Source of the DNA: Eledone cirrhosa | Lineage: Eukaryota | NCBI GenBank assembly: GCA_964016885.1 | Contig: OZ024741.1 | Coordinates: 233,802,001 to 233,866,000 of the forward strand | Direction of reading: 5' to 3' | Length of the DNA: 64,000 bases | Part shown: positions 1-64,000 of the stretch, one piece after another | Numbering within the stretch: position 1 is the stretch's first letter | How the letters are laid out: every line of letters starts with the position of its first letter | Notes under the pieces: generated by a model | Seen by the model: only the letters and a program-made list of their open reading frames with translations | What the model was told of the DNA's origin: nothing | Databases searched by the model: none | Program-made: the position numbers and the translations under genes

Positions 1-210
1 AAAAACCTCTGTCCACAGGGTAAAAACCTTTCAGTCCACACTGTAAACGTGGTTGGTGTTAGGAAGGGCATCCAGCCGTAGAAAACCCGCCAGACAGTCC
101 TATACGAGCAAGACAACCAATCTTGCCTCAAGTGGGAAAATTCCTGTCCAAACCCATGCAAGCGTGGAAGATGGACGTTAAACGACGATGATGATGATGA
201 TGATGATGAT
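1..210 (+). mobile_element. 3' end (UTR + (GAT)n tail) of RTE-clade LINE
   Basis: Contains ggttggtgttaggaagggcatccagc...catgcaagcgtggaa...(gat)n, the same motifs as the 3' UTR of the intact RTE at 16365-16667. Confidence 0.85.
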
Positions 211-1010
211 ATATTTTATTTAGGTTTGCTGGTTCACCACTGGATCGAACTGGTCATTCCATATGGTCAACCTCGATGTAATATTAGGGAGAGCACTCGA
301 CGTAATGCAACTCACCCGTCTTCATTTGTATTGTTGGTGGTGCGAGTACGGAGTTAATTATTATAAAATAACAGGAGGCTGGACTGGTGTAATTCCTTAA
401 AAGGTTTATTATACTATGATCATTTCAGTGACCGGGTTCAGTTTGAATCTGGTGACATCATCAGGTATTCGAAATTTAATAAAGGAATATAATAGACAAA
501 ATCCATGGGGCTGAAAAGTAGAGACATGAGGGCGGCCAAACATTTAGCAGCTTCTAGCCCGGTCAACCGCCTTCATGTGATGATTATTAAGTCTTCTTAT
601 GTCCTTCTGGTGAAGGAGCGTAGGCGTATAGTGTACTACTACCACCCCGTCATAGACAGAGGCTAGCGGGGAGATCAGGTTACATTCAAGCTGGTCAGAA
701 GTGCTAGGAAGGGCCACAAAAAATATTTTATCAAGAAACATATATCTTTAACAAAGCTATATATAGTGGGCGTCTGCACAGTATATTGTAGGGTCAGAAA
801 TTACGATTAACAATTAGAAATGTTAAATTTATGTTTAGAGTTAAAAGATGCCATTTAAAATGAAATTAGAAAAGTAAGATTTAGGTTTAAAGTTGGGAGA
901 TTTAGTTAAAGAATTTACAGAAGGAGGCGTTTATGAAAAAGTTTAAGTGTATTATAGATAGTTACGATAAAGTTTCAGGGTAGAATATAGAGTAATGATT
1001 AAGGCCTTGC

Positions 1011-3290
1011 TTAGCGGTCATTAACCAGCCACGTGTCAACCGGCACAGCATCTCTCCACTTGTCACGGTCCTTCGTCATCTCTACCGTGTGCTTCAGCAA
1101 TCTGAGGTCTGTTCTCACCACCTCCGCCCATGTTTTTCGTGGTCTACCTCTACCACGTCTTCCTTCAACTGGCGTTTCCTGGCACTTCTTCACCTATCGG
1201 TCATCCTCCATGCGCATCACATCCATACCATCGTAGTCTCTTCTCTCGCACACTACAATTTATCCCTCTCAGACACAGTTTCTCTCTCAACACATCCATA
1301 CTCGGTCGTTCACGCACATTGACATTGCACATCCAATGGAGCATATTCGCCTCATTTCTCTCCAGCTGTTGCATATCCTCTGCACTTGCTGCCTATGTCT
1401 CACTACCATGCAGCATCGTGCTCCTCACACAGGCATCATATAACCGGCCTTTCGTACGCAGAGAGAAACCCTTCTTCGTCAGCAGAGGAAGCAGCTCCCT
1501 AAACTTCTTCCAACCCGAACATGGCCATTTCCCTGGTGGAATCAGAGTTTTGTCCTCTTTTCTACTTAACACTTTTGTCTTAGCTATATTCACTCTCATT
1601 CCTCTTGATTCCAACTGTTGTTTTCATAGCCAGAATTTATTCTCTAGCTCCTCTACTGATTCTGCTATAAGAACCAGATTGTCAGCATAGAGAAGTTCCC
1701 ACGGACAGCCAGTCTGTTCCCATGGACAGCCAGTTTTAAATTCCTCTGTTATGGCTTGGAGGACTATAATGAACAAGAGTGGGCTGAGGACCAAACCCTG
1801 ATGTACTCCTATTTGTATCTCGAATTCCTCACTAAACTCCATTCCTACCCTCATTTTACTGACAGCACCTCTGTACAAAGCTTGCAATGTCCTCACAAGC
1901 CATTCCTCAACACCTAGTTTCCTTAGGGACCACCAGATAACAGATCGGGGTACCCTATCAAAAGCCTTGCCTAGGTCAACAAAAGCTAAGTATAGTGGCT
2001 TATTCTTCTCTAAGAATCTCTCTTGTAATTGTCTCACCAAGAAGAGGGCATCTGTTCTACTTTTCTCAGGCACAAAACCAAACTGCATCTCATCTAGTTT
2101 GACCCTTTCTATAATTAGTTGTGCTAATATCCTTTCTGCCACTTTCATAACCTGATCCATCAGCTTTATGCCCCTATAATTGCTCCTCTCCAAAGCATCT
2201 CCTTTACCTTTGTAGCAATTTATGAAAATACTGCTGAATACCAGTCTTTGGGTATGACACCACCATATATAGCCTGATTGATGATGCATGCAACCAGTTT
2301 AGTGCCTACGTCCCCTGACGCTTCAGCATCTCAGCAACTATCCTCGACGGTCCAGCGGCCTTACCATTTTTCATTTCCTTAATCGCCTCTTGGACCCTAT
2401 ATTCGTCAATCTCAATAACTGGTCCCTCTGTCGAATTTACTGGAGGTAATTTCTCTCTCCCATTTGTTCTCCACATTCATCAGTCTCTCATAATGACATT
2501 TCCAGGCCTCCTTTTTCTGATAAGTCATGACACTAATTACACCGTTATCATTCCGGACACATTTATCTCCAACAACATCCTGATTTGCACTGACACACTG
2601 CCTTGCAATGCGGAACACCGCACGTCTCTGATCTTCCCGTCGCAGAACATTGGCAAACCTCCTATTCTCAGCCTCCCTGTTTAGCTTCTCTCTTAGCGGC
2701 TGTATATCCTTCTCTACTCCCACCCTTTTTCCAAGCCTTCCATGCTAGTCTTTTGTCTCTAATGGCCCTATCTACCGTGCTGTTCCACCACCAGGTCACT
2801 CTCTGTCTGGTTGGAGCTCTGCTCCAGCCACAAGTTTCTTCAGTAGCCTGCAGTAAGCTGTCACGTAAGAAATTCCAGTTATCATCTATGTCATACGACC
2901 CTAAATCGTCTTCTTTTGCGTCATACACATCTTGAAGGGCTTTCCTAAATTTGTATTTTAGTGAAAGGTCTTTTAACTTCCAGACCTTTCTTCTCCACAC
3001 CTTCCTGTATGTCTCATTTCGTCTCTTGCTTACTGCGATATCACTAACGACTAACCTATGCTGTGGGGTACATTCTTCCCCAGGGTATGCCTTGGTATTT
3101 GACACCATCAGTGTGTCCGGCTGCCTAACTAGCGAGAAGTCAATCTGGCTTATGTGCTCGCCTGATTTGTAGGTTATTAGGTGATTGGCAGGTTTCTGGA
3201 AGTTAGTGCACTTGCATAACAAAATTCAAGAAGTCTCACTCCTTCTTCATTTCTTGAGCCGTAACCGTGCCCACCATGTACTCCAGTAAG
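1011..3290 (-). mobile_element. Decayed RTE-clade LINE (APE + RT pseudo-ORF, several frameshifts)
   Basis: ORF pieces 2668-3222, 2412-2723, 1624-2289, 1393-1614 and 1011-1193 align in order to the intact RTE protein (NHLITYKSG, VTWWWN, NYRGIKL, AFVDLGKAFDRVP, LLYADN, GRGRPRKTW). Confidence 0.92.
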
Positions 3291-3849
3291 AAACAGGGGC
3301 CCTAGCATGGGACTAACTACACACAATTCGGATTTTGGCTGCATTAATTAATGTCTACCGCCCACCCGAACCCTGCATTGCTGCTTCCCTGTCGGGAACA
3401 CTCAAACTCCGTCAGACCTCATAGATTCTTTAAAAAATCAACATATTCTATTATACCTGTATTGTATTGACTGAATTCTCTATCCTATATTTCAGGGTTT
3501 TGGGGATTTCTAATTGAAAATTAAGACTCGAACCTACATTAGGTATCCCCTGATGCCTCTCAAAATCTTCCATCCTCTATATCTATATGTATAACCTTGT
3601 ATTCTCCAACCGTGCTATCTATTGTTCATTTACTGCACCCTGATCTGTATTTTATTTCTTCTGTATTTTGATTTCTTCGATGTTTTTATATACTTCCATT
3701 TTACTCCCTCAATTACCACCCTAGGTATGACTGCATTTTATTTATTCACCTTACTCTCCTTATATACTTATCCTTGTACTCGTCTGTTACCTAAAATTAG
3801 CACACATTTCAGCCGACACTTTTAAACTTCACAGCACGGGTGTGAATAA

Positions 3850-4683
3850 CTAATAATCGTTTGGTACACGCGATGATCCGACGGATGTGGCATCTTTCCC
3901 TCCAGCACGCCAGGCGCTTGGGTCGATCAACCTTCCTAGAGTGCTTGGAAAAATAAATTTCCCCTTCTTTCGGTAAACGAAAATACTCGGAACGGTTGAA
4001 GGGGTGCTCTTGCCGTAAGCCCGAAGTTTGTCCCCTTCAACAGCAATGCAACACACCCGCTGTAGTTTATGAAGCTGTGGTCACTTCCAACCAACCAAAT
4101 CAACCACAGGAGGTCAAATCTTATGTGGGTATGGTGGAGGGCCGATTTAAGAAACGCTTCCTGAACCACCAATCGACCTTCAGGTACTCGGACAGACGTT
4201 CATCCACGAAACTCGCGAGCCATGTATGGTCCCTCAAGGACTCAAATATAGACTACTCCATTCAATGGAAAGCCATCACTAAGTCCAAGCCATACGCAAG
4301 GGGCAATCCGTCGTGTGGACTATGTATTGATGAACGAATAAATATTCTAAAGAGATTACGCAATAGCGATTGCCTAAACTCAAGAAATGAATTCTTCACA
4401 CGTTGTCCACACGTCTGGTAACACCTCTTACACAACTACAAAGCTCCAGATTGAATTACACCAACATCCTAATTTTCTTATCAACTAGAAACTTTCGCAG
4501 TTATCTCCCTTACACCTCTCGCACGCAATTTAGTATTGCCTGAGGGAAGTGGGCGTTTCTGCGCATGCGCGTTCGTACGGTTGTCTTTCCTGTTCCGTAT
4601 AACCATGTCGATTACAAGATGAGGATCCGCTAAGGTGAAGCAATTGTTATAGGTATGGTCAACTAACTGTTGTGTAACCACTT
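3850..4683 (+). mobile_element. Penelope-like element 3' fragment: GIY-YIG endonuclease + 3' pLTR
   Basis: ORF 3996-4421 reads CSCRKPEVCPL..VVYEA..SYVGMVEGRFKKRFLNH..CGLCIDE..LNSRNE..CPH, homologous to the C-terminus of the 19105 PLE; degenerate hammerhead-like motif at 4619-4648. Confidence 0.85.
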
Positions 4684-5063
4684 CTATATAAATGTATATA
4701 TGTATATACATACATATATGTATATATAAATATATACATACATACATACATACTTACATATATATACATATATACACAGATATATAAATACATACATATA
4801 TACATACATATATATATATATACATATATACACATATAAATACATACATATATACATACATATACATATATACATACATATATATACATATATACATATA
4901 TATATATACATACATATATATATATACATACATATATATATATACATACATATATATATATATACATACATATATATATATACATACATATATATACATA
5001 TATACATACATATATATATATAAATATATACATATATATATATAAATATATACATATACATAC

Positions 5064-5094
<31 letters not shown>

Positions 5095-5108
5095 AACATA
5101 TACATATA
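4684..5108. repeat. (TA)n/(TACA)n compound microsatellite
   Basis: Seen directly. Confidence 0.97.
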
Positions 5109-8100
5109 ACTTTGAAATGTTTTGGCCAGTATTGGCCCAGGCCATGTCTAACTTAATAGCACCACCTGGCGAAGTCTTTCAATTCAGGATTTGGGCACCA
5201 TGGCCCATTCGAGAAGAGAATTACTGTTTGCGGAGACATATCCGGGTGTGGGTGGTTTGTCCGGGATTACTTGGAGGAATTTGTCCAAAGACTTCTTGAA
5301 TTTTGTGTGGTCAGTTTCTGTTTTGACGTGTCCTGGTGTGATGTTGAAGAGAGCAGAGCCAATTGAGGTGAAATAATTGTGCCGTATTGTTGTTATGAGT
5401 TGCGATTTAGATTTTTGTATGGGACGGATAGCACGGGGCCCAAGCCTTGGGTGTATCTTGAAGGCGATGCCAACATCATTTGGGCAGTGATGATGGAACA
5501 TTTTCCACATCATGCAGATAATATAACGCTCACGGCGACGTTGGAGTGAGTAAAGTTTCAGCTTTTCTAGTCGACCCCAGTAGTCAAGGTCTGACATGCC
5601 ATCTATCTTTTTCGTGATTGCCCTTTGAGGAGCTTCAAGTTTCATGATACTTTGTTTCGTGTGGGGAGACCACAGTGGACAACAGTATTCAAGGTGTGGT
5701 CGGGCAAAAGTAGAGAAGAGAAGGATAATGGTGTGGGAATCTCTCGACTGGAAGGTTCTGAGGATCCAGGAACACATTCTGCGGGCCATGTCAACTTTGC
5801 TGCTTATATGCATGGCCCAGTTTATGTTGCTGTCCACGGTTACTCCCAAGTCTCTGATGTTGTTAGATGCCACGAGAGTTTCCCCGGAGGGAAGGGAGTA
5901 CGGGAGTTTCAGAGCATCCTCTTTTCCAAAGTGGATCAGTTCGAATTTGTCTTCGTTCAGTAACATGTTGTTCTTTTCCGCCCATTGGGTAACAGCCAGT
6001 AGGTCTGACTGAAGGCTTATCCGGTCATCCACGCCATTGATGACCTTTTGGAGCTTGGAATCATCAGCGAAAATTTTAATGTTGCTGTGTTTGATGATGT
6101 CAGTGATGTCATTAATATAGATGATGAAGAGAAGTGGGCCCAACACAGTGCCTTGTGGGACCCCACTACTGACTTTGGCTGGGCTGGATTTGACTCCTTC
6201 AACTGCAACACGTTGGGTTCTGTTTGACAGGAAGCTCTTGATCCACTGCAGCAGCTTTCCAGTGACACCAATATTGGACAGCTTTCTCAGTAGAATGTTA
6301 TGATCAACCCTGTCAAAGGCCTTGCTGAAATCAAGGTAGATAACATCAGTGTTGGAACCCTCTCCCAAGGCTCCCAAAATGTCATCAAAGTGATGCAGTA
6401 GCTGCGTCAGGCAATCCCTTCCATTACGGAATCCATGCTGGTTGGAGTTCAGCATATTGTTACTCTCAAGGAAGTGGGTCATTCGCGATCTCACCACTCT
6501 CTCAAATACCTTAATGATATGAGAGGTGAGTGAGATTGGACGGTAATTCACGGCAAGGGATTTGTTTCCCTTTTTGAAAACTGGGACAACAGACTGGGAT
6601 AGAAGGTTTTCTGGCACATATCCAGCATCCAGTGAGTTCCGCCACAGATTGGCAAGAGGAGATGCAAGTTGGTGTTGACACGCCTTCAAGACACAAGCAG
6701 GGAACCTATCGGGACCTACTGCTGAATTATGCTTGATTTCCTTTATTGCCGCTAAGACATCAGGGGCGCCAAACGTTATGTCCGATAAGGTGTAATGGGG
6801 AGTAACATCGCCGATACAGCCCAGATCGGCCATATCAGGATTGCTGAAAACAGAGCAGTATTGTTTCTGCAGTATCTCACCCATGGTTTTAGCATTGTCT
6901 TGAAGAGTGCCATTTTCATCAATTAGAGGGCCAACAGTAGAGCCAGTGATTTTGTGTTTTTTTGCAAATGAAAAGAACACTTTGGGATTGAGTTTGATCT
7001 TCTCAATGGCCCAGGCCTCTTCAGCTCTTCTCTGATTGTTGATGAGGGACATTATGTTGTTTTGGAGGTTATGTTTTTTAATCTCTAGTGATGAAATGGC
7101 AGTCAAGTTGATGTGTTGCTGCTGACAGTATTTCAGCTTGTTGATTTTTTTTGTTCGTTCTCTTAATTTTTCTGATGAGCGTTTTTCTATTTCTAGGGAT
7201 TCTGCTCTTAGATTTGTTTATAGTTCTTAATGGGGTGTGTTTTGCACATATGTTTGTAACAGTGTCCACAAATGTCTGCCAGGACTTTTTGATGTTAGTG
7301 GGTGTATGAGTGTGCGTGAAGGACCAGTCGACATGTGCAAGATCATGACTGATCGCTTCCCAGTTTGCATTGTGGAAATCCATAGCGTCAAACGGATGGA
7401 CAGGAGAGATGACATTGGGTTTGTATATTGGACGGTGGAATCTCAGATCACAGAGAACCATGTCATGATCAGAGAGTAGAGTTTTCTCCACTGCAATATT
7501 GTGGATATTGTCAGTGTGATTGCTGAAAATTAAGTCTAGGACGTTTTTGTGGCACCTCGTTGGTTCGAGCACCAGTTGGGATAGGAAGAAATCATCCATG
7601 AAGTCAAGAAGCGATTCCACTGCTTCCCTGTCAGAGGTTGAGGCAGAAGAACCTGGTGGCAGGCTGTTTGTGGACCAGTCAACACCGGGGAGGTTGAAGT
7701 CCCCCATCATTAAGATGTTGTCAGGGTGACACTCTTGGATGAAACACTTTATGCTGTTGAGGCATTCCTTGAAGCATGGTACAGGCGTTTGGGGTGGCCT
7801 ATAGAGCCCAACTACTATTAGGTTGTTGGTTTGACTGAATACAGTGACTGCTTCGCAGTATCCATTAGTGAATATGTTCATAGCCCTTTCTTCTGCCAGC
7901 GCGATCAGCACGGATGGCTTTGAAATTTTTCACTTTCACCTCGGCTTCCAAGTGGAGGTTACTGAGATGGGTTTCAGTGAGGACGAAGAAAGGGATGTGG
8001 TTTGGATGGACATCAATCCAGTCCTCCAGGAATTTGATCTTCCATTTTTGAGTATTGGTGGAAGAGCTGATGCCTTGGGCGTTAAGCAAAAATGTAGAGG

Positions 8101-8925
8101 CGAGAGTGGATGGTTTTAATTGTTTTGGTGTGTTGTTAATTTGTTTGTTTGTTAATGGCAGCAATGGGAGTTTGTGCAGTGGGGTGATAGTGGAGGGTGG
8201 TGCTGGGTGATAGCTCGAATGTTTTTTTCCAGTTCTTTTGCCAGATTCATTATGGCTAAAAAAGAGGAAGAAGTTTCCTGTTTAGAAGACTGTTGGTGAC
8301 TGTGGTAGTGGTTATTTTTATGTAGGTTATGGTTTTTGTTTTTGCTTTTATTTTTAATTTTATTTTCATTTGTCCGACGGGTCCCCGGGAGATGGTTAAA
8401 GGGACAATCCCGGTCTAAACACAATCTGTCTTGCAGGGAAAAGCGGCAGATTTGTGGATTCCTTGTTTGAGCTATTGGTGGTTGTGTTGGTGTTAAATTA
8501 GAGTATGTATTATGGTGGTGGCTGTTTGTGGGGATAGATCGTTTTGTCCTAGGTAAATGGGTGAATTTGCAGCCACTATCCGTACATATTCTATAGCGTA
8601 GAGAGTAGCGGCAAATGATGGGGTTTCGAGTGGGTGGGTATGTGGGTGTGTGTGTTGTGAGAGGTGTAGATGATGGTTTGAGTAGGATTTGACGACCTTT
8701 GTGGACTGTGGGAGGGAGAGTTCTTGTACTGGTATTAGAAGGTAAATTCCTTGAGATAGCAGTAGCCAAAGATGTTGTTGTAGTAGTAGTAGTAGTAGTA
8801 GTAGGCAGAGAAGATGTTGGCAGTGGTGATGATTGGACTGCTGGGCCAGAGAAAGGATGTGGCGTTTCCTGCTGTGAGACAGAGGCTGCTGGGAGGTCAA
8901 TAGTTTCATTTAGTAGATCGGCCAT
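5109..8925 (-). mobile_element. Near full-length CR1/L2-group LINE: ORF1 with CCCH fingers, ORF2 (APE + RT) with two frameshifts
   Basis: ORF2 pieces 7865-8164 (LLNAQG..VLTETHL), 7078-7911 (GLYRPP, GDFNLP, LDLIF, SDH) and 5184-7106 (NYRPISLTS, QHGFR, YLDFSKAFDRV, GVPQGTVLGPLLF, FADDSK, LQRRRER); flanked on both sides by TA microsatellite. Confidence 0.92.
8152..8925 (-). CDS. LINE ORF1-like protein with two C-x8-C-x4-C-x3-H fingers and low-complexity Thr/Ser/Pro/Asn/His segments
   Basis: The non-microsatellite part of ORF 8152-9426 starts [10 protein letters not shown] (ATG at 8925); motifs [20 protein letters not shown] and [20 protein letters not shown]. Confidence 0.7.
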
Positions 8926-9498
8926 ATATATATATATAAATATATACATATATATATATATAAATATATACATATATATATATATAAATATATACATATA
9001 TATATATATATAAATATATACATATATATAAATATATACATATATATATATAAATATATACATATATATATATATATAAATATATACATATATATATATA
9101 TATAAATATATACATATATATATATATATATAAATATATACATATATATATATATATATAAATATATACATATATATATATATATAAATATATACATATA
9201 TATATATATATAAATATATACATATATATATATAAATATATACATATATATATATAAATATATACATATATATAAATATATACATATATATATATATAAA
9301 AATATATACATATATAAAAATATATACATATATATATAAATATATACATATATATATAAATATATACATATATATATATATACATATAAATATATACATA
9401 TACATATAAATATATACAATATACATATAAATATATATATTTTAATATATACATATATATAAATATATACATATATATATATAAATATATACATACAT

Positions 9499-9529
<31 letters not shown>

Positions 9530-9634
9530 AATATATACATATATATAAATATATACATATATATAAATATATACATATATATAAATATATACATATATAT
9601 ATAAATATATACATATATATAAATATATACATAC

Positions 9635-9719
<85 letters not shown>

Positions 9720-9973
9720 CATACATATATATATATATAAATATATACATATAAATACATACATATATATATATATAAATATATACATATATATAAATAT
9801 ATACATATATAAATATATACATATATATATATAAATATATACATATATATAAATATATACATATATATATATAAATATAAATATATACATATATATAAAT
9901 ATATAAATATATACATATATATATATATACATATATGTATATATATATATATACATATATATATATACATATA

Positions 9974-10013
<40 letters not shown>
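8926..10013. repeat. Long (TA)n compound microsatellite with TAAA/TACA interruptions
   Basis: Seen directly. Confidence 0.97.
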
Positions 10014-10350
10014 CCCCCACCCCATCCACACCACCCCGTTCCATGTAAAGTTATGTTGGTGCCGCGCCATCCAGGCCGAAACAAACGAGATCGTGTAGGT
10101 GTCACGACAAAAAAACACACAGTCCACGCTGTAATGTGGCCGTGTAGGCAACACGGTAAAAACCTCCCAGACCCACACTGTAAATGTGGTTGGTGTTAGG
10201 AAGGGCATCCAACTGTAGAAAACCTGCCAGACAGTCCTATGCGAGCAAGACAATCACTCTTGCCTCAAGTGGGACTACCCCCGTCCAAACCCATGCAAGC
10301 GTGGAACACGGACGTTAAACGTTGATGATGATGATGATGATGATGATGAT
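10014..10350 (+). mobile_element. 5'-truncated RTE LINE 3' UTR with (GAT)n tail
   Basis: Near-identical to the reverse complement of 62083-62408. Confidence 0.85.
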
Positions 10351-10399
10351 ATATATACATATATGTATATATATATATACATATATATATACATATATG

Positions 10400-10431
<32 letters not shown>

Positions 10432-10470
10432 CATATATGTATATATATATATATACATATATATATATAC

Positions 10471-10519
<49 letters not shown>

Positions 10520-10530
10520 CATATATATAC

Positions 10531-10585
<55 letters not shown>

Positions 10586-10592
10586 CATATAC

Positions 10593-10683
<91 letters not shown>

Positions 10684-10715
10684 AATATATATATATATAA
10701 ATATATACATATAAA
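10351..10715. repeat. (TA)n/(TACA) microsatellite
   Basis: Seen directly. Confidence 0.97.
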
Positions 10716-10923
10716 TATAGTATTAGTTATACTATTTATGGTTATGTAAATACAAAACCTTATGCAGTTATAAGTATTTTACACACACCCTAAATAGTGG
10801 TAGGCAGTAATGTATTACTACCTTATTACCAGTAAGTTAAGTAGCTCAATGTAAAAACATCAGATGATTTACAGAGCAGTTATATGAAATATAAGAATCA
10901 AAGAACTGTTCAAAACATTATTG

Positions 10924-10970
10924 TGCCTACAGCTGTTTCCTCCAAACCGAAGTTTGGATTCTTCGGAGCA
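10924..10970 (-). ncRNA. Type I minimal hammerhead-like ribozyme (core CCGAAGA...GAAAC, GUA site)
   Basis: Minus strand UGCU-CCGAAGA-A-UCCAAAC(UUCG)GUUUGGA-G-GAAAC-AGCU-GUA-GGCA: stems I, II and III pair; palindromic stem III loop as in PLE hammerheads. Confidence 0.65.
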
Positions 10971-12089
10971 ATTTATTAATGCATAGACAGTTATATGACC
11001 TCGTTTTCAGCCGAGAGACATACCGATACATATTCAAACATTGTGGGTCAACATTCATTACAGAATTTAGAGTGGCAGTACACACTTCGAGATTACATTT
11101 ATATTAAGAGGTACAATCAAAAATCAAAAATACAGGTTAAAATAAGCGGTTATATAGTGCAAATGTTATATGTGTGGCACGCATGTGCGTCTTGTTTATA
11201 TAGTGTGGCAGAGAGATATGTGTGGTAGAGGCACTTAGGTAGGTAAACAAGAGTGTTAGGTTGGTAGATCTGGTGGCAAATTCTTTATATGATTGATATA
11301 GTCTGTGTGTGGAGAAATGTTATAAGCATTAAAAGTGTTAAAAGTATTGGAGATGCACAGCGAAGGGATGTCAAGTATTTCATGTACTTCGACATTTTCA
11401 TGGTCAGGTGAGTGTATTTTTCGATTATATGCCCCTCACATAATCCACGGCAATTCGATATTGAGCGTTTGACAATCCAGTTAGAGATCGTAGTCTGGTG
11501 TTCTTTAGTTCAATACAGGAGGCTGTTAGGTTTCGAGAATCGCCATTGAATACCACCCGGAAGTGTGTGTGTGGCTAAGGGGAGTTAATGCATGCGGGGA
11601 GGTAACTCCGGGGTTTCTATACCTAGCTATTAAAATGTGTCACAATATAGACCCTAATTTCTATGGTGATGCGCATCCTCCAAAAAAATGTTTAAAGCAT
11701 AAAGTGTATTAACTATAGAGTAGTTTAATTAAGTTATGCTGAAGGTGATCATATTATTATGGTGGATTAACCCATCGTAAGGTGCCACAAATGGAAATTA
11801 TAGATGATGAGCGAGCATTCTAACTTAATGATCTCTGTGGTTGTAGTTTACTCATAGGACCAGGCGCGGTGATTGCAGGCTTGCTTCAGGACCCAATGAT
11901 CTCTGGTAAGTTCTGGGTCATCGCTTGCTACATTGGATGTCGAAAGATAATCATCCCCAGGCCGGCCAGAGGTCAATCCGCAGTCCTCGCGACCCCTCTC
12001 TGACATATAAATATATACATATATATATAAATATATACATATATATATATATATATATACATCCATATATGGTGGCTGCCAACTCGTTT

Positions 12090-12686
12090 TCGAGTACGGC
12101 CACTACTTTATATCCATGTAGGAGAACCCCTACCGATGCGCTAAACAAGTGTGACTTTTTAGTCCAGCCAGCGACTTGAAAACTCTGGTACAAACACTAC
12201 ACCTGTGACAATTATTGACACATAGTGCTAGGCCCATGGTACCATGTGATGACAAGTGCAGAGATCTCCAGATATAAAGCAATGCCTGTGCCGTGAAGCT
12301 TTTATAGTGAGCAAAGGCACTGCACAAAGCCAGTCCCACTCTCTTAACCAAGATGATATTTACCAAAAAGAAGAACAAGTCAACATCATTGGATACCATC
12401 AGGGTTGCAGGTGTTATATCAGAGTTTTCCTTCTCCTAGAATTCTGCCTTGACAAAGGCTAAGGGGTCATCTCTCCCAGTGATTTTGGATGGTCATTGAC
12501 GCTTAAGAGCTCCTTTGCCCTTTGACAGGTTTTGTTTTTAGTCCTGCAGGATGTCCAAAGTCACCCTTCTCGCCAAGAAACTTTGGTGGGGTTGCCAGTT
12601 TAGTCGCCAACGACCCGACCATGAGACAGGTTGTACTGGGATACATGTTACCAGTAGCACCAACTGGTGACCTGACATACATCCAT
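12090..12686 (-). mobile_element. Internally deleted RTE/BovB-like non-autonomous element (putative 5' UTR joined to 3' zinc-finger end)
   Basis: 3' part encodes CSVCTRVFKSLAGLKSH, similar to the 3' end at 40940-41010; its 5' terminus (gtcaggtcaccagttggtgctactggtaacat) recurs at 17695-17726. Confidence 0.5.
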
Positions 12687-12772
12687 ATATATATACGTAC
12701 ATACATATATATATATACATATATACATACATATATATACATACATACATACATATATATATATATACATAC

Positions 12773-12811
<39 letters not shown>

Positions 12812-12914
12812 CATATATACACATACATACATATATATATACATATATACATACATATATATATACATACATACATACATATATATATACATACATATAT
12901 ATATACATACATAT

Positions 12915-15900
12915 AGTAGCTTTTTTCATGACGTTATTATTGTTAATTTTACTGATGTAGTATTAACTTGGATATTTACCATGCGACCCTCAGTTCCTAC
13001 CTCACAATTTCCCTCCCCCCCACCCCCACACACCACCATAGTCTATTCGACCAATCAAACCTAGCATGCCATTTGCACTGCTGCTGCTGCTACTACCTGC
13101 CTAACTAACTCTCTCCTCCTCTGGCGCATCCCAACACACCCTGCCATTACCCCACCACCACTGTCCTTCTAGCCCTCAATTTTCCCACCGTTATGGATGG
13201 ATGAGCTGGGAATACACGAGCAACTCTGAATCAATAGATGAAATATGAATCTGCGAGCTACCAAGCACCCACGTGAAGCGCCAACCCAGAGACCCTCCCC
13301 TACGAGTGTCGACAAATGCCCAAAACTCCGAGTTGGTACCATCAATGTAGGCTCAATGAAAGGAAGAGCAGGAGAAATCGTAGAAATGCTAGAGCGAAAG
13401 GAAGTTGATGTATGCTGTGTGCAAGAGACTAGATGGAGAGGAGGGTCTGCTAGAGTCCTTGTAGGAAAAAGCCAGTGCTACAAATTTTTCTGGGTGGGAA
13501 ATGACGATGGGATGGGTGGTGTAGGTATACTATTAGCTGACAAGTGGGTAGATAAAGTAATCTCAGTGTACAGGGTAAATGCAAGAATCATTAAACTCAG
13601 ACTAGTCCTGAATAAGACAATTACCACAATAATATCAGCTTACGCACCCCAATCGGGGCTGCCAGACGAACTTAAGGATAGGTTTTACGAGTCCCTAATA
13701 CACACTACTGCTCTAACAGACGACAAGGACTTCCTAATCATTGCAGGAGATTTTAACGGACACGTAGGTAAACACTGCGACGGCTTCAATAGAGTACATG
13801 GAGGCCATGGAGTTGGCACAAGGAATGAGGAAGGATTCAGACTTCTAGAATTCTGCGACGCCAATGACATGTCGATATGTAACACAAACTTTAAAAAACC
13901 CGACAACCACCTGATCACCTATAGATCAGGGGAGCACTCTAGTCAGTTAGATTTTATCCTCATCAGAGGACGTGACAGATGGACGGTCGTAAACACAAAA
14001 GCCTTCCCTAGTGAGGAATGTACATCCCAACATAGCTTAGTTGTCAGCGACCTCACGGTCAGAACTAGACGAGCCCTGAAACAGAGGCCAACCTGGAGAA
14101 GAAAGATCTGGAAGCTGAAAGTCCCCTCAACCAGTAACAGATTTAAAGATATTTTACTCAACGCCTACGACAGTAAAGAAGAACAGATAGAGACATTTAA
14201 CGTAGAAGAGAACTGGGAGTTCCTAAAAAATAACTTACTAGAGGCGACGGATGAGGTTTGTGGCTGGAGTAAGACCTCAAGCAGGAGGAGAGTGACTTGG
14301 TGGTGGAACAATAAGGTAGATGAAGCAGTCAAGGCCAAGAGACAGGCATGGAAAGAATGGAAGAACGGGGGGAGCAGGGTACATTACATAGAGACCAAGA
14401 GGGAAGCTAGGCGACAAGTATACTTAGCTAGGAGGGAAGCAGAGGATAGAAAATTCAAGCATGTTTTACAACGTGAGGACCAGAAACAGGAGGTATTCAA
14501 GATTGCGAGGCAGTGTGTCAGAGATAGTTGTGATGTCATTGGAGAGAAGTGTATCCGGAATGATAAAGGTGAGCTTGCCCTCACAAGTGCTGAGAAGAAA
14601 GATGCATGGAAGAGTCATTATGATAGATTACTAAATGAGGAGAATGCATGGGAAGAAGAGACCCTACCCCACGTAGACCCTATAGAGGGACCAGCAGTAC
14701 AAGTCAGCGGCAGCGTAGTAAGTAAGGCAATCAGAGATATGAAGATAGGGAAGGCAACCGGTCCATCGGGTATAGCTGCCGAGATGCTGAAGGCATCTGG
14801 GTCTGTAGGTCACACTATAACCACACGTATCGTTAACCAGGTAATACTAGAGGGGGCCATACCAAAAGATTGGTGCAGTAGCATCATTGTCAACTGCTAC
14901 AAAGGTAAAGGCGATGCACTAGATAGAGGAAACTATAGAGGTATAAAGTTGATGGACCAGGTCATGAAAGTAACAGAAAGAGTTATAGCACAGCTGATTA
15001 GGGACCGGGTGAATATAGACGAGATGCAATTTGGGTTTGTTCCAGGGAAAGGCACCACTGATGCGCTCTTCCTTGTGAGGCAATTACAGGAAAAGTACCT
15101 AGCTAAAAGTAAGCCACTCTACTTGGCATTTGTCGACCTTGAGAAAGCCTTTGACAGAGTTCCACGTGCAGTAATCTGGTGGGCTCTTAGAAAACTAGGA
15201 GTAGATGAATGGCTTGTGAAAGCGGTACAAGCCATGTATAGGGGAGCAGTCAGCAAAGTTAGGATTGGCAATGAGTATAGCGAGGAATTTAGCGTACAGG
15301 TTGGGGTCCACCAGGGCTCTGTTCTTAGCCCTCTCCTGTTCATCATAGTCCTGCAGGCAATAACGGAGGAGTTTAAGACCGGATGCCCATGGGAACTCCT
15401 GTATGCTGATGACCTCGCACTCATAGCTGAATCTATGGTAGAACTAGAGAATAAATTCCAAACCTGGAAGCAGGGACTAGAGAGAAAGGGCCTCAAAGTC
15501 AACATGACAAAGACTAAGGTCCTTATAAGTAGACGAGAAAACAGAACCCAGATCCCCTCAGGGAAATGGCCTTGCTCAGTATGTAGGAAAGGTGTAGGTA
15601 GGAACTCCATTCTTTGCCCCAAATGCAAACAATGGGTACACAAGAGATGTAGCGGGATCTCAGGAAGCTTAATTAAGAATGTAGGATTCACATGCAGCAG
15701 CTGTGCTGAAACAGCAAGCAAACAGCCACAGGAAACAAGTACCACCAATCTCTGGGAGGGCCCTGTAGAAACAGTAGACAGCTTCTGCTACCTAGGTGAC
15801 CGAATTAGCAACGGAGGTGGGTGCTCAGAAAGTACAATAACTAGGGTAAGAACGGGATGGAAGAAGTTTAGGGAACTACTACCACTGCTAGCTGCAAAAG

Positions 15901-16667
15901 GCTTCTCCCTCAGAATGAAAGGCAGACTGTATGATGCGTGTATCCGAACAGCGATGTTGCATGGTAGTGAGACCTGGGCGCTGAAGGTGGAAGACTTACG
16001 TAGATTAGAGAGAAACGAAGCCTGCATGCTCCGATGGATGTGTAACAGTAATATACGTGAACGACAAAGCATAAATGAATTGAGAGAGAGACTGAGCATA
16101 AGAGGAATCAAATGCTGCGTGCAGGAGAGGCGGTTACGCTGGTATGGACATGTGATGCGTATGAAGGATGACAGCTGCATAAAAAGGTGCAGAGCACTAG
16201 AAGTTGATGGAAACCGCGGAGTGGGGAGACCCAAGATGACTTGGGATGAGGTGATAAAAGCCGACCTTACCCAACTACACCTCTCAAAGTCAATGACACA
16301 CGACCGTGACTTCTGGCGTCACGCAGTAATACAGGGTACCCGACCTCCCATGGGTACATGCTGAAGCATATAAACAATATGCCCCCCCCCCCCCACCGCA
16401 AGGTGGTCGTGGAGGTGCCACGGCAAAAAAGCACCCAGCCCACACTGTAAAGTGGACGTGTAGGCGCCACGAAAAAGCACCCAGCACTCACTGTAAATGA
16501 GGTTGGTGTTAGGAAGGGCATCCAGCTGTAGAAATCAAGCCAGATCAGTTCCTGTATGAGCAAGGCATGGTCAGCCGACCAGACACTGCCCACAACAGGA
16601 CAACCCGTCTAACCCATGCTAGCGTGGAAGAACGGACGTAAAACGGTGATGATGATGATGATGATGA
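12915..16667 (+). mobile_element. Full-length RTE-clade LINE (5' UTR, single ORF, 3' UTR, (GAT)n tail)
   Basis: Uninterrupted 1039-aa ORF; UTRs on both sides; ends in (gat)7; inserted in TA/TACA microsatellite. Confidence 0.95.
13245..16364 (+). CDS. RTE LINE polyprotein: APE endonuclease + reverse transcriptase with internal PHD-type C4HC3 finger
   Basis: APE motifs GTINVG, CVQETRW, SAYAPQ, GDFNGHVG, QLDFIL; RT motifs NYRGIKL, QFGF, FVDLEKAFDRV, GVHQGSVLSPLLF, YADD, YLG; C-terminal GRPKMTW. Confidence 0.95.
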   Translation: MNLRATKHPREAPTQRPSPTSVDKCPKLRVGTINVGSMKGRAGEIVEMLERKEVDVCCVQETRWRGGSARVLVGKSQCYKFFWVGNDDGMGGVGILLADKWVDKVISVYRVNARIIKLRLVLNKTITTIISAYAPQSGLPDELKDRFYESLIHTTALTDDKDFLIIAGDFNGHVGKHCDGFNRVHGGHGVGTRNEEGFRLLEFCDANDMSICNTNFKKPDNHLITYRSGEHSSQLDFILIRGRDRWTVVNTKAFPSEECTSQHSLVVSDLTVRTRRALKQRPTWRRKIWKLKVPSTSNRFKDILLNAYDSKEEQIETFNVEENWEFLKNNLLEATDEVCGWSKTSSRRRVTWWWNNKVDEAVKAKRQAWKEWKNGGSRVHYIETKREARRQVYLARREAEDRKFKHVLQREDQKQEVFKIARQCVRDSCDVIGEKCIRNDKGELALTSAEKKDAWKSHYDRLLNEENAWEEETLPHVDPIEGPAVQVSGSVVSKAIRDMKIGKATGPSGIAAEMLKASGSVGHTITTRIVNQVILEGAIPKDWCSSIIVNCYKGKGDALDRGNYRGIKLMDQVMKVTERVIAQLIRDRVNIDEMQFGFVPGKGTTDALFLVRQLQEKYLAKSKPLYLAFVDLEKAFDRVPRAVIWWALRKLGVDEWLVKAVQAMYRGAVSKVRIGNEYSEEFSVQVGVHQGSVLSPLLFIIVLQAITEEFKTGCPWELLYADDLALIAESMVELENKFQTWKQGLERKGLKVNMTKTKVLISRRENRTQIPSGKWPCSVCRKGVGRNSILCPKCKQWVHKRCSGISGSLIKNVGFTCSSCAETASKQPQETSTTNLWEGPVETVDSFCYLGDRISNGGGCSESTITRVRTGWKKFRELLPLLAAKGFSLRMKGRLYDACIRTAMLHGSETWALKVEDLRRLERNEACMLRWMCNSNIRERQSINELRERLSIRGIKCCVQERRLRWYGHVMRMKDDSCIKRCRALEVDGNRGVGRPKMTWDEVIKADLTQLHLSKSMTHDRDFWRHAVIQGTRPPMGTC

Positions 16668-16948
16668 TACATACATATATATATATACATACATATATAC
16701 ATACATATATATATACATATACGTACATATATACATACATATATATATACATATATACATACATATATATATACATACATACACATATATATATATACAT
16801 ACATACATATATATATATACATACATATATATATATACATACATACATATATATACATACATACATATACATACATACATATATATATATACATACATAT
16901 ATATATATACATACATACATACATATATATATATACATATATACATAG

Positions 16949-17507
16949 GTATGCATGTATACGTACATACATATATGTATACAGACGTACAGTAGCATGC
17001 ACATATATATATACATATGCATACAGGTACACATACATATATGCACGTATCAGTTTAGCGGCGCTTATTATAACGTCGCTTTGTTCGTTTGTAAACAAAC
17101 TGAACTTTTCGGTATGCCTGACCGATTTAACTCACTCAATATGCAAATTAGGCTGCTCAGCCGTTAATTTTCATAAGGAAAGTATATACTTTCGAACGTT
17201 CAACTATCTGGCAGATGGGTAAACGGTGCTGTTGATAGCTAACAAGCTTGAAACTAGTACATCGTTCCTGTGTCAGTGTTGAACAAAAAGGTGACGTGGT
17301 TGCCTTAACACCGTATGGCATAAATTCAGGCTGTTCAGTTTGTTTACAAACGAACAAAGCGACGTTATAATAAGCGCCGCTAAACTGATACGTGCATATA
17401 TGTATGTGTACCTGTATGCATATGTATATATATATGTATATATATATATATATGTGCATGCTACTGTACGTCTGTATACATATATGTATGTACGTATACA
17501 TGCATAC
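16949..17507. repeat. Fold-back: ~157-bp near-perfect inverted repeats (16949-17105 / 17333-17507) around a ~227-bp spacer
   Basis: Arms are reverse complements apart from a TA-run length difference. Confidence 0.9.
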
Positions 17508-17920
17508 TTACATTTAAGTAAGTGCCATACTAAGAGTGAGAAATGAAATTTCGTTTTCATTTTGTTTCATATATACATACATACACATATATATATATAT
17601 ACATACATACATACATACATACACATATATATATATATATACATACATACATACACATATATATACATACATACATATATATATAAACATACATATGTTA
17701 CCAGTAGCACCAACTGGTGACCTGACATACATCCATATATATATACAGATATGCATACATATATATATATATACATACATATATACATACATATATATAT
17801 ACATGTATATATATATACATATATATACATATATACATATATACATACATATATATACACATATATACATACATATATATATACATATATACATACATAT
17901 ATATATACATATATACATAC

Positions 17921-17977
<57 letters not shown>

Positions 17978-18019
17978 ATATATATATATAATATACATAT
18001 ATATCTATACATATATATA

Positions 18020-20535
18020 GTAATAATAATAAAATTGAAGACTAAAATCCAAAGAGGGCTCAATAAGGATAAATATATATCAAATATATAAGAACCGTAG
18101 AGCAAATATTTATTAAAATAACAGATTAAAGTTTAAGCAAAGAATCGCTGCTTTCACCCTTAACGGGATCTTCTGAAACTAACAAAGTCAATCTGTAAAC
18201 GCAGAACTGGATATTTCAAAATACGTTGCAACCGGAGGAAGACAGGAAGACGATACTTTGGTTCGTGGAAACGTTCGCTGGCAAAGAACGGGAAAAAACG
18301 AATAATACGTCATTAAAAGGAGCGGTGAAAAACAATTACGCGCAAAGACAGAACCACGTTCAGGTATAAAAGAGGTCGTAGACTAATGTTCTCTTAGGTG
18401 GTGCATAGAGACGTTCTCTGGCAATGAACGAAAAAACGAAGATAATAAGTCATATGTGGAGCCTCGAGAACAATAGCACGCAAAGACAAAACCACGTAAA
18501 TGGTATAGCAGAAGTCGTAGACTAAAATTCTAACTAGGAGACCAAATGAATCTCCGCTACAGAGTTAAGAACAAAGTAAATAAATACAATACAGAAGTAA
18601 TAGAAATAAATAAATACATACACGCAAACAAATACGTACATACACAAGCATACGCAAAACCTTACCATAGGTATACAACCACGCACATATAAATATGTGT
18701 GTGTGTGTGTATGCTTGTGTACAAATAAATAAATAATTATATAAACGTATATAAGTAAATAAATACGTATATAACAAGCGCACACACATACCTACATATA
18801 ATTACACGAATGTTCAGACGTAAGTCAACTAAAACAAGAAGTACACATATACACACACCCACCATACGTACGAACCTGCATACTCACGCAGACGCAAAAC
18901 TCCCGTATACACATAGCCAAACCCTAAATACCAAAATATATAAAAATTATACGCCATTACAATCAAAGATACGTACGAGAAGGTATACAACCTTCACAAA
19001 ACATACAGGTAATATATACTTACCTATGCAAATAAGTAAAGGAATAAACAAAACATATATTTAGCTCCCACATCAGGACGTAAAATATCCACGTATAGAT
19101 CGTACTATCCATTAGGGTATAACGTGGGGCTGTAATACAGGAAAGTTTTGTGCATTTTATGTTTACAAGCCGAAATTGTCTCAGATTTTTTGTTTAAGAT
19201 GTGGTCTGTGGCGTAGAGTATTTCCAGGGCCTCAGCGGCACAGAGGTCACATGGTCTTTTATTTCCGTTATACAATCTAGCCCTAGCTAGGATCTCCCAG
19301 TGTAACTTATATTGGGTGTGGTTGTCTTTTAGACTCCAGATATAAGCTGAAAGTGACGTCATATTCCTTCTTAGAGGGTAACGAAAAGAATGGGTATGCA
19401 TGTAAAGACGCTGCTTGAAACTATTGGCAGTTAACCCTATGTAGACCCTACGGGACGTGGGTGTTACAACCTTACATTTGTAGACAATGTTACTAGAGAG
19501 GCATTTCCCGGATAGGGGGCAATCAGCCCGATTCCTACAATTACAGTTAGTACTAACTACAGGGTTGCACGTGTTCCTACGGCTAGGTAGTTTAGCTAAA
19601 TTTGAAGCTGTGATGTTATGTGCAAGGTTAGGAGTCGTAGAGTAAGAAATTTTAATAGTATTTCTAATAAAAATTTTACTATATTTATGTGTAGGGGGAA
19701 AATGCTTCCTAATAAGGGAAAGAAAGATCTTAGCTAATGGTGTGGCCACCTCCATATTATATGGTGGGTTAAACCAACAAATGCGACAGGATCTATTTCT
19801 TCTAGGTCTATTTTCATACTCTGTATATGCTACCTTATCGACAAATCCACTTCGAGCAAGAGCTTCATTGTAATAAGTGGAATGGTCGTTGAAAATGCGC
19901 TCGTTGGTGGAAAGACGGGAAAGCCTCAACGAAACGTTTCTTACCAGGTTCTTGGTTATGCTGGCGGGATGGTTGGAATGCTTACTTATGTAATTAAGCG
20001 TATCATTCGGCTTTCTATACGGGTAATACAACCCATTCAATAAATTGAGGGTAACGTCGAGGTAATTAACGACCGAGAGATTGGCCTCAACCTGTATAGA
20101 GAGGTTGAAGCCTTTAAAGAAGGCTGTGAGTTCTTTTCTGAACCTGTCGCAAGCACGAGGTCCGCACTTAGTCATGGTCAAAAGACCATCGTCACGGTAC
20201 AAACCACCGCCCGCGTTGGGGAATTCGTCCTTGATAGAGAAAAGAAGGAAAAGGCCAATAAGATCAGTAACCTCCGCAGAGTCACTGGCGCCCATACTCA
20301 CGTCGAATGGGGTACTATTGGATTTTTTAATCCAAATAGAGTCGTCGAAATTAATCACCGACTTTCGGGCATTGAGGATGACATCAACTTCGAAATCCTT
20401 AACCACTGTGAGTGTTTTAGCGAAATTGATAGCTGTAAGGAGAAGTGGTAAAGTGATGGAGGAGTAGTAATTGTTGATGTCGAATTGGATAAAACGGCAA
20501 TGTTCCTTGTTACATATGCCGTTGAACCAATCAAT
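18020..20535 (-). mobile_element. 5'-truncated Penelope-like element: RT + GIY-YIG ORF, 3' UTR with a ~140-bp tandem duplication, and pLTR
   Basis: ORF 19105-20535 has FIQFDINNYY, FDVSMGASDSAEV, LYRDDGL, NYLDVTL, CNCRNRADCPLSGKC, IVYKC..VYIGLT..FKQRLYMH, CDLC..E, CKH; direct repeats at ~18269-18392 and ~18408-18531. Confidence 0.93.
18131..18179 (-). ncRNA. Hammerhead-like motif in PLE pLTR (core CAGAAGA...GAAA)
   Basis: GUUU-CAGAAGA-UCCC(GUUAA)GGGU-GAA-AGCA(loop)UGCU-U-AAAC; stems I, II and III all pair. Confidence 0.6.
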
Positions 20536-20719
20536 AAATATACATATATATATATATATACATTTGATAAATCCGTAGCCCTGACTTAGCTGGGGATGAA
20601 CCATACAACCTTTGCTAGCAGAGAAAAATGAACAATAAATTATGATCATGAAGATGTTGGGGAAAGAGTGTTTGGAACTACACTAATGCTAAAAAAAAAC
20701 AAAAACTAGGAAACATTAT

Positions 20720-21250
20720 TATGAGATGTCGATGTATTTGAAAGATGAGTGGAAGGGAGGGAAACTACCTACACATGATGACTACGGGCTATCGAAGTTG
20801 ATAAAGTCAAAGAAGCAATCAGACAGATGAAAAATTGAAAATCAGCTGGTTCAGCGATAGTCACCAGCATAATCCATAATCACAATGACTGGCGTAGCAA
20901 TATAATCATTAATTGTTGCAAGGGAAATGTGATGCTCTACAGAGGTATAAAACTAATGAAAATGAAAAATAATTTTAGCACGATTAGTTAGAGAAAGATA
21001 CAAATTAGATGAGATAAAAATTGGTTTTGTGCCAGGAAGAAGCATCACACACACCGTTCTTAGTGAGATAACCACAAGAGAACTTCTTAGCCAAGTGCAA
21101 ACTGTTATATCTAGCTTTTGTTGATCTGGAAAAGGTTTTTGACAAAGTTCCATGATCAGTTATCTAATGGTTCTTAAGAAAACTAGGAGTAGATAAGTGG
21201 CTTGTCAGAACAGTGCAAGCCATGTACAGCAGATTGAGAGTAGGTAAAAG
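20720..21250 (+). mobile_element. Highly decayed RTE RT fragment
   Basis: Recognisable pieces: tacagaggtataaaacta, ggttttgtgccagga, gcttttgttgatctggaaaagg. Confidence 0.75.
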
Positions 21251-21485
21251 GATGATACACGTAAATATATATATTCACAGACACAGCATGGCTGAAACCT
21301 GCGCGTAGTTTCATCCCCACTTTGTGGCATCTTGGGCAAGTGTCTGTTTACGATAGGATTGGGTCAACGAAAACTTGGTGAATGAAAGAGGGTAGATTGA
21401 AGCTATTAGGATATTGTCGTATAGACTGTACCTGTAAATTAAATGTCTAGCTTTGTCACAATGAATCAACATGAGAATTACACTA

Positions 21486-22013
21486 GGCACTACCATGCTA
21501 TTAGCTGTCAGAAGTGAAAGTTTCGTCAACCTTCTCAATCGTAAACATCGTTTATTTCCGTATTACCACGCGTTATTTTAATAAAGCATATCGATGTAAG
21601 AGGAGTTACTTAAATGAAAATATAGGTGGCCCTTAAAAGGGCCAAATTAGAAAACAAATTTAAGATAATTAGAAAACAAGTCATGGTTATCAAATAAATT
21701 GGATTTAATCATTTATATTTTCATAGTCATGGTTATCAATGTAGAAAACAAGACATTTTCACCAACAGTGGAGTTAACTTAAATGAAAATATAGGCGGCC
21801 CTTAAAAGGGCCAAATTAGAAAACAAATATATGGTTATCAAATTTTTTTCACTAACCCGATACATGAAATTGATAACCATGACTATGAAAATATAAATGA
21901 TTAAATCCAATTGTTTATTAAAATAACGCGTGGTAATACGGAAATAAACGATGTTTACGATTGAGAAGGTTGACGAAACTTTCACTTCTGACAGCTAGTA
22001 GCATGGTAGTGCC
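21486..22013. mobile_element. Non-autonomous TIR element (100-bp TIRs, GG..CC ends, possible 8-bp TSD; Merlin-like?)
   Basis: TIRs 21486-21585 / 21914-22013 with about one mismatch; flanks ttacacta / gtatacta (6/8 match); internal direct and inverted repeats. Confidence 0.75.
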
Positions 22014-22148
22014 GTATACTAAACAGTATACACGTCTCTGGAATGTTCAACCACTTGCACGTTAATTTCACTAACAGAGTGTTCCGTTGGTTGAACAACT
22101 AGAATACTCAATGTTGAAACTGAAGTAGGTCAATTCCATGCATTATTA

Positions 22149-22332
22149 TAGAAAAACACTCCCCACCGATTTCAGTGAGAAATATTTTTTCCTCCGTTTT
22201 ATCGTCGGCCATCAATTAAATTTACCGCGAAACACTGCAAATGACGTTTTTCCAGGCAAACGGACGGGGGCCGGGGTTACAACTAGTGTTAGGGTTATTT
22301 CCCACTGAAATCGGTGAGGGGGTGTTTTCCTA
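22149..22332. mobile_element. Small MITE with ~35-bp imperfect TIRs
   Basis: tagaaaaacactccccaccgatttcagtgagaaata ... tatttcccactgaaatcggtgaggggggtgttttccta. Confidence 0.65.
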
Positions 22333-22838
22333 TGGATTTACCCATTCTATTTCCACACACACTTATACACTGTACATATTTTAATATGTACGCGCGCACG
22401 CAGAAATGACCAACAAGTTTCAAGTTGGGAAACAAATAAGTTTGAAAAGAATTCTGATAATGCGTAATAATATTTTCACACACACACACACACAAACATA
22501 TCTACATACATTTAAATCTGTACCTCACAGTATCTAATTTTAATCAGAAATTAACAAAAGGTTCACTTGAAAAGTTGTTTCTAAATGTTTCTTCAGTTTT
22601 ACCAATATTGACAGAAAAGTGTCTCGAGGGAGTGTTAAGAGTCATAAAACAAATTGCAAAGCAAATTATGTTTAATAAATACTTAATAACGCATCAATGA
22701 ATTGTGAATTTAAAAAAGGATACCTGCAGTTATAATAAAATACAAAATTATGAGTTAGGAAGATAAAATATTCAAAAATATTGATAATTACATACATGTA
22801 TATAAAAGAAATTATAGTATATTGATGTAAAGGTAACA

Positions 22839-23513
22839 CTATCGCATCTGAGTTTGTCTTTTTTTAAATTTCTCGATAGTTTTAAGAATTTTACTCCAGT
22901 CTACATGACAGTCATTACAATCATCGAGGGCTTTCAGGAGTTTTTCCAATCCACCAGACTTGAAACCTTCTTTTTTTACCCATGAATTAAATACTTTAAA
23001 CCTGAGCACGTAACCACCGTTGCTGGAGTCATTCAACTGACTAATAGTCGCCAAAGTAACACCTAATTGGATAGCAACAGCTTCCCAACCAGAACCGACA
23101 CTCCTTAAAAGGCTACCGAGAAGGTCTTCCTCCAGATTTAGACCGTTAGCCTTTTCAAGGATGTTATTTATGTCATAGATCACCATAGGTGAACTGTCAG
23201 CTGTCTCCAGGTATGCGACTATAGGATTCAAATCGTTTTCTGTTAGACAGGCCACGAATTCATCAAATCGTTCTGACTTATTCGATTTATCGTCACGTTT
23301 TATTTTTCGAAGAAGGATATCGAGAAAACACCGATTCTTTTTTTCTATAACTTTCTCTGCTTGAACGGTATGCATTTCCTCTGTACTGATAAGCTTCTTG
23401 GCAAAAAAGTGATCAAGAATCGCTTCTAACTCCACATCATTAATGTCACTGACAAGTTGTGTCCGACATCGTTGAATTTTGTTTGCATTCCCACGTAGCC
23501 TATTGTCGGCCAT
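22839..23513 (-). CDS. Intronless CARD + Death-domain adaptor protein (CRADD/RAIDD-like architecture), 224 aa
   Basis: N-terminal CARD-like pattern (IQRCRTQLVSDI..ILDHFFAKKLISTEE..V.AE....KNRCFLDILL....FDEFVACL); C-terminal DD-like pattern (LL.SVGSGWEAVAIQLGVT...I.....FNSW......LEKLLKAL); ATG in aaaATGG context at 23513. Confidence 0.8.
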   Translation of the reverse strand: MADNRLRGNANKIQRCRTQLVSDINDVELEAILDHFFAKKLISTEEMHTVQAEKVIEKKNRCFLDILLRKIKRDDKSNKSERFDEFVACLTENDLNPIVAYLETADSSPMVIYDINNILEKANGLNLEEDLLGSLLRSVGSGWEAVAIQLGVTLATISQLNDSSNGGYVLRFKVFNSWVKKEGFKSGGLEKLLKALDDCNDCHVDWSKILKTIEKFKKRQTQMR

Positions 23514-23845
23514 TTTAGTTGCCACCGGAACTGAGAGTGATTTCCCTTGAATTTACGTTCGACCGCAATTATTCTCGGGTCCCAATTAATAGGTAGTGTT
23601 TGGAATAAACGTGTGCTTGGGAGGGTAATCGGCAATTGTATATCTGTTCGTAAATATGGGTTTTCTTGTATGTTCTTTTTTTTTTTTGTCATATATAATG
23701 TATTCATATAAAATTAAATTATTATTATCTCCATATGAGTCACAATAGATAGATTAGCAAAATTTAATAGCCGAGGTGGGGGAGGATTCAAGACCTGAGA
23801 GTATATACCTCTTATTAAAACACTTCCTGGTTATACGAACTTTTT

Positions 23846-24261
23846 GTCTGAACAATTTGATGAATTTGTGGCCTGTCTAAAAAAAAAAAAAAGTACATTC
23901 GGATCCTATAGTCGCATACCTGGAGACAGCTGATAGTTCACCTATGGTCAATGAGATAAAGGCTAATGGTGTAAAACTGGATGAAAAACTTCTTGGTGAT
24001 ATATTATACAATGTCGGTTCCGGCTGGGAGGCTGTTGCTAACCAATTAGGCGTTACTCAGATGACAATTGGGAAAGCTAAAGAGAACGCACCAAACAACA
24101 GAGATAACCAGATATATTCTGTATTTAATTATTGGCTACAAAAAGAGGGTTGCGAGCCTGATGGATTGGAAAAACTCCTGAGAGCCATCGATGATGTTTC
24201 TGATAATTGTGATGTAGACTGGAGTAAAATTCTTGAAATTATCGAGAACAGTAAAAAATGA
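23846..24261 (+). CDS. 5'-truncated paralog: Death-domain-only ORF (23944-24261) preceded by a broken CARD tail
   Basis: Homology starts at ~23846 (EQFDEFVACL) and is interrupted by an A-run at ~23879-23892; the DD frame is open from MVNEIK to ENSKK. Confidence 0.65.
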
Positions 24262-24396
24262 AAAACATAAGGATCTTTTACTCAAAGTTACCTATTGAAA
24301 ACATAACGCAGGTTTGTGGTGGTGTTAGCTTTACATCAATATGTTATAGTTTCTTTTATATACATAGCCTTCAATATATGTTCTGAACAATATAAT

Positions 24397-24498
24397 TGTG
24401 TCTACTTTTTAGCACAAGGCCAGCAATTATTACAGTGTATTACTGGTACTTTATTTTATCGACCCCGTAAGGATGAAAGGCAAAGTTAACCTCGGCGG
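24397..24498 (-). mobile_element. Truncated SINE (Deu/Nin-domain-like core) with 17-bp TSD
   Basis: Core ctttgcctttcatccttacggggtcgataaaataaagtaccagt; TSD gttctgaacaatataat at 24380-24396 and 24499-24515. Confidence 0.85.
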
Positions 24499-25689
24499 GT
24501 TCTGAACAATATAATGTTGACTGGAATGCAATGGCACTAACGAAATCTAAGTATTTTTAACTTAAGATTCACTTTTAGTTATACAATCCAGAATTATGGA
24601 GTGTTGACGTTACATCAATATGTTATATTTTTTATTATATACATGTATATATCAACATTTGTAAGTATTTTATATTTGTAAGTATTTTATTATCTCATAA
24701 TAACTGTGGTAATTTTATTTTTTATTATAACTGCTGATAACTAAAACCCACTTATTAACGTTCACTTTGCGTTATTAATAAAGTAGTTCATTATTACTTG
24801 CAGTAACTATTATAATTGACTCCGTCATGTAATTTTTTGTTCATAACTCCGACCTGATACTTTTCGATTAATAGTGATAAAACTCAAGAAATATTAACCA
24901 GCAACGTTTTTAAGTGAACCTATTATCAGTTTCTCATGACATTTATGTACTATGTTAACTTCTAAAGCGAGGGAAGTATAATTATAAAGAAAGCTTCGCA
25001 AGTGCTCTCGTTAACGAAAAACTAATTTTCGGCGGTTTTTAACATCAAATTCAATCAAAATACACTAAAAAAAACGCGAGACGGGTATTATTGTTAAATT
25101 AACCGATATTTTTTTTAACATTTTACCGCATATATTTTATAATAGTTTCTTAATTGCAGAAGTTCACTCTGTACTAGTGCGTAGAAATTTTAAAAGGTAC
25201 ATTCCTAAATGCAGTCAAGCTAGTTCGGAGAAGCAGGAAGTATTATTATAGCAGTAGAAGACAGAAAATCTGTGCTAAAAGTCGATTCAAGGGAGATCAC
25301 TTACAGTTTGCTGGCATCCACTAACAACTGCTTGCGAACGTCAACAGAATTCAACGATCTTTGCAGTACTTAATCAAAAAAGGAAATGACGTTTTTTGAA
25401 AATAGCTATTCCCCTAACTTATGGGCATGGGAATCTGGAGAGAAAAAAATTGAATTAGACGTTTGCCATAATCCTATCATAGAATGGAAGTAAGGAGGGC
25501 TAACACAGCAATATTTGACTGAAACTTAATTTAGGAAATGGAAATTGTTGTTGTTTTTAACAGTAATAAATTGTTTTTTTTTGCAAATCATTAGCACCAT
25601 GCTAAATGAGTAGTTTGGGAGTAGTTGGTTTTTGCAATGGTTGAAATTGCAACACGATAATTGATTAGTAGTTGAGGTTACAAATAAAA

Positions 25690-26600
25690 TGAACCACATT
25701 ATTCGTCATGAAATATTGTGTACAGTGCTCAGGTGCACTACAACTCATCAAAAAGTGTATGTATAGTACATAGGGTAATGTACAAACGTCAGGAAAATGA
25801 ACAGTGCATGAGTCAGGATATACACATAGGTGCATGTGTATGGAAGGGGTACATCAGGTGTAGTCTTTGGCGAATTTCGGGGAGCATGAGGGTTTTAAAG
25901 GATGCAGTGTCTCGGCAGCTAACAACTGACGCAGGCAGTTTGTTCCATGCTTCAACAACTCTGAGCGTGAAAAAATGTTTACGAAAGTCATGGGAGCTGT
26001 GCTGTTTTCTGATTTTGTAGGCATGTCCACATGTGTTAGACACATGGAGATCAAAAAGGTGCTCAGGGTTGTTGTTGGCGAGATGGTTAATAACTTTGTG
26101 GGTGTTTACCAAGTCCATTGCCAGACGTCGGAGCTTCAATGAATCCATGCCCAAGCAAGTAAGGCGTTCAGAGTATGGTAGGTGTCTGATGGAGGGTATG
26201 CGCTTGGTTGCACGTCTCTGAACTGTTTCATCATAATCATCCATTAACGTCGGTTTTCCCTGTAGGAATGCTTGGAAGTGTCTACAGTACTCAAGCGAAG
26301 CTACTGATTTCTCAGATGAGCCGAGTTCCTGCATCTCCCATACTTTTCCACATTCATTTTATCGTAAATTGTAACCAAGAAACACTGTTGAAACTCTTGA
26401 AAATGATCTCAGTCTACACAAATAGGAAACAAATGTTGAGAAAGAATGGGCAAGCCTAAGAAGCACAGAAGAACACTCAAACACCTGAAACATTCTAGAA
26501 ATATCAGGACTGGTTTGGTGAACATGAAGGAAAGAATTAAGAAGCACAAACTTCTTTCTACCTATCAGTGTAACACATCTCATGCATCCAATAAATCATT
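25690..26600 (-). mobile_element. CR1-like LINE 3' fragment
   Basis: VQRRATKRIPSIRHLPYSERL..LKLRRLAMDL..RKHFFTLRVVEAWNKLP..FK; absent from the paralogous duplicated block. Confidence 0.85.
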
Positions 26601-27460
26601 ATTCATAGAGATACGCCAGAATATGCAAAATCTACCAAGACACATCCATGAAAATTAGCTGTAAGAAAAGCTAAAGAAAACCAGCATTATATTGATAGAT
26701 ATTACTGGAAGAGATTAAATGTATCATTGAAAGTCTCAATTCTTAGGAACTACACCTCTTAAGTGCTGATTAATCCCCATTTTACACACGTATAAAACAC
26801 ATTTTAGAGAGATGGGCTAAACACTTCAACACAGAAAATATTTTAAATCCCTCATTTAAACGTTTCAATAAAACATATACAACTGGACCACATTCATAAA
26901 CATAACTAAACCATATTTACTGAAAGGGGGTTATACGTAGTAGGCGTTCTATAGCTATGTGTAACGAGACCAATATTAAGGTTGAAAAGTTCAGCACAAA
27001 CAATATAAAAGTTAAAAACGAAACTTCAAACAGTTCTGGTTTAGTGTTAAACTTTTGAGCCTTTTTCAATAAACATTAGCACAGAACTATGTTACATGTA
27101 TTCTGAACATGATTGTGTACTGACTTGCTGGCCTTGTGCCTAAAGTAGAAACAATTATTATGATATATTGCCAGACCTCATATTTTGAGACATTTACTTC
27201 CGGCTATATATACGTTCGGAGTTCGAATATCGCTGAGGTCAACTTCGACTTTCATCGTTCGGGGATCGATATAATCGACTTTCCCCTCTCCGCCAATTCC
27301 AGGCCTTGTGCTTAGATTAGAAACTCTTGCTAGCTCTTACAAACCAGAATTAGCACAATTTACGTGACATATCAAGAAAACACACAACCATTCAACCGTG
27401 TCGTTTAGTTGGAATCAGTTAAACAACAATAATAATTATGGTACAGAAAGGGTTAAGTAA

Positions 27461-28240
27461 TCACATTGATGGCCTCCCCACAGCCCCGCTGGACAGGATA
27501 GAGAAGGCGTTTCCCCGGAGGATGGTAAGGGAAACGTGCTGAAAGAGCCATTGCAATTCGCGAGGGTCACACCTGCGGCTGGCCAGCTCAACGCCTATGG
27601 TGATGAGCAGGGAAGTAGCCCTAGGGCCGAAGACACTAGAAGTCTCCACTGCCAAGGGAACGACCGCAAACCTGTCGGAGAGCAACCGGTATTTGAACAG
27701 CTTGACCTCCTTAGCCCAACGTGCAGCAGAACCTGGGTTAGTCGCAGACTGCACCAGGTTGTGGCTGGAGAATGTGTCTCTGGATGTGGCATCCCAGACG
27801 AGGAGTTTGCCACCGCGGTACGGGAAGATGGTCATCCCGTTGGCCTTTTTACCGTCCCCTCGGTCCAGCCGCACGAGCTCAAGCTGGGAAGGGAAGCCTG
27901 CAGCGTCCAAGCCATGCTTTATGACCTCGTTGAGGGCAGCATGGCGTGGAAGGCGGCCGGCACTGTGGCGACAGGAAAGCGGGTGGAGGCCCAAAGAGTC
28001 CACGGTGGATCCACAGCGACATTGGTGTGGCTCGCAGATCCGGAGGCCAAGCCTCAAGTAAACGCCAGTGGAGAAGGAGGGCAAGGAATGGAGCCAGGCA
28101 CCATTGTGGGGTTTGGATGCCGCACGAAAACAGGTAAGGTGGTGCTACTCCAGCTGGCGCGTGAGCTTGTCTGAGGCCAGTCTGCACAGGATGCCATCCC
28201 AAATGCTGTGGGAGGAGTTGATGTCTGGCTCGTACACATA
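27461..28240 (-). mobile_element. CRE-type non-LTR retrotransposon 3' fragment (CCHC knuckle + restriction-like endonuclease)
   Basis: LRLG..CRCGSTVDSLGLHPLSC..RH..DGKKANG..LVWDAT..K..KY..VPLAVETS..RGNA; GC-rich island. Confidence 0.8.
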
Positions 28241-28336
28241 ATTGAGGTCGAATGTTAAGTATATTGAGTCGAGTTCCGGGTTACATTTCCTCCATATTTG
28301 TTTCTCAAATCATCTCTCGACTGTGTACATACCAAA

Positions 28337-28982
28337 ATGGCCGGCACTAAGCGACGTGGGAATGCGAACAAAATTCAACGATGTTGGACACAACTTGTGA
28401 GTGACATTAGTGATGTGGAGTTAAATGCGATTCTTGATCACTTTTTTGCCAAGAAGCTTATCAGTGCAGAGGAAATGCATACCGTTCAAGCAGAGAAAGT
28501 TATAGAAAAAAAGAATCGGTGTTCATCGAAAAATGAAACATGACGATAAATCGAATAAGTCAGAACAATTTCATGAATTCGTGGCCTGTCTAACAGAAAA
28601 CGATTTGAATCCTATAGTGGCATACCTGGAGAAAGCTGACAGTTCGCCTATGACCAATGACATAAATAACATCCTTGAAAACGCTAAAATAGTAAAACTC
28701 AATGAAAAACTTCTTGGTGATATATTACACAATGTCGGTTCCGGCTGGGAGGCTGTTGCTAACCAATTAGGCGTTACTCAGGTGACAATTGGGAAAGCTA
28801 AAGAGAACGCACCAAACAACAAAGATAAACAGATATATTTTGTATTTAATTATTGGCTACAAAAAGAGGGTTGCGAGCCTTATGGATTGGAAAAACTCCT
28901 GAGAGCCATCGATGATGTTTCTGATAATTGTGATGTAGACTGGAGTAAAATGCTTGAAATTATCGAGAACAGTAAAAAATGA
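28337..28982 (+). pseudogene. CARD + Death-domain paralog split by a small frameshifting deletion (~28527)
   Basis: MAGTKRRGNANKIQRC..KKNRC then a frame change to KHDDKSNKSEQF..ENSKK; the FLDILL codons of the intact copy are missing. Confidence 0.8.
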
Positions 28983-29782
28983 AAAACATAAGGATCTTTT
29001 ACTCAAAGTTTCCTATTGAAAACATAACGCAGATTTGTGGTGGTGTTAGCTTTATATCAGTATGTTATAGTTTCTTTTATATACATGTATGTACCTATCA
29101 ATAGCCTTCAACATATGTTCTGAACAATATAATGTTGACTGGAATGCAATGTAACTTATATTTTTTTTATTATATACATGTATATATCAATATTTGTAAG
29201 TAATTTACCGTCATATTTCATAATAACTGGTAATTTTATTTTTTATTATAACTGCTGATAACTAAAACTAAAACCCACTTATTAATGTTGACTTTGCGTT
29301 ATTAATAAAGTAGTTCATTATTACTTGCAGTAACTATTATAATTGACTCCGTCATGTAATTTTTTATTCATAACTCCACCCTGATACTTTTCGATTAATA
29401 GTGATAAAACTCAAGAAATATTAACCAGCAACGTTTTTAAGTGAACCTATTATCAGTTTCTCATGACATTTATGTACTATGTTAACTTCTAAAGCGAGGG
29501 AAGTATAATTATAAAGAAAGCTTCGCAAGTGCTCTCGTTAACGAAAAACTAATTTTCGGCGGTTTTTAACATCAAATTCAATGAAAACACACTAAAAACA
29601 AACGCGAGACGGGTATTATTGTTAAATTAGACCAGTTATTTTTTTACATTTTACCGCATATATTTTATAATAGTTTCATAATTGCAGAGATTCACTTTGT
29701 ACTTGTGCGTAGAAATTTTAAGAGGTGCATTCCTAAATGCAGTCAAGCTAGTTCGGTGAATCAGGAAGTATTATTATAGCAG

Positions 29783-29875
29783 GTTAACTTTGCCTTTCAT
29801 CCTTACGGGGTCGATAAAATAAAGTACCAGTAATGCACTGAGGGAATTGCTGGCCTTGTGCCAAAAGTAGAAACA
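29783..29875 (+). mobile_element. Truncated SINE (same subfamily as 24397-24498) with 13-bp TSD
   Basis: TSD attattatagcag at 29770-29782 and 29876-29888; empty site in the paralog at ~25242-25254. Confidence 0.85.
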
Positions 29876-30289
29876 ATTATTATAGCAGTAGAAGGGAGAA
29901 AATCTGCGCTAAAAGTTGATTCAAGGGAGATCACTTGCAGTTTTCTGTCATCCACTAATATACAGCTGCTTGCGAATGGCAACACAATTCAACGATCTTT
30001 GCAGCACTTAATCAAAAAGGGAAATAACGTTTTTTGAAAATAGTTATTCTCCTAACTTATGGACAGGGTCCACTGTCATAAGAGATATGTAGTAGTCATA
30101 TAATAATTCATAGAGATACGCCAGAATATGCAGAATCTACTAAGACACATCCATGAAAATTAGCTGTAAGAAAAGCTAAAGAAAACCAGCATTATATTGA
30201 TGGATATTACTGGAAGAGATTATATGTATCATTGAAAGTCTCAATTCTTAGCAACTACACTTCGTAGGTGCTGATTAATCAACATTTTA

Positions 30290-30800
30290 TACATATATAA
30301 AACACATTTTAGAGAGATTGGCTAAACACTTCAACACAGTCCTGAACCATCCATCAACAATAAATGTTTAATCTTTCAACTGGATCAAGTCAAAACAAAC
30401 TTTCAGCTAAACAATCATACTGCAGAAGTAGCATACTAGCAAAAACTACTAAGCAACTGACCTGCAGCAAAACTGAATCAGGTATCATACCAGCAGAAAT
30501 TTACAAAATAGAGGCCTCTATTCTACATTAGAGGTTGACAGAATTATTCCAATATCTCTAGAACTAAGGTAAGCCCCCATGGGAATTCAAAGACACTTTG
30601 TTGGTCAATATCTACAGGTGCAAAAGGAACAGGGAGTCATGTGATAACCACTGGGGCCTCTCTGCTGTTCTTTGCTGGGAAGATCCTTACCAGAGTTCTT
30701 TTGAACCACCTCATCAAATAGTTTGAGACTTCTCTGAACTTAGAAATCCAATACAGTTTCCACGTAGGGCATGGCATTGTAGATATGGTATTCACCTTTA
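30290..30800 (+). mobile_element. Decayed RTE/BovB-like RT fragment
   Basis: Remnants resembling HILERWAKHFNTVLN, CDNH.G.SLL..GKIL.RVLLN, IVDMVF. Confidence 0.55.
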
Positions 30801-32842
30801 TTGCCAGATAATATCATGATGATACGATAGTTAATGTCCTTGATACTTCTTATGATGTTTTAGTTTATGCTAATGTAAACATACCAAAATTATTTGATCC
30901 ACTAGAGTGTTTCAGGCAATAAAAAAAATTTGAAAGGGAAAAATTGTGTGAAAAATGTTTAGTTATTTTGTAATCAATTTATACACTTCTGACACAATTT
31001 TGAGGTTTATCTTTTCGATGATGACTGATTTTCTAGTTTTTCAATTAGGAATAGAATAAAAGAAGTATATTTGAGCATGAGTTTAAGTTAATCCAGACAA
31101 TTGAATATGAACGCAATGTAAACATTTCCATGGACAATCTTTGATTGAGAGATTCAACATTTGTGATGACTGGAGAAAAATGGAAGTACTGACTATGTTT
31201 ACTATGGAGTTTTGTAGAACTGAATGACACATCAGGTGTACAGTTACCATGGACCAATCAGAATGCTCCAACAGATCGTACTTTATTTTTAGTAAGTATA
31301 TATTTAAACAAAAACTGATATATTTAAAGGTTTTTGATTTTTGTTAATGGACAAATATCTCACCCATTATTCAAGATAGATCCATCAAATATTTTGTAAT
31401 TACATTCAGAATTCACATGAACAAAGTGTAATTATCAACTACCCAAGTGTATTTCTGCCTCAGTTTCTATTGCTGGATGGCCTTCCTAACACCAACCACA
31501 TTTACAGGGTGGAGTGTGCAGTTATTGTTGTCTCATGTCACTAACATGACCACTCTATAGGGTGGACTAGGTACTATTGTTGTGTCACCATCACAACGAC
31601 CACCACCACTTTAGAAGGCTGAGTAGGTGCTCTTTGTCATGTCACCAACTTGAGTGCTCATCAGAGCAGTTCGGGTGCCATCTGTCTTGCCAATAACATG
31701 ACTTTTCAAAATGAGCTGGGTACCTTCTGTCATGTCCCCAACATGACCACCTCACAGGGTGGACTGATTACTTATTTCTCATGTCACCAGCACAACTACC
31801 TTGCAGGGAAGGTTAGCTGCTGTTTTGTCATAACACCTGCATGACAACCTTACTGAGGGTCGACTCAGGGCTTTTAGCCAATTCAGCAGCATTGTGGGAG
31901 AGCATGTTAAGCTTTCTATACTTGTCTACATTGGTTGGTCAAGAGAGGTGAATCAGATGTTGAAAATGGTGTTGGGGGTGTGGATTGGAGAGGTAGGTCA
32001 GTGTGGGGTACTTAGCTGGAAGTGGGTGGGTATCAACTACCCAAGTGTAACAAGTGTTAATAGAGGAAAGAGCAATAAACAGTAAACACATGAGTTACAA
32101 TTACCTTCCTTCAAAAAATGGCCTTCAATGCATCAAGATACCTATCAAGAGTAAAGACCCCCTTTGATCATAAATGACTATTATTTTTGCAACTAGAAAG
32201 TTCCCCTCTGAGGCACAAACCTAGGCAAGGTGTTTTCTGTGGAAGATCAGCAGTCACCCATGCATGCCAGTCTCCCCTCTCCATGCCACCAATGTTGTTC
32301 AAAGGAGAGGCAAATAAAATAGCTATATATTTACCATCATAATCATAATATTATTATTATTATTTTTCAATTTCCACTTGAAAAGGGAGGTGAGGGTGGA
32401 AAGGGATGTGCTCCTTTTCAGTACATTTACCAATGGGTGGGTGAAAGTAGCAAAAATGATAAAAGTTAATGGGACTACTCTCAGCTTATGCCTGTATGTT
32501 GAACAATGATAGTTGGAGGAGGGCACTCACCCCTGGAGGTCAAAGCAATTGTAGATTTGTGGTGTTCTTCAATTAGCCTTAGGTATTCAGCTCCCTATAA
32601 CAGGAGGACTGAATGCCACATATAATTGTCCACTATATATATATCCAACTTGTATACTATGTATACATGTCGGCCACACTTTTTTCCATGGAAAAATGGA
32701 CATAAAACGGTGATAATGATGATGATGGTGATAATTTGAAACTTCCTTTGAATTCAGCTTCTTTCCTAAATCATGCCATGCGTCAACCTGACACTTGAGG
32801 CAAAATTTGACAATATACACATTTTACAATCAATTGTTTTCT

Positions 32843-35140
32843 ACTCGATGCCTATGACAGTAAAGAAGAACAGATAGAGACATTCAATGTAGAAGAGCAC
32901 TGGGAGTTCCTAAAAAATAACTTACTAAAGGCAATGGACGAGATCTGTGGTTGGAGAAAGTCCACAGGGAGGAGGAGAGTAACTTGGTGGTGGAATAATA
33001 AGGTAAATGAGGCAGTTAAGGCTAAGAGACAGGCATGGAAAGAATGGAAGAACGGGGGAAGCAGGGCACATTACATAGAGATCAGGTGGGAAGCTGGTGA
33101 CAAGTATACTTAACTAGAATGGAAGCGGAGGATAGAAAATTCAAGCATGTTTTGCAATGTGAAGACCTGAAACAGGTGTTCAAGATTGCGGGGCAGTGTG
33201 TCAGAGACGATTGTGATGTCATTGAAGAGAAGTGTATCCGGAATGTAAAGATGAGCTTACCCTCACAAGTGCTGAGAAGAAAGCGGCATAAAAGAGACAT
33301 TATGAAAGATTACTAAATGAGGAGAATGCATGGGAAAAAGAGACCCTACCCCAAGTGGACCCTATAGAGGAGCCAGCAGTACAAGTCAGCAGCAGCATAG
33401 TAAGTAAGGCAATCAAAGATATGAAGACAGGGAAGGCAGCCGGTCCATCGGGTATAGCTGCCGAGATGCTGAAGGCATCTGAGTCAGTAGGTCAGACCAT
33501 AACCACACAAATTGTTAACCAAGTAATACTAGAGGGTATCATACCAAAGGATTGGCGCAGCAGCATCATTGTCAACTGCTACAAGGGTAAAGGTGATGCA
33601 CTAGATAGAGGAAACTATAGAGGTATAAAGCTGAAGGATCAGATCATGAAAGTAATGGAAAGAGTTATAGCACAGTTGATTAGGGACCAGGTAAAACTAG
33701 ATGAGATGCAATTTGGGTTTGTACCAGGAAAAGGCACCACTGATGCCCTCTTCCTTGAGAGGCAGTTACAAGAAAAGTACCTAACTAAAAGTAAGCCGCT
33801 CTACCTGGCATTCGTCGATCTGGAAAAAGCCTTCAACAGTCCCCTGTGGTATAATCTGGTGGGCTCTTAGAAAATTAGGAGTAGATGAATGGCTTGTGAA
33901 ACTGTACAAGCCATTTATAGAGGAGCAGTCAGCAAAGTTAGGGTTGGCAATGACTATAGCGAGAAATTTAGCATACAGGTCGGTGTCCTCTCCTGTTCAT
34001 TATAGTTTTGCAGGCAATAATGGAGGAGTTTAAGCCTGGATGCCCCTGGGAACTCCTATATGCAGATGATCTCGCACTTATAGCTGAATCTATGGTGGAA
34101 CCAGAGAAGAAATTCGAAGCATGGAAGCAGGGACTAGAAAGAAAGGGTATCAAAGTCAACCTGACAAAGACTAAGGTTCTTGTAAGTAGACAAGAAAACA
34201 GAACCCAGTATGTAGGAAAGGTGTAGGTAGGAACTCCATCCTCTGCCCCAAATGCAAACAATGGGTACACAAGAGATGTAGTGGTATCTCAGGAAGCTTA
34301 ATTAAGAATGTATGCTTCATATGTAGCAGTGCGCTAGGACAGCAAGCAGCAAACAACCACAGGAAACAAGTACCACCAAACTCTGGGAGGGCTCTGTAGA
34401 AACAGTAGACAGCTCTGCTACCTAGGTGACCGAATTAGCAGCGGAGGTGGGTGTTTGTAAAGTACAAAAACTAGGGTAAGAACATGATGGAAGAAGTTCA
34501 GGGAGCTACTGCCACTGCTAGCTGCAAAAGGCTTTTCCCTCAAAATGAAAGGCAGACTATATGATGTGTGTATACAAGCAGCAATGTTACATGGTAGTGA
34601 GACCCAGGCGCACTCTGTAGAAAACTTGTGCAGATTAGAAAGAAACGAAGCTTGCATGCTCCGATGGATGTGTAATAGAGGAATCAAATGCTGTATGCAG
34701 TAGAGGAGGTTGCGTTGGTATGGACATGTGATGCGTATGAAGCAGGACAGCTGCATAAAAAGCTGCAGAGCACGAGAAGCCATGGAGTGCACCTCTCAAG
34801 GGTGATGACACATGGCTGTGGCCTCTGGCATCGCGCAGTAATACAGAAGACCCGACTTCCCATGTGTACAAGCCGAAGCTGAAGCATATAGTCAATATGC
34901 CCCCACTCCCTCCCACTGCAAAGTGGCCCTGCAGGTGCAACAGCAAAAAAGCACCCAGCCTACACTGTAAATGAGGTTGGTGTTAGGAAGGGCATCCAGC
35001 TGTAGAAATCAAGCCAGAATCAGTTCCCGTATGAGCAAGTCAAGGTCAGCTGACTGGACACTGCCCACAACAGGACAACCCATCTAACCCATGCTAGCAT
35101 GGAAGAGCGGACGTAAAACAGTGATGATGATGATGATGAT
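32843..35140 (+). mobile_element. 5'-truncated decayed copy of the RTE LINE at 12915-16667
   Basis: High DNA similarity from gcctatgacagtaaagaagaacagatagag through the 3' UTR and (gat)n tail; multiple indels and stops. Confidence 0.93.
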
Positions 35141-35299
35141 GTTTTACAGATGATGTCACAAGGGCACAAACATCAGTTAAAGTCTTTGTAAGCTTTTTAA
35201 ATTGATCATGCCCTTCTTAGTGCCAGTCAGCTCTATTCTCTTATCTCTTGCAGAGATGGCTTTCCAGTTATTTGTGCCAAATATTTTTCAGTTCCCTTT

Positions 35300-35700
35300 T
35301 TTATCATTTTACCAAGTGCACTGGTATTGTACAGGCCTTAAGATACCACATTTTCTCAATTTCAATAGATAGATCTTTATATGTACTGAGCTTTCTAAAC
35401 TCTTTTGAGGAAATGTTATGATCTGATGGAATGCTCATGTCAATTAAGAAACATGTTTTCTCTTTATGGTCCATTGGCTTTGATTGTTCTATCAGTATTC
35501 ACAGGGAAATCCCAGAGGATTGTTACATTCTTGCCTCCTATTACTTCATCTGGGTGATAGTTGTGCCATTTTCCCTCTGTTTTCAGACCATAAGACATGC
35601 ACATTACCTGGTGTAAGTATTGCCCTACTCTATCATGCCTCGTTTTATATTCCTGGGGAGTTAATACTTGGCAGCCTGAAACCAGGAGGTCTATGGTTCA
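35300..35700 (-). mobile_element. R4/Dong-type non-LTR retrotransposon fragment (restriction-like endonuclease region)
   Basis: Manual translation of the minus strand: EYKTRHDRVGQYLHQVMC..WHNYHPDEVIGGKNVTILWDFPVNTDRTIKANGP*. Confidence 0.75.
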
Positions 35701-36779
35701 ACATAATCAACATGGATAAAGTATAGGGCTAGAAGAGTGTAGTTCTCTGTTAAAGGAAGCCTGTTAACCATACCATTTTGTTTGAGGTGAGTAGGAAGGT
35801 CGTCATTGCGTATCTTACTGCAAGGGAACAGAATAGGCTTACAATCTGGCTTCACTTCTATTTCTGGAGAACAACAGAAAACAAGGGTTAAATATGAAAG
35901 GAAGAAAGAAAGAATCAGCTTTATAAAACATTTTAAAGGAAATCAGTAAAGTAGATAAAATGGTATGGATTTGGTAGAGTGTTGTGGTGTAGTGGTGTAG
36001 CGGTGTATTGGTGCAGTGAGGGTGTGGTGTAGTGGTTGAGTGGTTTCTTGGTGTAATGTAGTGGCATATACATATTTAAAATGTTGGAATCAAAACACAG
36101 AAATCGCTATATATAATAATAGCTTTAGAAAATCAGGTAAAATACCTTTAGGGACAGAAAAAAATGACTAGCAGCCACTAGAGAAGCAAACCATGTGTCT
36201 CTCAAATTCTGGTTGAACATATTACCACAATGCCAAATGACAGCTGACAACAGCTGTAAAGTTGTTATATATAGCTGCTAATTTGGGAAGAAAATGTCAA
36301 CCATAGTGGTAATACACTCAACATTTCAAATACCGAATCCTCCAAACACGTCGATAAATCATAAGATGAAAAATATGTGTGTGTGTAAACTAAGTGGTTA
36401 ACTTAAGAAGAATTTGGAAAATTTGAAAGTTGAAATGTATGCATCCCAACTTAAATTACCATAATAATAGTCGATCACAATAAATAATTGTTGAGAAAAT
36501 CTGGTAATATACCAACAGAGATTTGAAAAAAAATGGCCTGAGGTACTTGTGAGGAACTGAACATCAGGCGAGTGTGTTAGCCACTATGTTAAAGAGGTAC
36601 TAGCCACTGATTCTGTCGTTTTAGACAATTTTAAGGTGGCAGCTAGAAGTCTAAGCAGAACGTAGTGGTTAACGCACGTGGTTCGAATCCAAGAGATGTG
36701 GGGTTTGATTCTTTGCAGCTTCTTCTGTCCACTTTTTTCCGTTTTTAGGGCAACTTTGTGATCAACTAATATATATGTA

Positions 36780-37250
36780 GGAAGCCTGCACAGTACACTC
36801 TACATGTAAATGGAGTTCCACTAAACCTGGTAAAGAAGTTCATGTATCTCAGGGACATGTTCACGAGTGATGGAAGCCAGGAGGTTGAATTAAGTTAAAA
36901 AATGGCAGGAACTGGTGCAGTAATGTGCCAGCTTCAGCATTCAGTAATCAGAAGAGAGGAAGGCGTAAAAGCCAAACTCTCTAGCTTCAATTCGGTTTTC
37001 GTGCCAACCCTTACCTATGGTCATGAATCTTGAGTAATGATCAAAAGAATACAATAGCGAATACAAGCGGCCAAAATGGAGTTCCTTCGAAGGGTCTTTG
37101 CAGTAACATTACTCGATAGAGTGCGTAGCTTGGAGATCAGAGAGTCACTCCAGGTAGAGTTGCTACTTGTCCGAATTGAGAGATCACAGCTCTGATACTA
37201 TGGGCGTGTGATTAGAATGTCTCATGAAAGAATCGCTGGACAGATTTTTC
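36780..37250 (+). mobile_element. Decayed RTE-like LINE C-terminal fragment (different family)
   Basis: Manual translation: VFVPTLTYGHES*VM..RIQAAKMEFLRRV..TLLDRVRS.EIRESL..IERSQL*YYG.V.RM. Confidence 0.7.
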
Positions 37251-37605
37251 CAGTCTACTTCTCAACAAGGAAGATGAAAAAACTTCCCTCGACACTTAAT
37301 TTTAAGTCTTTAATTTTTAGTTTTTAATTCTTATTAATTCTTTTTAATTGTATTACTCAACATTTGATAAGATGAATTTTACTAATACATTGAAACAGGT
37401 TATACTTTGTATACTTTATATACATTATAAAACACTTTTTTTAAAAGAATTGTCCCTCTCATTTTTTCAATAATGTCACTTTGACGAATCGAAGAAAGGA
37501 AAAAAAAGAAAAATAGACCCTTAAATATATTTTCCATGCTATTTCCAATTTCACCTCTTCTCTGTCTCTCTCTCTCTCTCTCTCTCTCGCTCACTCTCTC
37601 TCTTG

Positions 37606-37637
<32 letters not shown>

Positions 37638-38122
37638 GTTGAATGTGTGGTTGTAATCACTAAGGTGAATATGTAATCATAGAAATAAATATACTATATT
37701 GTGTAAAAATCACTGGCGGTGCCTTTCTGACTGATGAACGAGGCAAAATCAACTCTCTTAAGGAAATTCTGACTCCTGGGGCGGTATAGGCCAGTTTGCC
37801 AAGTATTTTACCCAATATAGTATATATACATATACTTATATGTATATATAGGTTATTAGGTGGGTAACTTGTAGTTACTAGCAGCTACGCTGGTTGAAGC
37901 ACTCAATGCTGTTACTCTGTCCATCAGTCATTAGCTTGTGCTCCAGCTTTAGGGTGGCTGTAGTTTGCAGAGTGTATATCTGAAGAAGTGTCGATTGAGA
38001 GTTGGGATCCGATCGCATGATCAAATCCGAGCTGATTGATAGAGAAACAAATTGTAATATGAAATAAAGTTTACAAAAAGCTGCAATTCTTATTGTCACT
38101 TTATACATATATATATATATAT

Positions 38123-39879
38123 ATTGTTATACTTTGGGAGGGTCATGTTGCCAATGAGAAACACATGCACCAGTTGCTTTCACTCCAATTTATTATAAGT
38201 TAAATTAAATTATAAATTTAAGAAATTTATAACTTCCGATTGGTTAGTTGGTTTCACAACCGGACGGTTGTTCATATATTGTTCAAATTTAATGGAAAAA
38301 CATATGCCCAAGAGGAGGGAGCAGCCATTGGTGTTAGCATTGCAGGTGACATAGCTAACCTATTCATGGTATGGTGAGACAATAAACTTAAAGAACAATT
38401 AGAAGACAACAACCTCTTAACCCTGATTATGTACTCCCGCTATGTTGATGATATAAACATCATAGTAAAAACACTCCCACTAGAGAACTGTCAGGAATTA
38501 GAGAAAAACACCATGGAAAGCATCCAGCAAATAGCTAAATCCATCCACCAGAGTATTAAAGTTACTATAGACTACCCAAGCAAATACCCCAACCATCGAT
38601 TACCTGTACTAGACACAGAGCTCTGGTTAGAAACTACTAATAACAAAAAACAAATCCTCCATTCCCATTATGCCAAACCCATGACTTCCAAATATCTGAT
38701 CCACCGAAACTCAGCTGTTTCGGACCATACCAAAATCAACATACTGATTGCGGATTTAGTACGGGTGATGAGGAACGTGTCCCGCATGTGCAACTCCAAA
38801 GAACTAGAGAGATACATACAACACTTCATCCACCGTATGCAGTTCTCTGGTTACAATCAGAGAGATAAAATCAGAGTATATAGAGGAGCCAGAACCAAAT
38901 GGGAAAAAATGGTAAATAATGATACAAATGGGACCTGCCCCTTGTATAGGAGCAAATTTTGGAATAGAATAGAAAGAACGAGGAATAAGGTTAATAAATA
39001 AACTCATGGTATGATAGCAATAAATACCAGAGTGTAATGTTCATCAATACAACCCCTAGAGGCGAACTAGGTTACAAATTTAGAAGAGCCCTAGATAAAC
39101 TTAAACTAAATATTAAGATAGTGGAAAGACCAGGTACCTCCATAAAAACACTTATTAGTAATACATACCCTTTTCAAAGACCTCCCTGTATAGATAAGAA
39201 ATGCATAATCTGTAAACTAAGCCCCCATATTAACTGCAAAACTAGAAACATAGTATATAGCATAAGATGTACTGAGGGACAATGTAGAGATAAGAATATC
39301 GTGTACATAGGTGAGACAGCTCGTAGTATAGGAGAACGATTAAATGAACACTGGCGAGAGCTTCAAGATAGAAAAGATTCATCAGTACTCCACCAACATG
39401 CTAAAATAGAACATAAGGGCAAATTAGAGAACATAGAAATAAAAATAGAATCAACACACAGAAATGACGGAATGTTTAGACAAATCACAGAGGCAATAAA
39501 CATAAATGAACTCCAACCAAAATTAAATAGAAAACATGAATGGAATAGCAACATTACAACTTACAATTAAGGACAAAATGAAAACACACACACATAGAAC
39601 ACATGCGCAAACTAAGCACACAACACTCACAAAAACAAGATGGCGTGGGACAAAACAAAGAGAAGAATCCCTGGTCACTGATAAGGTCACAGAATGTGTG
39701 ACGAAAGAACTTTGATAATATATGAACAACCATCCGGTTGTGGAACCAACCAACCAACCAACCAGAAATTATAAATTTCTTAAATTTATAATTTAATTTA
39801 ACTTATAATAAATTGGAGTGAAAGCAACTGGTGCGTGTGTTTCTTATTGGCAACATGACCCTCCCAAAGTATAACAATA
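38123..39879 (+). mobile_element. Penelope-like element (Naiad-type motifs) with inverted partial pLTRs; RT C-half + GIY-YIG interrupted by two stops
   Basis: YSRYVDDI, LPVLD, SGY, CIDKKCIIC..CKTRNIVY..VYIGETARS..ER..EH, RQITEA, LNRKHEWN; ~155-bp inverted repeats at 38123-38280 and 39717-39879. Confidence 0.88.
39674..39716 (+). ncRNA. Degenerate hammerhead-like motif in PLE 3' pLTR
   Basis: GUCA-CUGAUAA-G-GUCACA(GAAUG)UGUGAC-GAAA-GAAC-UU-UGAU; core has G8>A. Confidence 0.45.
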
Positions 39880-40187
39880 TCGGTTTCAACACACGTTTTC
39901 AGATAAAGAATCTTGCTAAACAAATTCAAAAACGATATATATATATATACCAAAAGTAGAACTATACAAACAATTCTCAAAGGAAAATAGTAGTATGAAA
40001 ATGATAGTATGTAATTGCTAGGTTTTAAAAAAGAAATAACTCAATGCGTTTATAAAATATTTAAAGGTTTGAAGAGAAAGAATGGAATACATATATCTTT
40101 TGAAACATGTGTAAAAGAGTAAATATGGCTTTTAGATAAAAGAAGCTAAATTTTCCATTTATACTCTTGTTTATATATATATTTATA

Positions 40188-40345
40188 TCTTCTGAAGATT
40201 CCATATAGGGTAAGCAGAAATTCTTTGCTTGAACTTTAATCTGTACTAATAATAAATATTTGCTCTGCTGGTTTATATATACTTATATATATACAATCCT
40301 TATCAAGCCCTCTTCGGATTTTGGTCTTTGTATTTATTATTACTA
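40188..40345 (+). mobile_element. Solo PLE pLTR relic related to 18020-18180
   Basis: ctgaagattccatataggg..ttctttgcttgaactttaatctg..ccttatcaagccctcttcggatttt. Confidence 0.6.
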
Positions 40346-40459
40346 TATATATATATGTATACATACACACAAACATACATACATACGCACATACATATAC
40401 ACACACACACACGTATGTGTGTGTTTGTGCATATATATATGTATATATATACATACATT

Positions 40460-41060
40460 GAAAGTATCATCCACCTCTGCAGAATGGAAGACGATCGAAT
40501 CCCAAAACAACTTTTGTATGGCAAGCTTTGTAAAGGTAAGAGACCGCCTCACAAGCCAAAGCTCCAATTCAAAGATTGTGTAAAGGGCTCATTGAAAAAA
40601 GTGGTTTGATAGTGGCTGACTGGGAGATAGAAACTCTTGAAAGAGAAACTTGGCATGGAATGGTAAATGATGAGGTCCATAATTTCGAGGACAGATGCAT
40701 AGAGCATGAGAAGATCAAACGGGATGTGTGTAAGCAATGCCCTGGTGTATCTCTCAAAAAAATCGGTGTCTCCATTGAATTGGTGTTCCCTGAGTGCAGA
40801 AAGATTTGCTTGAGCAAATCTAGTCTCAGGAACCACAGTTGCAGCCATGTTCAGAGAGAACCAGTGAACTATTATCTCCACAGTATTGTGAAGGTTCTCA
40901 GGCAACCTGATGCAAGACCTGAGACCAGGGAAGTCCATAGTTGCTGTCAATGTGCGAAGGAGTGCAAGTCTCTAGCAGACTTGAAAAGCCATATCAGAGC
41001 GTCACACATCTGAATCTGACAAGCGATTGCAATACTCTTAGGGTGAGTTTGCAGCCATCA
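40460..41060 (+). mobile_element. RTE/BovB-like LINE 3' fragment with C-terminal zinc fingers
   Basis: HLCRMEDDRIPKQLLYGKL..GKR..KPKLQFKD; CCQCAKECKSLADLKSHIRASH. Confidence 0.8.
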
Positions 41061-41109
41061 TATACATACGCACACACACACACACACAGAAGTGTGTGTG
41101 TGTGTGTGT

Positions 41110-42190
41110 GTATACACTCATGAAGTTTTGAGACTTTCTTTTCAGGCACTTTTGATTGCCCTACATAATTTTCACTCTAATACATCCTTAATATGGTTAT
41201 TATAGGCTAACATGCCAAATCTTTCTTTTCTAGATTGAAAGTTCTGGCCACTAGAGCACTTTAAACACTACCCATCACACATGTTTTGTCACAGCTGAGT
41301 GGTTCCACAATGCACTTGGGACATGAGGACAACCTGGAGGCTTGATATGCAATGAAGTTTTGTGTCAAACTTGGCAAAAATACTACAGAAACCTATGAAA
41401 TTATCAAAACTGCTTACGGACTAACTTTCGTGAGCCGGGCGACTGTTTTCTGCTAGCACAAGAGGTTCCAGGAGGGAAGGGAGTAGGTCAGGGATGATAA
41501 GAAGTGTGGCAGATGGACATCAGGATGCCAAAGCTGGTTGACAAAATTTGCAAATTTCTGGACAAGGACCTTCGTGCATCTCTCCTGATGATTGCAAAAC
41601 AATTTGAAGTGGCTGAAGACACTGTGCACAGTCATTCATGATAATCTGAACACATGCAAAGTTTGTTTCCAGGATACTCAATGAAGATCAAAGGCAGAGG
41701 TGCATTAATGAAGGCAGGAAGATGGTCAAATGGATCACTTTGAATCCAAGTGTCCTTGAGTCTCTGGTAAGCTGTGACAAGAGCTGGGTCAACTCTTATG
41801 ATCTAGAGACCAAGAGACAGAGTGCCCAGTGGAAACATTCTGACTCCTCAGGGCCCAAGAAGGCCAGGCAAAACCAGTCCACTGGGAAGCTCGTGATGAT
41901 CCTATTCTTCAACAGCAAGGGCATCATCTAAATACACTGGGTCCTCCATAGCCAGACAATCTACAAAGAGTACTATGTTGAGGTTTTAAGGCAGTTCAGA
42001 AAGCGATGTTATTGCAAAAGACCAGAACTCTTCAAGTCTGGTCAGTGGCACCTGCACCAGAACAATGCCCCCTGCCACAAATCTATCCTGATGACCAACT
42101 ACTTGGCTGATATGGGGATCAAGACTGTCCATCATCCTCCCTACAGTCCAGACTTAGCACTATGTGATTTCTGGATGTTCCCAAAGTGTA
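41110..42190 (+). mobile_element. Decayed mariner (DD34D-type) transposon
   Basis: FCVKLGKNTTETYE.., LVSCDKSWV..YDLETKRQSAQW, HQNNAPCH, HPPYSPDLALCDFWMFPK. Confidence 0.88.
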
Positions 42191-42902
42191 CTATGTGTGA
42201 CACCATTAGAAAGTATCTGGTTAGGTTTACCATTTTGTGATTTTATATGAGGTATTTAGAGGTATAAGTGAGTTAAAGTAATGTGTTTAATCATGTTATT
42301 TAGAGGAGCACTAATTGGGTTAATATAATAAATTCAGGGGGATTGGAGGGTTCTCTTGGATTAAAGGATTTATGTGTATATTAGTATTCCTATTCTTACT
42401 TTTATTTTTATAATTATTACAAAGAACAAATTTACTCATAATCACATTAAACTTTTTAAGAGATGGCCTAGAATCCATGGAAATATGAAATGTTACTATT
42501 ATAACCAGACCTAGCCAAGGCTTCCTTATAGTACCAGGCAGAAAGTCTCGAAATCCTGTGGGATACTTCTTTAACAATAGAATTAATGATAGACTTAGGG
42601 TGGTTATCCATCCTACATTGATTATAGTTTTTAATAATAAATTGAGCATCATCTCTATATAAACTGCTCTGTAAAATAGGAACTTCCTTGCTAAGCTTAT
42701 GTAATAAGTAAATATCAACAAGATCAGTGACTGGTGCTCAGTCACCTGAACCCATGGTAATAACAAAGTTGTTAGGACAGTTTGAGCCATCAAAATTCTA
42801 TAATAATATGCCTAGCTGCAATTATGATATCTATCTAATTCCTAGCAAGATTAATGAAACTCTTGGTGAATATTAGAGCATTGTTTAAAATAATAGGATA
42901 AA

Positions 42903-43557
42903 TAAAGATAGACGGTAGCCACGGAGTAGGCAGACCCAGAAAAACCTGGGACGAGCTGATAAATTCCGACCTCACACACTTACACCTCTCCAAGACAATG
43001 TCACTGGACCGAGACCTTTGGCGGTACTCAGTAATAGAGAAGACCCGCCTTACCTAAATACAAAGTAAAACCTACTACAGTCAGTAGGCATCTCTAACAA
43101 AATACACCCCCGTCCCACCACCCTCACCCCATCCTCTCCCCCTTTCAATGTAATGTTATGTTGGTGCCACAACATCCAGGCCGAAACAAATGAGATTGTG
43201 TAGGTGTCACGACAAAATAACACAGTCTACGCTGTAATGTGGCCGTGTAGGCAACACGGTAAAAACCTCCCAGCCCCATACTGTAAATGTGGTTGGTGTT
43301 AGGAAGGGCATCCAGCTGTAGAAAACCCGCCAGACAGTCCACGCTGAAATGTGGCCGTGTAGGCAACACGGTAAAAACCTCCCAGCCCCACACTGTAAAT
43401 GTGGTTGGTGTTAGGAAGGGCATCCAGCTGTAGAAAACCCGCCAGATAGTCCTATGCGAGCAAGATAATCACTCTTGCCTCAAGTGGGAAAACCCCCGTC
43501 CAAACCCATGCAAGCGTGGAACACGGAGTTAAACGTTGATGATGATGATGATGATGA
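42903..43557 (+). mobile_element. RTE LINE 3' fragment with an internally duplicated 3' UTR block
   Basis: GRPRKTWDELINSD..; block 43220-43340 repeated at 43335-43450; (gat)n tail. Confidence 0.85.
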
Positions 43558-44697
43558 CAAGAACAATAATTATCGATATTAAATTATAAGAACTTAAAGT
43601 TATTTTTATTACTAATAGTTTGAACCAATTATAAACTCCGACAGATTAACAGCAAGCCCCTAGCAGTGGAAACTTCTGGTGTCTTTGGCCTAGGGCCACC
43701 ACCTTACTCACCACCATAGGCGCAGAGCTGGCTAGCTCTTCCAGCACATCTCCCTCACCATCCCCTGGGGAAACGCCTTCTCTATTCTGTCCACTGGGGC
43801 CGTGGGGTGGCCAGCACGTAGGACCCCATTTGTTCATAATAGTGGGAGATGGGGAGGGCTGGAAAGACGGAAGTGATGACAGTGGGAGTTTGGTTCCTCT
43901 GTGTTCGGACCTGGTGTACATGTGTTAGTAAGTTGCCTTTGATTTTTTTTTTAACGGACAAGTTAAAGTACAGATGTCTTGTTGACTAGAGTTATCTCCC
44001 ATGTCTAACCAATACCATTAATAACTTCATGTTGTTCTAATAATGTCAATTTTATTTTTCAGTTTAGGTACCCACTGGAAGGAATGTTTGAGGACTCTGC
44101 CTCCATGAACCTCTCAGGAATAAGTGGGTGAAGAAGAAGTTTAGGTATAATTCTATAGGTACATGGGTGTTTTTAGTGTGTTTACTAGAGCTTTTGATTA
44201 GCAATCTTAGTACCAGTTATCTCCATTTAACTGCCATATTAATGGGGTTTTTTAAATTGATCAAGTAGCATCCATATGACATAATATAACGGGTTTTTTT
44301 GTTTTTGTTTTTCATAGTAATGAATAAGAATTTTAGGGTGTCATGTTAAAATGTAACCTCCAGTGACCTCAACATCATTCCTGCTTACTTATATTTACAC
44401 TCTGCATGTTACAGCTGCCTTAACCCTGGACTACACTGAAGTATAAACCTTAAACGAGATGGAACCTTGTAACAGCATTGAGTGCTTTAACCAACCAACT
44501 GCCTGTAACTATAGTTACACACATATCTACCACACACACATATATAGATATGTACTATATATATGTGTGTGTGTGAGTGTGTGTGTGTGTAACAGGTAAA
44601 CAGAAATAACAACACAATCGGTACAGTATATGGAAGGAATATATTAGTTTAATGCTTGAAATAACAGGAAGAGGGTCTTAACGTTTTGGATGCTAGT

Positions 44698-44754
<57 letters not shown>

Positions 44755-44911
44755 AACAAAAGATGGTTTTTAACCATCTTTTGTTCTTATATATTATGTA
44801 TACTCCAGTCCTACAAACTGTAGAGTGCTTCTTATCCGATATCTGCATTGCTTTATTGTACTACAATAAAACTCACCTCCTACATATAAATATATATATA
44901 TATATATATAA

Positions 44912-46192
44912 TGAAGGAGTTGTGGTAAGGAACCAGATAGACCATAATGCACCAGAGTACTCAATACTTAGGGTAGTAGAGTGGGTAATAGGAGAAAATA
45001 TGACCCCGACGGCAGAGATCAAGCCGTTTCGATGGCTATTTCTGGACTAAATGTAAGAGTTTTTAGTCTGGTAAATAAATAGCCGAACTTTTCAAGGGGT
45101 GTATGGGAAGATTGTAGTTGTCAAGAGGATTGGTCAAAATTTGTAGCAGACACAGAAAAGTGTATCATGGCAGAGGGTGCGGGGTTGGGGTGGCTGAACT
45201 TGCCTGTAGAACAATAGGGGAGTGGGTAGAGCCGGTCAAGCGTTGAAGGTGAAATCTATACAGCAAATTCTAAGGAATGTGTATGAAAGTAGGCCAGAGG
45301 AGGTAGGCGAAAAAAGGTTTCTTGAGAAAATGGAGGAGGGATGTCATAGAATTGGTAAATCAAATGGGATTAGGGGACAATGAAAAAATATAATAAAAAA
45401 AGAATATAATAAAAAATGAGAGGAAGATGTATCAGAATGTAAGATAGGAAAGTGGTAAGTGAAATAAAACAAAAACTAAGGAGTCTAACACAGCTCCTAT
45501 ATTTAGTTGGTGCTGCTTTTTCAGCCAATGCTATAGAATGGGTTGCTAGATGAGAATTATTGAAATTTTAGAATTGGGTACTAAAAATTAATATAACATC
45601 CCTGTTGTAAACACAGATTGCGGAAGACTTACCTCGCCCTCAAATACCTTAACGATCCGGGTAGGTAGACAAGGGCTGAAACACCCCACTTGCCGAATAA
45701 GATAGGGGAAACAACAACTTATATAGGTAGATGTACCTCTTTTCTTTTCCTCTATGTTTTCTTCTTCCCTTCGCCTCCTCCTATCATTTCTTTCCACCAC
45801 CGATCTTCTTCCTCGTTCGTTTTTTTGTTTTTTTCCCCTTCCGCCTACCCCGAGGCAGCCCATTGGGCCTCTTTAGCCTCAGTACTCCCACCCCAGTAAC
45901 TTATAGATAGCATTGGGCGATTACGCTATACTAACTATTCATAGCAGCTGTGTTAGACCCCAGAGATGTTGTATTAATTTTTAGTACTCAATTCTAAAAT
46001 TTCAATAATTCTCATCTAGCAACTTTTCTGTGTCTGCTACAAATTTTGACCAATCCTCTTGACAACTACAATCTTCCCATACACCCCTTGAAAAGTTCGG
46101 CTATTTATTTACCAGACTAAAAACTCTTACCTTTAGTCCAGAAATAGCCATCGAAACGGCTTGAGCTCTGCCGTCGGGGTTATACTTTCTCC

Positions 46193-46193
<1 letters not shown>
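44912..46193. mobile_element. Non-coding fold-back element (PLE-like pLTR inversion) carrying two hammerhead copies
   Basis: Inverted arms 44990-45161 / 46021-46193; a second inverted pair at ~45540-45600 / 45965-46023; no RT ORF. Confidence 0.75.
46084..46179 (+). ncRNA. Type I hammerhead ribozyme with U3-A8 core variant (mirror copy at 45004-45099, minus strand)
   Basis: CCCC-UUGAAAA-GUUCGGCUAUUU...AAAUAGCCAUC-GAA-ACGGC(UUGAGCUCU)GCCGU-C-GGGG. Confidence 0.7.
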
Positions 46194-46227
<34 letters not shown>

Positions 46228-46577
46228 ATATATATACTATATACTAAATATATATATATATGTGTGTGTGTACAGGTGTGTGTATTGATGTTGAGCTGTT
46301 CTTTTTAGATACCTGTCACTGTTGTTCAGACAATGGGATTGGTCCAGTGCTAGGCATCACTTAATCTAAATAATTTTCAGGTGGATTGCATGAGTATGGC
46401 TTTTTATTTTTTATTTCATAGCAGCATATGCAGAAAGGAGTCTAAGTCCTTGGCAGGGCTAAAAAGTCATGTGTGTGCCACCCTTGTATGGAAAAATGAT
46501 CAAAGGATGGGAATTCTTGAAACTGAGATGCAGCTGTTATATGTGTGTATATAAATATAAATATATATATATATATA

Positions 46578-46986
46578 ATAGTTAAAGAATGAAGAGTAAC
46601 ATGGTTGGCTGTACAATAAAGGCTTTATTTAAAGTACTGACAATTGTTTCGTTGATCAGGTGTGTCTAGAGTTCGCTAATCGCTTGAGTCAATCGATCTC
46701 CAATACATTGTTTACACCTGGTCAACACATCAGAGCACGTAGATATGAAAATAGCTATTTTATTATTGATGTTATTGTGTTACGCTACCTTTCTATATAA
46801 GTCTTGCCTCGAGTGAACTATTTTCATATCTATGTACTCTGATGTGTTGACCAGTGGTAAACAATGTATTGGAGATCGATTGACGCAACCTCAAGCGATT
46901 AGCGAACTCTAGACACACCTATTTAAGTACTTTAAATAAAGCCCTTATTGTACAGCTAACCATGTTACTCTTCTTTCTTTAACTAT
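46578..46986. repeat. Fold-back (~180-bp arms) containing a hammerhead-like motif at 46634-46738 (-)
   Basis: Arms 46578-46755 / 46817-46986; minus strand GUGCU-CUGAUGU-GUUGACCAGGUGU...ACACCUGAUCAAC-GAAAC-AAUU-GUC-AGUAC. Confidence 0.75.
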
Positions 46987-47536
46987 TTATTTGTAATGTC
47001 ACCAGCATGACCATTCTGCAAGGAGGACTAGGTGCTCTTTTGTCATGACATCACCATGAGCATCTTACATGGTGGACAAGGAGCTTTTGTTGTGTCACCA
47101 GCATGACCACCTTACAGGACGGACCGAGAGCTTCTAGTCATTTCAACAACATTGTGGGTGTGGGTGTTTTATTTTCATTGTTCAATACACTAATACACAC
47201 ATATATATAGATATGTAAAATCCCAACCACGGCGCCAAGCGGTTTCAGCTTGTGTGTTCAGCAAACCTTTTTAAGCTGAACAAAAGTCAAAGATGGTGAG
47301 ATGGATCTAGACTGCCAGTCTGAAGATCAGATTGAGAATGGAGTCAGGTTAATAACTTTGATGGGTGACCCCGAGCCAATCCACTGTGAAACATGCGTAA
47401 CAGATCGATAAACAATAAAAGACTAAACGAAAATTCATCATTTTTCTTAATATGTACGCTCTATCTGTGCATTGAGTGCTCATTTTGGTTCCACCACCAG
47501 TAATTCACTGTATCACAGACACTATATATATGTATT

Positions 47537-47566
<30 letters not shown>

Positions 47567-47567
<1 letters not shown>

Positions 47568-49345
47568 CATCATCATCATCGTTTAATGTCTATTTTCCAC
47601 GCTAGCATGGGTTAGATGGGTTTGTCCCATTTGAGTTAAGTTGGGTCGGGTGACCATGTCTCGCTCATATAGGACTGTTTCTGGCTGTCCTTCCTAATGT
47701 CAAACACATTTATAGTGTGTGCTGGGTGCTTTTTGCCATGTCTCCTACACAACCACTTTATAAGTCTGGGCTGAGTGCTTTTTGTCGTGACACTTACATG
47801 ACCACATCATCATCATCATCATTTTATGTCAACTTTCCATGCTGGCAAAGGTTGGATGGGTTGTTGTGTTCCAAGACTAGAATTGTCAGGGAACTATGTC
47901 TTGCTCATACATTCCATACATGGCATGGTTTCTACAGCTGAATGCCCTTTCTAATGCCAATGACCTGAAAGAGTATACCAGGTGTTTTTCATCATTGCAC
48001 TAGAAATATCACTTTACAGGGTGTACTGAGTACATTTTTCATGGCACTAGCACTGATACTTTACAGAGTGTATTTTACCTTGGCATCAGCATTAGAGTGG
48101 TTGTCCAATGCTTGCCAAACTGAAAAGTATTTTCTACCCTATACTGCCTTCATTCAACTGCCAACCACTTAACAGTGGTGTCACCACTAGAGAGGTTCTC
48201 AAATACTCAATATATATACAGAGCATCTTCTCTACACTATGTTGTCTCACTCACTGAAAGCTAAAAAAAGACCTTGCTTCACATTTACTTCTAGCAATCT
48301 AGTGCATGTACTGGTGGTGGGTGTTTTGTTCTATGGCATATTGCCAATCAGATCATTCCCATTTCATTTATCTTGTGAGGTTTAGTTTCTTGAAATCAGT
48401 CTTCACAATTTGGCGCCCATGTCTTTGTAGTTTTCCTTCTACCACAGGTTCCATCTACTTCAAACACTCGGTAGTTCTTTGTGCAACTCTTGCTTTCTTT
48501 ATGCACCACATGATGACAATACCAGTATAATCATCTTTCTTGTACACTACATTTCCTTCCTCTTGTACTCAGATTTGTTCTCAGTTCACTAGAACTCATT
48601 CAATAACAGTACACATCCAGTGTAGCATGCATGCCATATTTCTTTTTAGTCACTGCAGATTATCTGAATCCAAAGCCCATGTCTCACTGACATGTAACAG
48701 CATTTCTAACACAAGCATTACATAATCTGCCTTTCACTCTGAGAGAAAATTCCTTTGTTGTCAGCAAAGGTAACAGCTCCCTGAAATTCTTCTACCCTGT
48801 TATCACTCTCGCTAAAGCACTTTCAGTACATCTGACACCACTGCTAATGAGGTCACTGAGAAAACAAAATCTATGTATTATTTCTAGTGATCCTGCATCC
48901 ACTAACCACACTGGATACGCTGTATAGTTTCTACTTGCCTCTTTTCTACCAATTGAGCACAGCTATTTTCTTGGTAGTAATAGATTCTTATCCTCTTACC
49001 TAATTATTAAAACTTTAGTCTTTAATAGGTTTACTCTGAGACTCTTTAATTCCAAATTTAGTTTCCCTGTTTGGAACTTCTGCTATGATTAGATCATCAG
49101 TAGAGAGGTTCTGGAAAATTATGATAAACAGGTGGAGGTTGAGAATTGAGCCTTGGTGGACTCCTACATATATGCTAAATTTATCACTGGACTTAGTATT
49201 AGTCCTCACTTTGATAGCTGCACCCTTGTACATGGCTTGTACAACTCTATCCCCAAGTTTCTGAATGCCTGCCAAACTGCAGAGCATAGGATTCTGTCAA
49301 AGGCCTTTTCCAGGTTGACAATTCTTAGCTAAGTACTTCTGCAAT
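47567..49345 (-). mobile_element. Old decayed RTE LINE pieces (RT remnants and 3' UTRs)
   Basis: VQAMYKGA..VGVHQGSILN.HLFIII; (cat)n tails at 47567 and 47805. Confidence 0.7.
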
Positions 49346-49904
49346 TGCCTATAGCATTATGGAGGTGGTAGAAGAAGCAGAATTGGTTTATTGTCTGGGC
49401 ACCCCAGGTCAAATGGCCCAAGAGAATGCCAGTTAAGACAATAATACAGTTCATTGTAATGACATTTTCCAATTTATTGAAATTGTATTTATTACAATCA
49501 AAAAGCTGATAAACTAATTCTGCTTCTACTACTACAATTATAAGGCCATGTCAGTCACCAAGACCTTCTAAAGTTGAAAATATTTTGAATAAAAAACATC
49601 TTACATGCTTTTTTTCATCAAGTGCATTGTTTGTCTTTCAAATCATTCCTCTGAAATTCATTATAACAACATGACCAATGTGCTTCACACAAACTTAAAT
49701 TTCCAGTTACATGAAAGCCACATGTCCAGATAGAAATATCATTATAATTTTAATTTCTATGCTTCAACCACCTAAAATGAATGGGATCAATGAAATAAAG
49801 TACCAGTCAAATACTGAGGTCAATTTAATCAACTTACCCTTTTCCACAAAATTAGAAACTCTTATTATAGTTTTAATTTCTATGCTTCAGTCACCTCAAA
49901 TGAA

Positions 49905-50460
49905 TTTATGAGTAGCCCAACACCTCGGCCTGTGTGAGCCACATAAATGCCGCTGTGGAGCTGTTGTCAATGAGTTCAGCTTGCACACCTTATCATGCAA
50001 CCATAGCACATGCCAGTTCCCCTGACGTGCCACTCTCAACGACATAATGAGAAGGAGCCTCAACACAGCTAGTTTCCCATCACAACTGGAGCCATTAAGC
50101 TTCGATTGTGGTGTCGGCACATGCCCCAATGGAATTACCCTCTTCCTTTTTGAAGGAGGTAAATCCTTCATCTGGGACACGATATGCTGTGACATGTGTT
50201 CCACCTCCAGCTTAGTCACCTCAGCCACAAATCCTAGTACTGCAGCTCACAATGCAGAGGACAGGAAGACAAGCAAATACCAGTTTGTCCAACTACTTCC
50301 TTTTTGCACTAGTTGCTGTCATGACCTCAGACATCCTTGGACCCTGGACAGCTGAACTCCATAGAATCAGATTGATATCATCCCACCTGAGGAAGGAGCC
50401 CTGTGAGGTGGGGTGGCTATTGCAGCATGTGTCCACAGAAATGCCTTTGCCATTTTGTCT
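49905..50460 (+). mobile_element. Decayed CRE-type fragment, homologous to 27461-28240
   Basis: CEPHKCRCG.., FPSQLEP..CPNGITLFLFEGGKSFIWDTICCD..RK.SKY. Confidence 0.75.
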
Positions 50461-51480
50461 GCAGAGCACAACCAAAACACTGTTCTGACCTAGCTGTAGA
50501 GTTTGTCACCCTTTCCCCATTCTTTCTTCCTTTGTCTAGTAGTCCTTGTTATTCCCCTACTTTTCCTCCCATTTATGGCATTTATAATCCTTTCCAATAC
50601 TGCTCTCTTTTTCTGTGTGCTTATATAACTCTTCTACAAAATAAAACTATATATATTTATGCTTTCAACTACTAAAAGAGAACTTAAGATTTCCAGAGAA
50701 TCATTGGTGATACCTGTCAATTCTGCCTTTACCACTGCCACTACTACTGCTACAATCACTGCTCTGACCTATGATGTTGCTCTAATTGGCCTTCTCTACC
50801 CCCCACCCGGGAGAGAGATATTATAATAAGTTTGTTTATAATACTTTTTCATACTCTCCAGCCATCTAATCAAATCGAATTTGGTTTGTTGATGGCTGAA
50901 GAGAAAACCTGGGCAGGGAAAGGATGAATGCTGAGGATTGCAGTGATTGGTTATTGGTGTGAGGTGAGAGAGAGATGAAGTGGTTTATTACTGAGATAAG
51001 GTGATAGTGAGGTGAAGTTATTGAATACTGATGTGAAGTAAAGTGATTGGTTACTGATGTAGTTCTGGGGTGACAAGAGTCTCAGTTGGGGATTGGTGAC
51101 AATACTGTGCTAATCAGTGGATTCTGTTGTAAAGAAATGGTGTTAAGAAAAGAAACAAAACAAAATTTGTCTCAGATATCTGAAGAGAAACTGAAGAATT
51201 TTATTGAAGATGTGGCCACTTGAAAGCATTATGTACTAAACTGTACTAATGTTGGTAAGTATGTGTTCTAGAATACCATCTTGAGACATTAAAAAAAAAA
51301 TCAACAACTGCAGGGAATAATATTGGCTGCCTTGCTATTTCACATAGAAGACATACAAATTAAGCAGACACACACAAAAAAAATGAAAAAAAAAAACTCT
51401 TACAAAGAAAGAAGTCTGTCCAATTGAATAAAGAAGACAAAAATGAATGCAGAAATTGCTTTTTCCATTATATTAGACAA

Positions 51481-53826
51481 CTATTTGATACCACTTGTTT
51501 CTGGGTTTTGATTTGTAATGTTCTTTGAAGGAGCGTGCATAGCTTGTAAGTTATTCCAAGGCAACTGTTTACCTTGTTTTACCCCACATGAATATGAACC
51601 TGCCATATTGGGCCAAGTGGAGGTGAGTAGTGGTGGCATAGGAAATCCCCGGGACCAAACATAATTGTTGTTCTCCCAGCTCTGAGGCAGGCTGCTGTGG
51701 AGATAGGGAGAAGTTGGTGCATGTGTTGGTGAAATATTTGACACCTGAGGTCGTACAGCATGAGGAAGAACTTGAGGTAAATCTCCATGTGGCTGGGAAA
51801 CAATACTCTGTTGGTGGTTTTGTTGTTGCAGAAGGCGATCAGTGACTTTCATACTGGACTTCTGTACATGTGATGATGATGATGACGGCATTTTGTTGGA
51901 ATGGTGTGTTCCTTGGTGTGACTGTGCAGTAGCTGGTGGAGATGAATTATATGACATCGGAGATTTGTCATGTCCAGAGTCTTTCATCAAAGTTGCTGGG
52001 GGTGAAGCAATATGAGGTTGTTGCTTTGAACCTGAAAAAACCTCCCCATCACAATTTCTGTTCCCACAGTCTTCATTATTACTAGCAAGTCTGTGATTCT
52101 TGCCACCCATATTAGAATTAACACCACCAGTTTCACTGCTCATTGATGATGCCATCGGGCATTTGTGGTTATTCAAGTTAGCTTTCTGTGCAAAATTCTT
52201 ACCACATTGGCCACAGGTGAAAGGCTTTTCTCCAGTATGAGTACGTAGGTGAGTCTTTAGATTGCCTTGTTGAGAAAATTTCTCATGACAAAATTCACAC
52301 TCAAATGGCTTCTCACCGGTATGCGTCCTCTCGTGAGTCTTAAGAAAAAATTGATTACAAAATGCTTTTTTGCAGAAACTGCAGAAATACAGGTCACCAG
52401 AATGTAACCGTTTATGATCATTGAGATTGTTTCGTTGTGAGAAAGCTTTATCACAGATGTCACAGATGAATGGTCTCTCTCCAGTATGGATTCTCAAATG
52501 TGTCTTTAAGTTGCCCCTTTGGGCAAACGTTTTATTACAAAATTGACAGTCATAAGGTTTATCCCCTGTGTGCACCCTCTCGTGATTCCGAAGAAAGAAT
52601 TCATTGCAGAAACCTTTCTTGCAAAAGGTGCAGTAAAATAACTCACCTGTGTGTATGCGCTCATGAATCTTCAAGAAGAACTGATTGCAGAAAGCTTTCT
52701 TACAATACTGACAAAAGAACAAGTTTCCAGTGTGTAATCTATTATGATCATTTAAACTGTTTCTTTGGGAGAAAGCCTTGCCACATACTTCACAGATAAA
52801 GGGTTTTTCTCCTGTGTGGATCCTCAGGTGTGTACGAAAATTCCCTCGCTGTGCAAACAGTTTGCCGCAATAGTCACAGGTGAATGGTTTTTCTCCAGTG
52901 TGAGATCTTTCATGGTTCTCAAGGAAAAACTGGTTGCAGAAAGCTCTCTTGCAGAACTTACAAAAAAACATGTTGCCAGTATGAAAGCGTTTGTGATCAT
53001 TTAAGCTGTTTCGTTGCGAAAATGCTTTAGAACATATATCACAGGTGAATGGTTTGTCTCCAGAATGGATACGGAGATGCAATTTCAAATTACCAGCTTG
53101 ACTGAATGCTTTATTGCATATAGTGCATTGAAATGGTTTTTCTCCAGTGTGTACACGCTGGTGATTTCGTAGATGGATCTGTTGGGCAAAACTTTTGTTG
53201 CATATATTACATGAAAATGGCTTCTCACCAAGATGTACTTGCTCATGAACTCTGAGTGCAAACTGCTTCGTAAAAACTTTCTTACAGAAAGCACACTCAA
53301 ATATAGTTTGATTGTGGCCAGGCAGCATCATGGTAGATGCTGGCATGGTTCGAGGGGTTGTAATCATTGGGGGTTGCGGGGACACTGATGTAAAAGCAGG
53401 ATGTGGCTGGGGTTGTAGTTGAGCTGCTTGAGGAGACTCATGGGATGCATGGCTACTGTTACTATCCAATGCCAGGGAGTCATTACGAGATATACAAGTG
53501 GAATCCTCAATGGGCTGTTGAGGAGCTGGAGGGACCATGTGATTATCTTGATTGTTATTGATAGGGATCTGGTTCTGCGAAGCACTTGAGAAATCTTCAG
53601 ATGCCACAGTAGCTGCAAATTCTTGTGCCACAGCACAATCTGTATTACTAGCTTCTGGAGTCTCCATTGGATTGCCTTCTACAGGTGGAGAACTAGAGTG
53701 CTGTTGAAATGATTTACCAGGTAGATTGCTTTTGTCATTGTTTTTCAAGTGGTTCATCTGATAAAGAGGTTGGTCATAGATGGCAGTTTGACTTGCAGCT
53801 GTGTATGGTGTTTGCACTGGATACAT
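51481..53826 (-). CDS. Single-exon C2H2 zinc-finger protein (13 C2H2 + 1 C2HC fingers; Gln/Pro/Ser-rich N- and C-terminal regions)
   Basis: Open 785-codon frame; first ATG (MYPVQ) at 53826; canonical TGEKP linkers. Confidence 0.93.
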   Translation of the reverse strand: MYPVQTPYTAASQTAIYDQPLYQMNHLKNNDKSNLPGKSFQQHSSSPPVEGNPMETPEASNTDCAVAQEFAATVASEDFSSASQNQIPINNNQDNHMVPPAPQQPIEDSTCISRNDSLALDSNSSHASHESPQAAQLQPQPHPAFTSVSPQPPMITTPRTMPASTMMLPGHNQTIFECAFCKKVFTKQFALRVHEQVHLGEKPFSCNICNKSFAQQIHLRNHQRVHTGEKPFQCTICNKAFSQAGNLKLHLRIHSGDKPFTCDICSKAFSQRNSLNDHKRFHTGNMFFCKFCKRAFCNQFFLENHERSHTGEKPFTCDYCGKLFAQRGNFRTHLRIHTGEKPFICEVCGKAFSQRNSLNDHNRLHTGNLFFCQYCKKAFCNQFFLKIHERIHTGELFYCTFCKKGFCNEFFLRNHERVHTGDKPYDCQFCNKTFAQRGNLKTHLRIHTGERPFICDICDKAFSQRNNLNDHKRLHSGDLYFCSFCKKAFCNQFFLKTHERTHTGEKPFECEFCHEKFSQQGNLKTHLRTHTGEKPFTCGQCGKNFAQKANLNNHKCPMASSMSSETGGVNSNMGGKNHRLASNNEDCGNRNCDGEVFSGSKQQPHIASPPATLMKDSGHDKSPMSYNSSPPATAQSHQGTHHSNKMPSSSSSHVQKSSMKVTDRLLQQQNHQQSIVSQPHGDLPQVLPHAVRPQVSNISPTHAPTSPYLHSSLPQSWENNNYVWSRGFPMPPLLTSTWPNMAGSYSCGVKQGKQLPWNNLQAMHAPSKNITNQNPETSGIK

Positions 53827-54181
53827 ATCTTCACACACTCACACTCTTCCACGTTCTCTCAACCTTCAGCTTTTATTTGTTTGTGTTTGTGTGTATAATA
53901 TATACATATATATATATATATATATTCTCTCTCTCTCTATATATATATATATTAAAATATATATATATATATATATATATATGATTATAGGTGTGTGAGG
54001 AGTTTGACTGTCTATAAATGTGTTTCTTTATCTACATATAAATTAGTGACGTTTAAAATGTGCACATATATGTTTCCACATTCGTTGCACTTTAAATAGT
54101 TTACTCAACAAATAAACTTCCTTAAGATATATTGGCAGATATGAAAGACAGTTGTCAGAGTAACACTGGTATATCACCTAA

Positions 54182-54213
<32 letters not shown>

Positions 54214-54698
54214 CATGTAGGATAAGGTTTGGACAGAAATATTGCTCCAGTTTAACACTCACCATTTGATAACCATAAAATGAGTCAGTCAAACTTCAGA
54301 CAAAAGCTTTCATAGCAAAATCAAATAATAATTATAACAATAATAATAATAGTAATAATAATGGTTATTGTGCTAATAACAACAATAACAATGATTGCGA
54401 TGATTTCACTAAGAAATACACAAGTTCATCTGAAGAGTGTCTATTACTTTTCATAAGAAATCTCACAAGTAGTAGAACTACTTCGGTAGTTGCAGAAGGG
54501 ACTGTGGAGGCCAGTTCTGATTGATTTTTTAATATTAGTGCAGACAGTCGACAGCCGGACTGATGAAATGACCAGACGTACATCACTTGGTTATTCGGTG
54601 ACCATCACATATGAGTGACAACATGGTTCTTGTTCTTAGGTCTCTTCCGTTTCAGCAAGACGAAGAAGCCCCGATGGGCTGGAGGCACAGTTCTAACA

Positions 54699-54730
54699 CT
54701 GGAATAAAATAAAAATAAAAAAGGGTAAAA
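54699..54730 (-). promoter_or_regulatory. Putative 3' splice acceptor upstream of the ZNF gene
   Basis: Minus strand ttttacccttttttatttttattttattccag| followed by higher-complexity sequence. Confidence 0.45.
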
Positions 54731-54944
54731 GTAATAGTTTCAGAACATAAGACAATAAGATTAGTCTTTATCTAGATAATCTCCAATCAACTCAATATAA
54801 TAATTAAACCTCTCTCAAATAATCTACTGCCTTTAGCCATTTCAATAGCACCCCAACCCACTCTATTTAAATTCACCACTGCTTAACCCATGTTATCAAA
54901 CATCATTGAAACCAACTACATGCAAGTGTTCATTTTTCAATTAA

Positions 54945-55145
54945 CCCTTTCACAACCAGCCAGAATTCTCTCACCTCTTTCTGTTCAAACTGGCCATAAC
55001 CAGCTGCTCATACTTATGTTAAGGTATTGTTCTCAAAAATATCAAAATCTCGTTAGATTCAATATTATGTGAAATAATTGTGTGTGGTAAAGCCTTTACC
55101 ATGAAAATACAATAGTAAATATAGAGTAATGTAAATGCTAAAGAG
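54945..55145 (-). mobile_element. piggyBac-like MITE (TTAA flanks), older copy
   Basis: ttaa-cccttt ... taaatgctaaagag-ttaa; internal match (reverse) to 56858-57068. Confidence 0.65.
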
Positions 55146-55199
55146 TTAAAACATTGATAAAATCTCATTAATAAGCTGTATATACTCATGTATATGAAA

Positions 55200-55540
55200 G
55201 CAAATGGCTTAGTGGTTAGAGCTTTAGACTTGCAATTGAGAGGTTGTAAGTTTGATTCTCAGACTGAGCTTTGCATTGTGTTCTTGAGCAAGACACTTTA
55301 TTTCAAATTGCTCCAGTTCACTCAGCTGTAGGAATGAGTTTTGACGTCACTGGTGCCAAGCTGCATCAGCCATTGCCTTTCCATTGGACAACATCGGTGG
55401 AGTGGAGAGGAGTGACTGGTATGCATGGGTGACTGCTGGTTTTCCACAAACAACCTTGCTCAGACTTGAGCCTCGGAGGGGAACTTTCTAGGTTCAAATT
55501 CCATGGTCATTCATGATTGAAGGGGGTCTTTAACCTTTCA
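55200..55540 (+). mobile_element. tRNA-derived SINE (related copies on - at ~32150-32310 and ~61025-61162)
   Basis: A-box-like tggcttagtggtta, B-box-like gtttgattc, then the conserved ttgagcaagacactttatttca core. Confidence 0.75.
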
Positions 55541-55719
55541 CTTATGTATACTCTGACTATTTTTTGCTCTACGAAAATATGACATAAAAACCAGCATGTG
55601 GTGATCTATAAACCTTGATTCAAATCAAGTACTGAGCCAAGAATGTTGTATCTAAAATGGAGGTGTGCCTTTACTAGTGCAAAACATATACATAAGTGTA
55701 TACAGTACTATATTAACTA

Positions 55720-55880
55720 TGGGTGGAAAATTGGCAGTGTCATTGGAGCGTTGGATAGAATGCTTTGAGGTATTCATTCCAGCTCTCTGCGTTCTGAGTT
55801 TAAATCCTACTGATGTCAACATTGCCTTTTGTACTTTCAAGGTCGATAAATAAAGTATAAATCCAGTACTGGGGTTGATT
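55720..55880 (+). mobile_element. SINE with Deu/Nin-domain-like core (also ~27215-27325)
   Basis: gttctgagtttaaatcc..ttgcctttt..ggtcgataaataaagta. Confidence 0.6.
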
Positions 55881-56857
55881 ATTCCTCTGTATCTCTTTCA
55901 CATTTCCTCTATCATTCTGTGTCTCTCTTTCTCTGCAAGAAATCGACTGTGCCCAGATTTGGAGGGACAGGAGAAGGCTCCACCAAATTTAAATTGCCCT
56001 AACACCCTTACAACTCCACCAAGAGTTACAGGTCCACATATACACACTATTAATTAACTAGAGTAGTTCTGAGGCAAGAAATCTATCCTAATTTTATGTT
56101 AAGACTCTTTAGTTACTTCTGTATTTCAAAAAACATTCTGGTAAGTTTCATATTCCAAAGTCGACACACCAATAAATAAAACCAGTTATTTATTAGACAA
56201 GTTAGTTCATGGGTCAATATAGTAACTTGTCTAGCAAGAAATAGTGAGTGATCTTGAAATTACATCATACTGTTTTTAAAGACCATGGGATCGCCATAGT
56301 TAGAATGTTTTTGATCATAAATCTGCTCACTCAGGCTGTCATAGAGCTAAACAATAAAAATAACAATAGTTATTTTACTAAATCCCCTCCAAATTTTCAA
56401 TCATTTTGAAAATTAATTGAAGCACAGCAGTGTGTCCTTGTTTGGAATATTATCACATAAAGGAAAAATGTGAACCACATGTTTTAGTCCATACTAAGAA
56501 CAGGAACTTGTCAAATGTTTTGTTCAACCACCTGTTCCAATAGAATGATCCCCACAATGACATGAGAGAATATCCTTCCTACTTCTAAACATTCATCTGT
56601 CAGGAAAGAATGGTACCTGCTGGACACCAGGTTGCATGAGCTAATCTTACCTAAGAACAGATCTTACCTAAGAACAGATCACAACAACAAAATATATGGC
56701 ATATACATGGAGATGGAAAGAAAAAAGACAAATTAATGAAAAGTGATAAATATAGATTTGAGTATATAAGAAGTATTTCTAAGGAGTTACACTATTCTTA
56801 TCGTCATATTACATATTGATATGTGTTGGACAGATCTCACAGCGTCTATCACTTTAA

Positions 56858-57068
56858 CCCTTTAGCATTTACATTATTCTATATTTACTATTGTATTTTC
56901 ATGGTAAACAGTTTATCTTACATAATTATCTCACATAATATCGAATCTATGAGATTTTTATGTTATTTATTTCAAGAACAATATCTTAATATAGGTATGA
57001 GTGGCCAGTTACAACAGAAAGAGGTGAGACAGTTCTGGCTGGATATGGCTGGTTTAAATGCTAAAGGG
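56858..57068 (+). mobile_element. piggyBac-like MITE with TTAA TSD
   Basis: TTAA-ccctttagcattta ... taaatgctaaaggg-TTAA (14-bp perfect TIR). Confidence 0.85.
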
Positions 57069-59344
57069 TTAAATGATTCATTGCCATCTAGTTCACATAA
57101 TGACAGACAAAACCGCCAATCTTTATTGTTGTATATTTCATGTTTTCTTTTCCTTGGCATGATTTTTACAACTAGATGCACTACAGCATGGACTGGTACA
57201 TTTTATTGCACCATCAGAACTAGAGAGGTTTTTGTTTGCGACAGGACTAATAAGTCCCCTTTACCCAGTCACTGTATATATGTTTTTTTTTGTTTTCAGT
57301 TACCGCTCTCCTAGACAAGTTGCCTTCATTGCAGCTTATGCAATCCATGTCTCTTCTGTTCATTCCTGTGAGATGATGGAGCCCATGTAGATAGCAGTGA
57401 TTACAAATGATCACCTATGAAACATTACAATGCCTGAGAATAGCAATGAACATCTAGTATAAACAAGAAGCTATAATAAAGTAAATATATTTGGAAACAG
57501 CAGAAATTGTGGTTTAGGTATCTTAATGAAGAAAACTAAAGGATAGAAGAGATTTATAACAGATAAAGACACATGAAACCTGTCATTATGCAACATCTGG
57601 GTACAATAGTGAGTGTTAATAGGTGGATACTAGAGAAGAGTTATACCTGGGTACAACAGCAAGATTTACACAATTTCTCATAGGTCACATAACAGAAGCA
57701 GCAGGGGATAGACACACATACACTGTGTTGTGTGTGTGTGTACGCATATGTATCATCATCATTTAACGTGTTTCTCTTGCTAGTAAGAGTTGGATGGGAT
57801 GTTATAGACCAAGTCAGTACTTAATTAGCGCTACTGACCTGTCAGATAAACCAGGGGTCTGCTTCTCACATATGCTCCCACACATGCATTGCATTTTAGT
57901 ACCAACTCTAGGGAGGCTGAAGACTTCCCCAACACTTTGTGTTGCAGGTTTTCTATGGCTGGACTGGATGCCCTTCCTATCACCAACAATTTTATATGGT
58001 TTACTACGTGCGTTTATTGTGCAGAGCACAAACACTAAGGAGTTCTCTCTACACTTTTAGGGGTGGAGGGTATAGGAAGTATGCTATGGGTAAAGGGTAA
58101 TATGAGAGGGAAGAGATGTATAATATCACTGATATATGATGGGTGTGGTAGGAATTGACCAGGTGATGAGAGGAGAGGTGGGAAGGGTGAAGCTTGGGTA
58201 ATACACTGATAGTGCAAGCAGCCACTTAAGAGTTATGACTGGTGCTTTAGGACTATGGACACACACCTAAATACACTCACTTACATACATAATTAAATAC
58301 ACACATACACACAACACTGTGTGCATGTGTGTGCACAAGAAATGTAGTAGGATATCAAGTAAGCTAACAAATAGTGTAGAGTTTGTTTGTAGCAGATGCA
58401 CAGGAGTAGTAAACAGCAAGAACACACATAGAACTGGCTTTATCAAAATGCCATTACAGATATGAGTCATGGATATTAACGAAAACCCTTACAAAGAAGC
58501 TCAATGGCTCATACACACAAATATGCTGAGAAAGGTCCAGAACATCTCCTGGAAAGTACATGTAACAAATAAATTGCTCTACAGTTCACATCCTTGCCTT
58601 CTTGACATCATAAAGTGATGGAGGCTCACATTTGCTGAACATGTGACACATCACAATAAACCTGCCAGCAGAGTTCTTCTCTCTGGAATCCAGATGTGTG
58701 CAAACAATTTGGATAGACCGAATATCACAAGTCCTTGAGGGTTGAAATTCCAGAGTAACAAGACTCATCACTTAGCCATAATGAAAAATATTTAAACATT
58801 TTTTGGTACTGAGTACTCATCTTCTCGTCCATCAATATCACACACACACACACTAATTTGCAACACCAATCTGACCTCTTTCATAGCTTCATTGACTTCA
58901 AAAAGGCCTTTGAACAAGTCTGGTGCAAGGGTTTCTGGCAGGTGATAAATGATTACAACTTTGGCAACAACCTCATCTAAGTAATCCAAACACTGTACAA
59001 AAACTCAAACATGGCAGTTCTCCTGAATAACAATATCGTGCAAGAGGCTCTCCAATACTTTCACACCTACAATGCTGGTACAGTCACATATATTGCTATG
59101 ACTCACTGTCTAAAACCAACATTCAGGGCACAGTTGAGGGAGGGTGAAGAAGAAGCAGAAAAGAAAATTTTGGTCGGACTACAACAAAGACTGGACAGGT
59201 CACAACACCATGACCCTTCTATGCATGACAGAGAATAGAGACCAGTAACGACTGTTAACTGTGAAAATGTCTAGAGTGGCACTCCAATGACTGATTGCAC
59301 CAATAGCAAGAACTTGAAATTGATATATATATATATAAACATAT

Positions 59345-59775
59345 TCATCATCATTGTTTTATCCCCATTTTTCCATGCTGGCATGGGTTAGACAAGTTGT
59401 TCTGTTTTGGGAAATTTTACGTCAAGTAACCATATCTTGTTCATACAGAACTGATTTTGGCTTGGTTTCTATAGCTGGACACCATTCCTAATGCCAACCT
59501 CATTTACAGTGAGTACTGGGTGCTTTTTGTTGTGATACCTCCATGAGCACTTTACAGTGTTTCGGCCTGTCCTCATGAGAGATGTATGGAAGGGTGGGAT
59601 TGGGTGGTGCATACTGTATATATGCTTCAGCTTCGACCTGTGCCTGTGGGAAATTGGGTTTTCAGTATTACCGCATAACGCCAGCGATCTCGGTCCTGTG
59701 TCATTGCCTTTGTGAGATGCAATTAGTCAAGGTCAGCTTTTATCACTTCATCCCAAGTCTTCATGGGTCTCCAGT
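59345..59775 (-). mobile_element. Decayed RTE 3' end
   Basis: Reverse complement similar to 16230-16667. Confidence 0.7.
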
Positions 59776-59789
59776 GAGCAGAAAAGTTC

Positions 59790-60110
59790 ATAGGTGGAGT
59801 GATGCTAGAGCTGTGAAATTTTGAAAGCATTGTTTCTTTCCAGGTAAACTGACATCTGACTGTTCAAAGAAGACTTCAAAAGTAACTAGTAGTGACTCCT
59901 CTTGAAACTGGACAAAATTTGGCATTGAGGTGTTATAAGAAATTCTTGCTGATATGATCACTACACTGTAAAGTGCTTTATCAACTGTGCAAAAGTGGAC
60001 AGCTGAATTTATGAGGGGAAGGGAGAATCTTGAAAATGACCCAAGGTCTGGACGTCCTGCAAGGAAATCATTGATTGTGTTCACCACATGGTGATGGATG
60101 ACAGGCAATT
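59790..60110 (+). mobile_element. Mariner N-terminal (HTH) relic
   Basis: Remnant ALSTVQKWTAEFMRGRENLENDPRSGRP. Confidence 0.6.
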
Positions 60111-60675
60111 TTAGCATCTTATTTGCATAGATTTTGAAGTTGGTGAAAATTGCAAAATATCGACCACGAATATAGGTCAACCCCTGTTTTATCATGGATT
60201 TTTTTGTTAGATATTTCTTGGCATATATTCAAGTATATACGGTAAGTCTTTGAAAAGGCTATAAAGTCATGTTTGTGCCACTCATGTATCATTAAATTGA
60301 GATGAAGTCATTATGTATGTATATATATATATGTATGTATATGTACAGGAAACGTTCAAGGAAACCAATTGGATATGCCTCCAACAATGTCAGATTTTCC
60401 AATGATGTGATCAGCCTTGTGTGCTATTGATCAAGTATCAAAAAACATGGCAACCAATAAGCATGCCAAATTCATTGTGTAGAATATTCTCAACTCTTTC
60501 ATGTGATATGCTAATTACATGGATTATTTGATTTATAGTCAATCACCATACAGTGAACAGGATCAATTGATTTATAGTCAATCACCATGCAGTGAACACG
60601 ATCAATGTTTTCCTCGTAAGGTGGCAGTTGTAATATATATGTGTATATATATATATATGTGTGTGTATATATATA

Positions 60676-60736
<61 letters not shown>

Positions 60737-60815
60737 ATATATATATATGTGTATATATATATATATATGTGTATATGTGTATATATATATATATATGTGT
60801 ATATATATATATATA

Positions 60816-60868
<53 letters not shown>

Positions 60869-61158
60869 ATCACCATTCATTTCATTTTATGTCCGCTTTT
60901 TCCCTGCTTGCAAGGGTGGGACGGGAACTGATTCTGGCTTCATTTACAGTGAGTGCTGGGTGCTTTTTTGCCGTGGCACCTCCACGACCACTTTGCAGTG
61001 GAATGATAGGGACCCCAGTCCCTATCATCTCATTTCTACAGGTGAGTAAACTGGAGCAATGTGAAATAAAGTGTCTTGTTCAAGGAAACAACACATCACC
61101 CGGTCTGAGAATTGAACTCACAACCTTTCGATTGCAAGGCCAATGCTCTAACCACTAA

Positions 61159-61224
<66 letters not shown>

Positions 61225-61239
61225 CATATATATATATAT

Positions 61240-61458
61240 AGTAATAATAAATTTGAAGATTAAAATCCTAAGAGGGCTCGATAAGGATAAATATTTATCA
61301 AATATATAAGAACCGTGGACCAAATATTTATTAAAATAACAAATTAAAGTTTAAGCAAAGAATCGCTGCTTTCACCCTTAAAAGATTTTTCAGAAGATCC
61401 CGTTAAGGGTGAAAGCAGCGATTCTTTGCTTATACTTTAATCTGTTTTTTATAAATTT
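61240..61458. mobile_element. Palindromic PLE pLTR remnant (same family as 18020-18180) with hammerhead-like motif at 61387-61435 (+)
   Basis: aagcaaagaatcgctgctttcacccttaa / ttaagggtgaaagcagcgattctttgctt arms; CAGAAGA core identical to the 18131 copy. Confidence 0.8.
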
Positions 61459-62082
<624 letters not shown>

Positions 62083-62083
<1 letters not shown>

Positions 62084-62790
62084 TCATCATCATCATCATC
62101 ATCAACGTTTAACGTCCGTGTTCCACGCTTGCATGGGTTTGGACGGGGGTAGTCCCACTTGAGGCAAGAGTGATTGTCTTGCTCGCATAGGACTGTCTGG
62201 CAGGTTTTCTACAGTTGGATGCCCTTCCTAACACCAACCACATTTACAGTGTGGGTCTGGGAGGTTTTTACCGTGTTGCCTACACGGCCACATTACAGCG
62301 TGGACTGTGTGTTTTTTTGTCGTGACACCTACACGATCTCATTTGTTTCGGCCTCGATGGCGCGGCACCAACATAACTTTACATAGAACGGGGTGGTGTG
62401 GATGGGGTAGGGGTGGGGGTGGTGGGACGGGGTGTATTTTGTTAGGGATGCCTACTGGCTGGAGTAGGTTTTACTATATATTTAGGTAAGGCGGGTCTTC
62501 TCTGTTACTGAGTACCGCCAAAGGTCTCGGTCCAGTGACATTGTCTTGGAGAGGTGTAAGTGTGTGATGTCGGAGTTTATCAGCTCGTCCCAGGTTTTTC
62601 TAGGTCTGCCTATTCCGTGACTACCGTCTATCTTTATTGCCCTGCACTTTGTTATACAGCTATCGACTTTCATGCGCATCACGTGTCCATACCAACGTAG
62701 CCTTCTCTCGAGTAAACAACATCTGATCCCTCTTATCTCTAATTTTTTCCTTAGTTCGTTTATGCTTTGCCGTTCACGTATATTACTGTT
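62083..62790 (-). mobile_element. RTE LINE 3' fragment
   Basis: MRMKVDSCITKCRAIKIDGSHGIGRPRKTWDEL + 3' UTR + (cat)n. Confidence 0.9.
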
Positions 62791-62826
62791 ATATATATAT
62801 ATATATATATATGTAAATATATATAA

Positions 62827-62890
<64 letters not shown>

Positions 62891-62894
62891 ATAT

Positions 62895-64000
62895 ATCATC
62901 ATCATCATCATCATAGTTTAACGTCCATGTTCCACGCTTGCATGGGTTTGGACGGGCGTCTTCCCACTTGAGGCAAGAGTGGTTGTCTTGCTCGCATAGG
63001 ACTGTCTGGCGGGTTTTCTACAGCTGGATGCCCTTCCTAACACCAACCACATTTACAGTGTGGGACTGGGAGGTTTTTACCGTGTTACCTACACGGCCAC
63101 ATTACAGCGTGGACTGTGTGTTTTTTTTGTCGTGACACCTACACGATCTCATTTGTTTCGGCCTGGATGTTGTGGCCCCAACACAACTTTACATTGAAAG
63201 GGGCGGTGTGGTGGGACGGGGGTGTATTTTGTTAGAGATGCCTACTGACTGTAATAGGTTTTACTTTGTATTTAGGTAAGGCGGGTCTTCTCTATTACTG
63301 AGTACCGCCAAAGATCTCGGTCCAGTGACATTGTCTTGGAGAGGTGTAAGTGTGTGAGGTCGGAATTTATCAGGTCGTCCCAGGTTTTTGTGGGTCTGCC
63401 TACTCCGTGGCTACCGTCTATCTTTATTGCCCTGCACTTTTTTATACAGCTGTCGTCTTTCATGCGCATTACGTGACCATAACAACGTAGCTTTCTCTCG
63501 AGTAAACAACATCTGATCCCTCTTACTTCTAATTTTTCCCTTAGTTTGTTTATGCTTTGCCGTTCGCGTATATTACTATTACACACCCAGTGGAGCATGC
63601 AAGCTTCGTTCCTCTCCAGTCTGCGTATATTCTCTGCACACAATGCCCAGGTCTCACTGCCATGCAACATTGCTGTTCGTATGCAGGCATCATACAGCCT
63701 GCCTTTCATTTTTAGGGAGAACCCTTTAGCGGCTAATAGTGGTATAAGCTCTTAGAACTTTTTTCATCCAGTTCTGACTCTAGCTACTGTACTTTCAGAG
63801 CACCCTCCCCCACTGCTGATTTTGTCACCCAGATAACGGAAGCTGTCCACTATTTCTATAGAACCCTCTGCGCAATTGAAAGAGCTAGTATTTTGTGGGC
63901 GCTTGCTGCTACTTATTGCACCAGAGGACCGGCCATGTGTAAAATTTATGTTCTTAGTTAGCTTACCTATGATCCCACTACATCTTTTATGCACCCATAC
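62895..64000 (-). mobile_element. RTE LINE 3' portion (continues beyond the window)
   Basis: HKRCSG..FRYLGD.., MKGRLYDACIRTAMLHGSETW..GRPTKTW + 3' UTR. Confidence 0.92.

What the first reader, a model, noticed from the sequence alone, without database searches (positions are those of the whole stretch)
22839..28982. Recently expanded cluster of intronless CARD+Death-domain adaptor genes in three states: intact, DD-only and split
Seen in sequence: three paralogs within 6 kb. One is an intact 224-aa CARD-DD gene (-). One is a head-to-head copy (+) that lacks nearly all of the CARD but keeps an open DD frame from its own ATG (23944). The third (+) has a small deletion that splits the CARD from the DD, and the DD frame begins at an ATG (28533). 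The CARD halves of copies 1 and 3 are nearly identical, while the DD of copy 1 (SQLNDSSNGGYVLRFKVFNSWVKK) differs strongly from copies 2 and 3 (GKAKENAPNN[R/K]D[N/K]QIY.VFNYWLQK). Established: CARD-DD is the CRADD/RAIDD (PIDDosome adaptor) architecture, and single death-fold proteins often act as decoys. Inference: a lineage-specific, possibly retroposed, innate-immune or cell-death adaptor family that diversifies its DD interface and may produce DD-only regulators.
Basis: partly seen in the sequence, partly recalled or inferred. Interest (0 to 1): 0.72.

Follow-up and report, generated by a model that had tools for sequence, protein, structure and literature searches.

The report
Fast-evolving octopus death-adaptor gene array
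These three genes are one of three repeats of a ten-copy octopus array of CRADD-like cell-death adaptor genes, five intact and five broken, in which copying between neighbours likely keeps one binding end alike while the other end changes fast, and the two shortened copies here are likely decaying leftovers rather than dedicated regulators.

Summary
The window has three intronless CARD+death-domain (DD) paralogs: C1 intact, C2 DD-only, C3 split by a 14-bp deletion. They are one of three ~65-70 kb segmental repeats, which together carry 10 copies, 5 intact and 5 broken. Octopus and Argonauta have a related multigene cluster, so the family is octopod-wide. The young copies arose by DNA duplication, not retroposition. 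The near-identical CARDs come from gene conversion: a sharp break at codon ~120, and both tract ends visible in copy B3. Among intact copies the DD shows 33 amino-acid-changing versus 3 silent changes (dN/dS about 3, p 0.01-0.035), clustered around helix 3, which RAIDD uses for assembly. The broken copies show a similar but non-significant excess. C2's start codon is an internal Met present in all ten copies, and C2 is an 878-bp deletion product of an already broken lineage. One unlabelled, RNA-like run holds C1-, B3- and A2-type contigs. The array is CRADD-like, but a PIDDosome role is not shown. Verdict: a birth-and-death adaptor array with likely selection on the DD; functional DD-only decoys are unlikely (about 15%).

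The parts
22839..23513 (-). C1: intact intronless CARD-DD gene, DD type I, 224 aa (CARD about residues 8-104, DD about 129-223)
   Evidence: C1-specific alleles in contigs of the RNA-like run X4
23843..23850 (+). junction of an 878-bp deletion (against unit A) that removed the upstream DNA and most of the CARD of C2
   Evidence: three-unit alignment; not checked in reads
23846..23943 (+). CARD helix-5/linker remnant of C2, out of frame with the DD after an A-run at 23879-23892
23944..24261 (+). C2: open 105-aa DD type II frame from the inherited internal Met, with the 15-bp in-frame deletion of the broken A2/B2 lineage
24357..24364 (+). switch from A2-type to A3-type sequence downstream of C2, inferred unequal crossover that removed one copy from this unit
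   Evidence: diagnostic sites
28337..28543 (+). C3 5' frame: truncated CARD (62 residues) ending out of frame at 68 aa
28533..28982 (+). C3 3' frame: 149 aa, end of the CARD, linker and DD type II, from an inherited internal Met; overlaps the stop of the 5' frame
17771..57075 (.). part of segmental unit C that has 94-99% blocks in units A and B upstream of the window; holds the CARD-DD cluster and a C2H2 zinc-finger gene
   Evidence: self-comparison of 218 kb
51481..53826 (-). 781-aa C2H2 zinc-finger frame duplicated with the cluster; intact here, broken in units A and B

Best explanation
The three genes belong to a ten-copy tandem and segmental array of intronless CARD-death-domain genes, five intact and five broken, whose intact products likely act as CRADD-type adaptors that would oligomerise through the DD and recruit a CARD caspase through the CARD. 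Shown: two DD types sit head to head (type I on the minus strand, type II on the plus strand) in three ~65-70 kb units. The CARD and linker are 6-7% different between types, the DD about 30%, with a break at codon ~120. Inferred: gene conversion between the inverted neighbours keeps the CARD (caspase-recruiting) end nearly the same in all copies, while the DD (input) end is released and, in intact copies, likely under diversifying selection around helix 3 and the following loop. Unequal crossover and deletion keep removing and breaking copies. C2 and C3 are likely pseudogenes of this birth-and-death process. C2 is a deletion product of a lineage whose CARD was already dead (A2/B2), and its DD frame stays open likely because the copies are young and exchange sequence.
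For: Copy census: 10 close copies plus 2 distant intronless paralogs, 16 matches among 23 candidates; frames; units, no N in 218 kb. Conversion: C1/C3 differ at 23 of 351 nt left of the break and 87 of 283 right, 0 of 2000 permutations reach this, and likewise in 4 further pairs. B3 shows both tract ends against type I (codons 1-20 30-32% different, 21-120 2-9%, 121-180 28-50%). Four-fold sites follow the same pattern, 0-4 of 26-36 left and 3-6 of 20-23 right. CARD and DD trees disagree. Selection: intact DDs 33 nonsynonymous, 3 synonymous, dN/dS 3.0 (p=0.035) or 3.7 with the flank transition bias (p=0.010). B1/C1 replacement sites differ 4.0% against 0.7% in their flank (p=1e-6), A4/B3 DD 12 of 221 against 53 of 3456 (p=4e-4), while the broken pair A2/B2 matches its flank (p=0.59). 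15 of 32 changed positions lie in residues 153-176 (p=0.008). That stretch aligns with RAIDD helix 3, which PMC4977500 describes as important for complex formation. CRADD likeness; an abalone CARD-DD protein hits only this array in the genome, 10 matches among 13 candidates. CARD caspases exist in the genome. Decay: lesions and 8-11 ATGs ahead of the DD-frame Met in A1, A2, B2 and C3; A2/B2 carry A147T at a nearly invariant position. Contigs of run X4 carry C1- and B3-specific alleles.
Against: No binding partner or function was tested. The four broken type II copies also show 9 nonsynonymous to 1 synonymous change in the DD (dN/dS 2.4-3.0, not significant), so part of the excess may be bias or imported by conversion. 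Neither DD type is significant alone under equal rates (p=0.08, 0.28). A3/A4 does not exceed its 3' flank (p=0.52). The 153-176 window was chosen after seeing the data, and several tests were run. No purifying selection is detectable among the young copies, the CARD included (8 synonymous, 39 nonsynonymous, dN/dS 1.2-1.5), which also fits relaxed constraint. By sequence the C1 DD scores best with RIPK1 DD and the B3 DD with PIDD DD, CRADD close behind. An A2/B2-type broken copy is present in X4. X4 is not on record as RNA and only its contigs are available.
Confidence: 0.6

Rival explanations
1. Neutral hitch-hiking: the array grew only because it lies in an unstable duplicated region. One or two copies do the ordinary CRADD job, the rest are redundant and drift, and the nonsynonymous excess is noise or conversion.
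For: Half the copies are broken. The co-duplicated zinc-finger gene is broken in 2 of 3 units. There is no purifying signal among young copies, and broken copies show a similar DD excess.
Against: Replacement sites of intact pairs diverge 3-6 times faster than their flanks in 3 of 4 comparisons, while the two comparisons with broken copies do not. Changes cluster near helix 3. Octopus species expanded the same locus on their own.
Confidence: 0.25
2. One reading: DD-only (C2, A2, B2) and split (C3) copies are translated and would dampen adaptor assembly, as CARD-only proteins do for caspase-1.
For: The DD frame is open in A2, B2, C2 and C3, while all four inactivating lesions of A2/B2 fall in the CARD and linker. 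The C2 frame is predicted to be a complete death fold. An X4 contig spans the broken CARD of an A2/B2-type copy. There is a precedent in primate CARD16/17/18 (PMC11630849).
Against: The start codons are inherited internal Mets. A2/B2 have 9-11 ATGs ahead of the DD Met, and the C3 upstream frame overlaps its downstream start. C2 lost its upstream DNA. DD similarity to intact copies extends into non-coding 3' flank, so it needs no selection. A1 is broken inside the DD too. A2/B2 diverge at the flank rate.
Confidence: 0.15
3. Assembly artefact: the three units are uncollapsed haplotypes, or the breaks are sequencing errors.
For: Some blocks between units are over 99% identical. An earlier finding in another octopus genome reports a false frameshift (unchecked). 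The C2 and C3 deletions were not checked in reads.
Against: Three units with three different type I sequences exceed two haplotypes, differ in copy number and lie in gap-free sequence. Contigs from public runs carry alleles specific to units A, B and C. An X4 contig crosses the A2/B2 stops and deletions without a gap.
Confidence: 0.05

Closest known systems
CRADD/RAIDD (human DD structures 2o71, 2of5; molluscan CRADD in PMC11463336)
   Same: N-terminal CARD, C-terminal DD, about 200-225 aa. RAIDD DD is the top fold match for the type II DD. The three nearest Atlas clusters are CARD+DD, two of them named CRADD (score 0.88-0.89, lead level). Octopus relatives are annotated CRADD.
   Different: Ten intronless copies in two DD types instead of the single conserved activator that the paper describes. 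Type I has lost the helix-3/loop motif shared by type II and RAIDD. No PIDD partner is reported in molluscs, and no CARD similarity to the solved CRADD CARD was seen.
Octopod CARD-DD cluster (O. bimaculoides LOC106868330, LOC106868333, XP_052828593; O. sinensis LOC115219506, LOC118766027; O. vulgaris CAI9733324/328/330; Argonauta GAB1604215/217)
   Same: 38-49% identity over the full length for the closer members. Several paralogs per species lie on contigs of equal length with neighbouring accession numbers, including the divergent neighbour type found 100 kb upstream here as L015.
   Different: Two to three members were found per species by these searches, against ten plus L015 here. In the best trees the five intact copies group together (CARD 80/79, DD 88/86, not firm), so this expansion looks independent. 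Synteny rests on accession order, not on DNA.
Primate CASP1/CARD16/17/18 locus (PMC11630849)
   Same: Death-fold genes under repeated segmental duplication, pseudogenisation and gene conversion that overwrites CARDs.
   Different: There the truncated genes are CARD-only and have tested inhibitory function. Here they are DD-only or split, untested, and the parent is an adaptor, not a protease.

Membership tests
CRADD/RAIDD adaptors | N-terminal CARD plus C-terminal DD and no other domain | tested here: met
   Pfam, two helical domains in the model, pLDDT 84, CARD and DD fold matches
CRADD/RAIDD adaptors | DD closer to RAIDD DD than to other DDs | tested here: inconclusive
   Type II: RAIDD best by fold, PIDD E=3e-5 then RAIDD E=1e-4 by sequence. 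Type I: RIPK1 best. The Octopus relative P0005 hits RAIDD best, E=1e-6.
CRADD/RAIDD adaptors | Orthology to molluscan CRADD | tested here: inconclusive
   An abalone CARD-DD protein and an O. vulgaris 'CRADD' find this array as their best matches in the genome. The cephalopod family is one clade apart from other molluscan CARD-DD proteins in the DD tree, 100/100. No vertebrate CRADD was in the tree, the abalone protein is unnamed, and a divergent multi-exon gene could be missed.
CRADD/RAIDD adaptors | CARD binds a caspase-2-type CARD | not tested
   Candidate CARD caspases exist in the genome; binding was not examined.
PIDDosome | A PIDD partner in the genome | tested here: inconclusive
   PF10461 found nothing, but the search rang in no control genome either. 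PMC11463336 reports no PIDD in lophotrochozoans.
Retrocopies | Intron-containing parent, and homology that ends at transcript ends | tested here: not met
   All full-length matches in the genome are single open frames. Homology between young copies runs for kilobases into both flanks. An ancient intron loss before the family spread cannot be tested.
Single-domain death-fold decoys (CARD16/17/18-like) | Own transcript and translation of the single-domain frame | tested here: inconclusive
   No run on record as RNA. An X4 contig covers an A2/B2-type copy. Translation is not testable here.
Single-domain death-fold decoys (CARD16/17/18-like) | Selection maintaining the single domain | tested here: inconclusive
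   A2/B2 coding differences 5 of 606 against flank 25 of 3899, p=0.59; broken type II DDs 1 synonymous, 9 nonsynonymous. Too few changes to decide, and no sign of constraint.

The most novel reading that the evidence does not exclude
Octopods have turned the single molluscan CRADD into a diversified immune-type adaptor family: gene conversion holds one shared caspase-recruiting CARD constant while pathogen-driven selection diversifies the death-domain helix-3 surface, so different copies couple different inputs to the same caspase without PIDD or APAF-1, and the DD-only copies serve as tuning decoys.
Probability: 0.2. Interest if true: 0.78.

Novelty: new variant of a known kind. Interest (0 to 1): 0.47.

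Why it matters
PMC11463336 proposes CRADD as the only CARD-type caspase activator in molluscs, which lack APAF-1 and PIDD, and argues it is therefore conserved. An octopod array with ten copies, two DD types, CARD conversion and a likely selected DD surface does not fit that picture. It offers a natural series of variants for asking what activates caspase-2/Y in molluscs. It also parallels the primate caspase-1 locus in a different death-fold family. If the excess of amino-acid changes is only drift, it is an ordinary birth-and-death cluster.

Tried and rejected
No RNA holder listed. X4 contigs gave no cover at several C2- and C3-specific places (23811, 24231, 28410); contigs drop variants, so this is not used as evidence. 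Type I DD with type II DD complex prediction: no answer, score 0.00, alignments not used. Search for short relatives of the 105-aa C2 frame: 1 candidate, none significant; word-based and not evidence of absence. PIDD family search uninformative. Foldseek of the two-domain C1 model gave no match at E<=0.001; the best rows were CARDs and DDs. Idea that type II is the ortholog of the Octopus 'CRADD' group and type I of LOC115219506: suggested by motifs and by B3's N-terminus, but not supported by diagnostic columns or trees (forced clades p-AU 0.040 and 0.09 for the DD, 0.14 and 0.17 for the CARD), so left open. X4's T>C at 23301 looked like RNA editing but is the allele of 7 paralogs. Contig depth as a copy-number test was dropped because the contigs could not be assigned to units. 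In one search the first four windows of the C2 rows cover non-homologous DNA and were ignored. Literature searches listed no paper on an octopus CRADD array; subscription papers are not in the library. The octopus CRADD accession used in PMC11463336 did not appear in the supplement passages I saw.
Full report
Observation. The three frames are as described. C1 (22839-23513, minus strand) is an intact 224-aa protein. Pfam gives CARD E=2.4e-9 and Death E=0.0017, the latter under the curated cut-off. The model has two helical domains, mean pLDDT 84. C2 (23944-24261) and the 3' frame of C3 (28533-28982) pass the Death cut-off, and the 5' frame of C3 passes the CARD cut-off. The C2 frame is predicted to fold as a full six-helix DD, best matched by RAIDD DD. 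The closest proteins come from Octopus and Argonauta, so the genome is taken to be an octopod's; I did not identify it further.

The cluster is larger than the window. A search of the own genome gave 16 matches among 23 candidates. They resolve into ten close copies within 150 kb and two distant intronless paralogs (27% identity; one 100 kb upstream, one 105 Mb away). A self-comparison of 218 kb without gaps shows three ~65-70 kb units, mostly 94-99% alike. Unit A has A1(-), A2, A3, A4(+); unit B has B1(-), B2, B3(+); unit C, the window, has C1(-), C2, C3(+). Forty kb downstream of the window held no further copy. A3, A4, B1, B3 and C1 are intact. A1 has a frameshift, a stop and deletions in the DD end. 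A2 and B2 have two stops, a 13-bp deletion and a frameshift in the CARD and linker. C3 has a 14-bp deletion at the same spot as the 13-bp one. Each unit also carries a C2H2 zinc-finger gene, intact only in unit C. C2H2 genes are a known expanded cephalopod family (PMC9068888, passages).

How C2 and C3 arose. C2 shares the 15-bp deletion and the A-run of A2/B2. Against unit A it lacks 878 bp, covering the upstream DNA and most of the CARD. It is A2-like up to about 24357 and A3-like beyond 24364, which points to an unequal crossover. Its ATG is the Met of 'SSPM' found in all ten copies. The C3 ATG at 28533 is also inherited and lies inside the upstream 68-codon frame. A1, A2, B2 and C3 have 8-11 ATGs from the ancestral start to the SSPM Met. 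The copies carry kilobases of shared flank and no intron-containing parent was found, so the young copies are DNA duplicates. An ancient intron loss cannot be tested.

Why the CARDs match and the DDs do not. Between minus-strand (type I) and plus-strand (type II) copies, divergence jumps at codon 118-122: 23 of 351 nt against 87 of 283 for C1/C3, with 0 of 2000 permutations as extreme, and likewise in four more pairs. Four-fold sites follow the same step, so this is not selection on protein alone. B3 differs from type I by 30-32% in codons 1-20, 2-9% in codons 21-120 and 28-50% in codons 121-180, which is an internal conversion tract with both ends visible. CARD and DD trees disagree. DD dS between types is about 0.5, with dN/dS 0.57-0.76. 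In protein trees the five intact copies group together against Octopus and Argonauta paralogs, but not firmly.

Selection. Counting distinct variants among intact copies, the DD has 23 nonsynonymous and 2 synonymous changes in type II and 10 and 1 in type I. Pooled dN/dS is 3.0 (p=0.035), or 3.7 (p=0.010) with the transition bias measured in flanks. Replacement sites exceed flank divergence for B1/C1 (p=1e-6), A4/B3 (p=4e-4) and A3/A4 against the 5' flank (p=6e-4), but not A3/A4 against the 3' flank (p=0.52). The comparisons with broken copies, A2/B2 (p=0.59) and A4/C3 (p=0.34), show no excess. Fifteen of 32 changed positions fall in residues 153-176 (p=0.008, window chosen after the fact). 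This stretch aligns with RAIDD helix 3 and the next helix; PMC4977500 (passages) gives the helix-3 peptide and says it matters for complex formation. Against this, the broken type II DDs show 9 to 1 (not significant), the CARD shows no purifying signal (39 to 8), counts are small, and conversion confounds them. I read this as likely, not established, diversifying selection.

Expression. No run is on record as RNA. Run X4, from a second sample, has 88 Mb of contigs against about 1,400 Mb in the two runs laid beside it. Its cover in non-repeat sequence is uneven and centred on the frames, so it looks like a transcriptome; this is inference. Its contigs carry alleles found only in C1 among the ten copies (for example at L035 1395, 1420, 1468, 1469, 7644), a 951-nt piece matching the B3 DD end and 3' flank, and a 523-nt A2/B2-type piece that crosses both stops and both deletions without a gap. 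Contig depths (52-64 for C1 and B3, 12 for the A2/B2 type) cannot rank genes. So C1 and B3 are likely transcribed, and a broken copy may be. Nothing here shows translation.

What it is like. The architecture is that of CRADD. The nearest Atlas clusters are CARD+DD, two named CRADD (lead level). An abalone CARD-DD protein and an O. vulgaris 'CRADD' both find this array as their best matches in the genome. Octopus and Argonauta each have two or three related proteins with neighbouring accessions. PMC11463336 (passages, section 10 in full, supplement passages) reports that molluscs lack APAF-1 and PIDD and proposes CRADD as a single conserved activator of caspase-2 and caspase-Y. The genome has CARD caspases. 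The proposed mechanism, DD oligomerisation and CARD recruitment of a caspase, follows from the family and was not tested. A PIDDosome in the strict sense is not shown. O. vulgaris skin mucus contains a protein named CRADD (PMC11431876, passages); which paralog is not stated there. The closest evolutionary parallel is the primate CASP1/CARD16-18 locus (PMC11630849, passages). PMC4346834 mentions CRADD only in a legend. The searches listed no description of an octopus CRADD array.

Verdict. A real, octopod CRADD-like birth-and-death array with clear CARD conversion and likely selection on a DD interface. The DD-only and split states are most simply decay. New variant of a known kind; interest 0.47.

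Noticed in passing
window 21486-21585 and 21914-22013: A 100-bp inverted repeat (99%) downstream of C1. An X4 contig has T>C at 21986 and 21989 (A>G on the C1 strand), absent from all paralogous places and from X1/X2. It looks like A-to-I editing in a long 3' UTR, but may be an allele of another animal.
   Followed up: partly
window 23537-23546 (-): A kappaB-like 10-mer 24-33 nt upstream of the type I start in all three units, one mismatch from the consensus as I recall it. The same stretch resembles the annotated N-terminal extension of O. bimaculoides LOC106868330.
   Followed up: partly
window 51481-53826 (-): A 781-aa C2H2 zinc-finger frame, 97.6-98.4% identical to broken copies in units A and B.
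   Followed up: partly
L015:1498-2073 (-) and L016:1495-2157 (+): Two divergent intronless CARD-DD-like paralogs. L015 has a shortened helix 3-4 region and groups with O. vulgaris CAI9733324 and Argonauta GAB1604217 in the CARD tree. L016 lies about 3 kb from another C2H2 frame.
   Followed up: partly
L043, L051, L058: CARD-caspase-like proteins encoded in single open frames of 350-463 aa, candidate partners of the array.
   Followed up: no
L021:3700-3760 (B3) and the A2/B2 5' ends: These keep an older type II N-terminus and a 15-bp upstream insertion. Two residues match the Octopus 'CRADD' group rather than the LOC115219506 group, a hint of an older paralog split overwritten by conversion.
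   Followed up: partly
window 1624-3108, 5184-7881, 13245-16364, 19105-20649, 38429-39570: Reverse-transcriptase and endonuclease-like frames of retrotransposons, judged by eye, and long AT-rich microsatellites. The 1039-aa frame at 13245-16364 is open.
   Followed up: no
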